64,000 nt of DNA from Chara braunii. Lineage: Eukaryota; Plantae; Charophyceae. The first letter of the stretch is position 1, and each line of letters starts with the position of its first letter. Shown here one piece after another: positions 1 to 64,000 of the stretch. The translations under genes and the position numbers were made by a program. The stretch is taken from the NCBI GenBank assembly GCA_003427395.1, contig BFEA01000013.1, forward strand, positions 1,159,891-1,223,890, in the 5' to 3' direction. Below the pieces are notes generated by a model. That model made no database searches, was not told the DNA's origin, and saw only the letters and a list, made by a program, of their open reading frames with translations.

Positions 1-698
1 TGATACACACACACACGCACTAACACTCTTAACCTTGTCGACGTGGCGGCTATGGCCACTGTCTCTCTCCTAACACTAACTGGCTATCGGCTATGGCCGA
101 TCTTCCTCCTCTTAGCCCACTTCTTCTTCGGGCACCAACAGACCTCCATACACAAGACACTTCGACAACGATTCTGCACAGCTCATAGGCAGAACGAATG
201 CATGAATTGACGCTGCCTCTTGATTTATACTTCGGATTGTCAATGGTCTACCTTCGGACCTTGGGCCCGGGGTGCACACAGTCCCACATGGTACTTGCTG
301 ACTTGACAAAGTGTGATCGGGACATGGTACCGCTGATTGGTCAGAGTTAGTCTGCCCAGTTGCCCACTTGCCTACGACGTACCTCCTAAGACCTACGAAA
401 GGTCGCTTCCGAAAGCTCCGGAAGGCTGTCAACTTGACCGTATGACACTTAAGCGTCCACAACCTCGACTCCTGGGGATTGTAGCAGCTACAACTCCTAT
501 CACTGCCAAGATTCCTAACCTACAGACCTGCTGTTCAAAACCCGATGACCAGACTACCCACAACAAGCAATAGGCGGCTTCCAAGACACAGGCCGCGGGT
601 TCAAGCACACAAGGGGCAACTGATACTGTACACGGCGAGGTTTGGGAATCGAGTTCTGGGAACGGCATCTACTATCGTAAAGGTGAAAACCGTTTCAC
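1..698 (-). repeat. LTR of Gypsy element A family (probable 3' LTR of A; runs off window start)
   Basis: Ends ...AAAGGTGAAAACCGTTTCA (minus strand begins TGAAACGG). 511-698 is ~90% identical to 23278-23471 and similar to the solo LTR 58744-59578. Adjacent 699-740 matches the post-integrase segment of A at 15234-15276. Confidence 0.8.
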
Positions 699-3600
699 TC
701 TCACCGACCTAAATTTGAGGTTCTCCAAGAATAACTCAATCTAGTCGGTGTGAATACCCTTACAAGGGTATCCGCCCTGGTTTTTGCAAGTGACAGAAAA
801 TAAGTTTGGTACAAAGTCTGAGTACACCGCGCAAGTCGCGGCTGTGTCTCATAATTACTTTGGCTGAATGATTGATGAAGAATAAAGAGTGTGCGTGAGC
901 GCAGACTTAAGGCGCACGTGATCGTTTTTTTTCCGCTGATGGCTGTGAAGCCAGCGTGATGTCGGCTAAGTTCTCATTATGATTCGTGTACGTACGCGTG
1001 AAGGACGGACGGTTGTAGGATAAAGCACAAGGCTTGATGACATAGGCCTAGTAGGTGACCAAGGCGCGACGTTGAAACATCACGCGTAGCAAAGTACTGA
1101 CTTGTATAGGAGTTCAGTAGTACTAGGCTCAGCCTTGGGCCTAGCACTACTGGTTACGGTATCGGACTTTCGCCCGGGAGATTTAGGGATCGAGGTTGGC
1201 GACGACGGTGCAGTAGTATTGAAACAACGAGGAGTTACCAAGGGCTTGAGGGTCCGATGAGGCTATCCCCCATGGTTTTATTGTCTGCAGGGAAGCTCGG
1301 TAGGGGCCAAGGCGGTATTAATATTTTTCTCTCCTATACTTTGTCGTGCGGCTCTGTCTTTAATTTTTTGTGATCATTGTTTTGTTTTTATTGTTATTTT
1401 TGCTCCATTGCAGCCAAGCACGGCACTGGAGCTGAGGAGTTTAATGTGCATGCGAGCAGGTGGGTTATCGGATCCACGAGGCTGAAGGAACTGGGTGGCG
1501 GGGACTTTCTGCGGACGCACCGCCCGTCAGCTGCTAGTTGTGGTAAGGGCCTCGAGTGTGAGCATGCCGATGGGACCCGTGCTTGGGCAGAGTAGTCGTG
1601 TGCAGTAGCGCAGGCCACGGGCTGCATCCTACAGGTCCCAAGGAACCCTCCTCCACCTTGGCCTTCAAAGTTCTCATTTGAATATTTATTGATACCCCCA
1701 TGCTACAGGCCGCGGGAAGGCTCGCAGCAATACTGGCGAGCGAATCGTAACGCCGGACTTGGGGGGCATAGGGGCGAAATACCATTCGGTCCATCTGATG
1801 AGCTATTTACTTAGAAGTTTCCCGCAGGCACTGTGGGCAAGGCTCGCATCGATATTGGCAAGCGAATCGTTCGTAGGACTTGGGCTATAGGAAAAAAGGG
1901 ACCACTCAGCCCGACTAGTAGCTGGTTCCCTTCGGAGTTCCGCCGGGTTGGCGCTGCTGAAGTAGCGAGCGTCGGGAATCCGTCGCACTAACTGATTCGG
2001 TGGATGAATTGTTACATCCTCCCGAGAGGGTATAGGCTTCATGATTACCGGCTTGACCGACAGCAGTAGCCAGTATCTATCAGGAATTTGCACATGAACA
2101 CCAGCAGGGCGTTAGAATGACGCACGGCTGGACACGCTCCCCTGGGCTGACGCAGGTAAGCTATTACAGACNNNNNNNNNNNNNNNNNNNNNNNNNNNNN
2201 NNNNNNNNNNNNNNNNNNNNNNNNNNNNNNNNNNNNNNNNNNNNNNNNNNNNNNNNNNNNNNNNNNNNNNNNNNNNNNNNNNNNNNNNNNNNNNNNNNNN
2301 NNNNNNNNNNNNNNNNNNNNNNNNNNNNNNNNNNNNNNNNNNNNNNNNNNNNNNNNNNNNNNNNNNNNNNNNNNNNNNNNNNNNNNNNNNNNNNNNNNNN
2401 NNNNNNNNNNNNNNNNNNNNNNNNNNNNNNNNNNNNNNNNNNNNNNNNNNNNNNNNNNNNNNNNNNNNNNNNNNNNNNNNNNNNNNNNNNNNNNNNNNNN
2501 NNNNNNNNNNNNNNNNNNNNNNNNNNNNNNNNNNNNNNNNNNNNNNNNNNNNNNNNNNNNNNNNNNNNNNNNNNNNNNNNNNNNNNNNNNNNNNNNNNNN
2601 NNNNNNNNNNNNNNNNNNNNNNNNNNNNNNNNNNNNNNNNNNNNNNNNNNNNNNNNNNNNNNNNNNNNNNNNNNNNNNNNNNNNNNNNNNNNNNNNNNNN
2701 NNNNNNNNNNNNNNNNNNNNNNNNNNNNNNNNNNNNNNNNNNNNNNTTTGTGGGCTTGCATACTTGAGGATGATTGTTCATTTGCCTTCCAGTCCCATAT
2801 TGCGTACAAATCGTTCAGTTTCCACAGTAGCTCAGTAGGTTTGATAGAAGATTGCATGGATGAGGTCGTGTGTTCAAAACTCACTTACTTAGTGGGAGGC
2901 AGGACCAAGAGACCTACACACCGCCCATAGACTCATGAACGGTTGATGAGAGTGAGACTTAGTACAGACTGTGGTCGGTGTTGGTAGGTTTCTTGGGGCA
3001 AGATTAGAGTAGGGGCACCCGTTGCTAGTTGGAGATTTGGGGGGGTCAGCTACTAGGCACAGGAGGGGTTAGGATGAGGGCTCCCCTTAGGACAGCTCGC
3101 CCGTGGAACAGGAACGGTTGATGAGAGCGAGACTTAGTACGATCCACCGTCGATGTATGTCTGAACTAGGACCCTCCAGACCGCCCATGGAACAAGGAAC
3201 AATTGGTGAGAGTGAGACTTGGTACACTCTATGGCCGGTGCTGGTAGGGCTCTTGTCTCGGTGGGGCTTTCCACAGGATTGGTTGGGTTGCCTGCCTCCT
3301 ATGTTCGGTTCACTATCAACAAAAAACATGTAGCAATGACAACAATGTGCACAACGAACAACCTAATAACAAACAACAGTAACAACAGCTGTGTGCACAA
3401 CGATAGGAATGCAAAATAGGTCCACCTATGGGATCTGTAGTGAAACGTCTGTACCTAGCACCTGATGTACCTGGGCGAGAAGGCTCGCACAAATATCCTT
3501 CGATCAGGGCTGAGTGGGGTGTGTATGGGGCTCAGCTTAGCTCGGGTACCTACAACCACAATTCGGTCAGGTCCCCCCCAAGGCTGGAGGGTGACGATCC

Positions 3601-6269
3601 TGAGTGGTAGACACTGAGGTAGGATAGTGGGAGTAGGAGTGCGCCGGGAGAAATTACGAAAGAGGTAGGTTGGGAGGGAGTCCTATATACCACATGGCCA
3701 AGTGTCAAAGGTGACTCTCATATATCTGTAATCCAGCCTCTACAACAACCTGGGCTTTTTTGAAAAAAAAAAAAAAAAGGAATTTGAAGTCAGCGGGGAG
3801 GTGCGTTCTGACCAAGACGAGAAACAACGCGGTCGAGGCCAGCAAGGAGAAGGTCAAACGTGGCCATTGAGGAGTGCCAGGTACACGCAGAGGAAGGAGA
3901 GAGTAGTGGCGGATAGGAATGCAGGCGCAAGGGGAGGAAAAGGCTATGGCACAACTGTTTCTTCACAAAACAGAGTGAGAGGAGGGTCGTTCTCGGGGTT
4001 TTAGGCCAAGGTGACTCCGAAATTAAGGTCGGATCGGACAAAGAGTTAGTAAAGAGAGAGCGAAGAGGAGAAAGATCCGCGTGGGAGATGGTGGAAACAG
4101 ATATTGCGAGATGCAAGAGGTGAGTATCTCACTCGTTTCTTTACAAAATCGGACGGGGGAAATTGCTAAGTTGGGGTTTCGGGAGCGGGCGAGTTCAATG
4201 GAGATGGCGGATTCGGGATTTAGTGGTTAGTTTTGGTGCAGAGGAGATATGGGGGGGACAGTGTTAAGAGACTTACGTGCTCGAAGGGGAAGGCGATAGC
4301 AAGGGCTGGTCCCCGTATATATTCGGGTTTTGCTGCAGGGTTCACTCAGACTTGCTCATCCTCTCGATGAGATTACCAACTCCCTATCTCTGCGTGCACG
4401 GCTCGGAAGGCGATATGTGTTTTCATGTACAAGCAGGAGAAGGGTGAGCTTATATGGATTGCCTTAATTGCGGTGCGCGTATTACCTGATCCCGGTGTGG
4501 TGATTCGGTTAGCCGTTGTCGAAATCCGCTACAAACACAGAGTTGTTTGTATTCTGCGTTGTGAACCCGGCTCGGTTTTGTCACGATGGTCGCGCCTCCA
4601 CCATGGTGCTCGGCTGATCGAGGAAGGGATCGTGGTTCGTCGCAACTGTCCTTCGTCGGAATACGTGATCCCCATCTGGAATGACCGGACTCGGTTGTAT
4701 TGACGACCAGATGCGTCCTGACGTCGAGCGTAGTCGGTGTATACGCACACATACTGCAAGGGGGTAAAGAGGAGAGTTTGAGAGGATCGACCTTTTACTT
4801 ACTCGTGGAGTCACTTTTTTATATTTGTAGGCTGCAAGGCTACTATTGGGGAAGCTTGTCATGACAAGGCGCAGCGACGACTGGCAAATTGAGACGTTGC
4901 AATGGATTTGGGTCTAGAAAAGTTGTTGTTTGGTGATTTTAGGAGGTTGGGGTCACCCCCTATTAGGAGCTAGATTGCCAACTTACTCCAGATTGCCCGC
5001 CTGTTGCTGAGTCAAATCGCTACATTGAACAGGCTACTAATACTATAATGGAAACTGATTTCGAATTGTTGCGATCCCTGACGGGACCCATTGTTACTCA
5101 TGACTGTGTGAGGTATTACTAAGTCATAAATTTGTAGCTACATTACACGTGCTGGTTGTGGCCAATTGTTGGTCTGAGACGATTGCGGCGGTTATCATTG
5201 TAGGAGTTGCGGAGTATTTCGAAGCTTTGTTATGATGGATTACTGATTGTTGACTTACAAACTACTACCGAATGGTTGCATGCTACTGATATGCTTCAAG
5301 AGACTTTTGCTGCTCGTGAATAAGAACCACAACCTTTTCCTCCAAGATTGCTGCCTTTTCAGTGGAAGTGTGGTTGAGGATTCTAACGACAATCGACTAT
5401 TACCCTGGATGCTCAAGGCGAGTACCAGTGTGAAGCGAGGGTTACTGATGTGGCAGGAAGACTGCTGCTGATGCTGTTTCTTCGGTGTGTTAGTGGTTCC
5501 CTCTGTTCGAAAGGGTGTCGTGTCGCCTCCATCAACGACAAACTGGTGATTGCATGCATTAACGCTCGGTGGACTATCATAGTCCACATTCGTAGCAGCA
5601 GTTTGCCCGGAAGAGGTGGTATGGCGATTTAGGGAGAAATCAAACTTTTTTCAGAGATTATTGTTGCGGTTTTGGGGCTAGTTAGCGGATTATCTTTCAA
5701 CGTCTGCGACCATGTTCTTGTTGCATTCTGGCCGCCATTGCGGGGCCCTCATCCGCATCAAGACAACAAGGCCCTATCCCGTGAGTTAAGTCAGTCCCTT
5801 CCTTGTATCTTGAGAGTTTGAAACCTCTTATACTCCCTTTCTTACTCTAAGTCAAGTCTGCAGTTACGAGAGGAAGGTGGCAGACGGGATTGCAACCTGT
5901 AGGACCGCATTAAGACTCTGTGGGGAGTCTGCCCATCGATTGCGAGAGCTCTGTCAAAACTCAGGAGGAGTTATGGAGGCAGAGAATTGAGAGGTAAAGC
6001 TTCATCTTCCTTCTATAAACCCAATTATAACCCCTATTAGTACGTCTTGCTATGGTTTGACGGAGTATATTGCATGCATCCCATATTGACATTGAGTTTG
6101 ACTTTCTGGACACAAATCAGACTCAAGTAAAGGAATGCATGTGCAATCTCAAATTTCACTTTTGTTGTTTGCCTGAAATCAGATTGTAAAAAGGGTTTGC
6201 ATCTAGGGGAAAGGCGGGAGGAAGGGGGTTTTGCGTGCGTTTGACCGGGTCAACCAAAGGTTGGGCATT

Positions 6270-6797
6270 GTACTAAGTTTGACGGCTCAGTGCTATGTTT
6301 ATTTTCGATTGCTTGGAGGACCAGACATGTTTCCATAAGTTTGGATGGTCTGGTTGCTCTGACTTGTGAGGGCTGCATGTGTTTGTTTTTCAGGGACCAA
6401 GCAGGTTTACATAAGTTTGGATGGCTTGGTTGCCTTGTTTTATTTGGGGTTTCTGATGTTTATTCACTTCTGAAAGGAGGAGTTGAGCACTTGTTCCATA
6501 AGTTTGGATGACTCTAACTTCTTCTTGTTTATTCTGAGGGAGGACCAGGTGAAGGACTAGACATGGTTCCATAAGTTTGGATGGTCTGGTCTGGAGCCAC
6601 GTACATGTTGTAACCAAAAGGGTAAATTTTGTCTATACTTTCATACTCTTTAAATTACGAACAAGCTAGTCAGACATTGTTCCAAAGGTTTGGATGGTTT
6701 GATTATAGCTTATCACAAATCGAAGAGAGTATCAATTAAGAGTAAATTGGTGGTAAGAAGGGGCAGGTTGAACCTTGTTTCTAAGTTGAAAGGTTCA
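6270..6797. repeat. Spaced array of ~19-bp direct repeats (GTTCCATAAGTTTGGATGG) in G1
   Basis: Copies near 6329, 6407, 6493, 6566 and 6679, with variants near 6271 and 6775. Confidence 0.8.
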
Positions 6798-9700
6798 GCG
6801 TGGTGTAATGCGTGGTTGTGTTGTGTTGTTTTGTTTTGTTTTGAGTGTGTTTTTAATTGTATGTTTTCAGCATGGTGTAATGCGTGGTGAGTGGGATGTG
6901 TCCTAGTCGACTGACGACGAGTCGCACTTGGGACTTCAACCCCCCAATGCATCGGTGTCGAGCGCATCGGCTCCCGTCTTTTCTTTGCAAAAGGCAAGAG
7001 CCCTCCCGAATGTGTCACGTAGGATTATAAGCAATATCAAGATCAAGGAGACAACTCGGGGACGACGCATAGTTAACACCGCGAACCGCTGAGACGGGCG
7101 AGGTCGCGTCGTCCCTTCGCCATTCTAGCTAGGTGCGCCAATTGTACATCCCACGGTCCCCTACGACAGGATGGGTTCTCGCGGGGCACAACTTGCTTTC
7201 CTTCCCTAAGGGGTTGTCACCACCCTTAGTGGCGTATCCCTACCGAGCTACTAACCCACATGCGAAAGCTTTTAAATGCAGTCGCAGAGGTAGGTCAGCC
7301 GAGGGCGTTTGCTCGCTCGTTGTAGTATAGGTACGCATGGTTAAAACGCCTTGAACCCGGACATCGTCCGTTCCTTAGGGCGCTGATCTCCTAAGTACGA
7401 AGTGTACGCCGGTCGATTAGGACGGTCTCAACCAAGCGTGAAACCCCCTACTCAATCCTAGTCCCTTCAGACACTAATCAAAAGAAAGCTACGACAACCA
7501 CACATGGTTACCTCGAAAAGAGTCGACCGTAGTCGACAGGAATATACCCAGTCTAAAATGATAACTGAAGGAATCTTGATTATCATTAGATACATCCAAT
7601 AACACAAGAATAAGATAAAATTTGACCACCCCAGGTCGAACTTCACAAAACAATCATACAATCGCCAACGAGGATTTGGCTACCGACAATAATGCAGCCG
7701 ATAAGGTAATCGGATGCCTTAGTTGTGACTTGATGAGACGCGTTGCCAAAGGCAATCATTTCACCCTACCGCCGACTTAAGATTAGGCACGCACACTTGT
7801 CTCCATGCAGTGTTGCGTGTCTCACCCTTTAGGAAGTGGTCTGGGGTACTCCTCCTCGCCCGAGCACAAAGCTCGGATCTCAAAAGTCAAGTCGTCTCCA
7901 CCGAATCGACAAAGTACCCCCTCATAAAACGGTCCACTCTGGGTCGATAACGGGGTTGGCTCCTGAAGCAACGAGCCCCGGCCTCAGATGCTTCCTAGAG
8001 ATAGAGGATGTGTCCACTGCAAGTAGCTTTCAGTTATTCGTTCCGGGTAGCTTGGACAAAAAGAAATCAAAGGAGAAAAAGAACGAGAATCATTTGTTCG
8101 GGTATAGACAGATGAGGTCATTCGGGATAGAACAGGTCAGTCCTCGGGAAAAGCTAAGTCCTTTTGACCTCACTTACTTTATTTCAATCGCATTCATTTT
8201 ACGACGCGCACTGAATTAATCTTTTTCAAAACAACAAGTCATTTTTGACATGCAGACAGGTGAAAAGTAAAAAGAAAACGATCCTTTTCCTTTTCTCCAA
8301 TAGGCAAAATCAATCTCCCTGTTCAAGCATCTCTTTTACCTACCTGCACACCAATTTGAAGCAAACAAGTTTGGAAAAACAAGCAAAACCTATACCCAAG
8401 GTCATCCATTTCCATTCACATGCATGACTCGCACAACTTTCCTCTGCCTTTTCTTTCGAACATTCAAAATGAAGAGGGTCAAGCAAAGTGTAGGTTCACA
8501 CAGGTGTGAAGAGATGTCTGAGTTAATCAATCGACTGGCCGTGAGTGAAGTTTGATCCGGCCCACTCAAGAAAGCCTCAGGATAATTCCAATCAAAAGAA
8601 AATGACCGCCGTAGAATATGAAAATATGCGGTTTACAACTCCACAAGTTGTGGCCTCTCTCCTGAATCATGGTCCACGTCCTCTCTCAAGTACTCAAATA
8701 AGCAAGAGTCGGGTTCATTGAGAGAACTCCAGTGGAATAACCCTCCAGCAAGAATAAATCCCACATGATTCCAATGTTTCGGACAGTCCTAACGCAGTCC
8801 CATTGCACCACAACCTCCCAGACTGTCCCAACGCCATACCAACTTCACTACGTCCTTTAAGGATCCTTCCCAACCAATCGCAAGTCCATGCCGCCTCAAA
8901 TCACCCTGTCCACTTACAATAGTCATGTCATCATGCCAGTCCCGATCTCAAAATCAATCCCACCTGGTCACAAAATGGGCAGATGGTCCCAAATGATCCC
9001 AATGCAGTCCCATACCATTGCTCGCAACATTAGATGGTCCAGAACTCAAAACCGCTCACACCGCGCACTGCAAAAAAAATAAAGGTGGCCCTGGCTCAAA
9101 ACTACATGTGCCGCGTGCCCAATAATCACTGTCGTGTGCACTCACTTTGCACTTTCTTCATGCTGTCGGCCCACACACCACTGCCGCACAATCCCAAATG
9201 TGCACCAGTGCCAGCCTAACCTCCATGTCACATTGGAATCCACCATAACCGCTACGCACCACATAAAATAAAAATGTAACTACCGCTCGCCGCACCGTAA
9301 ATTCGGCAGCATTACTGCCCTGCTGAATACGTTGTCGTTGCCATGCCGTCGAACGGGCAGCACTTCCCCCTTTAAAAAAATTGTCGCCAAGTCAAAATTT
9401 CGGCAGCGTAACCCCACTGGATACACTGCCGTTGCCTTGCCGCTCATCGAACAGCACCTCCCCACACTCACATTAAAAAAGACATCGGTGGCGCACGGCA
9501 AATCCGACAGCACCTTCCCTTAGGAAGGTCTTGACGCCGTGGCAGCAGCATAACCCCTCTAAAATAGGTGTCGCTTGCCACACCGTCCGTCCCTAACGCA
9601 GCCTTACCGCTGCAGCACCTGCACAAGGGCGGGGCAGAGAGCCTCCAACCCTTGGCTATGGCTGCCTCTCTTCTCCTCCTCCAGCAGCGTCTCCCCTCAT

Positions 9701-10289
9701 CCTGCAGACCTGCACTTCCCCCACCAGCAGCACGTCCCCTCGACAACAACATGAAGAAGCCAGCCAACATTCATTCAAGTGAATGGCCCAGCAGCGCTGC
9801 CACAAGTGTGAGGCTGCTGGATGGAGTATTGGCTTTTATAGCCAGCTGAGGACTGTGGGCAGCTGCCTAGCCCACAATCCAAAAAATGGAGTCCAGCCAG
9901 GCCCTTGACATGAGCCGTGATGAAGGGCCAGGAATCTTGATATTCCCCTATGGGAACCAAGGTCTGCCAATTCCAGAAGCATCTGGCCTTTTTCCTTGGC
10001 CCTGCAGCCTGTTCAAAAAACGAACAGGCGCAGTTATCCCTACACATACACATACACGCATGTACCTAACCACGGTTGCGGCCACATTCGCGGCTGTTTC
10101 TCTTTTCATTTCCCTGTTTTTTTTTCTTTTTTTTTTTGCTTCTCTTTTCGGACAGCTTTTGGCTGATGCTCGTTTTGACCTTTGGGTACGTGTTGTGTTG
10201 CATTGCAGTATGTTTTTTTTTTTTTTTTTTTTTCTATTTTCCTAGGAGTGGCAATTGGTTTTCCAAAATGAGCAGCCTCCCCCAGGCCT

Positions 10290-10372
10290 AGTCATATCAC
10301 AGAGCCGAACTATAGTCAAGCTCAACAGGGTCTTCTTTACCCTGACGATTCTTCCAAGCCCATTCCCTTGCT
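10290..10372 (-). pseudogene. Degenerate nuclear LSU (25S/28S) rRNA fragment, 5' side of domain V
   Basis: Plus strand AGTCAAGCTCAACAGGGTCTTCTTT...GATTCTTCCAAGCCCATTCCCTTG is the reverse complement of the conserved LSU ...AAGGGAACGGGCTTGG...AAAGAAGACCCTGTTGAGCTTGACT. Confidence 0.85.
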
Positions 10373-10420
10373 AGGTCCTTGTACTTGGCACAACCAATTT
10401 GCTTGATACAAGCGCATAAG

Positions 10421-10553
10421 CAATCGGAAGAGCCAACAAAGGACCAGAAACACCGTCGCTATGAACGTTTGGCTGCTACAGGCCAGTTACCTCGTGGTGA
10501 CTTCCCTGACCCTCTTATCTTAAAGTCCTGAAATGCCAAAGAGTCTATAGGCG
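10421..10553 (-). pseudogene. Degenerate nuclear LSU rRNA fragment, domain V central-loop region
   Basis: GGAAGAGCC...CGTCGCTATGAACGTTTGGCTGCTACAGGCCAGTTA...GTGGTGACTT matches the reverse complement of LSU GGGATAACTGGCTTGTGGCAGCCAAGCGTTCATAGCGACG...GGCTCTTCC. Confidence 0.85.
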
Positions 10554-13102
10554 CCCGTTCCTGGGCGTTGGCAATGCCAGGTTCGAACGCCACTCGTTGT
10601 TACAGCCCAAACGGGCACTTACCCAAATCGCAGGAGTAACAAAGGGTGGGGGGAAATGGCGTGGCAATGCATATTTCCATGTTCCGACGGTAGATTCATT
10701 CAATTTTGCTCATCTTGTCGATGGAAGTAGCAGGAGCGCCAACCACGAGATTGGAGACTTACCTGTTCGTCAGCGTGTTGTTCATCATCATGAAACCTGC
10801 AGACAGGTAAGTCCCCTACCCCACACACACACATGAGGAGTAGTGTTGGTTTCCATGTTCTAACTGTAGATTCCTTCAATTTTGCTCGTCCCATTGATGG
10901 CAGCAGCAGTTCGTCGAAGCGAACGGGTGCCTTAGTGACCACAAACAAAAAGAAAACAAAGAAAATCTAAAAAGAAATAACGAATGTTAAAAATATAACT
11001 AAAGAAAATCTAAGGCGAATCTAAAACAATAAAACCTAAAGAAAATCTAAAAAAAGAAAGGAGAAAAATTAAAACGAAAAGAAAAAAAAACTTACTACGG
11101 AAAACGACCGCCCATTAAAACGCGCACCATCGTCTGAACTGGGATTGAAAGCCCCAGTCAGATCTCGCATCACCATCTTGCGCTGCCAGAACTTAGTATT
11201 AGTTATATTTTTATTATTATTATTATTTTTTCCTTCTTTTTTCGTTGGCAGCAGCCAACGGTCACGTCATGTTCGTGGGGAACCCACGAACTGTTGAAAT
11301 ACAGACCTGAGTTCGATCCCTACTGGGATTGAAAAACAATTTGGGCCATTTCTCGATTTATGCGTGCCATCCTTGCGCAATCCCATAGAATCCACGCGGC
11401 CTATCTCGGTCATGTGATCTTTGTGATCGCACGGTCGAGATGGACCGCGCCCAGATGCTCCTACTAAAATGGAGCTAGCCCATTGTAGGGCATTTCAGAC
11501 TTGATCCCGGTCTCTGTCGGGTGGCAATTCAATGCAATACCTACTGGGCTAGCTCCTATTACGAGAGCTAAAGCAACAGCCCTTCTATTTGAAGGGTTAC
11601 GCCCAGTAGGCCACCCTCCTGCCTGTGGCCCAGCAGGCTCTGCCTGCTTATGGCCTAACAGGCCTTGCTTGCAGGCCCCTGTCCCGTCGGTTGGCTGCGT
11701 GACCGCGGCTTGATTGGTCACCCAACCAGGTAGGCCTCGGCATCAGCATGTCGGTCCCCTGGCTCGGAGTCAAACCCTGCGGTCCAAAAAAAAAAAAAAA
11801 AAAGCTTCCTATTCCTCACGAGCCGCGGCCCAGGCTCTGAATCGTGCGACTGATATTATTTTAGGTAGAATAGGTTTAGCTTTGGCATTCCCATGTCCGC
11901 ACGCTTCTACGGCCTCGACAAAAGCGAAACACTGCCAGTTACTTCCGTTACTCTCGGATGCCACAAGCGTCCGGACTATACCTCGAAAACTTTTAGTCTC
12001 CGAGTCATAGGTCAGGTCTGGATAAACTTTTGACAAACATCAGTCTCATCAAGTCCTTCAATTCAACGAAAATTCGGACAGTGTCCGACGTTTAAAATCC
12101 CCGGCAAATACCCTTGTCAGGGTATTTGCCCCGACGGCATTCCCGGACCCCATTGAACGACGTCCCCGTCGTTCACCATCAAAAAAAGAAACATGGCGTG
12201 AAATGGGCAGCACAACCCCACCGAAAGCTCTGCCGCCATTGTACCAAAAAAAACGGCAGCACTACCCCATTGACAGTGCTGCTACCGCCGTGCCAAAAAA
12301 AAAAGGATAGCACCTTTCCCTCAAAATATTGACGGCACGCTGAACATTTCGGCAACATGGCCGCCGAATCAGCAAATTGACAGCACTTTCCTCTCATGTC
12401 CACAACACCTCCGACATCACGGGCGGCACTTCCGCTCACACTGCCACTTTCCACACGATCGGACCCTGACGCAGTGTGCCGGCCGCAACACCAACGCAGG
12501 GGTGGGGCAGTGAGCGCCCAACCTTCGGCTATGGCCTCTGCTCTCTCTCTCCATCTTTTTGCAGACCTCCACTCTCCTCTCCAGCAGCACTTCCTCTCCC
12601 TCGTCTCCGGCAGCAACCCCCCGCAATAGCAGCCAACCATTATTCACTCAAGTGAATGGCCCAGCAGCACTGCCACAAGTGTGTGGCTGCTGGGTGGAAT
12701 GCTGACTCTTATAGCCAGCTAGAAGCATGTGGGCAGCTGCTTTGCCCACAGCCAGGCAAATTCGTCAGTGCTCCTGGCCCTTGATCTAATCAACGACCAG
12801 GAGCTCAGTGCCTTGGGTTTCCCCTAGGGAAACCAAGGTCATCCATTCCCGGAAGCACGTGGTCTTCTCCACAGGCTACCTGCTCCGGGAAATGGCTGTG
12901 CCCAGCCAGACTGCAGCCTGTTCAAAAACGAACAGGCACAGTTTTATCACCACCTAGAACCCTCTACCCCCCTGCACCTATCCCATGACAGCGGCCACAT
13001 ATGTGGCCATTACTTTTCTTCAATTCCTCCCCCTTTTTTTTTCCTGTCCCTCGTTTCTCAGGAAGGGGCAGCTCATTTTTCAAAACGAGCTGCCTCCCTT
13101 TC

Positions 13103-13178
13103 TTCTAAGTCATTTCGCAGAGTCTAACCGGAGGCATGCTCAGCAGGGTCTTCTTTCCTTGCAATTCGCGCCCAAACC
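13103..13178 (-). pseudogene. Second, more decayed copy of the LSU rRNA fragment (unit 2)
   Basis: CTAAGTCATTTCGCAGAGTC...GCTCAGCAGGGTCTTCTTTCC lies at the position paralogous to 10290-10372. Confidence 0.65.
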
Positions 13179-13349
13179 TAAGTGCCAATGGAGCCTAGTT
13201 CAGGCGACGGTTTGCAGCCCGTTTTCCAAACAAAACGGGCACGGACTTCAGCCCATTAGGCAATAAAACAAAATAAAAAATGGGCGGTGTATTTTCTCCT
13301 GCCCTCGTGACATGTTTATTCGATTTTGCTCATCCTACACACTCACACT

Positions 13350-13402
13350 GACTGTCGATGTGTAGCCTCCTGATGAGTCGGTGAAAATCCGACGAAATAG
13401 TC
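13350..13402 (+). ncRNA. Type III hammerhead ribozyme
   Basis: GACUGU-C(13356) / stem I GAUG-UGUAG-CCUC / CUGAUGA (13370-13376) / stem II GUCGG-UGAAAAU-CCGAC / GAAA (13394-13397) / AUAGUC closing stem III. All core nucleotides are present; there is one U.C mismatch in stem I. Confidence 0.85.
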
Positions 13403-15289
13403 TACTGGTGCAACCAGTTCGTTAACGAACGGGCGCTCACGTGGGATGTGGTCCTACTGGCAACGAGGATCGGATCGAATGCCTGAATCTAAACGAGGTT
13501 ATGGAGATGTGCAGAAAATTGAGATTAAACTGCGTTGTTGCATCTCTGCATAAAACATAACCAGATTCAGGAGCTCGATCCTATCCTTTTTGCTAGTGGG
13601 ACCTCGGTTGTGGAAACAAGAAGGACGAAGGACATAAAGAAAAGGAAAGAATCTAAAACGAAATCCAAAAACAAGAAAAAGAATCTATAGAAAATCTAAA
13701 AAACTTACCTTTTAAAACAATCGCTCGAAAAAACGGGCAGCTGCGAATGACCTTTCCCCTCTGCATTTTGTTGCCTGCCAGTTTGCACTCACTTCTCTTA
13801 TTTCCTTTAGGGTTTTTTTTTTTTTTTTTGCCAATTCTGTTGGCTTAAAGCCAACGGTCACACCACGGCCCCCCAAAACACAACCCGGGGTTCGAGTCCA
13901 GCGGAAAGGGGAAAAAAAAAAAAAAAAAAAAACAACAACGAAGAAGAACATTCTCTCGATTTATGCGTATCAACCTTGTGTAGGCCATGCTACGGATTTT
14001 CGCCGTGCGATCTCAACGATCGTTCGATCGAAATCGGCCACGTCGGATTGTTCCCCGGTGGGCTGCTCCAAAAGGAGCTGGCCCAATAGTGTCATGACGG
14101 ATTCGATCCTAGTATCCGCTGGGTGAGAACCTGGCATGATATCCTACCGGGCTAGCTCCTATTTCACACCTAATAGGAGCAACCCTTCAGTATGAAGGGC
14201 TATGCCCAGTGGAAAACGCCAACCCATAGCCAGCAGGCCTCTGCCTGCTCGAGTCCTTAGGCTCTGCCTGCCTGTGGCCCTGCAGGTCTTGCCTGCTTGA
14301 GGCTTTAGGCACTGCCTGCCTGTGGCCTTGCAGGTCTCGCCTACTTGAGGCTTAACAGGCCTCACTTGCTGGCCCTGCCCCGTCGGTTGACCGCGTGACC
14401 ATAACTTTACTGGTCACTTAACCAGGTAGGCCTCGACATCGGCTTGTCGACCCCCTGGCTCAAAGTTTTTTCCTGCGGTCAAAAAAAAGAAAGAAAAGCT
14501 TCCTATTCCTCACGCGCCGCGGCCTCATACCTGGCGCGACCGTTCTTTTTAGCCTACTTAGGCTTTGAATCGCGCGCCCGACATTATTTTAGGTAGAATA
14601 GGTTTAACTTTGGCATTCCCATGTCCGCACGCTTCTGCGGCCTCAACAAAAGTGAAACATTGCCAGTTACTATCGTTACTTTCGGATGCTACAAGCGTCC
14701 GGACTAAAGCTAAAAAACTTCAACAAAAGAGTCGGACAACAATCATAGGTTCAGTATGAATGAACTTTTGGCAGGCAACAATCTCATCAAGTTCTTTAAT
14801 TCAACGAAAGAGTCGGACAACGTCCGACGTTTAAAAGTCCCCGACAAATACCCTTGTCAGGGTATTTGCCCCGACATCGGTTCGCGTGCGGGTCCGATAG
14901 AGGCGTGGGACCACGCGTACCCCCCGATGCTACAGCGTATGAGAAACGCACTCGGCTGGCCCACCTCTGCGATTGCAACTGATTAGCTTTCGTATTGTGG
15001 ACTGGTAGCTCGGCGGGGATACGGCCACCGGAGGGAGGTGACAGCTCCAGCAGGTGGAGGTAAGTTTTACCTCTTGTAGGCCCTATCCTGTCATAGGGCC
15101 TTGCAAGAGGTATGGCTGGCGCACTCGGCCAGAGCAGTTGCTGAAGCTGCATTAGTATCATGATATGACCAACTCCTGCGTGATGCGGCCGGGAGGGTCC
15201 CCTTGTGGGACCGATGCGCTTGACACCGTTTCACTCCCGCCGGCCTAAATTCGAGGTTCTTCGAGAATAACTCAATTTACAATAGGATC

Positions 15290-18200
15290 TCAACCTTTCT
15301 TCAGTCTTTCGTAGGCACGGACTATGTCGGGAGCAGTCTTTAGAAGTTCTGTCCGTGTAAACAAGCGATCGTCCTCTGACTCTTGGTAAGAAAATCTGAC
15401 TTTGTACTGTTTCTGTGGACGACCGCCACCTCCTGTTCTGAATTCGTCTTCATCTACTATGCGATCAATGTTGTACCTTCCGTCCATATCTGAAGGGATC
15501 ATCGATCTCCTTGACGAAAATTGTTCACTCCTTGTGCAAGGTAACAACTTTGATGCATGGAAAACTAGATATGTATGGAGGTGTGTCGGGATCTCTATCG
15601 TGTAGGACGGCCCATCATCTTTGCCCTTGACTTCTAGGACTGGCCACGGTCCTCTATATGCAGGCAACAATTTTTGTGAGATGTTCTCCTCAAGAGCAAA
15701 CTCTTTAGACTTAACCCAGACTAAGCCGCCTACTTGGAACTGTGACGGGCGACTATGTTTATTGGCTTGCTCTATCATCCTCTGCTGGCCTTTCTTGAGG
15801 TTCTCTACCACTTTAGCAATTTCTTTCTCCTGTTGTAATGCGAACTCCCTAGTGTCGGGCGGTAACCTCTGAATCTGGGCCCAGTTTAGTCCCTCAAACG
15901 GTCTGCGAGGTCTAAAGGACTTGTGTAATTCGCTGGGAGTGCGACAGGTGGCAAGGTGAATGCTGTTATTGTAAGCACTGGCTACCTTTGGGAGCATGTC
16001 GTCCCTGTTGACTTGATCGGGTCTAATGTACATTCTGAGAACTTGTTGCAGGATCTTGTTCATCTGTTCGGTCCGATTGTTAGCCTCTGGGTGGCTGTCA
16101 GACGACATCAACAACTTAGAACTGAATACTCTCATAAGCTCCTGCCAGTTCTGACTAGTGAACCTGGCATCTCTATCACTAACTATCGACAGCGGTAGAC
16201 CATGCTCACTGACCCAATGATCAAAGAACTTCTCTATCACTAGATTCGTACGTGCCTCGGCAGGCAACGAGACAAAAACTGCATATTTGGGAAATTTGTC
16301 AACTATAACCATGACTTGGCTCTTGCCATGCCTGCTCCTCACCCCAGTATCCATGAAATCAATCTACAGAATCTTCGGGTCCTGACGGGATAGGCAGGGG
16401 TCTGAGAAGACCCAACGGGGATCGCGTTGTAGTTTCATTGCGTTGGCACACCTTGCTACTACGCACATACTCTATACAGTCAACTTTCATGCCAGGCCAC
16501 GTTTAGGCACGCATCAAGTTGGCGAGTGTCGTTTGCCAACTGAAGTGCCCTTCTGTATCGTGACATTCCCCTAGGATCAAACTACAGATCTCCTCCTCGC
16601 TATTGGGAATGCATAACCAATCTACGACGTCTGTTTTCTCGAATAACAATCCATTAGTGGTGCGGTAGTGAGGTTCACTGGTTGGGTCCTCCTTGACTCT
16701 CTTAAGGAGGTCGCTATAGATAGGGTCCTGCCCATACCCATGTATAACTTTTTGCTGTAAGTCCGACCCGATATCTAGATAGTGAACTATAGTTCCAAAG
16801 TAGTTGGCTCTTCTACTAAGGGCGTTTACAACCACATTGTACTTCCCTTTGATTGGCTTGAGCTCAAAGTCAAACTGATCTATCTTTGCGGCCCACCTAG
16901 TACGCTTAGGTGTCATTTTGGCCTGCGTCTTCAACCACCTCAATGTCTCGTGATCTGAATAGACTTTGAAGTGCCTCCCAAGCAAGTAGTGTCGCCCGTG
17001 ATCTAATGCTTGCCTGAGAGCGTGAAGTTCTCTCTCATAGGTAGCCTCTTTCTTTAGTAGTCTGCAAAAGGGAGCAGCGATTGCAAAGAAGTTTCTCACG
17101 AACTTCATGTAATAGTTAGCCAATCCTAGGAACAATCTCAACTCAGCTAGTGTACGAGGAGTTGGACAGTCTCTGATCGTTGCGATCTTGCTGTCCTCAG
17201 GCTTTTTGCCATCACCATCTAAAACGTGGCCCAAGTACAGGATCTTTGTCTTGGCCCATTCACACTTATTTGCGTTGATCTTGAAATTTGCGTCACGCAA
17301 CTTTTCCTAAGTAAACAACTAAGTAAACAACTACAAATGTATCTAACCGCGACCTAAACAAAGCATTCATACAGCGCTGGAATTTGGTTGGTGCAATGGT
17401 TAGTCCAAAGGGCATCACTATAAACTCGTAATGCCCATATCTAGTCTTGAATGTCGTTTTGTACTAATCATCAAGGTGGACCTCTATCTGCTGGTACCTT
17501 GACTTCAAATCTATCTTGGAGAAGTACTTGCAGCCCTGCACTCGATCCAACAAATCATCTATACGGGGCAGTGGTTCAGGATTCTTTGCTGTAACATCGT
17601 TGAGACCCTGTAGTCAATGCACATTTTAAGCTCTCCCTCTTTCTTGGGGACAAAAAGAACAGGTGCTCCAAATAGAGACGAACTGGGCCTAATCCACTGC
17701 TTCTCGAGGAGCTCGTCTAACTGTTTGCGTAGCTCCTCCAACTCCTTGGGAGACATCCTATACACTGCTCCCTTGGGAGTCTTATTGCCATGCTCTATTT
17801 CAATGCGGTGCTGGATAGGACGCGGAACTACTCCTGAGGGAGCCTTTAACAGGTTGGCATACTTTTCCAGCAACTTGTCAATACGGGGGTTAGTTGGTTC
17901 CTCTTTGTTAGGCTCAGTGATAGACTTAACATAGGCCACAAAGACCCTGTTGTTCTAGTTGATCCTTCTTCACTAATAGCGCGCACGTGGGAGCACCGAG
18001 ACAACAATCTGCCAGCGGGTTATCTACTCCTGACACATGAAACAGGTGAGCCGTAGTGACGTCGCCTGAAGTACTAAGAAGCCTACACTCATGCTCTTTT
18101 AAACCACCAGTACACCCGAGGCTATTTGTACGAACCTGAATTTTCAATTTTGTCGAGCCTGGAAGCAACCGGTACCACCACGTGGAAAATTGAGGGTGGT

Positions 18201-19703
18201 ACCGGTACCAGCCTTTCTCGGATTGAGTGTTGCACCTGCTGCCAGCAGATGGTACAAACAAGAGGCCATTGTTTTCACTCGTTCGCCCCCCCTTGCAAAA
18301 CTCTCCTGCAAGCCCACCCATGTATCTGGCCTTTCCCGCACAACAGATACAACAGGGCAACAATAGATAACAAGGTAAGTACTTTGGTTTCTCTTTTTTT
18401 TCTTTTTTTTCCCTTTTTCTTGTTGCCCTGCCAACAGGGCAGGGCGCAGTGCAGCTTCTGCACCCGAATTAGTGCAGTGGCGGGTACAGTGGCAGGGATT
18501 TTCAAAACAACATCACGGGCTCGATGCATGTGGCCGTAGGTGCAACCCAATTCCATGGTAAAAGACACAACAGCATGCTGGCCCTATTGCCATCAGATTC
18601 AACCACATCTGGCTGTAATTGTAGCCAGATACATTTAGTAAAGTGCTACCATGAGTTTGCAGTAAGGGAAAAGAAAAAAAGGAAGTCCGGCGGGGATCTG
18701 AATCTGCCAACCAGACATGGCTTGCCCTTCTCTAACTGCACCTGTTTGTTTCCTCGAAACGGGTGCAAATTCAGCAAAACAAACAAAAGAAAGCGGTAAG
18801 CAAGTGTCTCTCGTTGATACAGCTGGTGTCCGTGGAAACAGGCACCTGCCTTGTTTCTGGAGACCTGTCTGCCTCTAGAAACGAGGCAGGCACCTGTTTC
18901 AGCGGGTGCCAGCATTCTTTTTTATGGGTTTTTTTTTTTCATCTTTAGTTTTCTTTCGTCTCCACCTTTGTTTTCACATATGGAAACAAACTAGTACGAG
19001 AACTTGTAGTCCAGCGTCCTTTTCCAGTGGGCCCATGAGCTCTTTTTCCCGTCGCTCTACCTAGCCTCCCCCGAGCCCCGAGATTTCCTTGTGGCGATAA
19101 GTTTGTTTTGCTGCAAGGCTGGGGCCGTGTACTGCTGGTTTAAATGCAATGTGGCTCCTGCTGCCTCTCCCCAGTCCATTCCTAGAATTATGTCAAACAG
19201 GAGGTTGTCCTCCACGAGGAAAGTCAGGGAATGGAGAACCCTCTCTACCTTTCCATCTTTATCCAGGCGAAAGTACGTCTGGACTCCCTCGACATAATCC
19301 GCGATTCACATAGTGCGATTGTCTACGAGGATACTGACTATGGGTTCTTCTAACTTTTGGACCTTTAGATTCAGCTTTAGCTTCTTCAGCGCTTTACGAC
19401 TAATATAGCTACGGGTGGCCCCACTATCTATAAGGCCCCCACCCTGCCTCCAAAGACTTCTACATCTACTAACAATACCTGTCCTTTTCCATCTTTCTTC
19501 ATCTTGGCCCAGACTGGCATCCTCTCCTTCAACTCTTCTGCCAGTCCTATGAGAGAAGCGCCTAGAGAGACTCTAACATAAGCAGTCTCTGGACAGCTAA
19601 CTAGGCGCTGGCCAGCAACCTCTGCCATAGGCTCATGTGGGTTGGGAGTTTCTATGTGGCGCGCACGCTCTTCTCCACATGCCCAACGATTCCCAGGGTC
19701 CAA
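15290..19703 (-). pseudogene. pol of element A: protease, RT, RNase H, integrase, chromodomain (disrupted)
   Basis: GAL*DSGAT protease; WIRPSSSLFGAPVLFVPKKEGELKMCIDYR RT; FLGLANYY and YERELHAL...YSDH RNase H; HDTEGH zinc region; IVSDRDARFTS and RTEQMN integrase; C-terminal YNIDRIVD...YKVRF chromodomain. Contains stops, frameshifts, deletions and a MITE insertion. Confidence 0.92.
18103..19139. mobile_element. Non-autonomous TIR element (~1.04 kb) with TTAA TSD inserted in pol of A
   Basis: TTAA-ACCACCAGTACAC ... GTGTACTGCTGGT-TTAA. Excision restores ...ATLHLKEHECRLL... in frame. Confidence 0.88.
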
Positions 19704-19724
19704 GGGTAAGGGCAGTTGTTACCC

Positions 19725-21452
19725 CTACCAGCGGTTGCCTTTTGCTGCCTCTGCAGCAGCTCGTCGGACATCTCTATATTTTGGGCAGTACTTTATGATG
19801 TGCCCAGGGTCACCGCAATAAATGCATTGAACCACATATATCCTCCTTTGCCAAACTTTTTGTTCCATGCCCAACGATTCCCAGGGTCTGCCTTGAGGTA
19901 GACCAGGGTGCCATTCACCCCTCCTGGGAGGTGATCGGTTAGCACGAGGACGGTTTTGCAGGGGACCTTGACCTCTTCCTCCCTCTTGGCGGTTTCCTCT
20001 GCCGCCAACCCCTTGGCCGCTTTGTCCTCGACCACCAGAGGCCTGGCCCCCTTGGCCTCGACCTCTTCCCCTTCCTTGCGACCTCATTTTGATTGTGACA
20101 GCAACATAAGTACTCCCCTGGCATATACCACTGTCCACCTCATCCAGGCCCCACTCAATCTTGCTATATGGGACCTCTTTCATACCACCTTCGTCTAAAG
20201 TAAGGATCAAATGATCCTTGGCCCTGACTTGGCCTGAGACGGTACGACCCTTCCACTTTTTGCCTTTATCTAGGTCCTTGTGCCAGAAAGTGGAAATTGG
20301 CGTTGACAAGGCTTCGTAAGCAAGAACGTCTCTGCGAAACGCGTCGTATGTCATATTGGGTTGTTGCTTTTTGTCGAAGAAGTGCCCGTGCAGAGTCTCA
20401 GGCATAGCGCGAAATAATAACTGGACCAGTTGGGGCTCAGCGACCCCATGGTCAGGGACGACAGCAAGTTCGTCCGTAGTGCCTTTGAGTGCTCTTGCAC
20501 TCTTCCAAGGTCGTGAGTGGGTCGTTTCCAATTCGTTAGAAGCCCTAAGGCCTCTAGTGAGATTTGCAAATCGATCGCGGAGAGCTTTGAGGAATTCACT
20601 CAAAGGTGTAATAGCGGAGTATGCGACCATATCATTATCACACTTGGCGGCGTGGGCTAACGATCTGCCGAAGTTGGATGCCTTGTCTCTGAGGGCGTGA
20701 AAGATCACGAGGACTTGTTCCTCGGGCACGATATCCTGGAGGTGCACATAGGAATTAATGTTTGCCTCCCAGTTATCGAAGTTGTCTCCCTTTTTTCCAT
20801 TGTAGGGATCAGGGAATTTCACCTTCACTCGTTCCTTGCGTGGGCGTGCTTCCTCCTCCTTTGGGGCTGCTATCTTGGCGCCTTCTATGTCGCCTGCACA
20901 AAATCTCTCTGTATTTTCTAATCGTGCATGCATTTCAGTGCCCACGCGCATCATCATGTCATGTGCAAAGTCTCTAAACCCTAAGCATATGGACTGCAGG
21001 GCTATATCATGGCCCTCGGATAGTGCATTTGCTCTTGCTGTGCCCTCAACATCACTTCTACATTTTGGGCTAAGATCTCCACTTTGTTTCGGAGATCTAC
21101 CTGCGTCGCGAGTCGCCCATGTTGCTCCCCTGCTGCTGCTAACTCCTCCTCTATCTCAGATGCTGCCTTCAATCACCTCCTTCTTTCCCTTGTGAGGCGC
21201 AACTTCCACTACATCTTATTTTCATCCTCCACTGCCTGACGCTGTAGGGGATCTTTCTCTGCTTGGATTTCTTTTATCATCGCCTCTCTCTCTTTCTGGA
21301 GAACATACATCATGGCTTCCTCATCTTCTCCTAGGGACAGGTTCGCCACCCACTCTGTCACCATCTTCTCCATCTGTTTATCTTCTTTGCTCACGCCACT
21401 TGACTCCCTTCTCTCTTTTGTCCTCACATTCCGATGTAGGGGAGTCGCAACT

Positions 21453-21484
<32 letters not shown>

Positions 21485-21710
21485 TTCTTCTTCAACGACT
21501 GCTGCAACTGCTTCCTTTTCTTTTTTGCAGCCGTTTTAGTTCTTCCTCCAGCTCTTTCTCCTTCTTGGCCTTCTCTGCCAAGAGAGCCACCTTCTTTGCC
21601 TTTTTCTCCAATTCCTTCTTCTCCTTTCTGGTCTTTTGCTCTGCCAGAATCTTCGCGGCCTCCTCCTGCTCCTTCGTATGGGGAGTGTTCCCTGTACCAC
21701 CCCTCGTCAT
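19725..21710 (-). pseudogene. gag of element A
   Basis: Charged N-terminus (MTRGGTGNTP...), KVKFPDPYNGKKGDNFDNWE capsid-like motif, RGG-rich tract and CCHC knuckle CIYCGDPGHIIKYC. Frameshifts and stops occur upstream of 20957. Confidence 0.85.
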
Positions 21711-22806
21711 GACTCTACACAAAAACGTGTGCCAGAAGCCCAAGGGAAACAGGAGACGCCTGAGGGTCCCCCACAAGGAGAACCCCTCGAGCAAGGAATA
21801 CATCGGGTAGCCGTTCATGGTGTCAAGTGCACAACCAGTGGCAACTCCACTCCCCATCACGTAAACTTACACACAGACCGACTAACTGATTGACTCTATT
21901 CTAAGCTACAGCTACTACTACGGGTGTCACTACAGGACTCTACTGCTGATCAGGAGGCATTTAAGGAGATCCCCCGTAACTCCTCAGGAATTCTTTAACG
22001 TCGCAGTCGGGACGACGCGATCAGAGAGTCCTCTCAAGACTTAGACAGCTGGTTGTGCAGCCTGCAGCTCGGATTTTGGGCCTACCATGCCACACTGAGC
22101 AGCCCGGCATTCTGTAACGGTTCTTGGGAGGGTTAGGCCTTCGGGACGTGTCGGTCATTATACATGGACTTAAGACGTACTCAGCCCATGCAAGTTTGGT
22201 CAATGCAGCTCTACAAACCTCATGCACAGAGTCCTATCACCTAGACAGAAGCGACTCAATGCAGAAAGAAGAGACAGACAGACTCAGCAAGTACCAAGGG
22301 GTAAGTGTACATCCATAGGGCAAGGTGATAGGCTGAAGGCTTGACGAGGTTATAACAACTCAAGCTTGGTCAAATTCTTGGTCAACGGCTCCCGTCAATG
22401 CTGGTCAACGCCTGTCAACTTGGTCACCACCTTGCTCAAACTCCTCGATGTTGGTCAAACTTCGGTCTTGGTCAACCGTTGACCTTTCGGCTATGGCTGT
22501 CGACCTCCTCGACCTCCTTTGCCAACCTCTTCTCTTTCTTCTCCCCCTTATCTTCTTCTCGCCCCTCCTTGACTATGGCTTCTTCTTCCTTGCTCATCTC
22601 TCCTTCCTCCTTACTTCCTCTCTCTCCTGCTTCTTCGTCACTCCCGATCTCTTTCTCTCCGTGTCCGAGCTTGGCGGCTATGGCCGCCACCTTTTTCCTT
22701 TGAGGCTGTCACAACCAATCTTGTATCTTTCCTCTCTCTCTCTCTCTCCCTCTCTTTCTTCTCTTTCCTCGTCGTCGTCGTGCGTCACCAATCTTTTGTC
22801 GCTCAA

Positions 22807-22897
<91 letters not shown>

Positions 22898-22943
22898 NNN
22901 NNNNNNNNNNNNNNNNNNNNNNNNNNNNNNNNNNNNNNNNNNN

Positions 22944-23035
<92 letters not shown>

Positions 23036-24226
23036 ACGGTGCAACAAGCATGCCCGTTCTTCTCGGTCATGGCACAGCGGCTGTCTCCCAAAACAGCGGT
23101 CTTCCTTCTCGACGTTTGTCTTCTCACATGCGCGGCGATTCCTCTCGGACGTGGCGGCCTTCTCCTCCGATCCCGCGATACACGAACGACGTGTGACCTT
23201 CCCCCGACTGTACGACGGGATAGCGGGCATCGGCGCGCACACGGACCTATCGAGCACCAGCGGGGCAGCAACGTGCGATTCCTAACCTACAGACCTACTG
23301 TTCAAAACCCAACGACCAGACTACCTACAGCAAGCAACAGGCGGCTTCCAAGACACAGGCCGCGGGTTCAAGCACACAAGGGGCAACTGATACTGTACAC
23401 GGGTAAGGGCAAGGTCTGGGAATCGAGCCCTGGGAACGGCATCTGCTACCGTAAAGGTGAAAACTGTTTCAGGATTCTCAAAATTTCAGATTTTTCTGCA
23501 GATTCCTCCGAGCACAGAAAATCGACAAAGTTGCCTCTTGCACAACGCCTGTTTCGTTGCGCCTGACGTCCCTGTTTTGAGAAGACTGGCCTCAAAGCCT
23601 GGGCCTGAGGGCCTTTTTGCAGTTCACATGCCCTCACTTTTTTTGGGGGTCCGCTTCCACCCGAGGACCGATCCTTCCTTTTTCCAAAGTCCCGGTTCTA
23701 CAAGAGCTAGCTGTAGGTAGTCCGCAATATCTTGAGGATCGGTCCCCCAATTTCTTCCCCCCCCCCCCACTAAGAGCCCACTTGCATTGTGGTGGCCCGC
23801 CGCCAAAAATGCGACACCTTGACACAGATGCTGAAGCCCACTATACCGCAGCCTTAGGGCTGCGAATTTGGTGTCTGCATAGTGGAATGCCTTTCACCTT
23901 GTTTGAAAGAAAATAAAGGGTAAAGGCCAGGTATCATCATTGAATTGACCGGGCCCAGGTTATTTCATTCAACTGATCACATCCGGATTTGAAGTCTGGT
24001 CTGCATATCAACAGTTCACCGGTGTACCATTCAGCCACATGGGCTGGGTGGAACCTTCTTTCTTTAGTTTTTGAACAGTGGTGAAAAGCCGAGGTACAAA
24101 TCCCATGGTATGTGTGGCGCATCAAAAAGAATGTCTCAAATTTCAATGAAATGGCTATTCATTGAGCATGTTCAAGCATGTGAACTCCTTATCTGTGTTT
24201 CTTAGCTTTGTGTGATTACTGGACGG

Positions 24227-24756
24227 CAGTGTTGCACACGCCGACGGTCGGGGGCCGTTGACTGGTCGGCACTTACCGGTCGGGGGTTGTCGGCACCCCT
24301 TTTTTTTTTTTTTTTTTAGAAGGGTCCAGAACCCCTAATAACCCCACAACACCCCNNNNNNNNNNNNNNNNNNNNNNNNNNNNNNNNNNNNNNNNNNNNN
24401 NNNNNNNNNNNNNNNNNNNNNNNNNNNNNNNNNNNNNNNNNNNNNNNNNNNNNNNNNNNNNNNNNNNNNNNNNNNNNNNNNNNNNNNNNNNNNNNNNNNN
24501 NNNNNNNNNNNNNNNNNNNCTATACCACCCCTATATCCCCCCCAATACTTCCCCCTCAACCCCCTCGTATCCCCCCTCATCCCCAAAAGTGTCTCAGTTG
24601 ATTTGGGCTGTATTCACCAAGCGCAGTGCAGCCCCCAACTCAGATTTGAAATAAAAAAAGTGGATGGCTGTTTTCTGACTGGTCGGCAGACCGCCGACCG
24701 GTCGGCTGTAGTACGGTCGGCAGTTGGGGTAGGCGGTTGGCGGGTATGCAACCCTG
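24227..24756. mobile_element. hAT-like MITE (contains an assembly gap)
   Basis: Imperfect TIRs CAGTGTTGCACAC / GTATGCAACCCTG, subterminal GGTCGG motifs and a degenerate 8-bp flank match (CTGGACGG / ATGGATGT). Confidence 0.5.
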
Positions 24757-25032
24757 ATGGATGTTTTTTTCCTTTAAAAATAAATGGGGCAATGGCCTTG
24801 AGATATCATCGTTGAAGTTCGGACTGACTGGCACCAGGTAAATCAGAGTTAATTTTACTCTCCATCGGATTCCATCGAGATTTGGACTCAGGTCTGTATG
24901 TCAACAATTCATGTGTGTACCGACTGACCTAGGCCAGTTGGTTATGGTTCGTCATACTGGATTCTACTCGCTGGTTTCCCAGTCTTTTGTTGTTCACACA
25001 CACAAAAAAAATCTCAGTTTTTTTTTGTTTCG

Positions 25033-25063
<31 letters not shown>

Positions 25064-25085
25064 GGGTGTATGTGTACACCGGGGG

Positions 25086-25119
<34 letters not shown>

Positions 25120-25445
25120 GAGGGCAGATCCCGTTAGCACGGCTCAAACGGCCCATGCAGGCAATCTGGAGGATCCTCGCAGCACTAAACTGCAGACCCT
25201 CCATCGAAATCGAGGCCGGTAGTGAGTATCGTTTCGTTTTTTTTTGACAAAACCAGGATCCTTTCTATTGGTGGGGAGCAGCACCTGCTGGGAGCGTCCC
25301 TTATAACAACAAAGTTATAAAACATTTTGCACTCGAGATGTTATTTCTGTGGGTGCATCAGAATTCAGATGTCATTTCTGTGTGTGCATTTGAATTCAGT
25401 GGGGGGATCGGTGATGGTGCGGCCTCTGACATTGCACCTTTGTAG

Positions 25446-25655
25446 GTCTTGCAAGCTGAGGAAGAGGAGAAAGACAGATTGCTAGCTGAAAAGGCTACCT
25501 TGGAGGAAGCAAATATAATGATGGAAGAAGCTGTACGGCAGCAGAGGAAAGACTTCCAGCGGACTAAGCAGACAATGGACAAGCAATTGCATGAGCTTTC
25601 AAGGAATATCCAGGAGAAAGAAGAGCTTATTCAGGAACTTGGAAGAAATGAGGCG
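25446..25655 (+). CDS. Internal exon of host kinesin-4 family (KIF7/KIF27/KIF4-like) gene, coiled-coil stalk
   Basis: tttgtag|GTC...GCG|gtgcgt, 70 codons, VLQAEEEEKDRLL...QTMDKQLHELSRNIQEKEELIQELGRNEA. Resembles kinesin-4 stalk motifs (FRA1 SMDKELHELNRRLEEKE; KIF7 RELAINIRMKEELIGEL, recalled from memory). Confidence 0.8.
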
Positions 25656-25746
25656 GTGCGTTTTTGAACCTTCGTGCCCTCTTGTTATTCCTGCTCAAAG
25701 CCTCAAAAGCAAATCTCGTTTGTTTCACTGTGACTTTTATTCTTAA

Positions 25747-25920
25747 ACGGCTAGTTCACCAGAAGCAGAAAAGGGGTCTTACCAGTATATGCGGCTTTTC
25801 AATTCGGGCCTGGGTCAGTAGTGAACATGACCGGCCACTTTGAAAAGTCTCAGTCTCAGTCTCAGGCTCACTAGCCTTGGAAGGTAGCTTTGTCAATTTT
25901 GGTTCGTGTGAACTGGTGGT
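25747..25920. mobile_element. 174-bp MITE with TTAA TSD, related to 18103-19139
   Basis: TTAA-ACGGCTAGTTCAC ... GTGAACTGGTGGT-TTAA. Confidence 0.65.
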
Positions 25921-26512
25921 TTAACAGACATTTGTTGTTATGCTATGGTCGTATTATTGCCATGTTTAAGCTCCCTGGTCAGATTATTGCCATGCTCAGG
26001 GGTTCAGATTATTGTTATGTTCAAGCTCCCTGTTGTGGTGCACAGATTATTGTCGACACATTAGACGCCATTGTGCAAGGAACCTGCAAGTGGGCATTCT
26101 GGTGCCAAGGGTCAAGACAGGGGTCCCATAAGAGAGTTCTGCAGGGGTTTCTTTTGGATACCTGCAGACAACCAGCGATGTGCATCTGATCTACAGCCGT
26201 GGCTGACCACGGGTTGACTTTGACCTCTGGGCCTGGATTCCCGTGCTGGACTTTTTCAAAGTCAACTGTTCCGTGTAGGGCCTCTGAATGCTGATTCTGT
26301 CCCTGCCCTGGGTATCCCTTGGCCTCAGGCCTTTGCCCAGGCTTTCTTAGACTTAGGGCGTGACTTTTGACCCCTGTTTCGGTCCTTCGACCATAAGTGA
26401 CGATCTACAGCCCATAGCTTATGCAGATTTGAGCCGAGTAATTGCAGGACAGCAGCAGTTGCCCTTGACATTCATCCCATTTTTGCTTGTTGCAGAACCG
26501 TTGGTGTGCACT

Positions 26513-27027
26513 TGTTATATGCTGCGCCTGCAACAGGCTGCACGGGCCCCTTTCAGGCCCGTGACGTTTTCAGGCCAAAAGCCTGAAAACAAGGGCCTAC
26601 AGGCCCTGTGTCGTTTCAGGCTAAATCAGGGCCTTTCCGGCCCTGAGTATTTTCAGCCTGAAACCGAGTGCCATTTTCAGGCCCTCATCAGTCCGACCCG
26701 CCCTGAAACTCAGGCAACAAACCAGGGTTTTAGGCTTTTAGCACAGGCCATTTCAGGCCTGTTTCAAGACAACCCCTGGTTCAGCTTCAACGTCAGGGTC
26801 TGGCACGTTTCGGCATTGGCAAGTGCAGCCTCCTGGATGGGCCAGCACTATATAGGACTGGCCCGCCCTGCAGGCCGGCAGGTAGTTCCTAGGTACTTCC
26901 CAGGCACTTCACGCGCAGTTCAGGAGGCAGGAGGTAGTCTTCAGGATTCGGCAGCAGCACTCTGGAGGAGCGCTGCAGGAGTAGTTGTAGCGCTAGCAGT
27001 AGTCTTCAGCGTTGGGCGCTAGTAGCG
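26513..27027 (+). repeat. 5' LTR of B (visible part; the rest lies in the gap)
   Basis: Highly similar to 38625-39223. Confidence 0.9.
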
Positions 27028-27457
27028 NNNNNNNNNNNNNNNNNNNNNNNNNNNNNNNNNNNNNNNNNNNNNNNNNNNNNNNNNNNNNNNNNNNNNNNNN
27101 NNNNNNNNNNNNNNNNNNNNNNNNNNNNNNNNNNNNNNNNNNNNNNNNNNNNNNNNNNNNNNNNNNNNNNNNNNNNNNNNNNNNNNNNNNNNNNNNNNNN
27201 NNNNNNNNNNNNNNNNNNNNNNNNNNNNNNNNNNNNNNNNNNNNNNNNNNNNNNNNNNNNNNNNNNNNNNNNNNNNNNNNNNNNNNNNNNNNNNNNNNNN
27301 NNNNNNNNNNNNNNNNNNNNNNNNNNNNNNNNNNNNNNNNNNNNNNNNNNNNNNNNNNNNNNNNNNNNNNNNNNNNNNNNNNNNNNNNNNNNNNNNNNNN
27401 NNNNNNNNNNNNNNNNNNNNNNNNNNNNNNNNNNNNNNNNNNNNNNNNNNNNNNNNN

Positions 27458-27514
<57 letters not shown>

Positions 27515-30500
27515 TGTCGAGTGCATCGGTCCGGCACCACACAAAACGGGGCGGGACCCTCCCGGTCGCGTCACGCAGGAGTCGGTCTGATCCTCGTCGC
27601 AAATACATAATGGAGCTTCCGCAAATCGCTCCGGCCGAGTGCGCCAGCCATACCTCTCACGAGCCCCTACGACAGGATAGGGTCTACGCGAGGCACGACT
27701 TACCTCCACCTGGGAGTTGTCACCTCCCTTCGGTGGGCGTATCCACGTCGAGCTATTAGTCCACAATACGAAAGCTAATCAGTTGCAATCGCAGAGGTGG
27801 ACCAGCCGAGGGCGTTTCTCGTACGCTGTAGCATGGGGGTACGCGCGGTTTTACACCTCTGTCGGACCCGCACGCGAACCGACATCTTGAGGGGGCAGAG
27901 GTCCCAAGCGCGACTCGTCGTCGGTCGACTATGACGCATCCCACACACCACGCGTAGTCCACTCTAAAGAATATAAAAATAAAAACACGCACATATCCAC
28001 GCACATATACAAAAACAACACAGGACAAACAATGTGACAACACACCGAGTCCCTTAGTAGCCATCCCATAACTTTTCGATACGGAAGTCTGATGGGCGTC
28101 GCGCGCTATTGGAGGGCGCGGTGTCCTGGCCCTCCTCTGCGTACCAAGTCCCTGCTTGGTATCAGTCTCTTGCTTCGATGTTGCGGCCTGTAGGCATGTT
28201 TCCGAACCTCTACGATCCCTAGTACCCGGGCTGTACCTTGACGTGGACCGGTCCGGTTGGTGCCTGCCTTAGCAAAAAGGAGGGTGCGCCACAGGAGTTT
28301 CCTTTGGTCCACGTAGGCTCGGCGCCCTGCTGTACAGAAGAGCAAGGACCAAGAAGAGAGAAGTGAAGAGAAAGAAAATATGGAAAAGGAAAATAAAAGT
28401 TAACCGTCAAGCCTATGCAATGACCTGAGCATCTGCTTTAATTCGGGAGGGGGCCAGCGGTTCAATTTCTGAGCCGCGGTCGCTGTCAGGTAACGTGGCC
28501 TGCTTGGAGTTGAAAGGACCGTCTGGTCCTAATGGTTGTGATCCAGGCCAGGTGCAGGGACGTGATAGGGGTAACCCGTGCGGACATTTCAACCGTGCAC
28601 TGGACTCCAATAGCTGTGTTTGGGGGTAGATATAGTGACGCCTGTAAAAGGAAAAGTGTAAAAAGGAAAGAAAGAGGGAAAAGGTTGAACGTCCGGCTTT
28701 AGATTTGCGCATGGACTCATATCGTTGTTCAGGCGAGGCTGCTGCGCAAGGGAATTTTGAAGCGCCATCTTTTCTTCTCTGCGGTTACTATAATAATTAT
28801 TATTATTGTTACTATTGATATTGTTAAATTTTCTTCAGGACCTTTCGGCCTGCTATTTCGTGGGAAGGCCAACGGCTAGAATTATGAGTGCAGTGGCAAT
28901 AGACTGGCCCGACCATTCTCGTATATCGCCGGAGGTAGCCTGTCCTGTTGAGCGCAGTGCGGTAGGACCCCAAAAGAGGGGCGACCTGCGGCCGCATCGG
29001 TAGGAAGCTCATCACCCCCTATAGGAGGTCATGAACCCCTTCCTTGCCATCGGACACGGGTACCCGAAAGAGATAGGCCGATGGTTCATTTTAAAGGGAT
29101 GGGAGCATCGGTCGGTGTCCCGTTATGGGACCACCGCGCTAAGCATAGCGGTCTTTTCGCGCAAAAGGCTGGCCTACGACTGTTGGCGTACTGCTGTTAA
29201 TTTTCCCTGTTGTCTGTTTGTTTTAACTCTTTTCTCTTAATGAAGTATTTTCTTTTATTTTTATTAATTGAATTTATTGGTTTTGATTCCTCGTCTAGAG
29301 CGCGGGGATCACAGTAAACAAAAATCTTATAAGAGGAAAAGGGGAAAGGCGTCTGCAAGCTAGGTTTGAGCGACCTCGCTATGCTGAGTACTAGCGTACT
29401 GCAGGTAGAAGGCTAGGCGGCCGTAGTGAACGGACGGGAGATTGCTTGTGTGCGTTTGCTTGCACATTGAGCGGATTGGTCATGTTTACTCTGGGACAGT
29501 AGACTGGGATGGGGCAAGGTTTGCTGAGAAAAGTCTGGCTATGGCAGTGCACGGCTATAGACCAGGCTATTGGTACCTCCAGACTCACTGGAAGCCCATG
29601 TCTGGGGAAGGGCCCTGGATTACGGTAATGCTCAGTTACGATGGGGGAGATGAACTGAGACTAAAGATTAATGTGGAAGGGGCTAAGGAGGAGGAAATGA
29701 GGACTAACCCGAAGCTGCAAGATGCTATTTCGGAAGCCAAGGATCGGGTCGAGCGACGCTGCAGGAGAGACGGGGTGACGGTGAGGATGCAAGTAACGGT
29801 CGCGTACCATGAGACAGAGACCTCGGCAGACACGGTGGACCGAGAACAGGCCCACCTGGACAAGGACTCAGGGGAAGAGAGTGAGATGAGTGAGGCCAGA
29901 GACCGGGAGACCGATCTCCAGCCTTGGAACAGGCCGGGCCAGGTTCGCAAGAACCACCCTCTGGCACAACCTGTGGAAGGCGGGCCCGAGGCCAGCTCGC
30001 GGCAGCGGAGTCCCAGAGGATGTGGGACAGGAAAGGTGGGAGAAAAAGGAAGGGTGTGTGTGTGATCATAACAAGAGAGAGAGAGAGAGAGAGAAGCCCC
30101 GAGAGAGGTCAACACGTGCAGGCGAGTCGCAGAGAAGGGGACGCGCACCTGTGAGGTGCTGTTAACATCAATTGTTTCCTCAACGTTCGCGCCTGACGTT
30201 TTTCGAGCATGCGGAACCCGCTGAGAGCGATCCGGAAATCAACCTGAGGCGGTGAAGAAACCAGCGTGGCGAGACTGAAAAACGTGAGAGTTAACTCGAG
30301 AAAGGAGGCGTGCACGAGAAGGGTGAGTGAGGACGAGATGGGATGCGCGTAAATGCAGAACGAGAGAGAGGTAGCGCGAGAGGGAGGTCAGACACAGAGG
30401 GGCACGAAAAGAGGGTCAACTCAAAGAAGACTGGACCGCAGAGGTGAAGGGTGTGCAGGTGTGAGACCAGGCATGGGAGACTAGTGATACAAGAGGAGAT

Positions 30501-33500
30501 CACTAACGCGAGCGAGACTTCTTGGCTGACGTCAACTGCTCAGGATGAGCTCGTGTAGTGTGTCTGCAAGGAGGGTTAATGCGCGTGTCGACGGTGATAT
30601 GCACTCAAGGTCATTTCCTTGAAGCGCGGAGTGCGAGTGAGCGAGCCATATTTCCTATCTAACTGTGTACTCTCACCATCATCCTCAATCTTCAGTTGGC
30701 TGCCCGAGTGCGTCTCGTGAGTCAGGTGTACGACGAGAGACGAGGTAAGCCCGCGGGGGTTGAGCTACGTACTTGAGGGGCAACTGATGCAGTCACTCTT
30801 GTTGAGTTCTAGTGGGCCGAATGGCAATTACTAAACCAATAATGGTGAAAGGAGGAAAATTTTGCGCGCCGTGCTGATTCTGTTGGAGTGGCGCTGAGCA
30901 CGTGAGACGAGCACTGAGCGGTGAAAACAAGACCTAAGGCCGCTGTTTTCTTCTTCGTGTGGCCGGCGATCAGCATATGGAAAAAGCCCAGATCTCTAGG
31001 AAGTGGTCGCTGTATAAATACGTGGTTGACGTCATCTATTTCGCTGCTCATCTTCGGTTGACCTACGGGAACTGAGGACTTCTTGGTTTTCTTCTCAGTT
31101 CATTTCTCAGCTCTCTTCTCGGTTCACTTCTTGGCACGATTTCTCGTACTCCCGTTACTCAGAGTACACCCTCGCGGCTGTCAACTTTTTGTCTACCGAG
31201 TTACTGAAAGGGGTCTTTTGTAAGAGGAACCACGTGATATAGTTGCGAGAGTGATTAATGAAGGGAGGGTCAGAATTATCAGGTAACCCCCGTGGTGAAT
31301 GAGACTCAGTTTTTTTTGTGCTGGTTTCACCATGGCAGTCAAGACTTCATAACGCATCTGCTGACATAGTTTTTGTCGTAATTTAGGGTATTTCTGGTAG
31401 CCTGTTCCAAGTAGTGAACATTGGGCGAATCACTAATTGAGAAAGGGTTGATCTTAACTGTAGTCTCACCGAATTGGGAAAGCAGTCACTTATGGCGTGA
31501 TAACGCCTGTTATTTGATAATGTATCGTTTTAGTAGAATGATCGTCTTCAATCTGTCTGATAAACTGCTTGTTAATAGTAAATGGTCTGCTGAGTATCCC
31601 CACGGAAGAATGGTCGCTCGTATCTGTAGCAAAATTGTCTGAGACTTGTGCTCGTAGATAGCCACTTCCACCTGGTGTAAGCGCTGACCTAATAGTACGT
31701 TCAGAGAGCCAGTGAGCTTGAGATTCTGTTTTTGAACTACGGTGAACATGCACATGGGTAGAGTTTCTTTCCTATACTCTCGCTTGGCCTTCCAAATCTC
31801 ATGTTTGTAATGTATTTGGATGATCGAAGTAATTACGAGTCGTTGTTATATCTTTTGCTTGGAGGCAGTCGACTGGCTCTGGCGAGCGTCTCGATGAGCA
31901 CTGAGTTCACAGTGCCCGTTAGGGAAGCTCCAGCCCGTCAATCAGAGTTCGCTTCTTCTACAAAGGGCAAAGTTTCCAAACTTAAAACATATCAGAAATG
32001 ATTATTGTGGCTTGATGGGGAGGAAGCGCGCAGTGCTCAGAAAAGCCGCTTATTTACTTGTCAAATTCTTGATTGACGGGGACTAACCCCGACACTTGCT
32101 CATACCAGTCCAGCCTCGGTGGGAAGTCTGGTAAACGGGGGAATGTTAGTGAGTCTCGGCCTTCATATACGATGATCAGACCTATGTTAGTCTAAACCAA
32201 TGCTTGATCTCCGTTATGTTCGGTGTGACGTGCAAAGTTCTGAGCGGGGAAAATACCCCCCTTTCCTGTGAGCACAGATTAAGCGTGAATATGATCTTCG
32301 ATGATGGCGCTAAGATGATTGAGTTATTTAAAACTATTATATATATATACATCTATTTGACGATATATACATATATATATATATGCTTGATTATTTAAAT
32401 TTTGTTTATGTAGAGGGGGACTAGCCCGAGCTTTGCTCCGAGTGATGCGGTACCCCAAGTCAGTTCGGAACTGGGACCGCGTATGTTGCACGTCTCTCCC
32501 TTTTGCGTGCAAGACACCACTTGTGTGGCGAATGAACCGAGGCCGTGAATTACGGAGCTCCGTACTGAGAAAGCTGATTTAGCTAAGAAACAGAGCCGAG
32601 AATCTTTCAATGCTATCTCAGCTTCGAAATGTTTGATTAATCGAGCTTTGCATGCGTAGGGTTAATGGGCGACACGTATCCTAAGAATCACTTGAGCAAG
32701 TACTTTCTTCGTTATCGAGTCACGAAACAAACAGGCCGCCCTGGTAGATTTGCGCTGGAAGTCACGTCTGAGCACCATACGGTTAAACAGCGGAAACACA
32801 TCTCAACAAAGTTGTAGCGAGTCCGGAGTGACCCCCCCCCCCTTGGCGTTAACTCGGTTAGTGCTGACTTTTGGTGCTCAAAACGTTGTCAGGAATGTTG
32901 GTGAGTCCTGACCCTAAAATCGCATGAGGAAATAGCTCTGGGTACTGGCGTGCTGAGTAATCGCACCTACTGAGAAAGGTTCAGAGGTATTTCCGTGTCT
33001 GAAGTTTCCGCCTCCTTAGGGCAGGAGCGGTTAATCCTCAAAATGAACGTTGTGCAATTTAAGTGCATAATTCTTGAGCAAGGGCGTTGCCCTCGACTAG
33101 TGATATAACTCGGTGGGGCGACAATACTGTATTGGCTGGTTCTCAGAAGTCTTGCTCCCATCAGCGATCTGAGTGCCAAGATAACCACCATTGTGCACAA
33201 ACATCTGTGAAGTCACGATTCCGAGCAGTACGAAATATTTGAGTGTTTTCAGTGATACTCAGTCCCGTGCACAATCTCGAGTTCTCAGAGCAAAACTATC
33301 TTCCCACGAAGGGAGGGACAGATTGTACTTGGCTACAAATTGACGAAGGCAAGCTACCCTCTATGCTTGTACGCGCTCCCGGTGAATGAGGCCTATGCGT
33401 AGAGGCAGGCCCTGCACCACCTGCCAGTCTCGGGTGCTCTAGGTTGTATAAAAGCATGAGCCAAACATAACAAGGCGGGCCCGTGAGCAAGTGGGTGAAG

Positions 33501-35011
33501 ACCAAGGCAGAACCGCGTGGAAAGGTCTGCAGGCCTCCTAACTTTTGGCCTATCTGTTACTGCAATGAGCTATAGTAAAGGCATGGTATTGGTAACCTGT
33601 ACTCTACGTCGAGACAAGTCGAAAGGCTGGGAAGAGGAAATTATCAGGGATGTTTAGACCCGAGTTGAAATGATGAGAGGGCAATCACTGAAATTGGTGG
33701 GGGAACAGAATATCATCGAGTATACGATTTATCTTCATGGATCGGACGGAAAACTACACAGTACATATTCATTCACTGAAACTGTAGACCAAGCAAAAAG
33801 GGAGTGGGGATCATCAATGAGTCAATCAAAAACTATAACCTCCCAAGGCGGATTTGGTCATCTGGCACAGTGATCAATCAGTACACAGCCAGTGTTCGAT
33901 CACCGTTCTATTACTATCCAATCACCGTTCAGCCAGAGATCAACCGGTGTATAATCAGAGTTTGATCAGTAATCTATCAGTATCTCAGATGTCAGGTGCC
34001 AACCGGCAAACAACAGTTGCATCCAGTCATTAAGTGACTATTGTATAGTGACTTACTACTTCGGCAAACTTTAAGCAACATTCAATCAGCAACATTCAAT
34101 CAACGCTCAACTGATACCCAGTCAGCACCTTGTCATTCTTATATGTGCCAGAGATCAGTGTCAATTAGACAGTACGTTTGCCCAAAGATTTGAGAATCAG
34201 TCTGAACACCCTTCAACAACCTATGAGTACAGTCAGATCATCCTTAGTTCAGGAGACTGTCCTGACCAGTCTTAATCTGATCGCTCCTCAGGATATTTCT
34301 GGTATCGGTATGTCATCGCAGTCAGTTTCAGACAGGAAGACCTATCAGTTTCTGTGGTTCACACTGAGTTCGTCGGTGGTATCATTCATGACCTGAAGCC
34401 CTATCCGAAGAAAGGCAAGGAGACTCATAAGCACTTCGACTCTGTCTGGGCCTCAACAGCTAGTTACCTTGAAGAAAGGGAGGAGTTGGATAAGAGTGGA
34501 ACCAAACTGATTCGCAGCTTTGGGCCAAAACTCTACACGGACTATCCTAAGCCCCCGGTACCTTTCACTCTCACAGACGGCTCTTGCTGGGGTGACCTGA
34601 TTGATTTGGCCAAGAGGTACATCTCTTCTGCAGTGATCGATTACGAGGCAGTGACAGAGCCCTCCGAGTTCCCGCATTTCAGACGGGGCATTTTTTTCCA
34701 GCCATATCTCCTTACTCTATGGGAGGAATTACGTGTTATGGTTGACTTCCGTATCATGGGACTTGGGTGGAAGTGCTCGGAACTAGCATGCTTCAGGTGG
34801 CTCTACATTCAGAGGCCACAGGCTCAGAAAGTACGAGGACGTGGCTCGAGGCACAAGAAACGCACAGCGAAGGGAGAAACTGAGTGTGAGATTCAGAGGG
34901 TTGAGTGAGGACTCTTGACTGGTGCTGGCCGTGTTCCCTACATGTGTACTTTCTGAGGCTATTATGAGTTCTCATTCTTCCCTCATTGAACTTTGTGTTC
35001 TCCATCCGACA
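27515..35011 (+). mobile_element. Giant LTR-like unit G3 (TGTCGAG family) nested in B; right end tentative
   Basis: Starts TGTCGAGTGCATCGG; the first ~590 bp are homologous to G1/G4. The candidate end CCGACA at 35011 is where B pol begins. The flanks CCGT/ACGG do not form a TSD. Confidence 0.55.
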
Positions 35012-38000
35012 ACGGCAACTTATCGTATTCAAGTGGTTCTTCACGGGATTCAGCGCGCGAGTTCAACATAGAGGTATTGGACTCGCTCACGATCGAGGAT
35101 TTCGCATGGCTTCCTCTTTCGACCACGGGCCGCTTGCGGGGACTGCAACGCGCAGCATTATGCGCTCATCTTCACACGTATTTATCCTATGCACCACCAA
35201 CTTCGCCGACGGATGACGAAGTCGCGGTGGGGGACATCCTTGCGTATGTTACGAAGGTGGACCGCGAGTTTCGCAAGCAGCGGTACGATGACAACAACGC
35301 ACCGCTCCTCTATGTCCACATCCAAGTTGGGCAAGCGTCCTGCAGCGCTTTGCTGGATAGCGGCGCGTCTTGCAATTTTATGAGTCGGGCCTTTATGCAT
35401 TCGACATTAATTTGGGAATGCCTTGGCTTGCAAGTGTGGATCACATGGTCAACTTCCACAAGCGGACTCTTACCATTCGCGACGCCTTCGGCGCCGAAGT
35501 GTCGTGTACTATTCCTCTTCCGCACCCTTCGATTCGGTGCCAAGTATTGACGGCCAAGTCATTCCGGGCTACTTGTGCTTACGAGCAGCCCGACGAAATC
35601 GGCCTATGCTTCCTACGGACCGTCGCCGTAGCTGACTCTTCACCCACGAACTTGTCTTCGGACCCCCTTGTGGTGCGGTTGCTTGACGAGTTCGCCGACA
35701 TCTTCGAGTCACCTACCGGTGTGGTGCCGGATCGGTCGATCTCTCACGAGATCATTCTTGAGGCTGGTGCCGTGCCGCCGAAAGGTTGCATTTATCGCAT
35801 GAGTAAGGAGAAGCTTACGGTCCTCCGCTCGCAACTCGATGATTTGTTGGACAAGGGCTAGATGCGCCCTAGTAGCTCTTCATACGGAGCGCCAGTTCTC
35901 TTCGTACGGAAGAAGAACAAAGATCTATGATTGTCCATCGAGTACCGCAAAGTGGCGCAAGCTCAACGCGCAAACCGTCAAGAATGCGGGGCCTCTTCCT
36001 CGCATCGACGATCTTCTTGAGCGATTGGGCGGTGTGAAGTACTTCTCTAAGTTGGATTTGAAGTCGGGATACCATCAGATTTCGATCCGACCGAACGATC
36101 ACTACAAATCCGCGTTCAAGACGCGGTACGGGGATTTTGAGTGGGTGGTCGTACCTTTTGGCCTCACCAATGCCCCGACGACCTTTCAAGCGGCAATGAC
36201 CAACGAGTTCCGTGCGTTGTTGGACTCTTTCGTTCTGGTCTACGTAGACGACATTCTTGTCTATAGCCGCTCATTGGAGGATCATCTTGAACACCTTCGA
36301 CGAGTGTTGGAGACGCTCCGCCGCGCCAAGTACAAGGCCAACCGCGACAAGTGCGAATTTGTTCGGCAAGAGCTGGAATACTTGGGCCATTTTGTCACAC
36401 CGGAGGGCCTTAGCCCGCCATCGGACAAGATTCGAGCCACCCAAGAGTGGCCAGAGCCGCGGAACGTCACAGAAACCATTCGTTCCTTGGCCTTGCCGGC
36501 TACTACCAACGTTTTATCAAGGGATACTCGAAGATCGCGGCCCACTTGTCCAAGCTTCAATGCGAGGATCAACCGTTTGACTTTGGAGAGGATGTGCAGG
36601 AATCATTTTTGGATCTCAAAGCCGCGCTATTATCTGCGTAGGTCTTGCACATCTACGACCTGCTATTGCCTACCCACGTCACTATGCCCACGTCACTATG
36701 GATGCGTCTGGCTATGGCATTGGTGTCGTCCTCGAACAACACGATGGTGTGGACTGGCAACCGGTCGAGTACTTCAGCAAGAAAGTGCACGTCGTGCACT
36801 CCATTGATGATGCACGCAAGGAGGAGCTCCTCGCCTTCGTCCACACGCTCAAGCGGTGGGGGCACTTCTTCCTTGGTCGAATCCAATTCTGATGGGTAAC
36901 GGGCAACAATTCGTTGGTCTTCTACAATACCCAAGACACCGCCAATAGCACCATCGCCCGATGGATGGCTTTCACCGAGCAATTTGACTTCTTTCCCGAT
37001 CATATTTCGGGGAAGTCAAACCGTTTTGCGGATGCTCTTTCACGGCGTCCGGATCACTGTAACGCAGTCTACTCGACCTTCGAGATCGGCGACGACCTGC
37101 GGGACAGTTTCATCCGCGGCTACCAAGCCGACCTCGAGTTTTCCAACAAGTACGCGAATTGCTCCTCTCCTAATTCGGCGCCTTCTCACTACCGGATCCA
37201 AGAGGGGCACTTGCTTGTCCACACGCGGGGGAAGGACCTTCTTTGCGTACCAAGTGACTCTCACTTGCGTACACGGCTTCTTGGCGAGTTCCACGATGCT
37301 CCTGCCACCGGACACTTTGTAGTCAATCGCACGATTGGCCGACTTCCCGAGCGATTTTGGTGGCCCGGCCTTCTTGACGACGTCACATGCTATTGCGAGT
37401 CATGCGAGGTTTGCCGATGCTGCAAATCCTGCAACCATCGTCCGTACGGCAAGTTGCGATCGCCGAAGGGAAGCGATTGCCATGTTCATTACCGGGCCGT
37501 TCCCCAAGCACAAGACCGGTGTGGATAAGATTCTCACAGTGGTCGACCGACTCACCAAGTTTGCCATGTTTTTGCCTTGCCACTATCATGCCAAGGCACC
37601 GATGTTGGCCGAGGTTCTTTACGCTGGTTGGATTGGAACCAAGGGTTACCCCAAGGAAATTGTTTGCGACCGCGACACTCGGTTCATGTCCGATTTTTGG
37701 TTGGCGCTCATCAAACGATGGGGCTCATTTCTCAGGCCAGTTCGGCCCGCGACCCCCAAACCGATGGACAAACGGAGAGGGCGCATCAGACCGCACTGGT
37801 TGTCCTTCGCACTCTCATATGTCCCGACCAAAAGGATTGGGTTGAGTGGCTGCCTGTTGTCGAGTTGGCATACAACTCGTCCATCCACCCCGCTATCGAG
37901 ATGTCGCCCTTCGAGTTCGAGCATGGCTCGCCGGTCACTTCGCTGTTGGGCGCAATCATTCCACGAACGGCCGAGAGCAACGACCATCTTTTTTTCTTGC

Positions 38001-38606
38001 GTCGGATGAAAGAGCTACTTGTCAAGGCACGCGACCAGATGGCCTAGACGCAGCAACGCATGAGCCAACAGGCCAATCGCCAGTGTCTTCCTTGCCCATT
38101 ATGTGTCGGCGATCTCGTTTGGGTTTCCGCCGTGGAATTCAGCCTTGAACAAGATATCGCTTGCAAGCTGCTCCCGAAATGGATGGGGCCCTGGCCGATC
38201 GTGGCACCCGCTGGGGATGCACCCGAGGGACCCTCCTTCACTATTCAGGTGCCCGCCCACTTGCCCGTCTACCCGGTCTTTCATTGCTCAAAGCTGGCTC
38301 TTTACACGCCAGCGGAACATGACGATTTTCCCGGGCGATGATCGCAAAACCCACCCTCTATGAACGGTTTTCAAGAGGTCAGCGACATCATCTCCCAGCG
38401 GTGCTACGGCAACAGGCCAACCGAGTACTTGGTACACTTTGCGTACTGCAGTCACAGAGCTGACCGTTGGTTGACCCGTGTGGAACTCCAAGCAACAGCT
38501 CAGGATGTTCTCGCACGCTACGAACGCAAGATGCAAGGCAAGCCCGTATCTTCGGCATCCACGTTCCACCTTCAGATCGTCAGCTTCGCCCTCGCCCCGG
38601 CTTGAC
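35012..38606 (+). pseudogene. pol of element B: protease, RT, RNase H, integrase, chromodomain (disrupted)
   Basis: LLDSGAS; YFSKLDLKSGYHQI, PFGLTNAPTTFQ and YVDDIL; DASGYGIG; HDAPATGH...CESCEVC; IVCDRDTRF and PQTDGQTER; WMGPW; EVSDIISQR...EYLVHF chromodomain. Multiple frameshifts and stops. Confidence 0.95.
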
Positions 38607-38611
38607 TTCAT

Positions 38612-38624
38612 AAGGAGGGGGGGA
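38612..38624 (+). promoter_or_regulatory. Polypurine tract of B
   Basis: AAGGAGGGGGGGA immediately before the 3' LTR TG. Confidence 0.9.
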
Positions 38625-39487
38625 TGTTACATGCTGCGCCTGCAACAGGCTCCACGGGCCCCCTTTCAGGCCCGTGACGTTTTCAGGCCAAAAGCCTGAA
38701 AACAAGGGCCTACAGGCCCTGTGTCGTTTCAGCCTGAAAGCCTGAAAACAAGGGCCTACAGGCCCTGTGTCGTTTCAGGCTAAATCAGGGCCTTTCCGGC
38801 CCTGTGTCGTTTCAGGCTAAATCAGGGCCTTTCCGGCCCTGAGTATTTTCAGCCTGAAACTGAGGGCCATTTTCAGGCCCTCATCAGTCCAACCCGCCCT
38901 GAAACTCAGGCAACAAACCAGGGTTTTAGGCTTTTAGCACAGGCCATTTCAGGCCTGTTTTGAAGATAACGCCTGGTTCAGCTTCAACGCCAGGGTCTGG
39001 CACGATTCGGCATTGGCAAGAGCAGCCTCCTGGACGGGCCAGCACTATATAGGACTGGCCCGCCCTGCAGGCTGGCAGGTAGTTGGTAGGTACTTCCCAG
39101 GCACTTCACGTGCAGTTCAGGAGGCAGGAGGTAGTCTTCAGGATTCTGCAGCAGCACTCTGGAGGAGCGCTGCAGGAGTAGTTGTAGCGCTAGCAGTAGT
39201 CTTCAGCGCTGGGCGCTAGTAGCATTAGCAGTAGTCTTCAGCGCTGGGCGCCATAGGAGCGAGAGTAGTACTAGAGAGAGAGAGATTGGGCCGAGGCCAG
39301 GGATACTTACCTGCAGCGACATATCTCCAGCTTCGCCTTCGAGGTACCTGCAGCTCAGCGCCATCTTCACAGGTTAGTACCTGGCACATGAGAGAGAGAG
39401 AGAGAGANNNNNNNNNNNNNNNNNNNNNNNNNNNNNNNNNNNNNNNNNNNNNNNNNNNNNNNNNNNNNNNNNNNNNNNNNNNNNNNN

Positions 39488-39539
<52 letters not shown>

Positions 39540-40097
39540 CTTCTTCCTCTTCTCAGTCCACCATCTCCCTCTCCCCCTCTCGCTACCTGACTTCACTGCA
39601 TCAGCAGACTACGAGAGAAATAGAGAGCTTGGTGACATTTGGATCCAGACTCGACATTTGGGCTTCAGACATTTTGACGAGGGATTATTTGGGACTTGTG
39701 ACAAATACTTGGTGTTGACGACATTCCCATCTCTCCCCCTCTTCTTCGTCTGTGCATGATCAGGGCCTGGCGCCTTCTTCCTGTGTATAGCGCCAGGTCT
39801 CCTCACACCTTGTGATGAGAATGATGTATGTTTAGTCTGCGTTGCAACATTGATTTGGCTAGTCATTGATATTCTAGCATTCTGCTACACTATCTTGTAC
39901 TACGTGATAGAGGTCAGTCTCGGTCAGGTCAGGACTTGTACCTAAGTCTTCCCTGCGCTATAAAGCACCATTTTTGTATGTATCAGAATGTACACTGCTT
40001 ATTGAGATTTCACTTGCACTGCATTGTCCATTCAGTCCTTTTTATCACATTGCGGATCCTCGGTTATTATGTGCATCGCCCAACTGGGCATGTAACA
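38625..40097 (+). repeat. 3' LTR of B
   Basis: TGTTAC...GTAACA, with a TATATA box near 39047 and an internal (GA)n. Confidence 0.92.
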
Positions 40098-40424
40098 GCA
40101 CTAGAGCAGTTGTAACGGACAGGTGCTGGGTGCCATAGCTGTAGTGTTACATAGGCAAGGACGGGGAAAGACATTCACATTAAAGAGAGAGAGGGTGAGG
40201 CCTGAGGGTCAAGAGCAAGAGTCCATCCTTGGTTGTTGTTTGCTGGTGTCCAGCTTGGTGCATACTATGCAAGACTTTGATTTCCAAGCAAAAAAAAAAA
40301 AATTCCTCATATCTCGTGCTTTGGTTTCTAAACCGCATGTGCTGAAGTGTGTTTCCCACTGTGACTTGACATGCTGGTTTGCAGTTTGGGCTCATTTCAA
40401 TTGCAGGACGATTTTGATTGTTGA

Positions 40425-40449
40425 ATTGCCGCGCGCGCGCGCGCGCGCG

Positions 40450-40518
<69 letters not shown>

Positions 40519-40888
40519 CCATTCTAATTAACTATGCACCGCCCCCCACCACAGATGATCAAGTTTGGTATCTGCTCCGATCAGTTTCAAATCTGATCCA
40601 CGGGCCATTGAGACTCTTAAAAAAAGTAAAAGAAAAAACACGGACGCGCGCGCACAATCGAGAGAGACAGAGAGAGAGACGTCAATCATTACAGTTGCAA
40701 AAAAGCCGTGTGCGAGTGCGCGCGCGTGCGCGCGCGCGCGAGAGAGAGAGAGAAACCAATCTAACCAACTATGCGCCTGAGAAGGTGTAGTATCTGTTCT
40801 GATCTGTTTCATATCTGATCCGTGGCTCATCGAGGCCCCCTTTGTTTTTGGAAAAGAAAGAAGCATGTGCATGCCCGCCCGCGCACGC

Positions 40889-40926
<38 letters not shown>

Positions 40927-41057
40927 AATCTAACCAACTATGTGCCTGAGGAGGTGTAGTATCTGTTCCGATGTGTTTCATATCTGATCTGTGGCTCATC
41001 GAGGCCCCCTTTTTTTTTGGAAAAGAAAGAAGCATGTGCATGCCTGCCCGCGCATGC

Positions 41058-41109
<52 letters not shown>

Positions 41110-41110
41110 C
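40425..41110. repeat. Microsatellite-punctuated tandem repeat (~170-240 bp units)
   Basis: AACCAACTATG..CCTGAG..GGTGTAGTATCTGTTC units separated by (GC)n(GA)n. Confidence 0.75.
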
Positions 41111-41382
41111 TGTGTCAACAACAATGCACAGGTGAGCCTAAAAACCATGCAGACCCCGCCCAGACCCACCCCCCAACCAACAACCCCCCTCATGCCCCTC
41201 CCAAATTCTCATTTGTTCCCTTCATTTTATTGCGGGTGAAGCCACAACAGGTAACCTTGCCATCCGTATTCCTTTCATCCCTCTCCTCCTGCCTCCTTTT
41301 GGCTTTTCCTCTTCCCTCTTCCTCTAGAGAAACGCATATGAAGAGAGGGGTGGAGAGGTGGGTTTCTGGTTTGTTGGCGTGT

Positions 41383-41452
<70 letters not shown>

Positions 41453-41519
41453 TGCATACACATCGTCATTCAGGCCAGCAGCACAGTTCTAATGCTCTGC
41501 AATGGTGTGCGCCTTGCAG

Positions 41520-41576
41520 GAGGCGAAGTTCTTATCGCAGCAGTATGAAGCACGCATGCTAGAACTGGAGGCAGAG
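41520..41576 (+). CDS. Host kinesin-4 exon (19 codons)
   Basis: ccttgcag|GAG...GAG|gtatga; EAKFLSQQYEARMLELEAE; phase 0; fills the expected stalk segment. Confidence 0.75.
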
Positions 41577-41639
41577 GTATGATATAATGGGGCAACCATC
41601 CTTGAATGTGTGTATCATGCGGCCCAGTGGGATACATAA

Positions 41640-42195
41640 GCAGGGTAAACAAACCCCTGATATGGCGATGTGTTGTCGCAGAGTCATAACTGTACGATAT
41701 CGAGCAATTTCCTAACCATCCTTTGAAGAAAGCGTAATAGCTCACCCGGACTTCTCCGCACTGTAGCAGTCTAGGAGGAAGGGATGATGGATGGCGTGAC
41801 GAACTTCGAAAGTTTTCTTTATCTAGGCCTAACAGCCCCCTCATCTTCAATTATGCCATCCAGGTGACAGGGGTGTCTTTGCATTGACCTGTCCATTTCT
41901 AGTAGCTATGGAGTTACTCATGCGGGGTAAACAAACCCCTGAGATGGCAATATATTGTAGCAGTGCAGAAGGAAACGAGGATGGATGGCAGAATATAAGG
42001 GAGTTCCGAGTTTGACGAACCTCAAAGTTTTCTTTATCTAGGCCTAACAGCCCACTCATCCTCAATTATGCCATCCAGGCGACATGAGCGTTTTTGCATT
42101 GACCTGTCCATTTATACCAGCTATGGGTGTCTTTGCATGCGCGAAAGACTGGTGGCTGAACAGGCATCTCATGTGACCATTTCTACTAGCTATGG
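41640..42195. repeat. Degenerate local tandem duplication
   Basis: GGGTAAACAAACCCCTGA and AAAGTTTTCTTTATCTAGGCCTAACAGCCC...CAATTATGCCATCCAGG each occur twice. Confidence 0.75.
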
Positions 42196-42322
42196 GGATA
42201 CTCTCAAGGACTATCATGTTATATTCGGATGCATCTGGTTCGTGTTTAAGTTTTCTCCATGGATTGGTGAAGGAATTCAGTTCTTATTCCTTTGGTTTTT
42301 GGAATTAAAAAAATATGTACGA

Positions 42323-42919
42323 CTAGGCTGGGCCGTCGCTCGGCTGGGTGGGCCTGGGGGGTATCGCCCGGCAAACCCAGGTGACGCAAAAGCCCTACAA
42401 TAATTTATTTTTACTTTTGTTCTTTTTTGGCTGTGGGGTCTGGCTGCAATACCCCAAAGGACCCTGAATTTTTGGGGGGAGGGGGTTCGAGCTTGTGATT
42501 ACACAGGGGGTCGAACCAGGTGTGTAGTGGCTGTTTTGCTGGTATGTCAGAGGTTTATTGCAGGTGTGTATGTCGAAGAAGAAGAAGAATTCAAGAAGAT
42601 GAAGAAGAAGATGGGTGGTTGAAGATGGGGGGCAGGCGGTAAGAAACGGAGGGCGGAAAGAAGAAGAAGAAGAAAAGGAAAAAGAAACGGCGGGCGAAAA
42701 AAGACAGGATGATGAAGAAGAAGACAGAGGACAAAGAAGAAGAAGAAGAAGAAGAAGAAGAAGAAAAACGGCGGTGGCAGATGATGGGNNNNNNNNNNNN
42801 NNNNNNNNNNNNNNNNNNNNNNNNNNNNNNNNNNNNNNNNNNNNNNNNNNNNNNNNNNNNNNNNNNNNNNNNNNNNNNNNNNNNNNNNNNNNNNNNNNNN
42901 NNNCTATCCGTTTCGTATG

Positions 42920-42985
<66 letters not shown>

Positions 42986-43034
42986 TCATTCCCCCCCCGG
43001 GAAGCCGGCTGCGGGGGTGCACACACGCACACAC

Positions 43035-43066
<32 letters not shown>

Positions 43067-43541
43067 TTAACGGATTGACGAGTGGGCGATGGCAACGTGG
43101 CGGCGGAGTGGGTGTGGCTATGGCACGCGTTGGGGTTCGGTGTGGCGTGTCTATGTCGAGTTTGCCACTCGCGAATTCAGACAACGTGCGAATGGCAGCC
43201 CCCTCCAGCATCCAAAAGTTTGAATGCTGGCGTGGACTGCCATTCGCGCGTGGTCTGAATTCGCGAATGGCACCTGCTGACCCCTGTCCCGACGATCGAT
43301 CCCAGCCACCGATCTCTGCAGATCAGCGGCTAGAATCGATCGCCGAAAAGTAGTGCCCTACCGGGCCTGGGGAGGTGGCCTGGACCGATTCGGCCTCTGG
43401 AAACCCCCCCAGGCGTTTTGCGCTGGGACCGCCCGGTGGCCAACTGGGCGGGACAACTGGCCAGGTGCCCTCCCCCCCCCCCGCCTCCCCCCCCCCAAAA
43501 GGTGACATCCAGGGCCCTGGGCGACCTGGGGACCAGCCTAG
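42323..43541. mobile_element. hAT-like non-autonomous element
   Basis: TIRs CTAGGCTGG / CCAGCCTAG, GC-rich subterminal motifs, and flanks ATGTACGA / GTATACGG that differ only by transitions. Confidence 0.5.
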
Positions 43542-43739
43542 GTATACGGGACTGCTTTTCAACTGTGCATGATTCCCGTTGTTGAGCTTGGAAAGAAGTG
43601 TGTATCGAATGGCTTTGATCAACTCCAGGAACATTGTGTGGTTTGTCATGCAAGTCCCCAGCTCTTCGTTCAATTTGGGAAGCCTTGTCTGACTCTGATA
43701 AATACACATGGGAATATCATTGCTTGACACTATCTCCAG

Positions 43740-43787
43740 ATGAAGCGAAAGGAGGAGGAAGTGGAGCAGCTTAGAGCAGAATTGGAG
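43740..43787 (+). CDS. Host kinesin-4 micro-exon (16 codons)
   Basis: tctccag|ATG...GAG|gtaaat; MKRKEEEVEQLRAELE; phase 0. Confidence 0.75.
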
Positions 43788-44399
43788 GTAAATTATCTCT
43801 GTGCAACGGAAGAGGTTGTCGTACAGTATTTGCACTTCTCAATCAATGGGATGAAGTTTTACCAAAAAAAATTGAAAGTGGCTTAAGAGAACCGCATTAA
43901 CCTTTATCAGCGATGGGGTTGCAACTTGTGTGAAATTTGATGATGTGTGCAGAAATGAGGTGAGTGATGGTCTTATCGTGCACTTCAAGTTTGACAATGC
44001 ACATGGCTCACGTAGTGTGGTGCACACCAATGCAATGCTATCATGCTACATAGCGACAGTGAATGAAGTGGCATTGTGTACATCCCACTTTTGGGACAGC
44101 ATAGGCTCTATTTGAGAAAAACACGGCCCATGGGGGAGGGGAAAAGCCCCAAACACACGGGGGGGGGGGGAGAGATTGTCTAATTAGCACCGTCCTTCAC
44201 TATGGGAGAAAGGTAGCACTGTGACTATTATGCAAAGTCTGTGTGGTTTAGGAAGATTGGTGGCCCTTGTGGTGAGGGGGGAGGAGAAAGAATAGGAGGA
44301 CCTTGAGAATTCCTATGAATGCGATCTGACCGAGGAGGTAGCCAGTGGTCTGAACGCTAATATTGGCACTCGAGGATGAAGCAGAGGGCAAGGAGGGAC

Positions 44400-44915
44400 G
44401 AGAGGAGAAAGAGAGCAGGAATGACTGTGTAAAGAGTGTGTAGTAGGATGAGGAAGGACGGTGACAAAGGCCTATAAGAGTACAAGGGCAGGAGGAAAAG
44501 GGGAAGAGGAGACAGCCAATGAGCCTGATGTTTGAGAAATGATGGATACACTGAATTCATGAGACATTTCAATTTTCTTTTTTAAGTTTGTTGAACTTTG
44601 TTCTCTTTTCGTCTAGCAATAAGGAAAAAGGATGTTGTAAACAGTTCTAAACACAGAATTTACAAGAGGAGAAAGACAGCAGGAACGACTGTGTAAGGAG
44701 TGAGTAGTAGGATGAGGAAGGACGGTGAAAGCAGGAGGAAAAGGGGAAGAGGACACAGCCAATGAACCTGATGCTTGAGAAATGATGGATACAGTGATAC
44801 ACTGAATTTATGAGACATTTCAATTTTCTGAAAGTTTGTTCTCTTTTCTTCTAGCAAGAAGGAAAAAGGATGTTGTAAACAGTACTGAACACAGAATTTA
44901 TGACACATTTCGAGT
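44400..44915. repeat. ~260-bp tandem duplication
   Basis: GAGGAGAAAGA.AGCAGGAA.GACTGTGTAA...AACACAGAATTTA occurs twice. Confidence 0.8.
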
Positions 44916-45474
44916 TTGCTTACTTTCAAGATGTAAAATGGAAACAGAAAACGGAAAGTGAGAGTAGGAGGCAAAGGAGAAAGACAAGGATGAGGAGATG
45001 GAATGATGTGTAGGAGGACAAGGGGAAGGGAAAGGGGCAAGGGCTAGGGCTAGGGCAAGGGGACAGTGTTGGAGAGGGAATGAGGTTAAGGAGAGACTCT
45101 GGAGGGTGACAACAAAGACCTACTGCTTTTCTTTTACTAAGCCTAGGATCCTCTTGACCAGTCTATATGATTGGGACTACTGTGCCAAAGGGTTCCATGG
45201 TTTTGCTTAAAAGGACCACAATCTAGGGTTTTCAGAGGATTTGTTTGGTGAATGGTTCATGGGTTTGCAGCGCTTGTAGGAAGGTTCCTCTGCTAGCACA
45301 ACTGGATATATGCATCGAATGTATGACTGGAACAAAGATGCTGCCTAGGGTATTGTCTGGTTGTCAGAGTTTCTGTTGCTGCTTATTATGGAACATGAAT
45401 GCCATACAATCCATAGATGGATGCTTTCCTGCTGCGAAACGTTCAAACCAGCGTGCATTACTGCTTGCGGGCAG

Positions 45475-45591
45475 GCTTTGGACAAAAATGTCGTGAAAGG
45501 TGCAGAAGAGAAGAGGCGCCTGAGAGAGGAGTGTGAAGCCAAGGTCAAGAAAGTATACGCTCAGCTGCAGACACTGAAGAAACAGCAGAAG
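45475..45591 (+). CDS. Host kinesin-4 exon (39 codons)
   Basis: gcag|GCT...AAG|gtaatt; ALDKNVVKGAEEKRRLREECEAKVKKVYAQLQTLKKQQK; phase 0. Confidence 0.75.
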
Positions 45592-48500
45592 GTAATTGAA
45601 CGTGACATCCACAATGGTGTTCTCCTTAAATTTGCTGCTCCTTTTTCTTCTGCTTCTTATTTCAAACAACTTTGTTCGTTGAATTTGCTACTGCTACTCC
45701 TACGTCTACCACTACTAGTACTATCCTATCTCTCATACATCACTACCATCATCATTGCCATCATCACAGTTTTGTCATCGTCATCAACATCAGCATCATC
45801 TGCAGAAGTCAGAAAGTGGGTCGGCACCATCATCGTGGTTGTTGACAACATCATCAAGATCGTCGTCATCATCAACCATCATCAAGGCAACCATCTTCGT
45901 TACCGTAAATGTCAATGCCTTCATCACTCCTGACGTCATCTTTGATCTGGAAACAGGTGTTCAAATTTTTTTTATTGTGCCTCCGTGCAGTCGATCTCGC
46001 TTTGAATTTTTGAACTGGAAACAGGCACACTACACCAGCTTTGTTATGTCTGGTTCATGGTTGCACTTGGAGGGTCTTAGTATGAACGTCACCACCACCA
46101 TGAACCATTGTTCACTGACATCACAATCAACCATTCTCGTAGGAATTAGTCTGCCAGTGCCCTGTGTAGACGAGAATGAAGTCCTTGTGATCACAATATT
46201 GTTCACGTACCTGCTCATGTACGTGGTTATCTAGGCCATCTAGATACGTCAGGGTTGATGTTAAATGCTGAGCGTGCACACGATGTCGAGCGCATCGGTC
46301 CCGCAGGGGGACCCTCCCGGCCGCGTCACACAGCATTTCGTGCAGGTCTTTATCCTTTATTGCGGTACAAATGGAGCTCCCATCGTCACTCGGGCCGAGT
46401 GCCCATACCTCTTGCGAACCCCTACGACATGATAGGGTCACACGAGGTACGGCCCGAGTGCCCATACCTCTTGCGAACCCCTACGACATGATAGGGTCAC
46501 ACGAGGTACTTACCTCCACTTCTGGGAGCTGTCACCATCCCTTAGGTGGGTGTATCCCCGCGGAGCTACCGAACCACGTGCGAAAGCTAATCAGTTGCAA
46601 TTGCAAAGGTGGCCCAACCGAGGGCGTTTCCCCTACGCTGTAGCATATTGGGTATGCGCGATTCCACGCCTCTATTGGACCCTGACGCGAACCGACGCAT
46701 TGGGGGGCTGAAGTCCCAAGCGCGACTTGTAGTCGGTCGAGCAGGACGCATCCTTCTTACCACGCGTTACACCACACCGAAGCAAAAAGCCAGTTTACTC
46801 GCACAAAATAAAACACTATCCAACCCATAACCTTTTGACACGGAAATCGGTTCGGCGTCCTCCGCGAGACTTGAGATAAAACCGCGCGGATGCAGGGCTT
46901 TCTCATGTCGACTAGCCATGCATGCATACGCAAGGAGTCATAACGATGGAGTACTATGTAGTACCCATAATCGGGTGGCGCTCAGTGATCTCTAAGGTCA
47001 TGCTCGACACTCAAGTGCCGGCTGACACGCGCCTTGAGAGGTTAAATCTCTCGACGCTAGACAACCGCCAAGACGGTTGGGAACCACACCCTCTTCTGCA
47101 CCCTGCGAAGAGTGGGTGGTAGACAGGTTCAGACCTGTCGTGGCAGTCCACGCTTATGGCCTTGGAGTCGAGATCCATCTTCCAGGGCCTGGAGAGAAGT
47201 CGGGGGGTTTGACTTTAACGGCTGCCACAGACTTCAACGTCCAACTATAAAAATTAACAAGCAAAATCACTCAGTAAATAACCGGGCATCCCAACACCCA
47301 TGTTAAATCATAACTCGGGATAAAACAAAGGAGGGGAAGATAAACCCATTAGGGATAACAAGTGGACCCGCCGCAGCGACAGCGCGGCGTGGAATGAGTG
47401 ATTTGTAGCTAATGAAAGGGCAGTAGTGCACAATTTTCAAGAGACCATGAGGAAGGGAGGGGGTAGGAAGGGGGATGGGGAGAAGCGGAAAGGCGAGGAG
47501 CAGACAACTCATTGACAGAATACAGGGAAGAGCATATGTACAGGGAAGGACAATGCATCCACAACCAAAAATTTATTTCCAAAGAAAGAAGAGGAAATAG
47601 CCCATCCGCAGGAAAGAAGTGTCATGGAAGAACAATTCGTTTACAGTGTGCAGGCAGTGCAACGACCATTATTCCATGTGTAGAAGTTGAGGTTGCACGT
47701 ATCCAGAGGGAAAAGCTCGAAACAGTGTTGGCAAGTCTTGATCGTTGTAGACAGGTCGGTCGTATGGAACTGAGATCCGATGCAGGCTCCGATTCGCCGA
47801 TTTTGTGTGCAAATCTTGATATGTTTTCTCGCCTTCTTTGGGAGCGGTTGACAGTCAGCGCGGTCCAATGTTGAATGTTCACCGTGTGGGCGCTCCTTGC
47901 ACTTGGAGGAGTGTAATGGCTCGTCGAATGATATCTGCCTTGAAAGCGGGGAAGGGGGCGAGGGGATGTTGTGTCTCGCGATGGTGAATAAAGATGAGGT
48001 CATTTAGATATTCCCATGTTCGAGGTGTGTGGGGGATGTTGTAGATGTGGAACGTATGGCGCGATGCGAGGAGGTTGTGAGTGAGGGCGGTGACTCTTGC
48101 GGCACCCCATGGTTCGAGTGGAAACCACCAAAGCGGTTCATGAGGCGTATGGGGTTGTAATGGGAACTGGCGCGGCGGCGGAGCGGTTGCAATGAAAGAG
48201 TGTCTATGATGTGCGGCAGTGATACGTTCATGCTGGTATTGCGGGCGAGGCGTTCTGGAAGAGTGAGTATGGTTATAGTCATCGTTGATAAGCTTGAGGA
48301 GTAATGTTTTTGCTTGCTGGAATTGGATGGTGATGTTGGTGGAGGGTTCAGGGCGGTGTAGTGATTGCATCCGGTTTTGTTTGTAAAGGGAGAAGAAATC
48401 GCAGAGGTGCGGCGAGAATGCAGCATGATCTATTGTCAGGAAGTCCTTCCATAATATTTGGGTGATGATGTCCTCAGTGTTATCTTTGGTGAGTAGTTGG

Positions 48501-48943
48501 AGCCAGTTGTCCCATCTTGTGAAGCCGGTTACCGAGGTGGTTTGTGTGGCGGGGTGCACAATTGTGAAGGTGGTCAAAGGAGCGAATTGGGTATTGGTTG
48601 AAGGGGGCAGTGTAATTTGGGTGAGAATGTCATCGTCAATACCGATTTGTGATCAACCTGGTAATGATGTTTGTGGCAAGGCAGTAGTGGCGGTGACAAC
48701 AATGGTTGTGGAAACGGAGGTAGTAGTAGTGTGTAGGTATTCAGGAGATGTAGACGTCGATGCAGTCGCGCTTGCAGATGTCGTTGCAAATGTCGTTGCA
48801 GCTTCGGAAGGTGCACTTGTTGATGATGACGACTTTTTTTTTTTTGGTGCCGGTGTATTTTGGGGGAGACCTGCAGGGCACGCAAAAAAGAGAATGCGGT
48901 CAAATGTTGAGAGATGAAATTTAAGTGAGAATTTATTTATAGG

Positions 48944-51900
48944 TTATATTAGTAGTTCGGTTATTGTTGGCAGGGAGGTAGAAGCGAATGTGTGACGGGT
49001 CACCCACCCTTGATGAATGCGTGCATGCAGAAGTCTGTTGTTTGTGATGAAATCGATTATCAATCGCATGCCGTTGCACATGCCGTTTCGCATGGCGATG
49101 TTTCGTAAGAGAATAACTGGTGCACCTTGTTTAATGCAAAGGACATGGGGAGGAAGAGATGAGATGTCAATTGTATGAAGGGCATCGACAGGCACATCGA
49201 GGTAATTTTCGTTGGGAAGGAGTGTGTCGGTGTTGAGGCATGTGATAAAACCTCCAGGGAATTGCTCAAGGATTATCGAATTGAGCGTAGATACGGTGTT
49301 GTTTTTCGATGCGGGAATGAGGCGTTCAGCAAGCCAAAGCGGGTCGCGGGAATTTGTTTGCAGGTACGGGAATGTCCAAGCTATAAGTTGTTGTGTTCCT
49401 TCATATGGGCATAGAGGAGGTGGGAATTTGACGACGGGAGGTTCAACATGGGGGGGGGGGGNGGAATGTCACCGTTCATCGCCAAAAATCGAGGGCGAGT
49501 AGCATATGTCGTGAAGGGTTTGATAAAGCGCCTTGATATGAAATTTGTGTGTCATCGGTGCCTCGTCCCAAACGATAACAACTGTCATTCATATTAGTTA
49601 TGCAAGTGCAGATTGTTTTGAAATATCGAGTGTAGAGGTCGCGGTTGGGGGAAGAGGTGCTTTGAATCGAGAATGAAATGTCTGCCCGCCATGTAAGAGC
49701 GTTGCTGCGATGTCGCTCGATGCTACAGTAAGTGCGATGTGGTTTTGATTTTGTATATATGCGAGAATGGTATTGAAGCAGAATGTTTTTCCTGTTCCAG
49801 CGGGAGCATCAACGAAGAGACAGAGTGGCTCGTTATTGTCAGCGGCGTTCGTAACTCGAATGAAGATAGCATGTTGGGATGTTTCTTTGTAGTGTTTCTT
49901 TGTCATAGGACGTTTCATCATCAATAATTTGTGGAATGTTATGACGGCGGGGTCTTTCAGCCAAAGCATTTGCAGCATTTTGTTCATCAAGGGGCGGGCG
50001 AGCAAGGCCAACATCTTCGAGTTGTTTCCTTTCTTTTTGCAGACGGTTATCAATATCGAGAAGGACCATGGTCCTGATGAGGGGAAGAGGGACATCCGCA
50101 TCATCAAGATTTCTATTGAAGTCGTCTATCGTTTGTTGCCAATGTGTTTCGAATAATTCGGCAGGATCAGCTAGCGCACAGTGTAAAAGTATGTGGACAA
50201 ATAAGTTGTGAAACATCGCAGAGGAAGCAGTAAAGATTACATTTGGTAAGACGACATCAAATTGAGTGTTGTTGTTGAGCAGGCCAAGTGCTCGACATGC
50301 TGATTGATACGTCAGGTGAATTTCGTTATCAATTGTTTGAAGGCTCTCAAATGACGTGGCTCCTCGGGAGTGTGGCGACAAAAGAAGCATTCGGAGATAA
50401 AAGTGTCACCCGCATTGCGATGAATGGTGTGTATTCGTCCGATTGTGTTTGTTTTCCGTTGCCACAATATTCATTGTTTTTTCGGTTTGTTATATCGAAA
50501 CCGTTGGATCATATCTTTCAGGTTTTGTTTCATGGGGAATATTAAGATGTGTAGCGTTCCATTTGAACCACGTGGTAAGCTCGGTTTTCGATGGAGCCAG
50601 ATTTCTTAGATGTTGAGCATCTCTCGGTCGGAAATAAACCCGTTGTTTATTTTCTGTGTGTACAGGCAGCGCGAAAACGACGGGATATCGCTCGGAAAGA
50701 GAAAGTAAAAAATCCTCCAACATGCTTCGGACGCACCGATTGTTCGCATGTCTTGGAATGTTTGAATTTCATCGTTAGCATTTGTCATTTCGCCGACCAT
50801 AGCTCGATCCGGGCCTTTCATAATGTATTCGAACATGTATCGGTAAGTGGTGGTTGAGGCACAAATTTCGACATTTAGGTGACAACGATAACGTAAGAGG
50901 AGGAAGAGATTGTGGGGAATAACCCAAGAGTTATCGATTTCATTGGTTTCACATACGACAATTGTTCCTCCATTATCTCGTGAACGACGGCGGTATATGG
51001 GATAACTTGTTTTTCCATTCCATGTGGTGGGGTCGGAGAAGTCTTTTGGGAAATGATGCGCGCAGCGATCATTGTGCATGCAAGGAGCTTGCATATTGAA
51101 GGGGCCGCATGTATCATCTGTGCTAGCACGAGTTCACGGAGGGCCGGGTTTGTAGGGATTTCAGCGCAAACTATAGAATTTATTTGTTTAGGTGTAGAAA
51201 TTTTATGTTAGTTACTAAATGTAACAACCAAATGTGCATGTGGGAGACCATGTTTTTGGAATTCGATGACGTATATATATGCTGCAGTCGGACCAAATAT
51301 GTGTACACTACGAATGTAATGAACGAGTTGTTGTAAATAGCCTTTGAGAACACGTGTGAGGCGGTTTGGTCTGTCAGATGGTTGTTGGTGAGGGAAGAGA
51401 TAGTGTTCAATTTTCGACCAATGCGACTTGCAAGTGATTGTTATAACAAGATCAGGGGGACCATATTCTTCGACCGAGGCCATAGAATCTTGATATCGTC
51501 AATGCATATCTCCCGGGCTGCCGACGAATGTGGCAGGTAGAATAATATGTTGGCCAATATTTTGAGCGTTATCATATTGCATAAGGTGGTCGTGAACATT
51601 TTGATAGAGGTCAACGTGAATTTTGGTTTGGTGGAGCCTATGATACAATAATCGACCGTTTTCTATCTTTGCGAATGCCATGCATACATATTCTTGGAAT
51701 AATCGCGAGGCTCAAAATATTGTCGTCCATTCGGTGTCTCGGGTATTAAGATGGAAGGCATAAAATTCTCGTGCGGTGATTTGTTGCTCGGAAAAGTTTT
51801 CTTCGTCGTCGGTTTTGAGTGCCCAACCATCTTCGCCCGATGGGAATAAGAGAACGTAATGTAGAGGATCAAAAGTGTGATTGGTTTCATGAATTTGGAG

Positions 51901-52867
51901 AATACCTCCACCACGTCGGTGTATGACAATCTCGCGATTGGATGGTTGGTCGTGCACAAGTAAACATAGTTCTAGAAGATCGTGAGGCCTGTTGTATCGT
52001 CGTTTATGTTCGTTGATCGGACGTGCATCGGGATTGATGACAATATGTCGATTATGAATCATATCATCAGGAAGTTTTGTTGCATCTTCGTTCATGTTCG
52101 TTGATCGGGCGTGCATCGGGATAGATGACAATTTGTCGATTATGAATCATATCGTCAGGAAGTTCGGAAACAGTTATGAAATTTCGCACCCAACGATTGG
52201 ATTCAATTAGAAGGTCGTGGAGTTTTCGCAAAAGTTGTTTAATTTGTTGGACCGTTGCGAGCGGCATTTCAGGTGGGAGACAAAATCTAGTCAGTCGTAT
52301 GACAGTTGCATCATATTCATCTTGTGGATCGTATATATATAGTTGAGCGAAAGCACGCTCGCGACTGATATCTGGTATAAGCGGTCCAAGGTTTTGTTGC
52401 AGTTGACCAACAATTCTCACCATTCCAGTTCAACTTCTCGGAGGAGGTTGCGGCTCTCGGACAATTTGCGATGCAAGTTTAAGCGCGTTATTGAATTGTC
52501 GTGCACCCGAGCGCAATAATCGTGCTTGCACCGTGTCAATTTCCCATAAACGAAGAATTTGGTCAACAGGCGTGTCAGTTGCTGGATATTGCCATAGCAG
52601 TGGATGGATTTTTTGCCTTGTCGACAACAAAGAGTGGTCCACGTGTGCTCATGTGGCCACTTTTGTGCACGACAGTATGTGCATGTTGTTCTATTTTCGA
52701 GAGCACATATATCAATCGGTATGATGTCATAAATCGACTGAGGCGGTGTGTTCTCGAGCACCGTTTCGTCGGGCGAAAACATGATCACTATGCGATTGTC
52801 TGTATCATCGATAGCTCTTAGCGTTCGCATTTCGAGCTCTTTGTGCAGCAACACGTGACAATTCGTC
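48944..52867 (-). pseudogene. Helitron Rep/PIF1-like helicase (RepHel), fragmented
   Basis: FAQLYIYD; FDPLHYVLLFP; ILPATFVGSP; GPPDLVITITC; EFQKHGLPHAH (HUH motif); YPIYRRR; HLNVEIC...YMFEYIMKG; DAPAGTGKT (Walker A); WDEAPM; LPPHVLCIKQGAPVILLRN...CNG. Confidence 0.95.
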
Positions 52868-53597
52868 TGTGGAGAGGAGACGAAGGAGAGGCGAATATAA
52901 GAGTCACACAAAGCATACATACCGAAAACAGAAGACAAAATCACACGACAGGATAGCAAGAAGATGGAAACGACACACAAAATGTACTTGTGACAGTTAG
53001 GACCGAGCAATGGAGTCGGATTTTGAAATGGGTACATTGTGGGTGGAGGAGCCACCGAACAACGGTCACCGTTTTTGTTTGCAGAATGTTCAAATGCAGG
53101 TGCGCATTTGTACAACTCCAACATGTGAGGGTTCTCGCATAAGAATGAAGCGTTAAAAAACGAGGGGAAAAAAGGGGGGGGGAACCCATGATTGATCATA
53201 ATATTTTATTTTATTTTTCCATTTTGTGTGTTTGGCGTTCTTTGTGGACATTGAAAGGCAGGTTTCCATTGCAACAAGTGAGCCATGTGTTATAAGAAAG
53301 AATGGAGGGCATAACTATGCAAAAAATGAGGGGGGGAAAGACTGTAGGGTGTAAAGGGAAAAAAAAAAAAAAAAGGAGCTGCATTTTGATGTGTCGCGAA
53401 ATGTTCAAACACAGGTGTGCAAGGGGGAAAAAAGAAAAAGAAAAAGGGAGGTGCACTCGGGCGTGTCGGAGAATGTTCGAACAGAGGGCTGTCATCCATC
53501 GCGCCATCAGAACGTTTAACACAGAGCCGTGAAAATTTTACGTACATAGTTCATGTCCCAAAGCCTTCTGAATGACCTCCGTCTCTCTCTCTGTTTT

Positions 53598-53679
<82 letters not shown>

Positions 53680-53999
53680 TGTCTGTGTTGTCATGTTCGC
53701 TATACACAACACGAAAAAAGCATCACTGTGTCTCTCTCTTTCTCTCTCTATCTCTCTCTCTCTCCATCTATGTGCCTATCTATGTGTGCGGAAAATTTCG
53801 ATCACTGGGTCCCATCAGCCGGTGCGACAACCACAATCGTTGTCTGGGATCCTCTCACAACCTCCTCGTTCTTGCCTCCCCCGACTTCACTCCCTCGACT
53901 TCCCTCCCCTAACTTGTTTGCCCCGTTCCCTTCCGCGATTTCCTTCCCTTCACTTCCTTCCGGTGGTTCGTGGCTTGCAATCAAAGTTGTCCCCCAAAG

Positions 54000-54039
<40 letters not shown>

Positions 54040-54557
54040 TAATCAATTAATTAGTCAATTAATCAATCAAACAATCAATTAGTCAATCAACCAACCAAAC
54101 AATCAAGTAATCCCGACTTCCGTCTCCGTCCCAACTTTGCTCCCCATCCCAACTTCACTCGTGATCCCGATTTCCATCCCCATCCCGACTTCCCTCCCCA
54201 TCCCGACCTCCTTCCCCATCCCGACCTCTTTCCCTATCCTTCCTCTGATCTGGACTTCTCTCTTTCGATCCTGACTTCCCCCCTCCTCGCCATCCAGACT
54301 TCCATCGCCATCCGATTGAGAGAGAGAGAGAGAGAGAGAGAGAGGAGGGGGGGGGGGGACAGAGAGAGAGAGAAATCCTTCGATTTATTTCTTCGTCGAG
54401 CCCTCTGTTTGCTTTAGTTGTATAGAGATAGAGGTCAACTGTTCATGGGTGAACCATTCAGCCACATGGATTGCGTATGTGTTTTTTTCCATTTTCATAC
54501 ATACACAAAACGAAATCGGGGAATTCTCCCTTTCTCTGTCTCTGTCTCTCTCTCTCT

Positions 54558-54613
<56 letters not shown>

Positions 54614-54766
54614 GCCCATGGCCGTCTTGTAACTATCATAGATGATCTCTCTCTCTCCCTCCCTCTGTGTGTGAGTGTGTGTGTGTGTGTGGCCGTCTCG
54701 TGAATATCATATATCACCTCTCTCTCTCTCAACCGCCCATGGCCGTCTCGTGACTATCATATGTCA

Positions 54767-54879
<113 letters not shown>

Positions 54880-55034
54880 CCATTATCATGATTATTCGTC
54901 GGCGCAGCACGTGCCGGGGGAAGGGTCACAGTCCGAGGACGGAGTGTCGAGTGTGCACCGAATGATCAGAGAGAGAGAGAGAGAGAGAGAAGACAAACAG
55001 AGGGCAATTCCAAATGCTCGAGATAACACGCTAT

Positions 55035-55090
<56 letters not shown>

Positions 55091-55268
55091 GACAACGCAT
55101 CTCGATCGGTCATCGCCATTTATTTCTTCGTCGGGCCCTCTGTTTGCTTTAGTTGTATATATATAGAGGTGAACTGTTCATGGGTGAACCATTCAGCCAC
55201 AGGGGCAATGTATGTGTTTTTTTCCATTTTCATACATACAAGACAATAAATCGGGGAATTTCTTTCTT

Positions 55269-55341
<73 letters not shown>

Positions 55342-55814
55342 NNNNNNNNNNNNNNNNNNNNNNNNNNNNNNNNNNNNNNNNNNNNNNNNNNNNNNNNNNN
55401 NNNNNNNNNNNNNNNNNNNNNNNNNNNNNNNNNNNNNNNNNNNNNNNNNNNNNNNNNNNNNNNNNNNNNNNNNNNNNNNNNNNNNNNNNNNNNNNNNNNN
55501 NNNNNNNNNNNNNNNNNNNNNNNNNNNNNNNNNNNNNNNNNNNNNNNNNNNNNNNNNNNNNNNNNNNNNNNNNNNNNNNNNNNNNNNNNNNNNNNNNNNN
55601 NNNNNNNNNNNNNNNNNNNNNNNNNNNNNNNNNNNNNNNNNNNNNNNNNNNNNNNNNNNNNNNNNNNNNNNNNNNNNNNNNNNNNNNNNNNNNNNNNNNN
55701 NNNNNNNNNNNNNNNNNNNNNNNNNNNNNNNNNNNNNNNNNNNNNNNNNNNNNNNNNNNNNNNNNNNNNNNNNNNNNNNNNNNNNNNNNNNNNNNNNNNN
55801 NNNNNNNNNNNNTC

Positions 55815-55879
<65 letters not shown>

Positions 55880-56079
55880 CATTCGGTGCACACTCCACAT
55901 TATGTCCTTAGAATGAGACCCTTCCCCCGGCACGTGCTTCGCCGATGAATAATCACGATAATGGAGAGAGAGAGAGAGGACAACGCACTTCGATCATCGC
56001 CACTAATTTCACCCGCCTCTGATTAACAATACGTCGTCACTCGCCTTTGGCATCTCGCACTTCGCACGTGCACGACGGG

Positions 56080-57065
56080 CACGTTCAACCCGCGTCCTCT
56101 TCCCGTTGCACACGGTCCCGTCGCACGTGTGCAGCAACCTCACGTTCTGCCGGTCTGCTGTGTGCGCGCACGGTGCACAACACGTCCAACCCGCGTCCTC
56201 TTCCCGTCGCTCACGATCCTGTCGCACATGCACAACGACCTCACGTTCTGCCGATCTGCTGTGTGCACGCGCGGTGCACAGCAAGCTCGTCTTCTCCCAG
56301 AGACACTTCCTCTCCTCTTTGCAGCACTGCGCGCCCTTCTTATACGCACGTGCACATCAGCCTCCTCCTCCCTCTCCGCCCCACCCAACGACTCTTTGTC
56401 AACCTTCTAGTATTAGCCAATTTAGTACATCAATACATCTTTCTATGCTGATACCCATCTTTCTGATGTTTACTAGCTTTTTGTTGTTAACTTGATTTTT
56501 CTTCTGATAGAAACACGACAGTTTATCCTATTTTTTTATAGTTCTTCAATCAAAAACCGGTTGAGTCATTGTTGTGTGCGCGAGTGGTGCACAACACGTT
56601 CAACCCACGTCCTCTTCCCGTTGCCCACAATCCAGTCACACGTGCGCAGCAACCTCACGTTTTGCCGATCTGTTGTGTGCGCACCGGATCCACAGTCCAA
56701 CCCGTGTCCTCTTCCCGTTGCACACGGTCCCGTCGCACGTGCGCAGCAACCTCACGTTCTGCTGATCTGCTGTGTGCGCACGCGTTTTTTTACTACTGTT
56801 TTAAATCCACCTTTGGTTGGTTTTCCCCAAGGAGAAACGGACCTTCGGTGTCCTTTTGTACGTCCTTCTCCTCCTCCATGAGGATGGTCTACAGGAATCA
56901 TAGCAACACCACGAACAACGGGTCGTCTTCCTAACCATCTACTTTGCCCTGCTTTCCTAAAATTACGCTTACCAGAGGCACTTCCTGTCCTCGTTGCACC
57001 ATTGCGCGCCCTTCTTATACGCATGTGCACATCACCCCCCTCCTCCCTGTCCGCCCCGCCCCGCC
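56080..57065. repeat. Duplicated block of ~100-bp tandem units
   Basis: CAACCCGCGTCCTCTTCCCGTTGCACACGGTCCCGTCGCACGTG...CTCACGTTCTG occurs four times, plus a shared tail twice. Confidence 0.85.
56782..56973 (-). pseudogene. rpl2: Mitochondrial-type ribosomal protein L2 C-terminal fragment (NUMT)
   Basis: [59 protein letters not shown]. Confidence 0.9.
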
Positions 57066-58320
57066 CCGCCCCGCCCACCACTTGTTTCTCGTGGCCCTCT
57101 CCTTCATCCGTCTGACATAGCCATGCATCGACTCGTCACCCCCAGCTTCACGACAACACCCCACTGCTTCAATTTTTCATTGCGCAAGTAGGCCTCCCCC
57201 CCCTTCCCGACTGTCACCTGTGCGCCTGCACATCTGCCTCGCTTTTGCCCGCTTCGAATTTTCGTTCGTGCGTCGGCCTGCCCCCCTGCCTCGATTTTGT
57301 GAAGTCAAGGGGTTTGACTTTGACGGCTGCCACGGACTTCAACATCCAAGTATAAAAATTAACAAGCAAAATGACTCAGTAAATAAACAGGCATCACAAC
57401 ACCCATGTTAAATCATAACTCGAGATAAAACAAAAGAGGGGAAGATAAACCCATGAGGGATAAAACAAAAGAGGCAGGTATGTCGATTGTGCAATATGTG
57501 GTTGTCATTCTCACTGCCTTCAAAGTAAGGCTCATACACAAGCTCCAGAACACTTAACCTGCATAGGACACAGGCACATACGAGAGCCACATTGGCATAA
57601 ACCAATGCGGTCAATTTTACCTCACACACTCAAGCCCCGACCATAAAAACCCATCAATTCTTTATAATGGCCATTAAAAGAAGTCTGGTTAAAACCCTCA
57701 AAGAAACATATCTTGAATAACTCTTCAAAACTAGAAAAACTTTGGCAACACTTCCCGTAGGAAAAGTGCCTTTTCAAAATTTATATAAGGCTAAATATAA
57801 AACTCAGAAATAACTTTGACTTCACAAAGTCGAATTTTGTCTAACTTCCTGATTTAGTATTTGGGCAGCACCTCCCCTAGAAAAGTAGGCTTCCCATATT
57901 TTAACTAGGCCAGTTATAAAACTTAGGCAAAAGTTGAACTTTAAAAGATCAAAATTTGACTAACTCCTTGGTTTTGTAGAAATTTCGGCAACGCTTTCCG
58001 TAAGAAAGTAACTTTCCAAAATTTATACAGAGCCTAGTAAAATAAATTATCCCAAGAAATGCGAGAATTTGAACCAAGTAAAGTAACTCAGAAAATGTAG
58101 GAATTGAACTAACTACTACAGCTCCAACATGTGGTGAGCACTGACAGACTACGTATCAAAACTGAACTCGGAATTATGCAAAGTACTTACTCAGTCTCAG
58201 GCAAGCCATACCACAATGGTAAGTACTCTCACCCAGCCCAATGTCAAACCTTGTCAACAGTAGTTCATAGTCCCTCGATGATTTATCCCTTTTTACCCAA
58301 CTTACATAAGGCATAGAGCT

Positions 58321-59945
58321 AGACCATTCAACTTAAAATCAAAGTTTAGCTTTGCCATTGATTATAGGCAAACACAGGGCACTACTACTATTCTCTTCTT
58401 TGGGCATGTAACTATGCGAACAAAGCCTCGTTGCCATGAGCTGTTTAAATAGCCAAGTTATATATACTTTTATGCTCTAGTCTTGTAGGTAGCACAAAAC
58501 TGAACCATTCAACTTAGAAACAAAGTTCAACTTGCCCCATCTTACCACCAATTAAAGTTCATCCTGCCCCATCTTACCACCAATTAATATTCTTAATTAA
58601 TAGTAATTAATACTCTCTTTATTATGATAAGCTATAGTCAGACCATTCAACTTAGAAACAAAGTCTGACTAGCCTGTTTGTAAGTAAAACAATAATAAAG
58701 TATAGATAAAACTATTCTTTGGTTCCAACATATGCGTGGCTCCTGCAATCAGACTTGTTCTCAAACACACTTTTCATGCATGTAAACAGCAACGCAGCAT
58801 ACTGGCGAAATGCGCCCACTCAAAACTTAGATGTATGGCTATTGGCTATGGCGACTTTAGCGCCCAAACATCTCACTGTTCACATACACTGGATCACCCT
58901 GGATATCCCACACGCATCACTCTAACACTCGAACACACACACACACTCACTACTAACTACAGCTATGGCAGCTNTCGCTGCATCTANCCTATCGCTANNC
59001 TAACTCCCTCTCTCTNGCCCACTGCGTCCTCCGGGCTCATCTGCAGACCTCCTTGCACAAGTCGCTGTGGCAGCGCTTCCGCATGGATCACGCTGGAATG
59101 AATGAATGGTTGGGCGCTGCCTCTTGATTTATGCTTCAGAAACTCGTTGGTCTGCCCTTTGCCATCGGCCCTTGGTGCTTACAGTCCCCCTGTGGTACTT
59201 GCTGGAACGAACTGGGATTGACTGGACCTTCCGTTGACTGACTGTGGACTCACCGCTATCCTACCGCCGTTGCACTGCTGTTGCACTGCGGTTTAGTCCA
59301 CCACTTGCCTCACCACTTGACCACTTGCCCACTTGCCTACCTTCTAGAAGGTCTACAGCTAAGCTTCCAGAACTCACTAAGACTCCTACGCTATAGACCT
59401 ACAGATCGAACCCCTGTTGTCTATGGACCTATGACAAGTCTACCATCTGCCTACGAATACACAGGTCGCAGGTTCAATTCTCGGGGTCTACACAGATACT
59501 GTGCATGGGTAGGGTGAGGTCTAGGGATCGAACCCTGGGTACTGCATCCGCTACTGCTAAAAGGTGAAAACCGTTTCACTCCAGACCAAACCATTCAACT
59601 TAGAAACAAAGTCTGGTCCTTCGCCTGATCTCCCTCGGAATAAACAAAAAGAAGTTTGAGTCATTCAACTTAGAAACAAAGCTCGAACTCCTTTTTTCAG
59701 AAACAATAAAGAAACATCACAAACCCCAAAATAAACCAAGGCGAACAAGCCAGTCAACTTAGAAACAAAGCTTGGTCCCTGAAAATGCATTCACAGGTAG
59801 CCCTCGCAAGTCAAAATAAAGTCCGGTCCTTCAGGCAGTCAAAATAATCATTGCACTGGAACATCCAACTTAGGAAGAAAGTCCGGTCCTCCAGCCAATC
59901 AAAATAAACATAGCACTGGACCATTCAACTTAGAAACAAAGCCCA
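58321..59945. repeat. Spaced array of 21-bp direct repeats CCATTCAACTTAGAAACAAAG in G4
   Basis: Copies at ~58324, 58505, 58643, 59591, 59661, 59750, 59861 and 59921; the array is split by the solo LTR. Confidence 0.85.
58744..59578 (-). mobile_element. Solo LTR of the A family, 4-bp TSD CTCC
   Basis: CTCC|TGCAA...GGTGAAAACCGTTTCA|CTCC. The empty site GTGGCTCCAGACC is seen in homolog G1 (reverse complement of 6588-6600). Confidence 0.88.
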
Positions 59946-62410
59946 ACCTTTGGTTGACCCAGTCAATCTCAAGCAAGACCACCTTTCTCTCGCCTTCCCC
60001 CCAATTCAAGACCTTTTCTCAAGCTGAATTCAGACAATTAACAAAGATGAAACTGAGATTGCACATGCATTCCTTTACTTGACTCTGATTCAAGTTCAAA
60101 AGGTCAAACATAAAATCAATAGGGATGCATACAGTATACTCAGTCAATTCATAGAAAAATGTACAAGAAAGGGTTTTAGCTGGGTTTATAGAAGGAGATG
60201 AAGATTACTACTCAGTTCCCTGCCTCCATAACCTTGCCTAGGTTTCGACAGAGCTCCCGGAATTGGTGGGGCGAACCTCCCACAAAGGCCTTGGCACGGA
60301 TTACGGGTTGCAATCCCGCCTGCCGCCCTCCTCTCAGAACCAATAGACTAGACAGAGAGTAAGAAGGGCAGAAGGAGAAATATTCAGTCGCTCAGATTCA
60401 AGAGGGGTGCACTCAGACTTGCGCGAGAGGGCCTTGTTTCCTTCAGTCGCCTAAGGGCCCTGCAATAAACGCAGTAAAAAGGCCAAACTGAAGTCTAGAT
60501 GCGGAGTAAAGATATCCTGATGATCCTCCCAAGTCAAAATGGTGACCCCCTCCCCTTTGTTGAGCTTAATCACCCGTCTACAGCCACGGTGCCTCCTCTT
60601 CTGACCGAACTACAGCTACGCCGTCTAAGAAGACTCCATTCAAATATAGCACACTTTTCTGCGCACTATTATAAGAAAGCATAACGTGCCCGACAGTTGT
60701 GCCGCACCAACAAGGCACCACACAATGCCACTCACAGCAAAAGGCGCTGTAAAAGCCGACCTCGCAACAACCAGGATATTAGTAGTAACCTAGTGAAAGC
60801 GCAACCCATGGTTCAGAATGTACCAGGTGGAGTTGCTTTAGTAGAGGGGGGATAACAAGCACTGTTCTGGACCTGGCAACACAATGTCAGCTGCGAGCTA
60901 CAACATGCAGCAGTTGCCTCTCTGCGAAAGGGCAGTGAGCTGGTTCCACACACCACTAGTCCGATTCGTGCAAGGAAGAAGTTGCAAGCCCGCGGGCTAC
61001 CACGAATCAACAGCCCCTTTCGCAACTTGCAAACCCATAGCGCCACAGCACTCCTGATCCCGAAGACAGTACCGGTAGCGATTATGTAGCAGTAGCTCGC
61101 AATTCTGTAATCACAGAGGACAGCAAGCAGTTGTAGTAGTCCCCGTTCAAGTAGCAATGGTAACCGCTACTGTAGCAGCATAGGGGCAATATGCTATAGT
61201 CCGAGCAAGTTGGCAGCATAGCGGACAATTGTCGTTTAAACAAAAACTATTAGGAAAATAGAAAAAGCGTTGCTGCTTAACAGTTGTCCAACAATCTCCC
61301 GCCTCTGCTGAGACAATAACAAAATGAGAACGAATCTCTCGTGGTCGGATGCACTACCCTGGCAGAATTCCCTGTTGTGCTAGCTCCGACAGGCGCGCCC
61401 ACACTCGGTTCATCCCGCATCTGCAATCCAACTAACCAAGTATGCGCTCCTCCCTCTCTTTCCCTCTCTCTGTCTCTCATGCATGTGCGTCATTGCACAC
61501 TTGTCCAACAATCTCCCGCCTCTGCTGAGACAGTAACAAAAAGAGAACGAATCTCTCATGGTCGGATGCATTACCCTGCTTCTTCCCCCCCTTCTTCCCC
61601 CCCTTCTTCTTCCCCTTCTTCCTCCCCTTGTTCTTCCACTTCTTCCTCCCCTCCTAGCCAACACAATTTCTTCTTCTTCTTCTTCTTCTTCTTCTTCTTC
61701 TGGCTTCTTCTTGCTTCTTCTTGCTTCTTGCTTCTTGCTTCTTCTTGCTTCTTCTTGCTTCTTCTTCCCCTTCCCCTTCTTCCCCTTCTTATTCTTCCCC
61801 TTCCCCTTCTTCCCCTTCTCCCCCCTTCNNNNNNNNNNNNNNNNNNNNNNNNNNNNNNNNNNNNNNNNNNNNNNNNNNNNNNNNNNNNNNNNNNNNNNNN
61901 NNNNNNNNNNNNNNNNNNNNNNNNNNNNNNNNNNNNNNNNNNNNNNNNNNNNNNNNNNNNNNNNNNNNNNNNNNNNNNNNNNNNNNNNNNNNNNNNNNNN
62001 NNNNNNNNNNNNNNNNNNNNNNNNNNNNNNNNNNNNNNNNNNNNNNNNNNNNNNNNNNNNNNNNNNNNNNNNNNNNNNNNNNNNNNNNNNNNNNNNNNNN
62101 NNNNNNNNNNNNNNNNNNNNNNNNNNNNNNNNNNNNNNNNNNNNNNNNNNNNNNNNNNNNNNNNNNNNNNNNNNNNNNNNNNNNNNNNNNNNNNNNNNNN
62201 NNNNNNNNNNNNNNNNNNNNNNNNNNNNNNNNNNNNNNNNNNNNNNNNNNNNNNNNNNNNNNNNNNNNNNNNNNNNNNNNNNNNNNNNNNNNNNNNNNNN
62301 NNNNNNNNNNNNNNNNNNNNNNNNNNNNNNNNNNNNNNNNNNNNNNNNNNNNNNNNNNNNNNNNNNNNNNNNNNNNNNNNNNNNNNNNNNNNNNNNNNNN
62401 NNNNNNNNNN

Positions 62411-64000
62411 CCTCCCGAGTGCATACCAAAGTTAGATGGCCTTCCGATCTTCTGCGATGCAGCGAAGACCGAGCCTATTACTTGGTGGTGCTAGTTTGAA
62501 CTAATATTGGACATCCACAAGACCAGTGACCCCAACCGACACGCGTATTTATATCACCGGACGGGGGGCGCATGCCAAGCGTGTCAGGATAATATGCTGA
62601 CCACGCACAAGGTCACAGTGTTCGAGCTGCACACGAAGATCAGTTGTAAGGATCTCAAGGCAGCATGGCACAAGCGGTTCCAAGTGGAGCCGCCCGAGCT
62701 TCAGGCAATGGAGGGCAAGAGTTGGAGTACGTGGGCCATTTTGTCACACCGGAGGGCAAGAGTTAAGCCGTCCAATAGTGGCCGGAGCCGAAGAACGTTA
62801 CGGATGTTTGTTCGTTTCTTGGTCTAGCCGGCTACTATCAACGCTTCATCAAAGGCTATTCGAAGATCGCTGCCAATTTGACCAACCTTCAATGCAAGGA
62901 TCGGACGTTCAACTTCGGTGACGATGCGCGGGCTTCCTTTTTGGCCCTCAATCCCGCCTTGCTATCCGCGAAGGTTTTACACATCTACGACTCACTCTTG
63001 CTGACGTGCGTCACTACCAATGCGCTTGGCTATGACACTTGGGCCGTCCTTGAGCAACACGATGGCGTGGACTGGCACCTGGTCGAATACTTCAATAAGA
63101 AAGTGCCCGTCGTGCATTCTATTGACGACGCACAAAAGGAGTTATTAGCCTTTGTACACGCACTTAAGCGGTGGCGGCAGTTTCTTCTCGATCGAAATCA
63201 ATTCCGACGGGTAACAGATAACAATCGGTTGGTCTTCTACAAGATCCAAGACACGGTCAATAGCACCATCGCCCGTTGGATGGCTTTCATCGACCAGTTT
63301 GGGTTCTTCCCCGATCACATTTCGGTTAAGTCAAACCATTTTGCGGACGCTCTTTCACGGCGTCCGGACCTTTGTACCGCGGTGTGCTCAACGTTCGAGA
63401 TTGACGACGACTTGCGGGACAGCTTCATCCACGGCTCCCAAGTTGACCCCGAGTTTGGCAAGTACGCGAATTGCTCCTCTCCAAATTCGGCGCCATCGCA
63501 TTATCGGTTCGAATAGGCGTATTTGGTAGTCCACTCCCGGGGGAAGGGTCTTCTTTGCATGCCAAGTGATCCACACTTGTGTACGTGGCTGCTTGGCGAG
63601 TTCCACAACAGTCCCGCGACTAGACACTTTGAAGTCAATCGTATAATTGGCCGACTTCGCGAGCGCTTTTGGTGGCCCGACCTTCTCGGTGACGTCACAC
63701 TCTATTGCGACTCATGCGAGGTTCAACCATCATCCGTTCGGGGAGCTGAGCCCATTACCGGTCCCCTTAAGTCGAAGGAAAGCTATTGCAATGGACATCA
63801 TTGCGCCATTCCCCAAGCACAAGATTAGTGTGGATGGGATTCTCAGTGTGATAGATCGATTCACCAAGTTCACCATGCTTTTGCCTTGTCGCAACCACGC
63901 CAAGGCACCAAAGTTGGCCGAGGTTCTTTACGCCGGTTGGATTCATACCAAGGGTTACCCCAAGGAGATCGTTTGCGACCACGACACTCGGTTCATATCC
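62411..64000 (+). pseudogene. Internally deleted B-family Gypsy: gag fragment fused to RT end/RNase H/integrase
   Basis: 62411-62712 is gag-like (ELHTKISCKDLKAAWHKRFQVEPPE). From 62715 onward it is collinear with B pol from ~36365. Confidence 0.85.

Follow-up and report, generated by a model that had tools for sequence, protein, structure and literature searches.

Plant LTR retrozymes carry a hammerhead ribozyme in each of two LTRs of ~350 bp, together with a tRNA-Met primer site and a polypurine tract, in a total length of 600-1000 nt (Cervera, Urbina and de la Pena 2016; PMC4918200). The Penelope-like elements of animals possess minimal type I hammerheads (PMC7761336). For the charophyte Chara braunii, Craig et al. 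(2021; PMC8557442) describe canonical 3' hammerheads in high-copy elements dispersed genome-wide, which belong to two subclades, Chlamys-2_cBra and a PLE-X type. The 64,000-nt stretch of C. braunii contig BFEA01000013.1 analysed here (the window) contains a hammerhead motif of type III at 13349-13403 on the forward strand, as read directly from the sequence and as matched by Rfam family RF00008; no second hammerhead was found in the 64 kb. This motif is probably a decaying solo copy of an amplified type III hammerhead, predicted to be masked, apparently silent and situated in an unrelated insertion. The features of the locus are listed in Table 1.

Table 1. Features of the hammerhead locus and its surroundings. 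Coordinates are those of the window unless locus L007 is named.
Feature	Coordinates	Strand	Remarks
Insertion G2	6956-14876	+ (as listed)	7.9 kb, non-coding, TGTCG..CGACA ends; element strand unassigned
Module u2	9569-12135	+	Collinear paralogue of u3, without hammerhead
Paralogous sub-repeat copy	10674-10733	+	Keeps the flank and GTCGATGGAAGTAGC; without CUGAUGA..GAAA
Second paralogous sub-repeat copy	10850-10930	+	Without core
Module u3	12442-14876	+	Bears the hammerhead
Upstream masking ("anti-hammerhead") arm	13322-13347	+	Predicted to pair with 13353-13389; contains the conserved ATTTTGCTCATC of the sub-repeat
Stem III	13350-13355 with 13397-13402	+	6 bp, including G13354.U13398
Cleavage triplet GUC	13354-13356	+	Predicted cut after C13356
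Stem I hairpin GAUG-UGUAG-CCUC	13357-13369	+	GAUG (13357-13360) with CCUC (13366-13369); U13359.C13367 mismatch
Loop 1 UGUAG	Between stem I arms 13357-13360 and 13366-13369	+	
Core shared with abundant hammerhead family	13364-13401	+	At least 85% likeness; read and contig alignments extend from 13363-13366 to 13397-13403
Catalytic core and stem II, CUGAUGA / GUCGG-UGAAAAU-CCGAC / GAAA	13370-13397	+	Core positions all intact
CUGAUGA	13370-13376	+	
Stem II GUCGG/CCGAC	13377-13381 / 13389-13393	+	Perfect 5 bp; loop 2 UGAAAAU
GAAA	13394-13397	+	
Exon-like open frame, kinesin-4-type stalk	25446-25655	+	12 kb downstream of the ribozyme, same strand
U2/U6 snRNA matches in L007	L007: 49431-49608, 18609-18722, 19746-19859	-, -, +	

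The sequence is confirmed as a genuine type III hammerhead ribozyme motif. Its core conforms to CUGANGA...GAAA with the pairs G10.1-C11.1 (G13377-C13393) and A15.1-U16.1 (A13397-U13355); the NUH triplet precedes stem I, both this stem and stem II end in loops, and stem III is open, with a G.U pair at 15.2-16.2. Direct reading reproduced every base of the core, GUC triplet, stems and loops given in the earlier note, and covariance-model alignment upheld its identification of a complete type III hammerhead. The Hammerhead_3 search that it had proposed as a check gave a mixed answer: the match is significant and runs end to end (model positions 1-54 over 13349-13403; E-value 6.4e-8 when 251 nt are scanned and 2.3e-6 when 9 kb are), but its score of 41.1 bits is below the curated gathering score of 48.5, which is why the Rfam scan of the whole 64-kb window at gathering thresholds was empty and the match surfaces only under E-value thresholds. 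Both this shortfall and the frequency with which the loose pattern CTGATGA..GAAA occurs at random (three found versus 1.4 expected) would suit a chance match unrelated to true hammerheads. That explanation has almost no probability left, given the covariance-model E-value of the 9-kb scan, the three helices all in register, and the near-identity over 38 nt with a hammerhead family that is abundant in this genome, a likeness that holds even in stem II and loop 2, where the sequence is unconstrained; for practical purposes the E-value and the family likeness refute it. A search of metagenome and viral contig collections for the exact 28-nt core gave no matches.

The family to which the core belongs was recognized by mapping two raw oligo-dT RNA-seq runs (X6 and X7, each sampled at 6-12% and of a kind that misses small or non-polyadenylated RNAs) and two contig sets, one of DNA and the other presumed to be of RNA, at 85% likeness onto 11400-13930, a stretch picked to exclude two U6-like segments. 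At this likeness or better, the reads that match the shared core number in the thousands and the contigs in the hundreds, and BLAST matches the window ribozyme to a copy in another C. braunii locus (L007). The DNA word depth of the bin 13355-13439, summed over contigs and thus not equal to a true copy number, is 328,266, compared with 8-13 for contigs identical to the locus and 32-1,517 for the bins just upstream and neighbouring. The RNA depth of the same bin is 190/357 in run X6 and 436/855 in run X7, and the core is found in poly(A) RNA at ~150-220 reads per million sampled. One or more retroelement families have probably amplified the type III hammerhead to roughly ten thousand (~10^4) copies.

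Because nearly all of the mapped reads fit only in part, with loose ends on both sides (1,370 of 1,376 in run X6 and 3,653 of 3,726 in run X7), and because the RNA depth across the flanks at 13185-13354 is only 0-1.7 in the two runs, this RNA stems from other copies, and the window locus is essentially silent in the sampled runs. Many RNA reads cross the cleavage site; read starts and ends have no hot spot, a result that is uninformative on cleavage of the family RNA, the 5' parts of which do not align to the window. No back-joints specific to the locus were present in the two oligo-dT runs, a type of library that detects circles poorly.

The loose ends disclose the sequence that surrounds the core in the family: on the 5' side ..CAGACUGUC GAGG UUCAA (as DNA, ..CAGACTGTC GAGG TTCAA) or alternatively ..ACTGTT GAGGG TTC, and on the 3' side CAGUCUG.., with the variants CAGTCTGTCAC.. 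or, dominantly, TTGTCACAGCCCCTCGTTTGTTGTCC... When these flanks are joined to the window core, the minimum free energy (MFE) fold of both consensus variants is the three-way hammerhead (-21.3 and -20.4 kcal/mol), with a perfect GAGG/CCUC stem I and a perfect stem III of 8-9 bp; the consensus is a composite of read-derived ends and the window core, with only two real copies at hand. Paralogues with GAGG/CCUC in stem I had been predicted from the window sequence, and the loose-end consensus agrees with this prediction.

Relative to the family consensus, the window copy has four stem-weakening changes and no compensating ones: G to U in stem I, which places a U.C mismatch where the consensus has GAGG; C to U at 15.2, which yields a G.U pair; and the loss of two outer pairs of stem III (U13349/U13403 and C13348/A13404). 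In predictions that are thermodynamic and leave aside tertiary contacts and kinetics, the hammerhead fold of a window 55-mer is at -8.6 kcal/mol versus an MFE of -10.4 kcal/mol, and the MFE fold of a 61-mer (-14.6 kcal/mol) is not the hammerhead. In the genomic context the MFE is -29.0 kcal/mol, versus -16.9 kcal/mol with the hammerhead enforced, a penalty of ~12 kcal/mol on the active fold; GAUGA of the core pairs with 13330-13334 at a probability of 0.94-0.99, and stems I and III have probabilities near zero. According to these predictions, the window copy is trapped in a different hairpin, formed with the flank on its upstream side. Since the masking arm is transcribed first, the inactive hairpin should be favoured during co-transcriptional folding too. 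Natural viroid hammerheads are likewise masked by alternative folds. The window copy most likely does nothing today, as judged from these folds and its silence, but a short transcript may be active in vitro, the core being fully intact and the copy scoring 41 bits versus 16.6 bits for the degenerate ribozyme of L007.

The carrier of the family was sought in eight C. braunii loci (216 kb) collected through homologues of a gypsy integrase; no hammerhead was found in six of them (127 kb). On the minus strand of L007 (~50075-49730), a family hammerhead copy is followed by a tail of ~75 nt and then by (TA)n, after which come a second copy that is truncated inside the ribozyme and has the same tail, (TA)n, an inverted copy of the tail, and (TA)n again. 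The tail is the same as the dominant RNA loose end of the family, and the ribozyme is located ~70 nt from the 3' end of the element. Published accounts characterize Penelope-like elements by partial tandems, by neighbouring 5'-truncated copies in inverted orientation, and by insertion into microsatellites; arrays within (TA)n, with copies in partial tandem and in inverted order, would give the family members just such a layout. On the strength of one locus, L007, and of PMC8557442, the carrier looks Penelope-like rather than LTR-retrozyme-like. Judging from the literature, the tandem hammerheads may serve to trim unit-length RNA from read-through transcripts. Neither the window nor the fetched C. 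braunii loci yielded a Penelope-like (GIY-YIG/RT) open reading frame. L007 also contains snRNA matches (U2 at 99.5 and 98.8 bits; U6 at 59.2 bits), and one of its U2 copies directly adjoins the hammerhead/(TA)n cluster.

The window core is near-identical to a family with the Penelope-like layout of L007 and in this respect probably resembles the Chlamys and PLE-X elements of C. braunii as described in PMC8557442. The window copy itself differs from those elements in that it has no 3' tail, no (TA)n, no tandem or inverted copies and no nearby reverse-transcriptase frame, and is enclosed in an unrelated TG..CA insertion with a target duplication. The family tail motif is absent from the 64-kb window, so the copy is not a simple 5'-truncated insertion. 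Its flanks consist of sub-repeat sequence of the surrounding insertion, common to copies without a ribozyme; the window copy would thus have kept just the ~60-nt ribozyme, within an unrelated non-coding composite insertion.

Like their counterparts in the Penelope-like elements of animals and in non-LTR retrozymes, the hammerheads of the Chara family occur in a pseudo-LTR or tandem arrangement at very high copy number. These counterparts are minimal type I motifs that work as dimers and in many cases have no stable helix III, whereas the Chara family has a full three-helix type III ribozyme with stems I and II closed. The window locus is itself ordinary; its family is of more interest. In this streptophyte alga, a type III hammerhead with all three helices has reached roughly 10^4 copies, occurs in poly(A) RNA and is arranged in a Penelope-like manner, which bears on the origin of the type III retrozymes of plants and of viroid-like RNAs. 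This is only partly new, because canonical hammerheads in Penelope-like elements of C. braunii appear in PMC8557442; set against the animal type I hammerheads, the type III motif in a Penelope-like setting may be a variant worth noting.

The insertion in which the window copy resides (G2) is flanked by a 4-bp TCGG target duplication (6952-6955 and 14877-14880). Deletion of 6956-14880 restores an R-type repeat that matches the reverse complement of 27540-28000 at 83% identity across 443 nt, and this continuity across the junction identifies 6956-14876 as a bona fide insertion. The insertion interrupts an LTR-like repeat and lies next to remnants of a gypsy pol gene on the minus strand, which include an integrase frame (15290-16354, minus strand) with the Pfam domains rve and SH3_Tf2-1; the best protein matches of this frame are all from C. 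braunii, the top one at 81% identity. The first 2.6 kb of G2 are unrelated to the remainder. The remainder contains two collinear direct modules (u2 and u3), 70-77% identical and separated by 306 bp, and ~880 bp of the 3' part of the module recur in L007. Both the 7.9-kb TG..CA unit and the duplicated module around the ribozyme had been proposed in the earlier note; the former stands as a true insertion, and the latter as a diverged pair of 2.4-2.6 kb. The genomic depths of the segments of G2 are very unequal, from which it follows that the unit is a mosaic of repeats.

The modules have features of their own. Fragments similar to U6 snRNA (11335-11380 and 13938-14037, both on the minus strand; 26 and 23 bits, below gathering) occupy homologous places in u2 and u3, antisense to the hammerhead, so that the module contains a captured piece of U6. 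In the 9-kb Rfam scan, 10290-10553 gave no match to LSU rRNA at E-values up to 0.1, a scan that short pieces can escape. The 3' end of the module (11995-12164, homologous to 14740-14876) is of high copy number, with a DNA depth of 30,000-60,000, and contains the hairpin AAATACCC-TTGTCA-GGGTATTT followed by GCCCCGAC. Because 132 contigs diverge right after 12135, this region marks where a widespread element ends.

These structures raise the possibility that the motif is the working hammerhead of a giant element of LTR-retrozyme type, with the modules as its LTRs, from which a large non-coding RNA would be released and circularised for retrotransposition. The likeness to plant LTR retrozymes extends to the type III ribozyme, the non-coding host element, the TG..CA ends with a 4-bp target duplication (PMC4918200), the direct repeats (here two collinear modules around a 306-bp spacer), and the masking of the ribozyme by a complementary strand, the upstream arm being reminiscent of the way in which retrozyme and viroid RNAs hide the ribozyme in rod-like folds. 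Instead of two LTRs of ~300-400 bp that each have a hammerhead, G2 has modules of 2.4-2.6 kb with only 70-77% identity and one hammerhead in 7.9 kb; the sister module and two further copies of the sub-repeat lack the core even at an E-value cutoff of 10. An LTR pair for G2 was looked for by local alignment of its two ends and discarded, the alignment being no better than that of shuffled sequence; the ends of G2 are dissimilar, and so it is not an LTR-internal-LTR element. No tRNA-Met primer site (TGGTATCAGAGC or TGGTATCAGA) was found in 6900-15300, and the ends of the 306-bp spacer are not purine-rich. With the locus silent in RNA-seq, no back-joints on it, and stem damage left uncompensated, a giant retrozyme is an unlikely identity for G2, and the notion of a working retrozyme LTR was not sustained, there being one ribozyme copy, no LTR pair or primer site, a disfavoured fold, next to no transcription in the two RNA-seq runs, and a carrier family that looks Penelope-like.

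How a decaying solo copy came to lie in G2 may be approached through the sub-repeat around it, the 5' flank of which (..ATTTTGCTCATCC..) occurs in three copies in the window and two in another locus, L004. CUGAUGA..GAAA is missing from four of these five copies. The core-less copies retain TC(G/A)ATGG.A.TAGC, a stretch similar to GUC together with stem I; the flank that the sub-repeat conserves is complementary to the ribozyme core. Whether the core is ancestral and was lost from the sister copies, or was acquired secondarily, is about an even choice: a ribozyme together with its mask, lost from most copies, is compatible with the data, and recombination at AGCCTC is equally compatible. A more far-reaching and rather improbable interpretation is that the G2-type sub-repeat (..ATTTTGCTCATCC.., hammerhead and two hairpins) represents a separate family of non-coding elements, integrase-mobilised, with TG..CA ends and 4-bp duplications, that originally bore a type III hammerhead and a complementary arm of its own and was a charophyte relative or forerunner of the plant LTR retrozymes. 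If this were true, Penelope-like elements and the G2-type family would share a ribozyme, and modules would have been exchanged between two classes of retroelements at the base of the streptophytes.

The sub-repeat copies without a ribozyme carry GGAGACTTACCTG (10755-10770, plus strand; L004 at ~17780, minus strand), the complement of the consensus 5' splice site, identical to the motif at the 5' end of U1 snRNA. Directly on the 3' side of the ribozyme, 13403-13427 comprises two perfect small hairpins, ACTGGT-GCA-ACCAGT and the palindrome TTCGTTAACGAA. The sequence TGGTGCAACCAG at 13406 resembles the complement of a tRNA 3' end and is a candidate primer-binding site, but is more simply explained as one arm of the hairpin ACTGGT-GCA-ACCAGT; tRNA genes were sought in the window and in every fetched locus, without a match. 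Just downstream, 13440-13609 is a second very abundant transcribed short repeat (DNA depth 56,000-112,000; RNA depth 16-100), the window copy of which differs from nearly all reads at ~10 positions.

The earlier note had placed the ribozyme on the sense strand of a kinesin-4 gene, and the strand assignment holds: the exon-like frame at 25446-25655, searched alone, matched three proteins (best E-value 5.7e-9), all of which have the KIF21A-like domain of Pfam PF25764 that characterizes a kinesin-4 stalk. Since no kinesin motor motifs are present in any plus-strand frame of the window, the N-terminal exons are probably upstream of it, and the balance tips towards position 13350 being intronic in the kinesin-4-type gene, on its sense strand. 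These circumstances would permit an exapted ribozyme that cuts the pre-mRNA within a giant intron and so regulates the gene. Such cutting is speculation. The depth around the locus is ~0, the motif belongs to a transposon family with thousands of copies and is not a conserved single-copy element, and its active fold is disfavoured. Moreover, cleavage of introns by hammerheads need not stop their co-transcriptional splicing. A regulatory role is very unlikely because the copy is silent, mis-folding and transposon-derived, and exaptation in the intron has hardly any probability. Like the amniote intronic hammerheads HH9 and HH10, the window motif may lie in an intron of a host gene, in sense orientation; unlike these single-copy, ultraconserved type I ribozymes, it is a transposon copy in decay that bears no mark of conservation. 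The window copy being probably dead, the cutting of kinesin pre-mRNA and the giant retrozyme LTR are both unlikely.

Other mobile elements are represented elsewhere in the window. Open reading frames of Helitron type occupy 49601-53205 on the minus strand, with a PIF1-like helicase domain at 49601-50125 (E-value 2e-23) and further long minus-strand frames upstream of it. Two more pol regions of gypsy type are located on the plus strand at 34276-38044, where an RVT_1 domain was recognized at 35839-36807 (E-value 1.6e-33), and at 62495-64000; their segments 36365-37691 and 62714-64000 are 76% identical.
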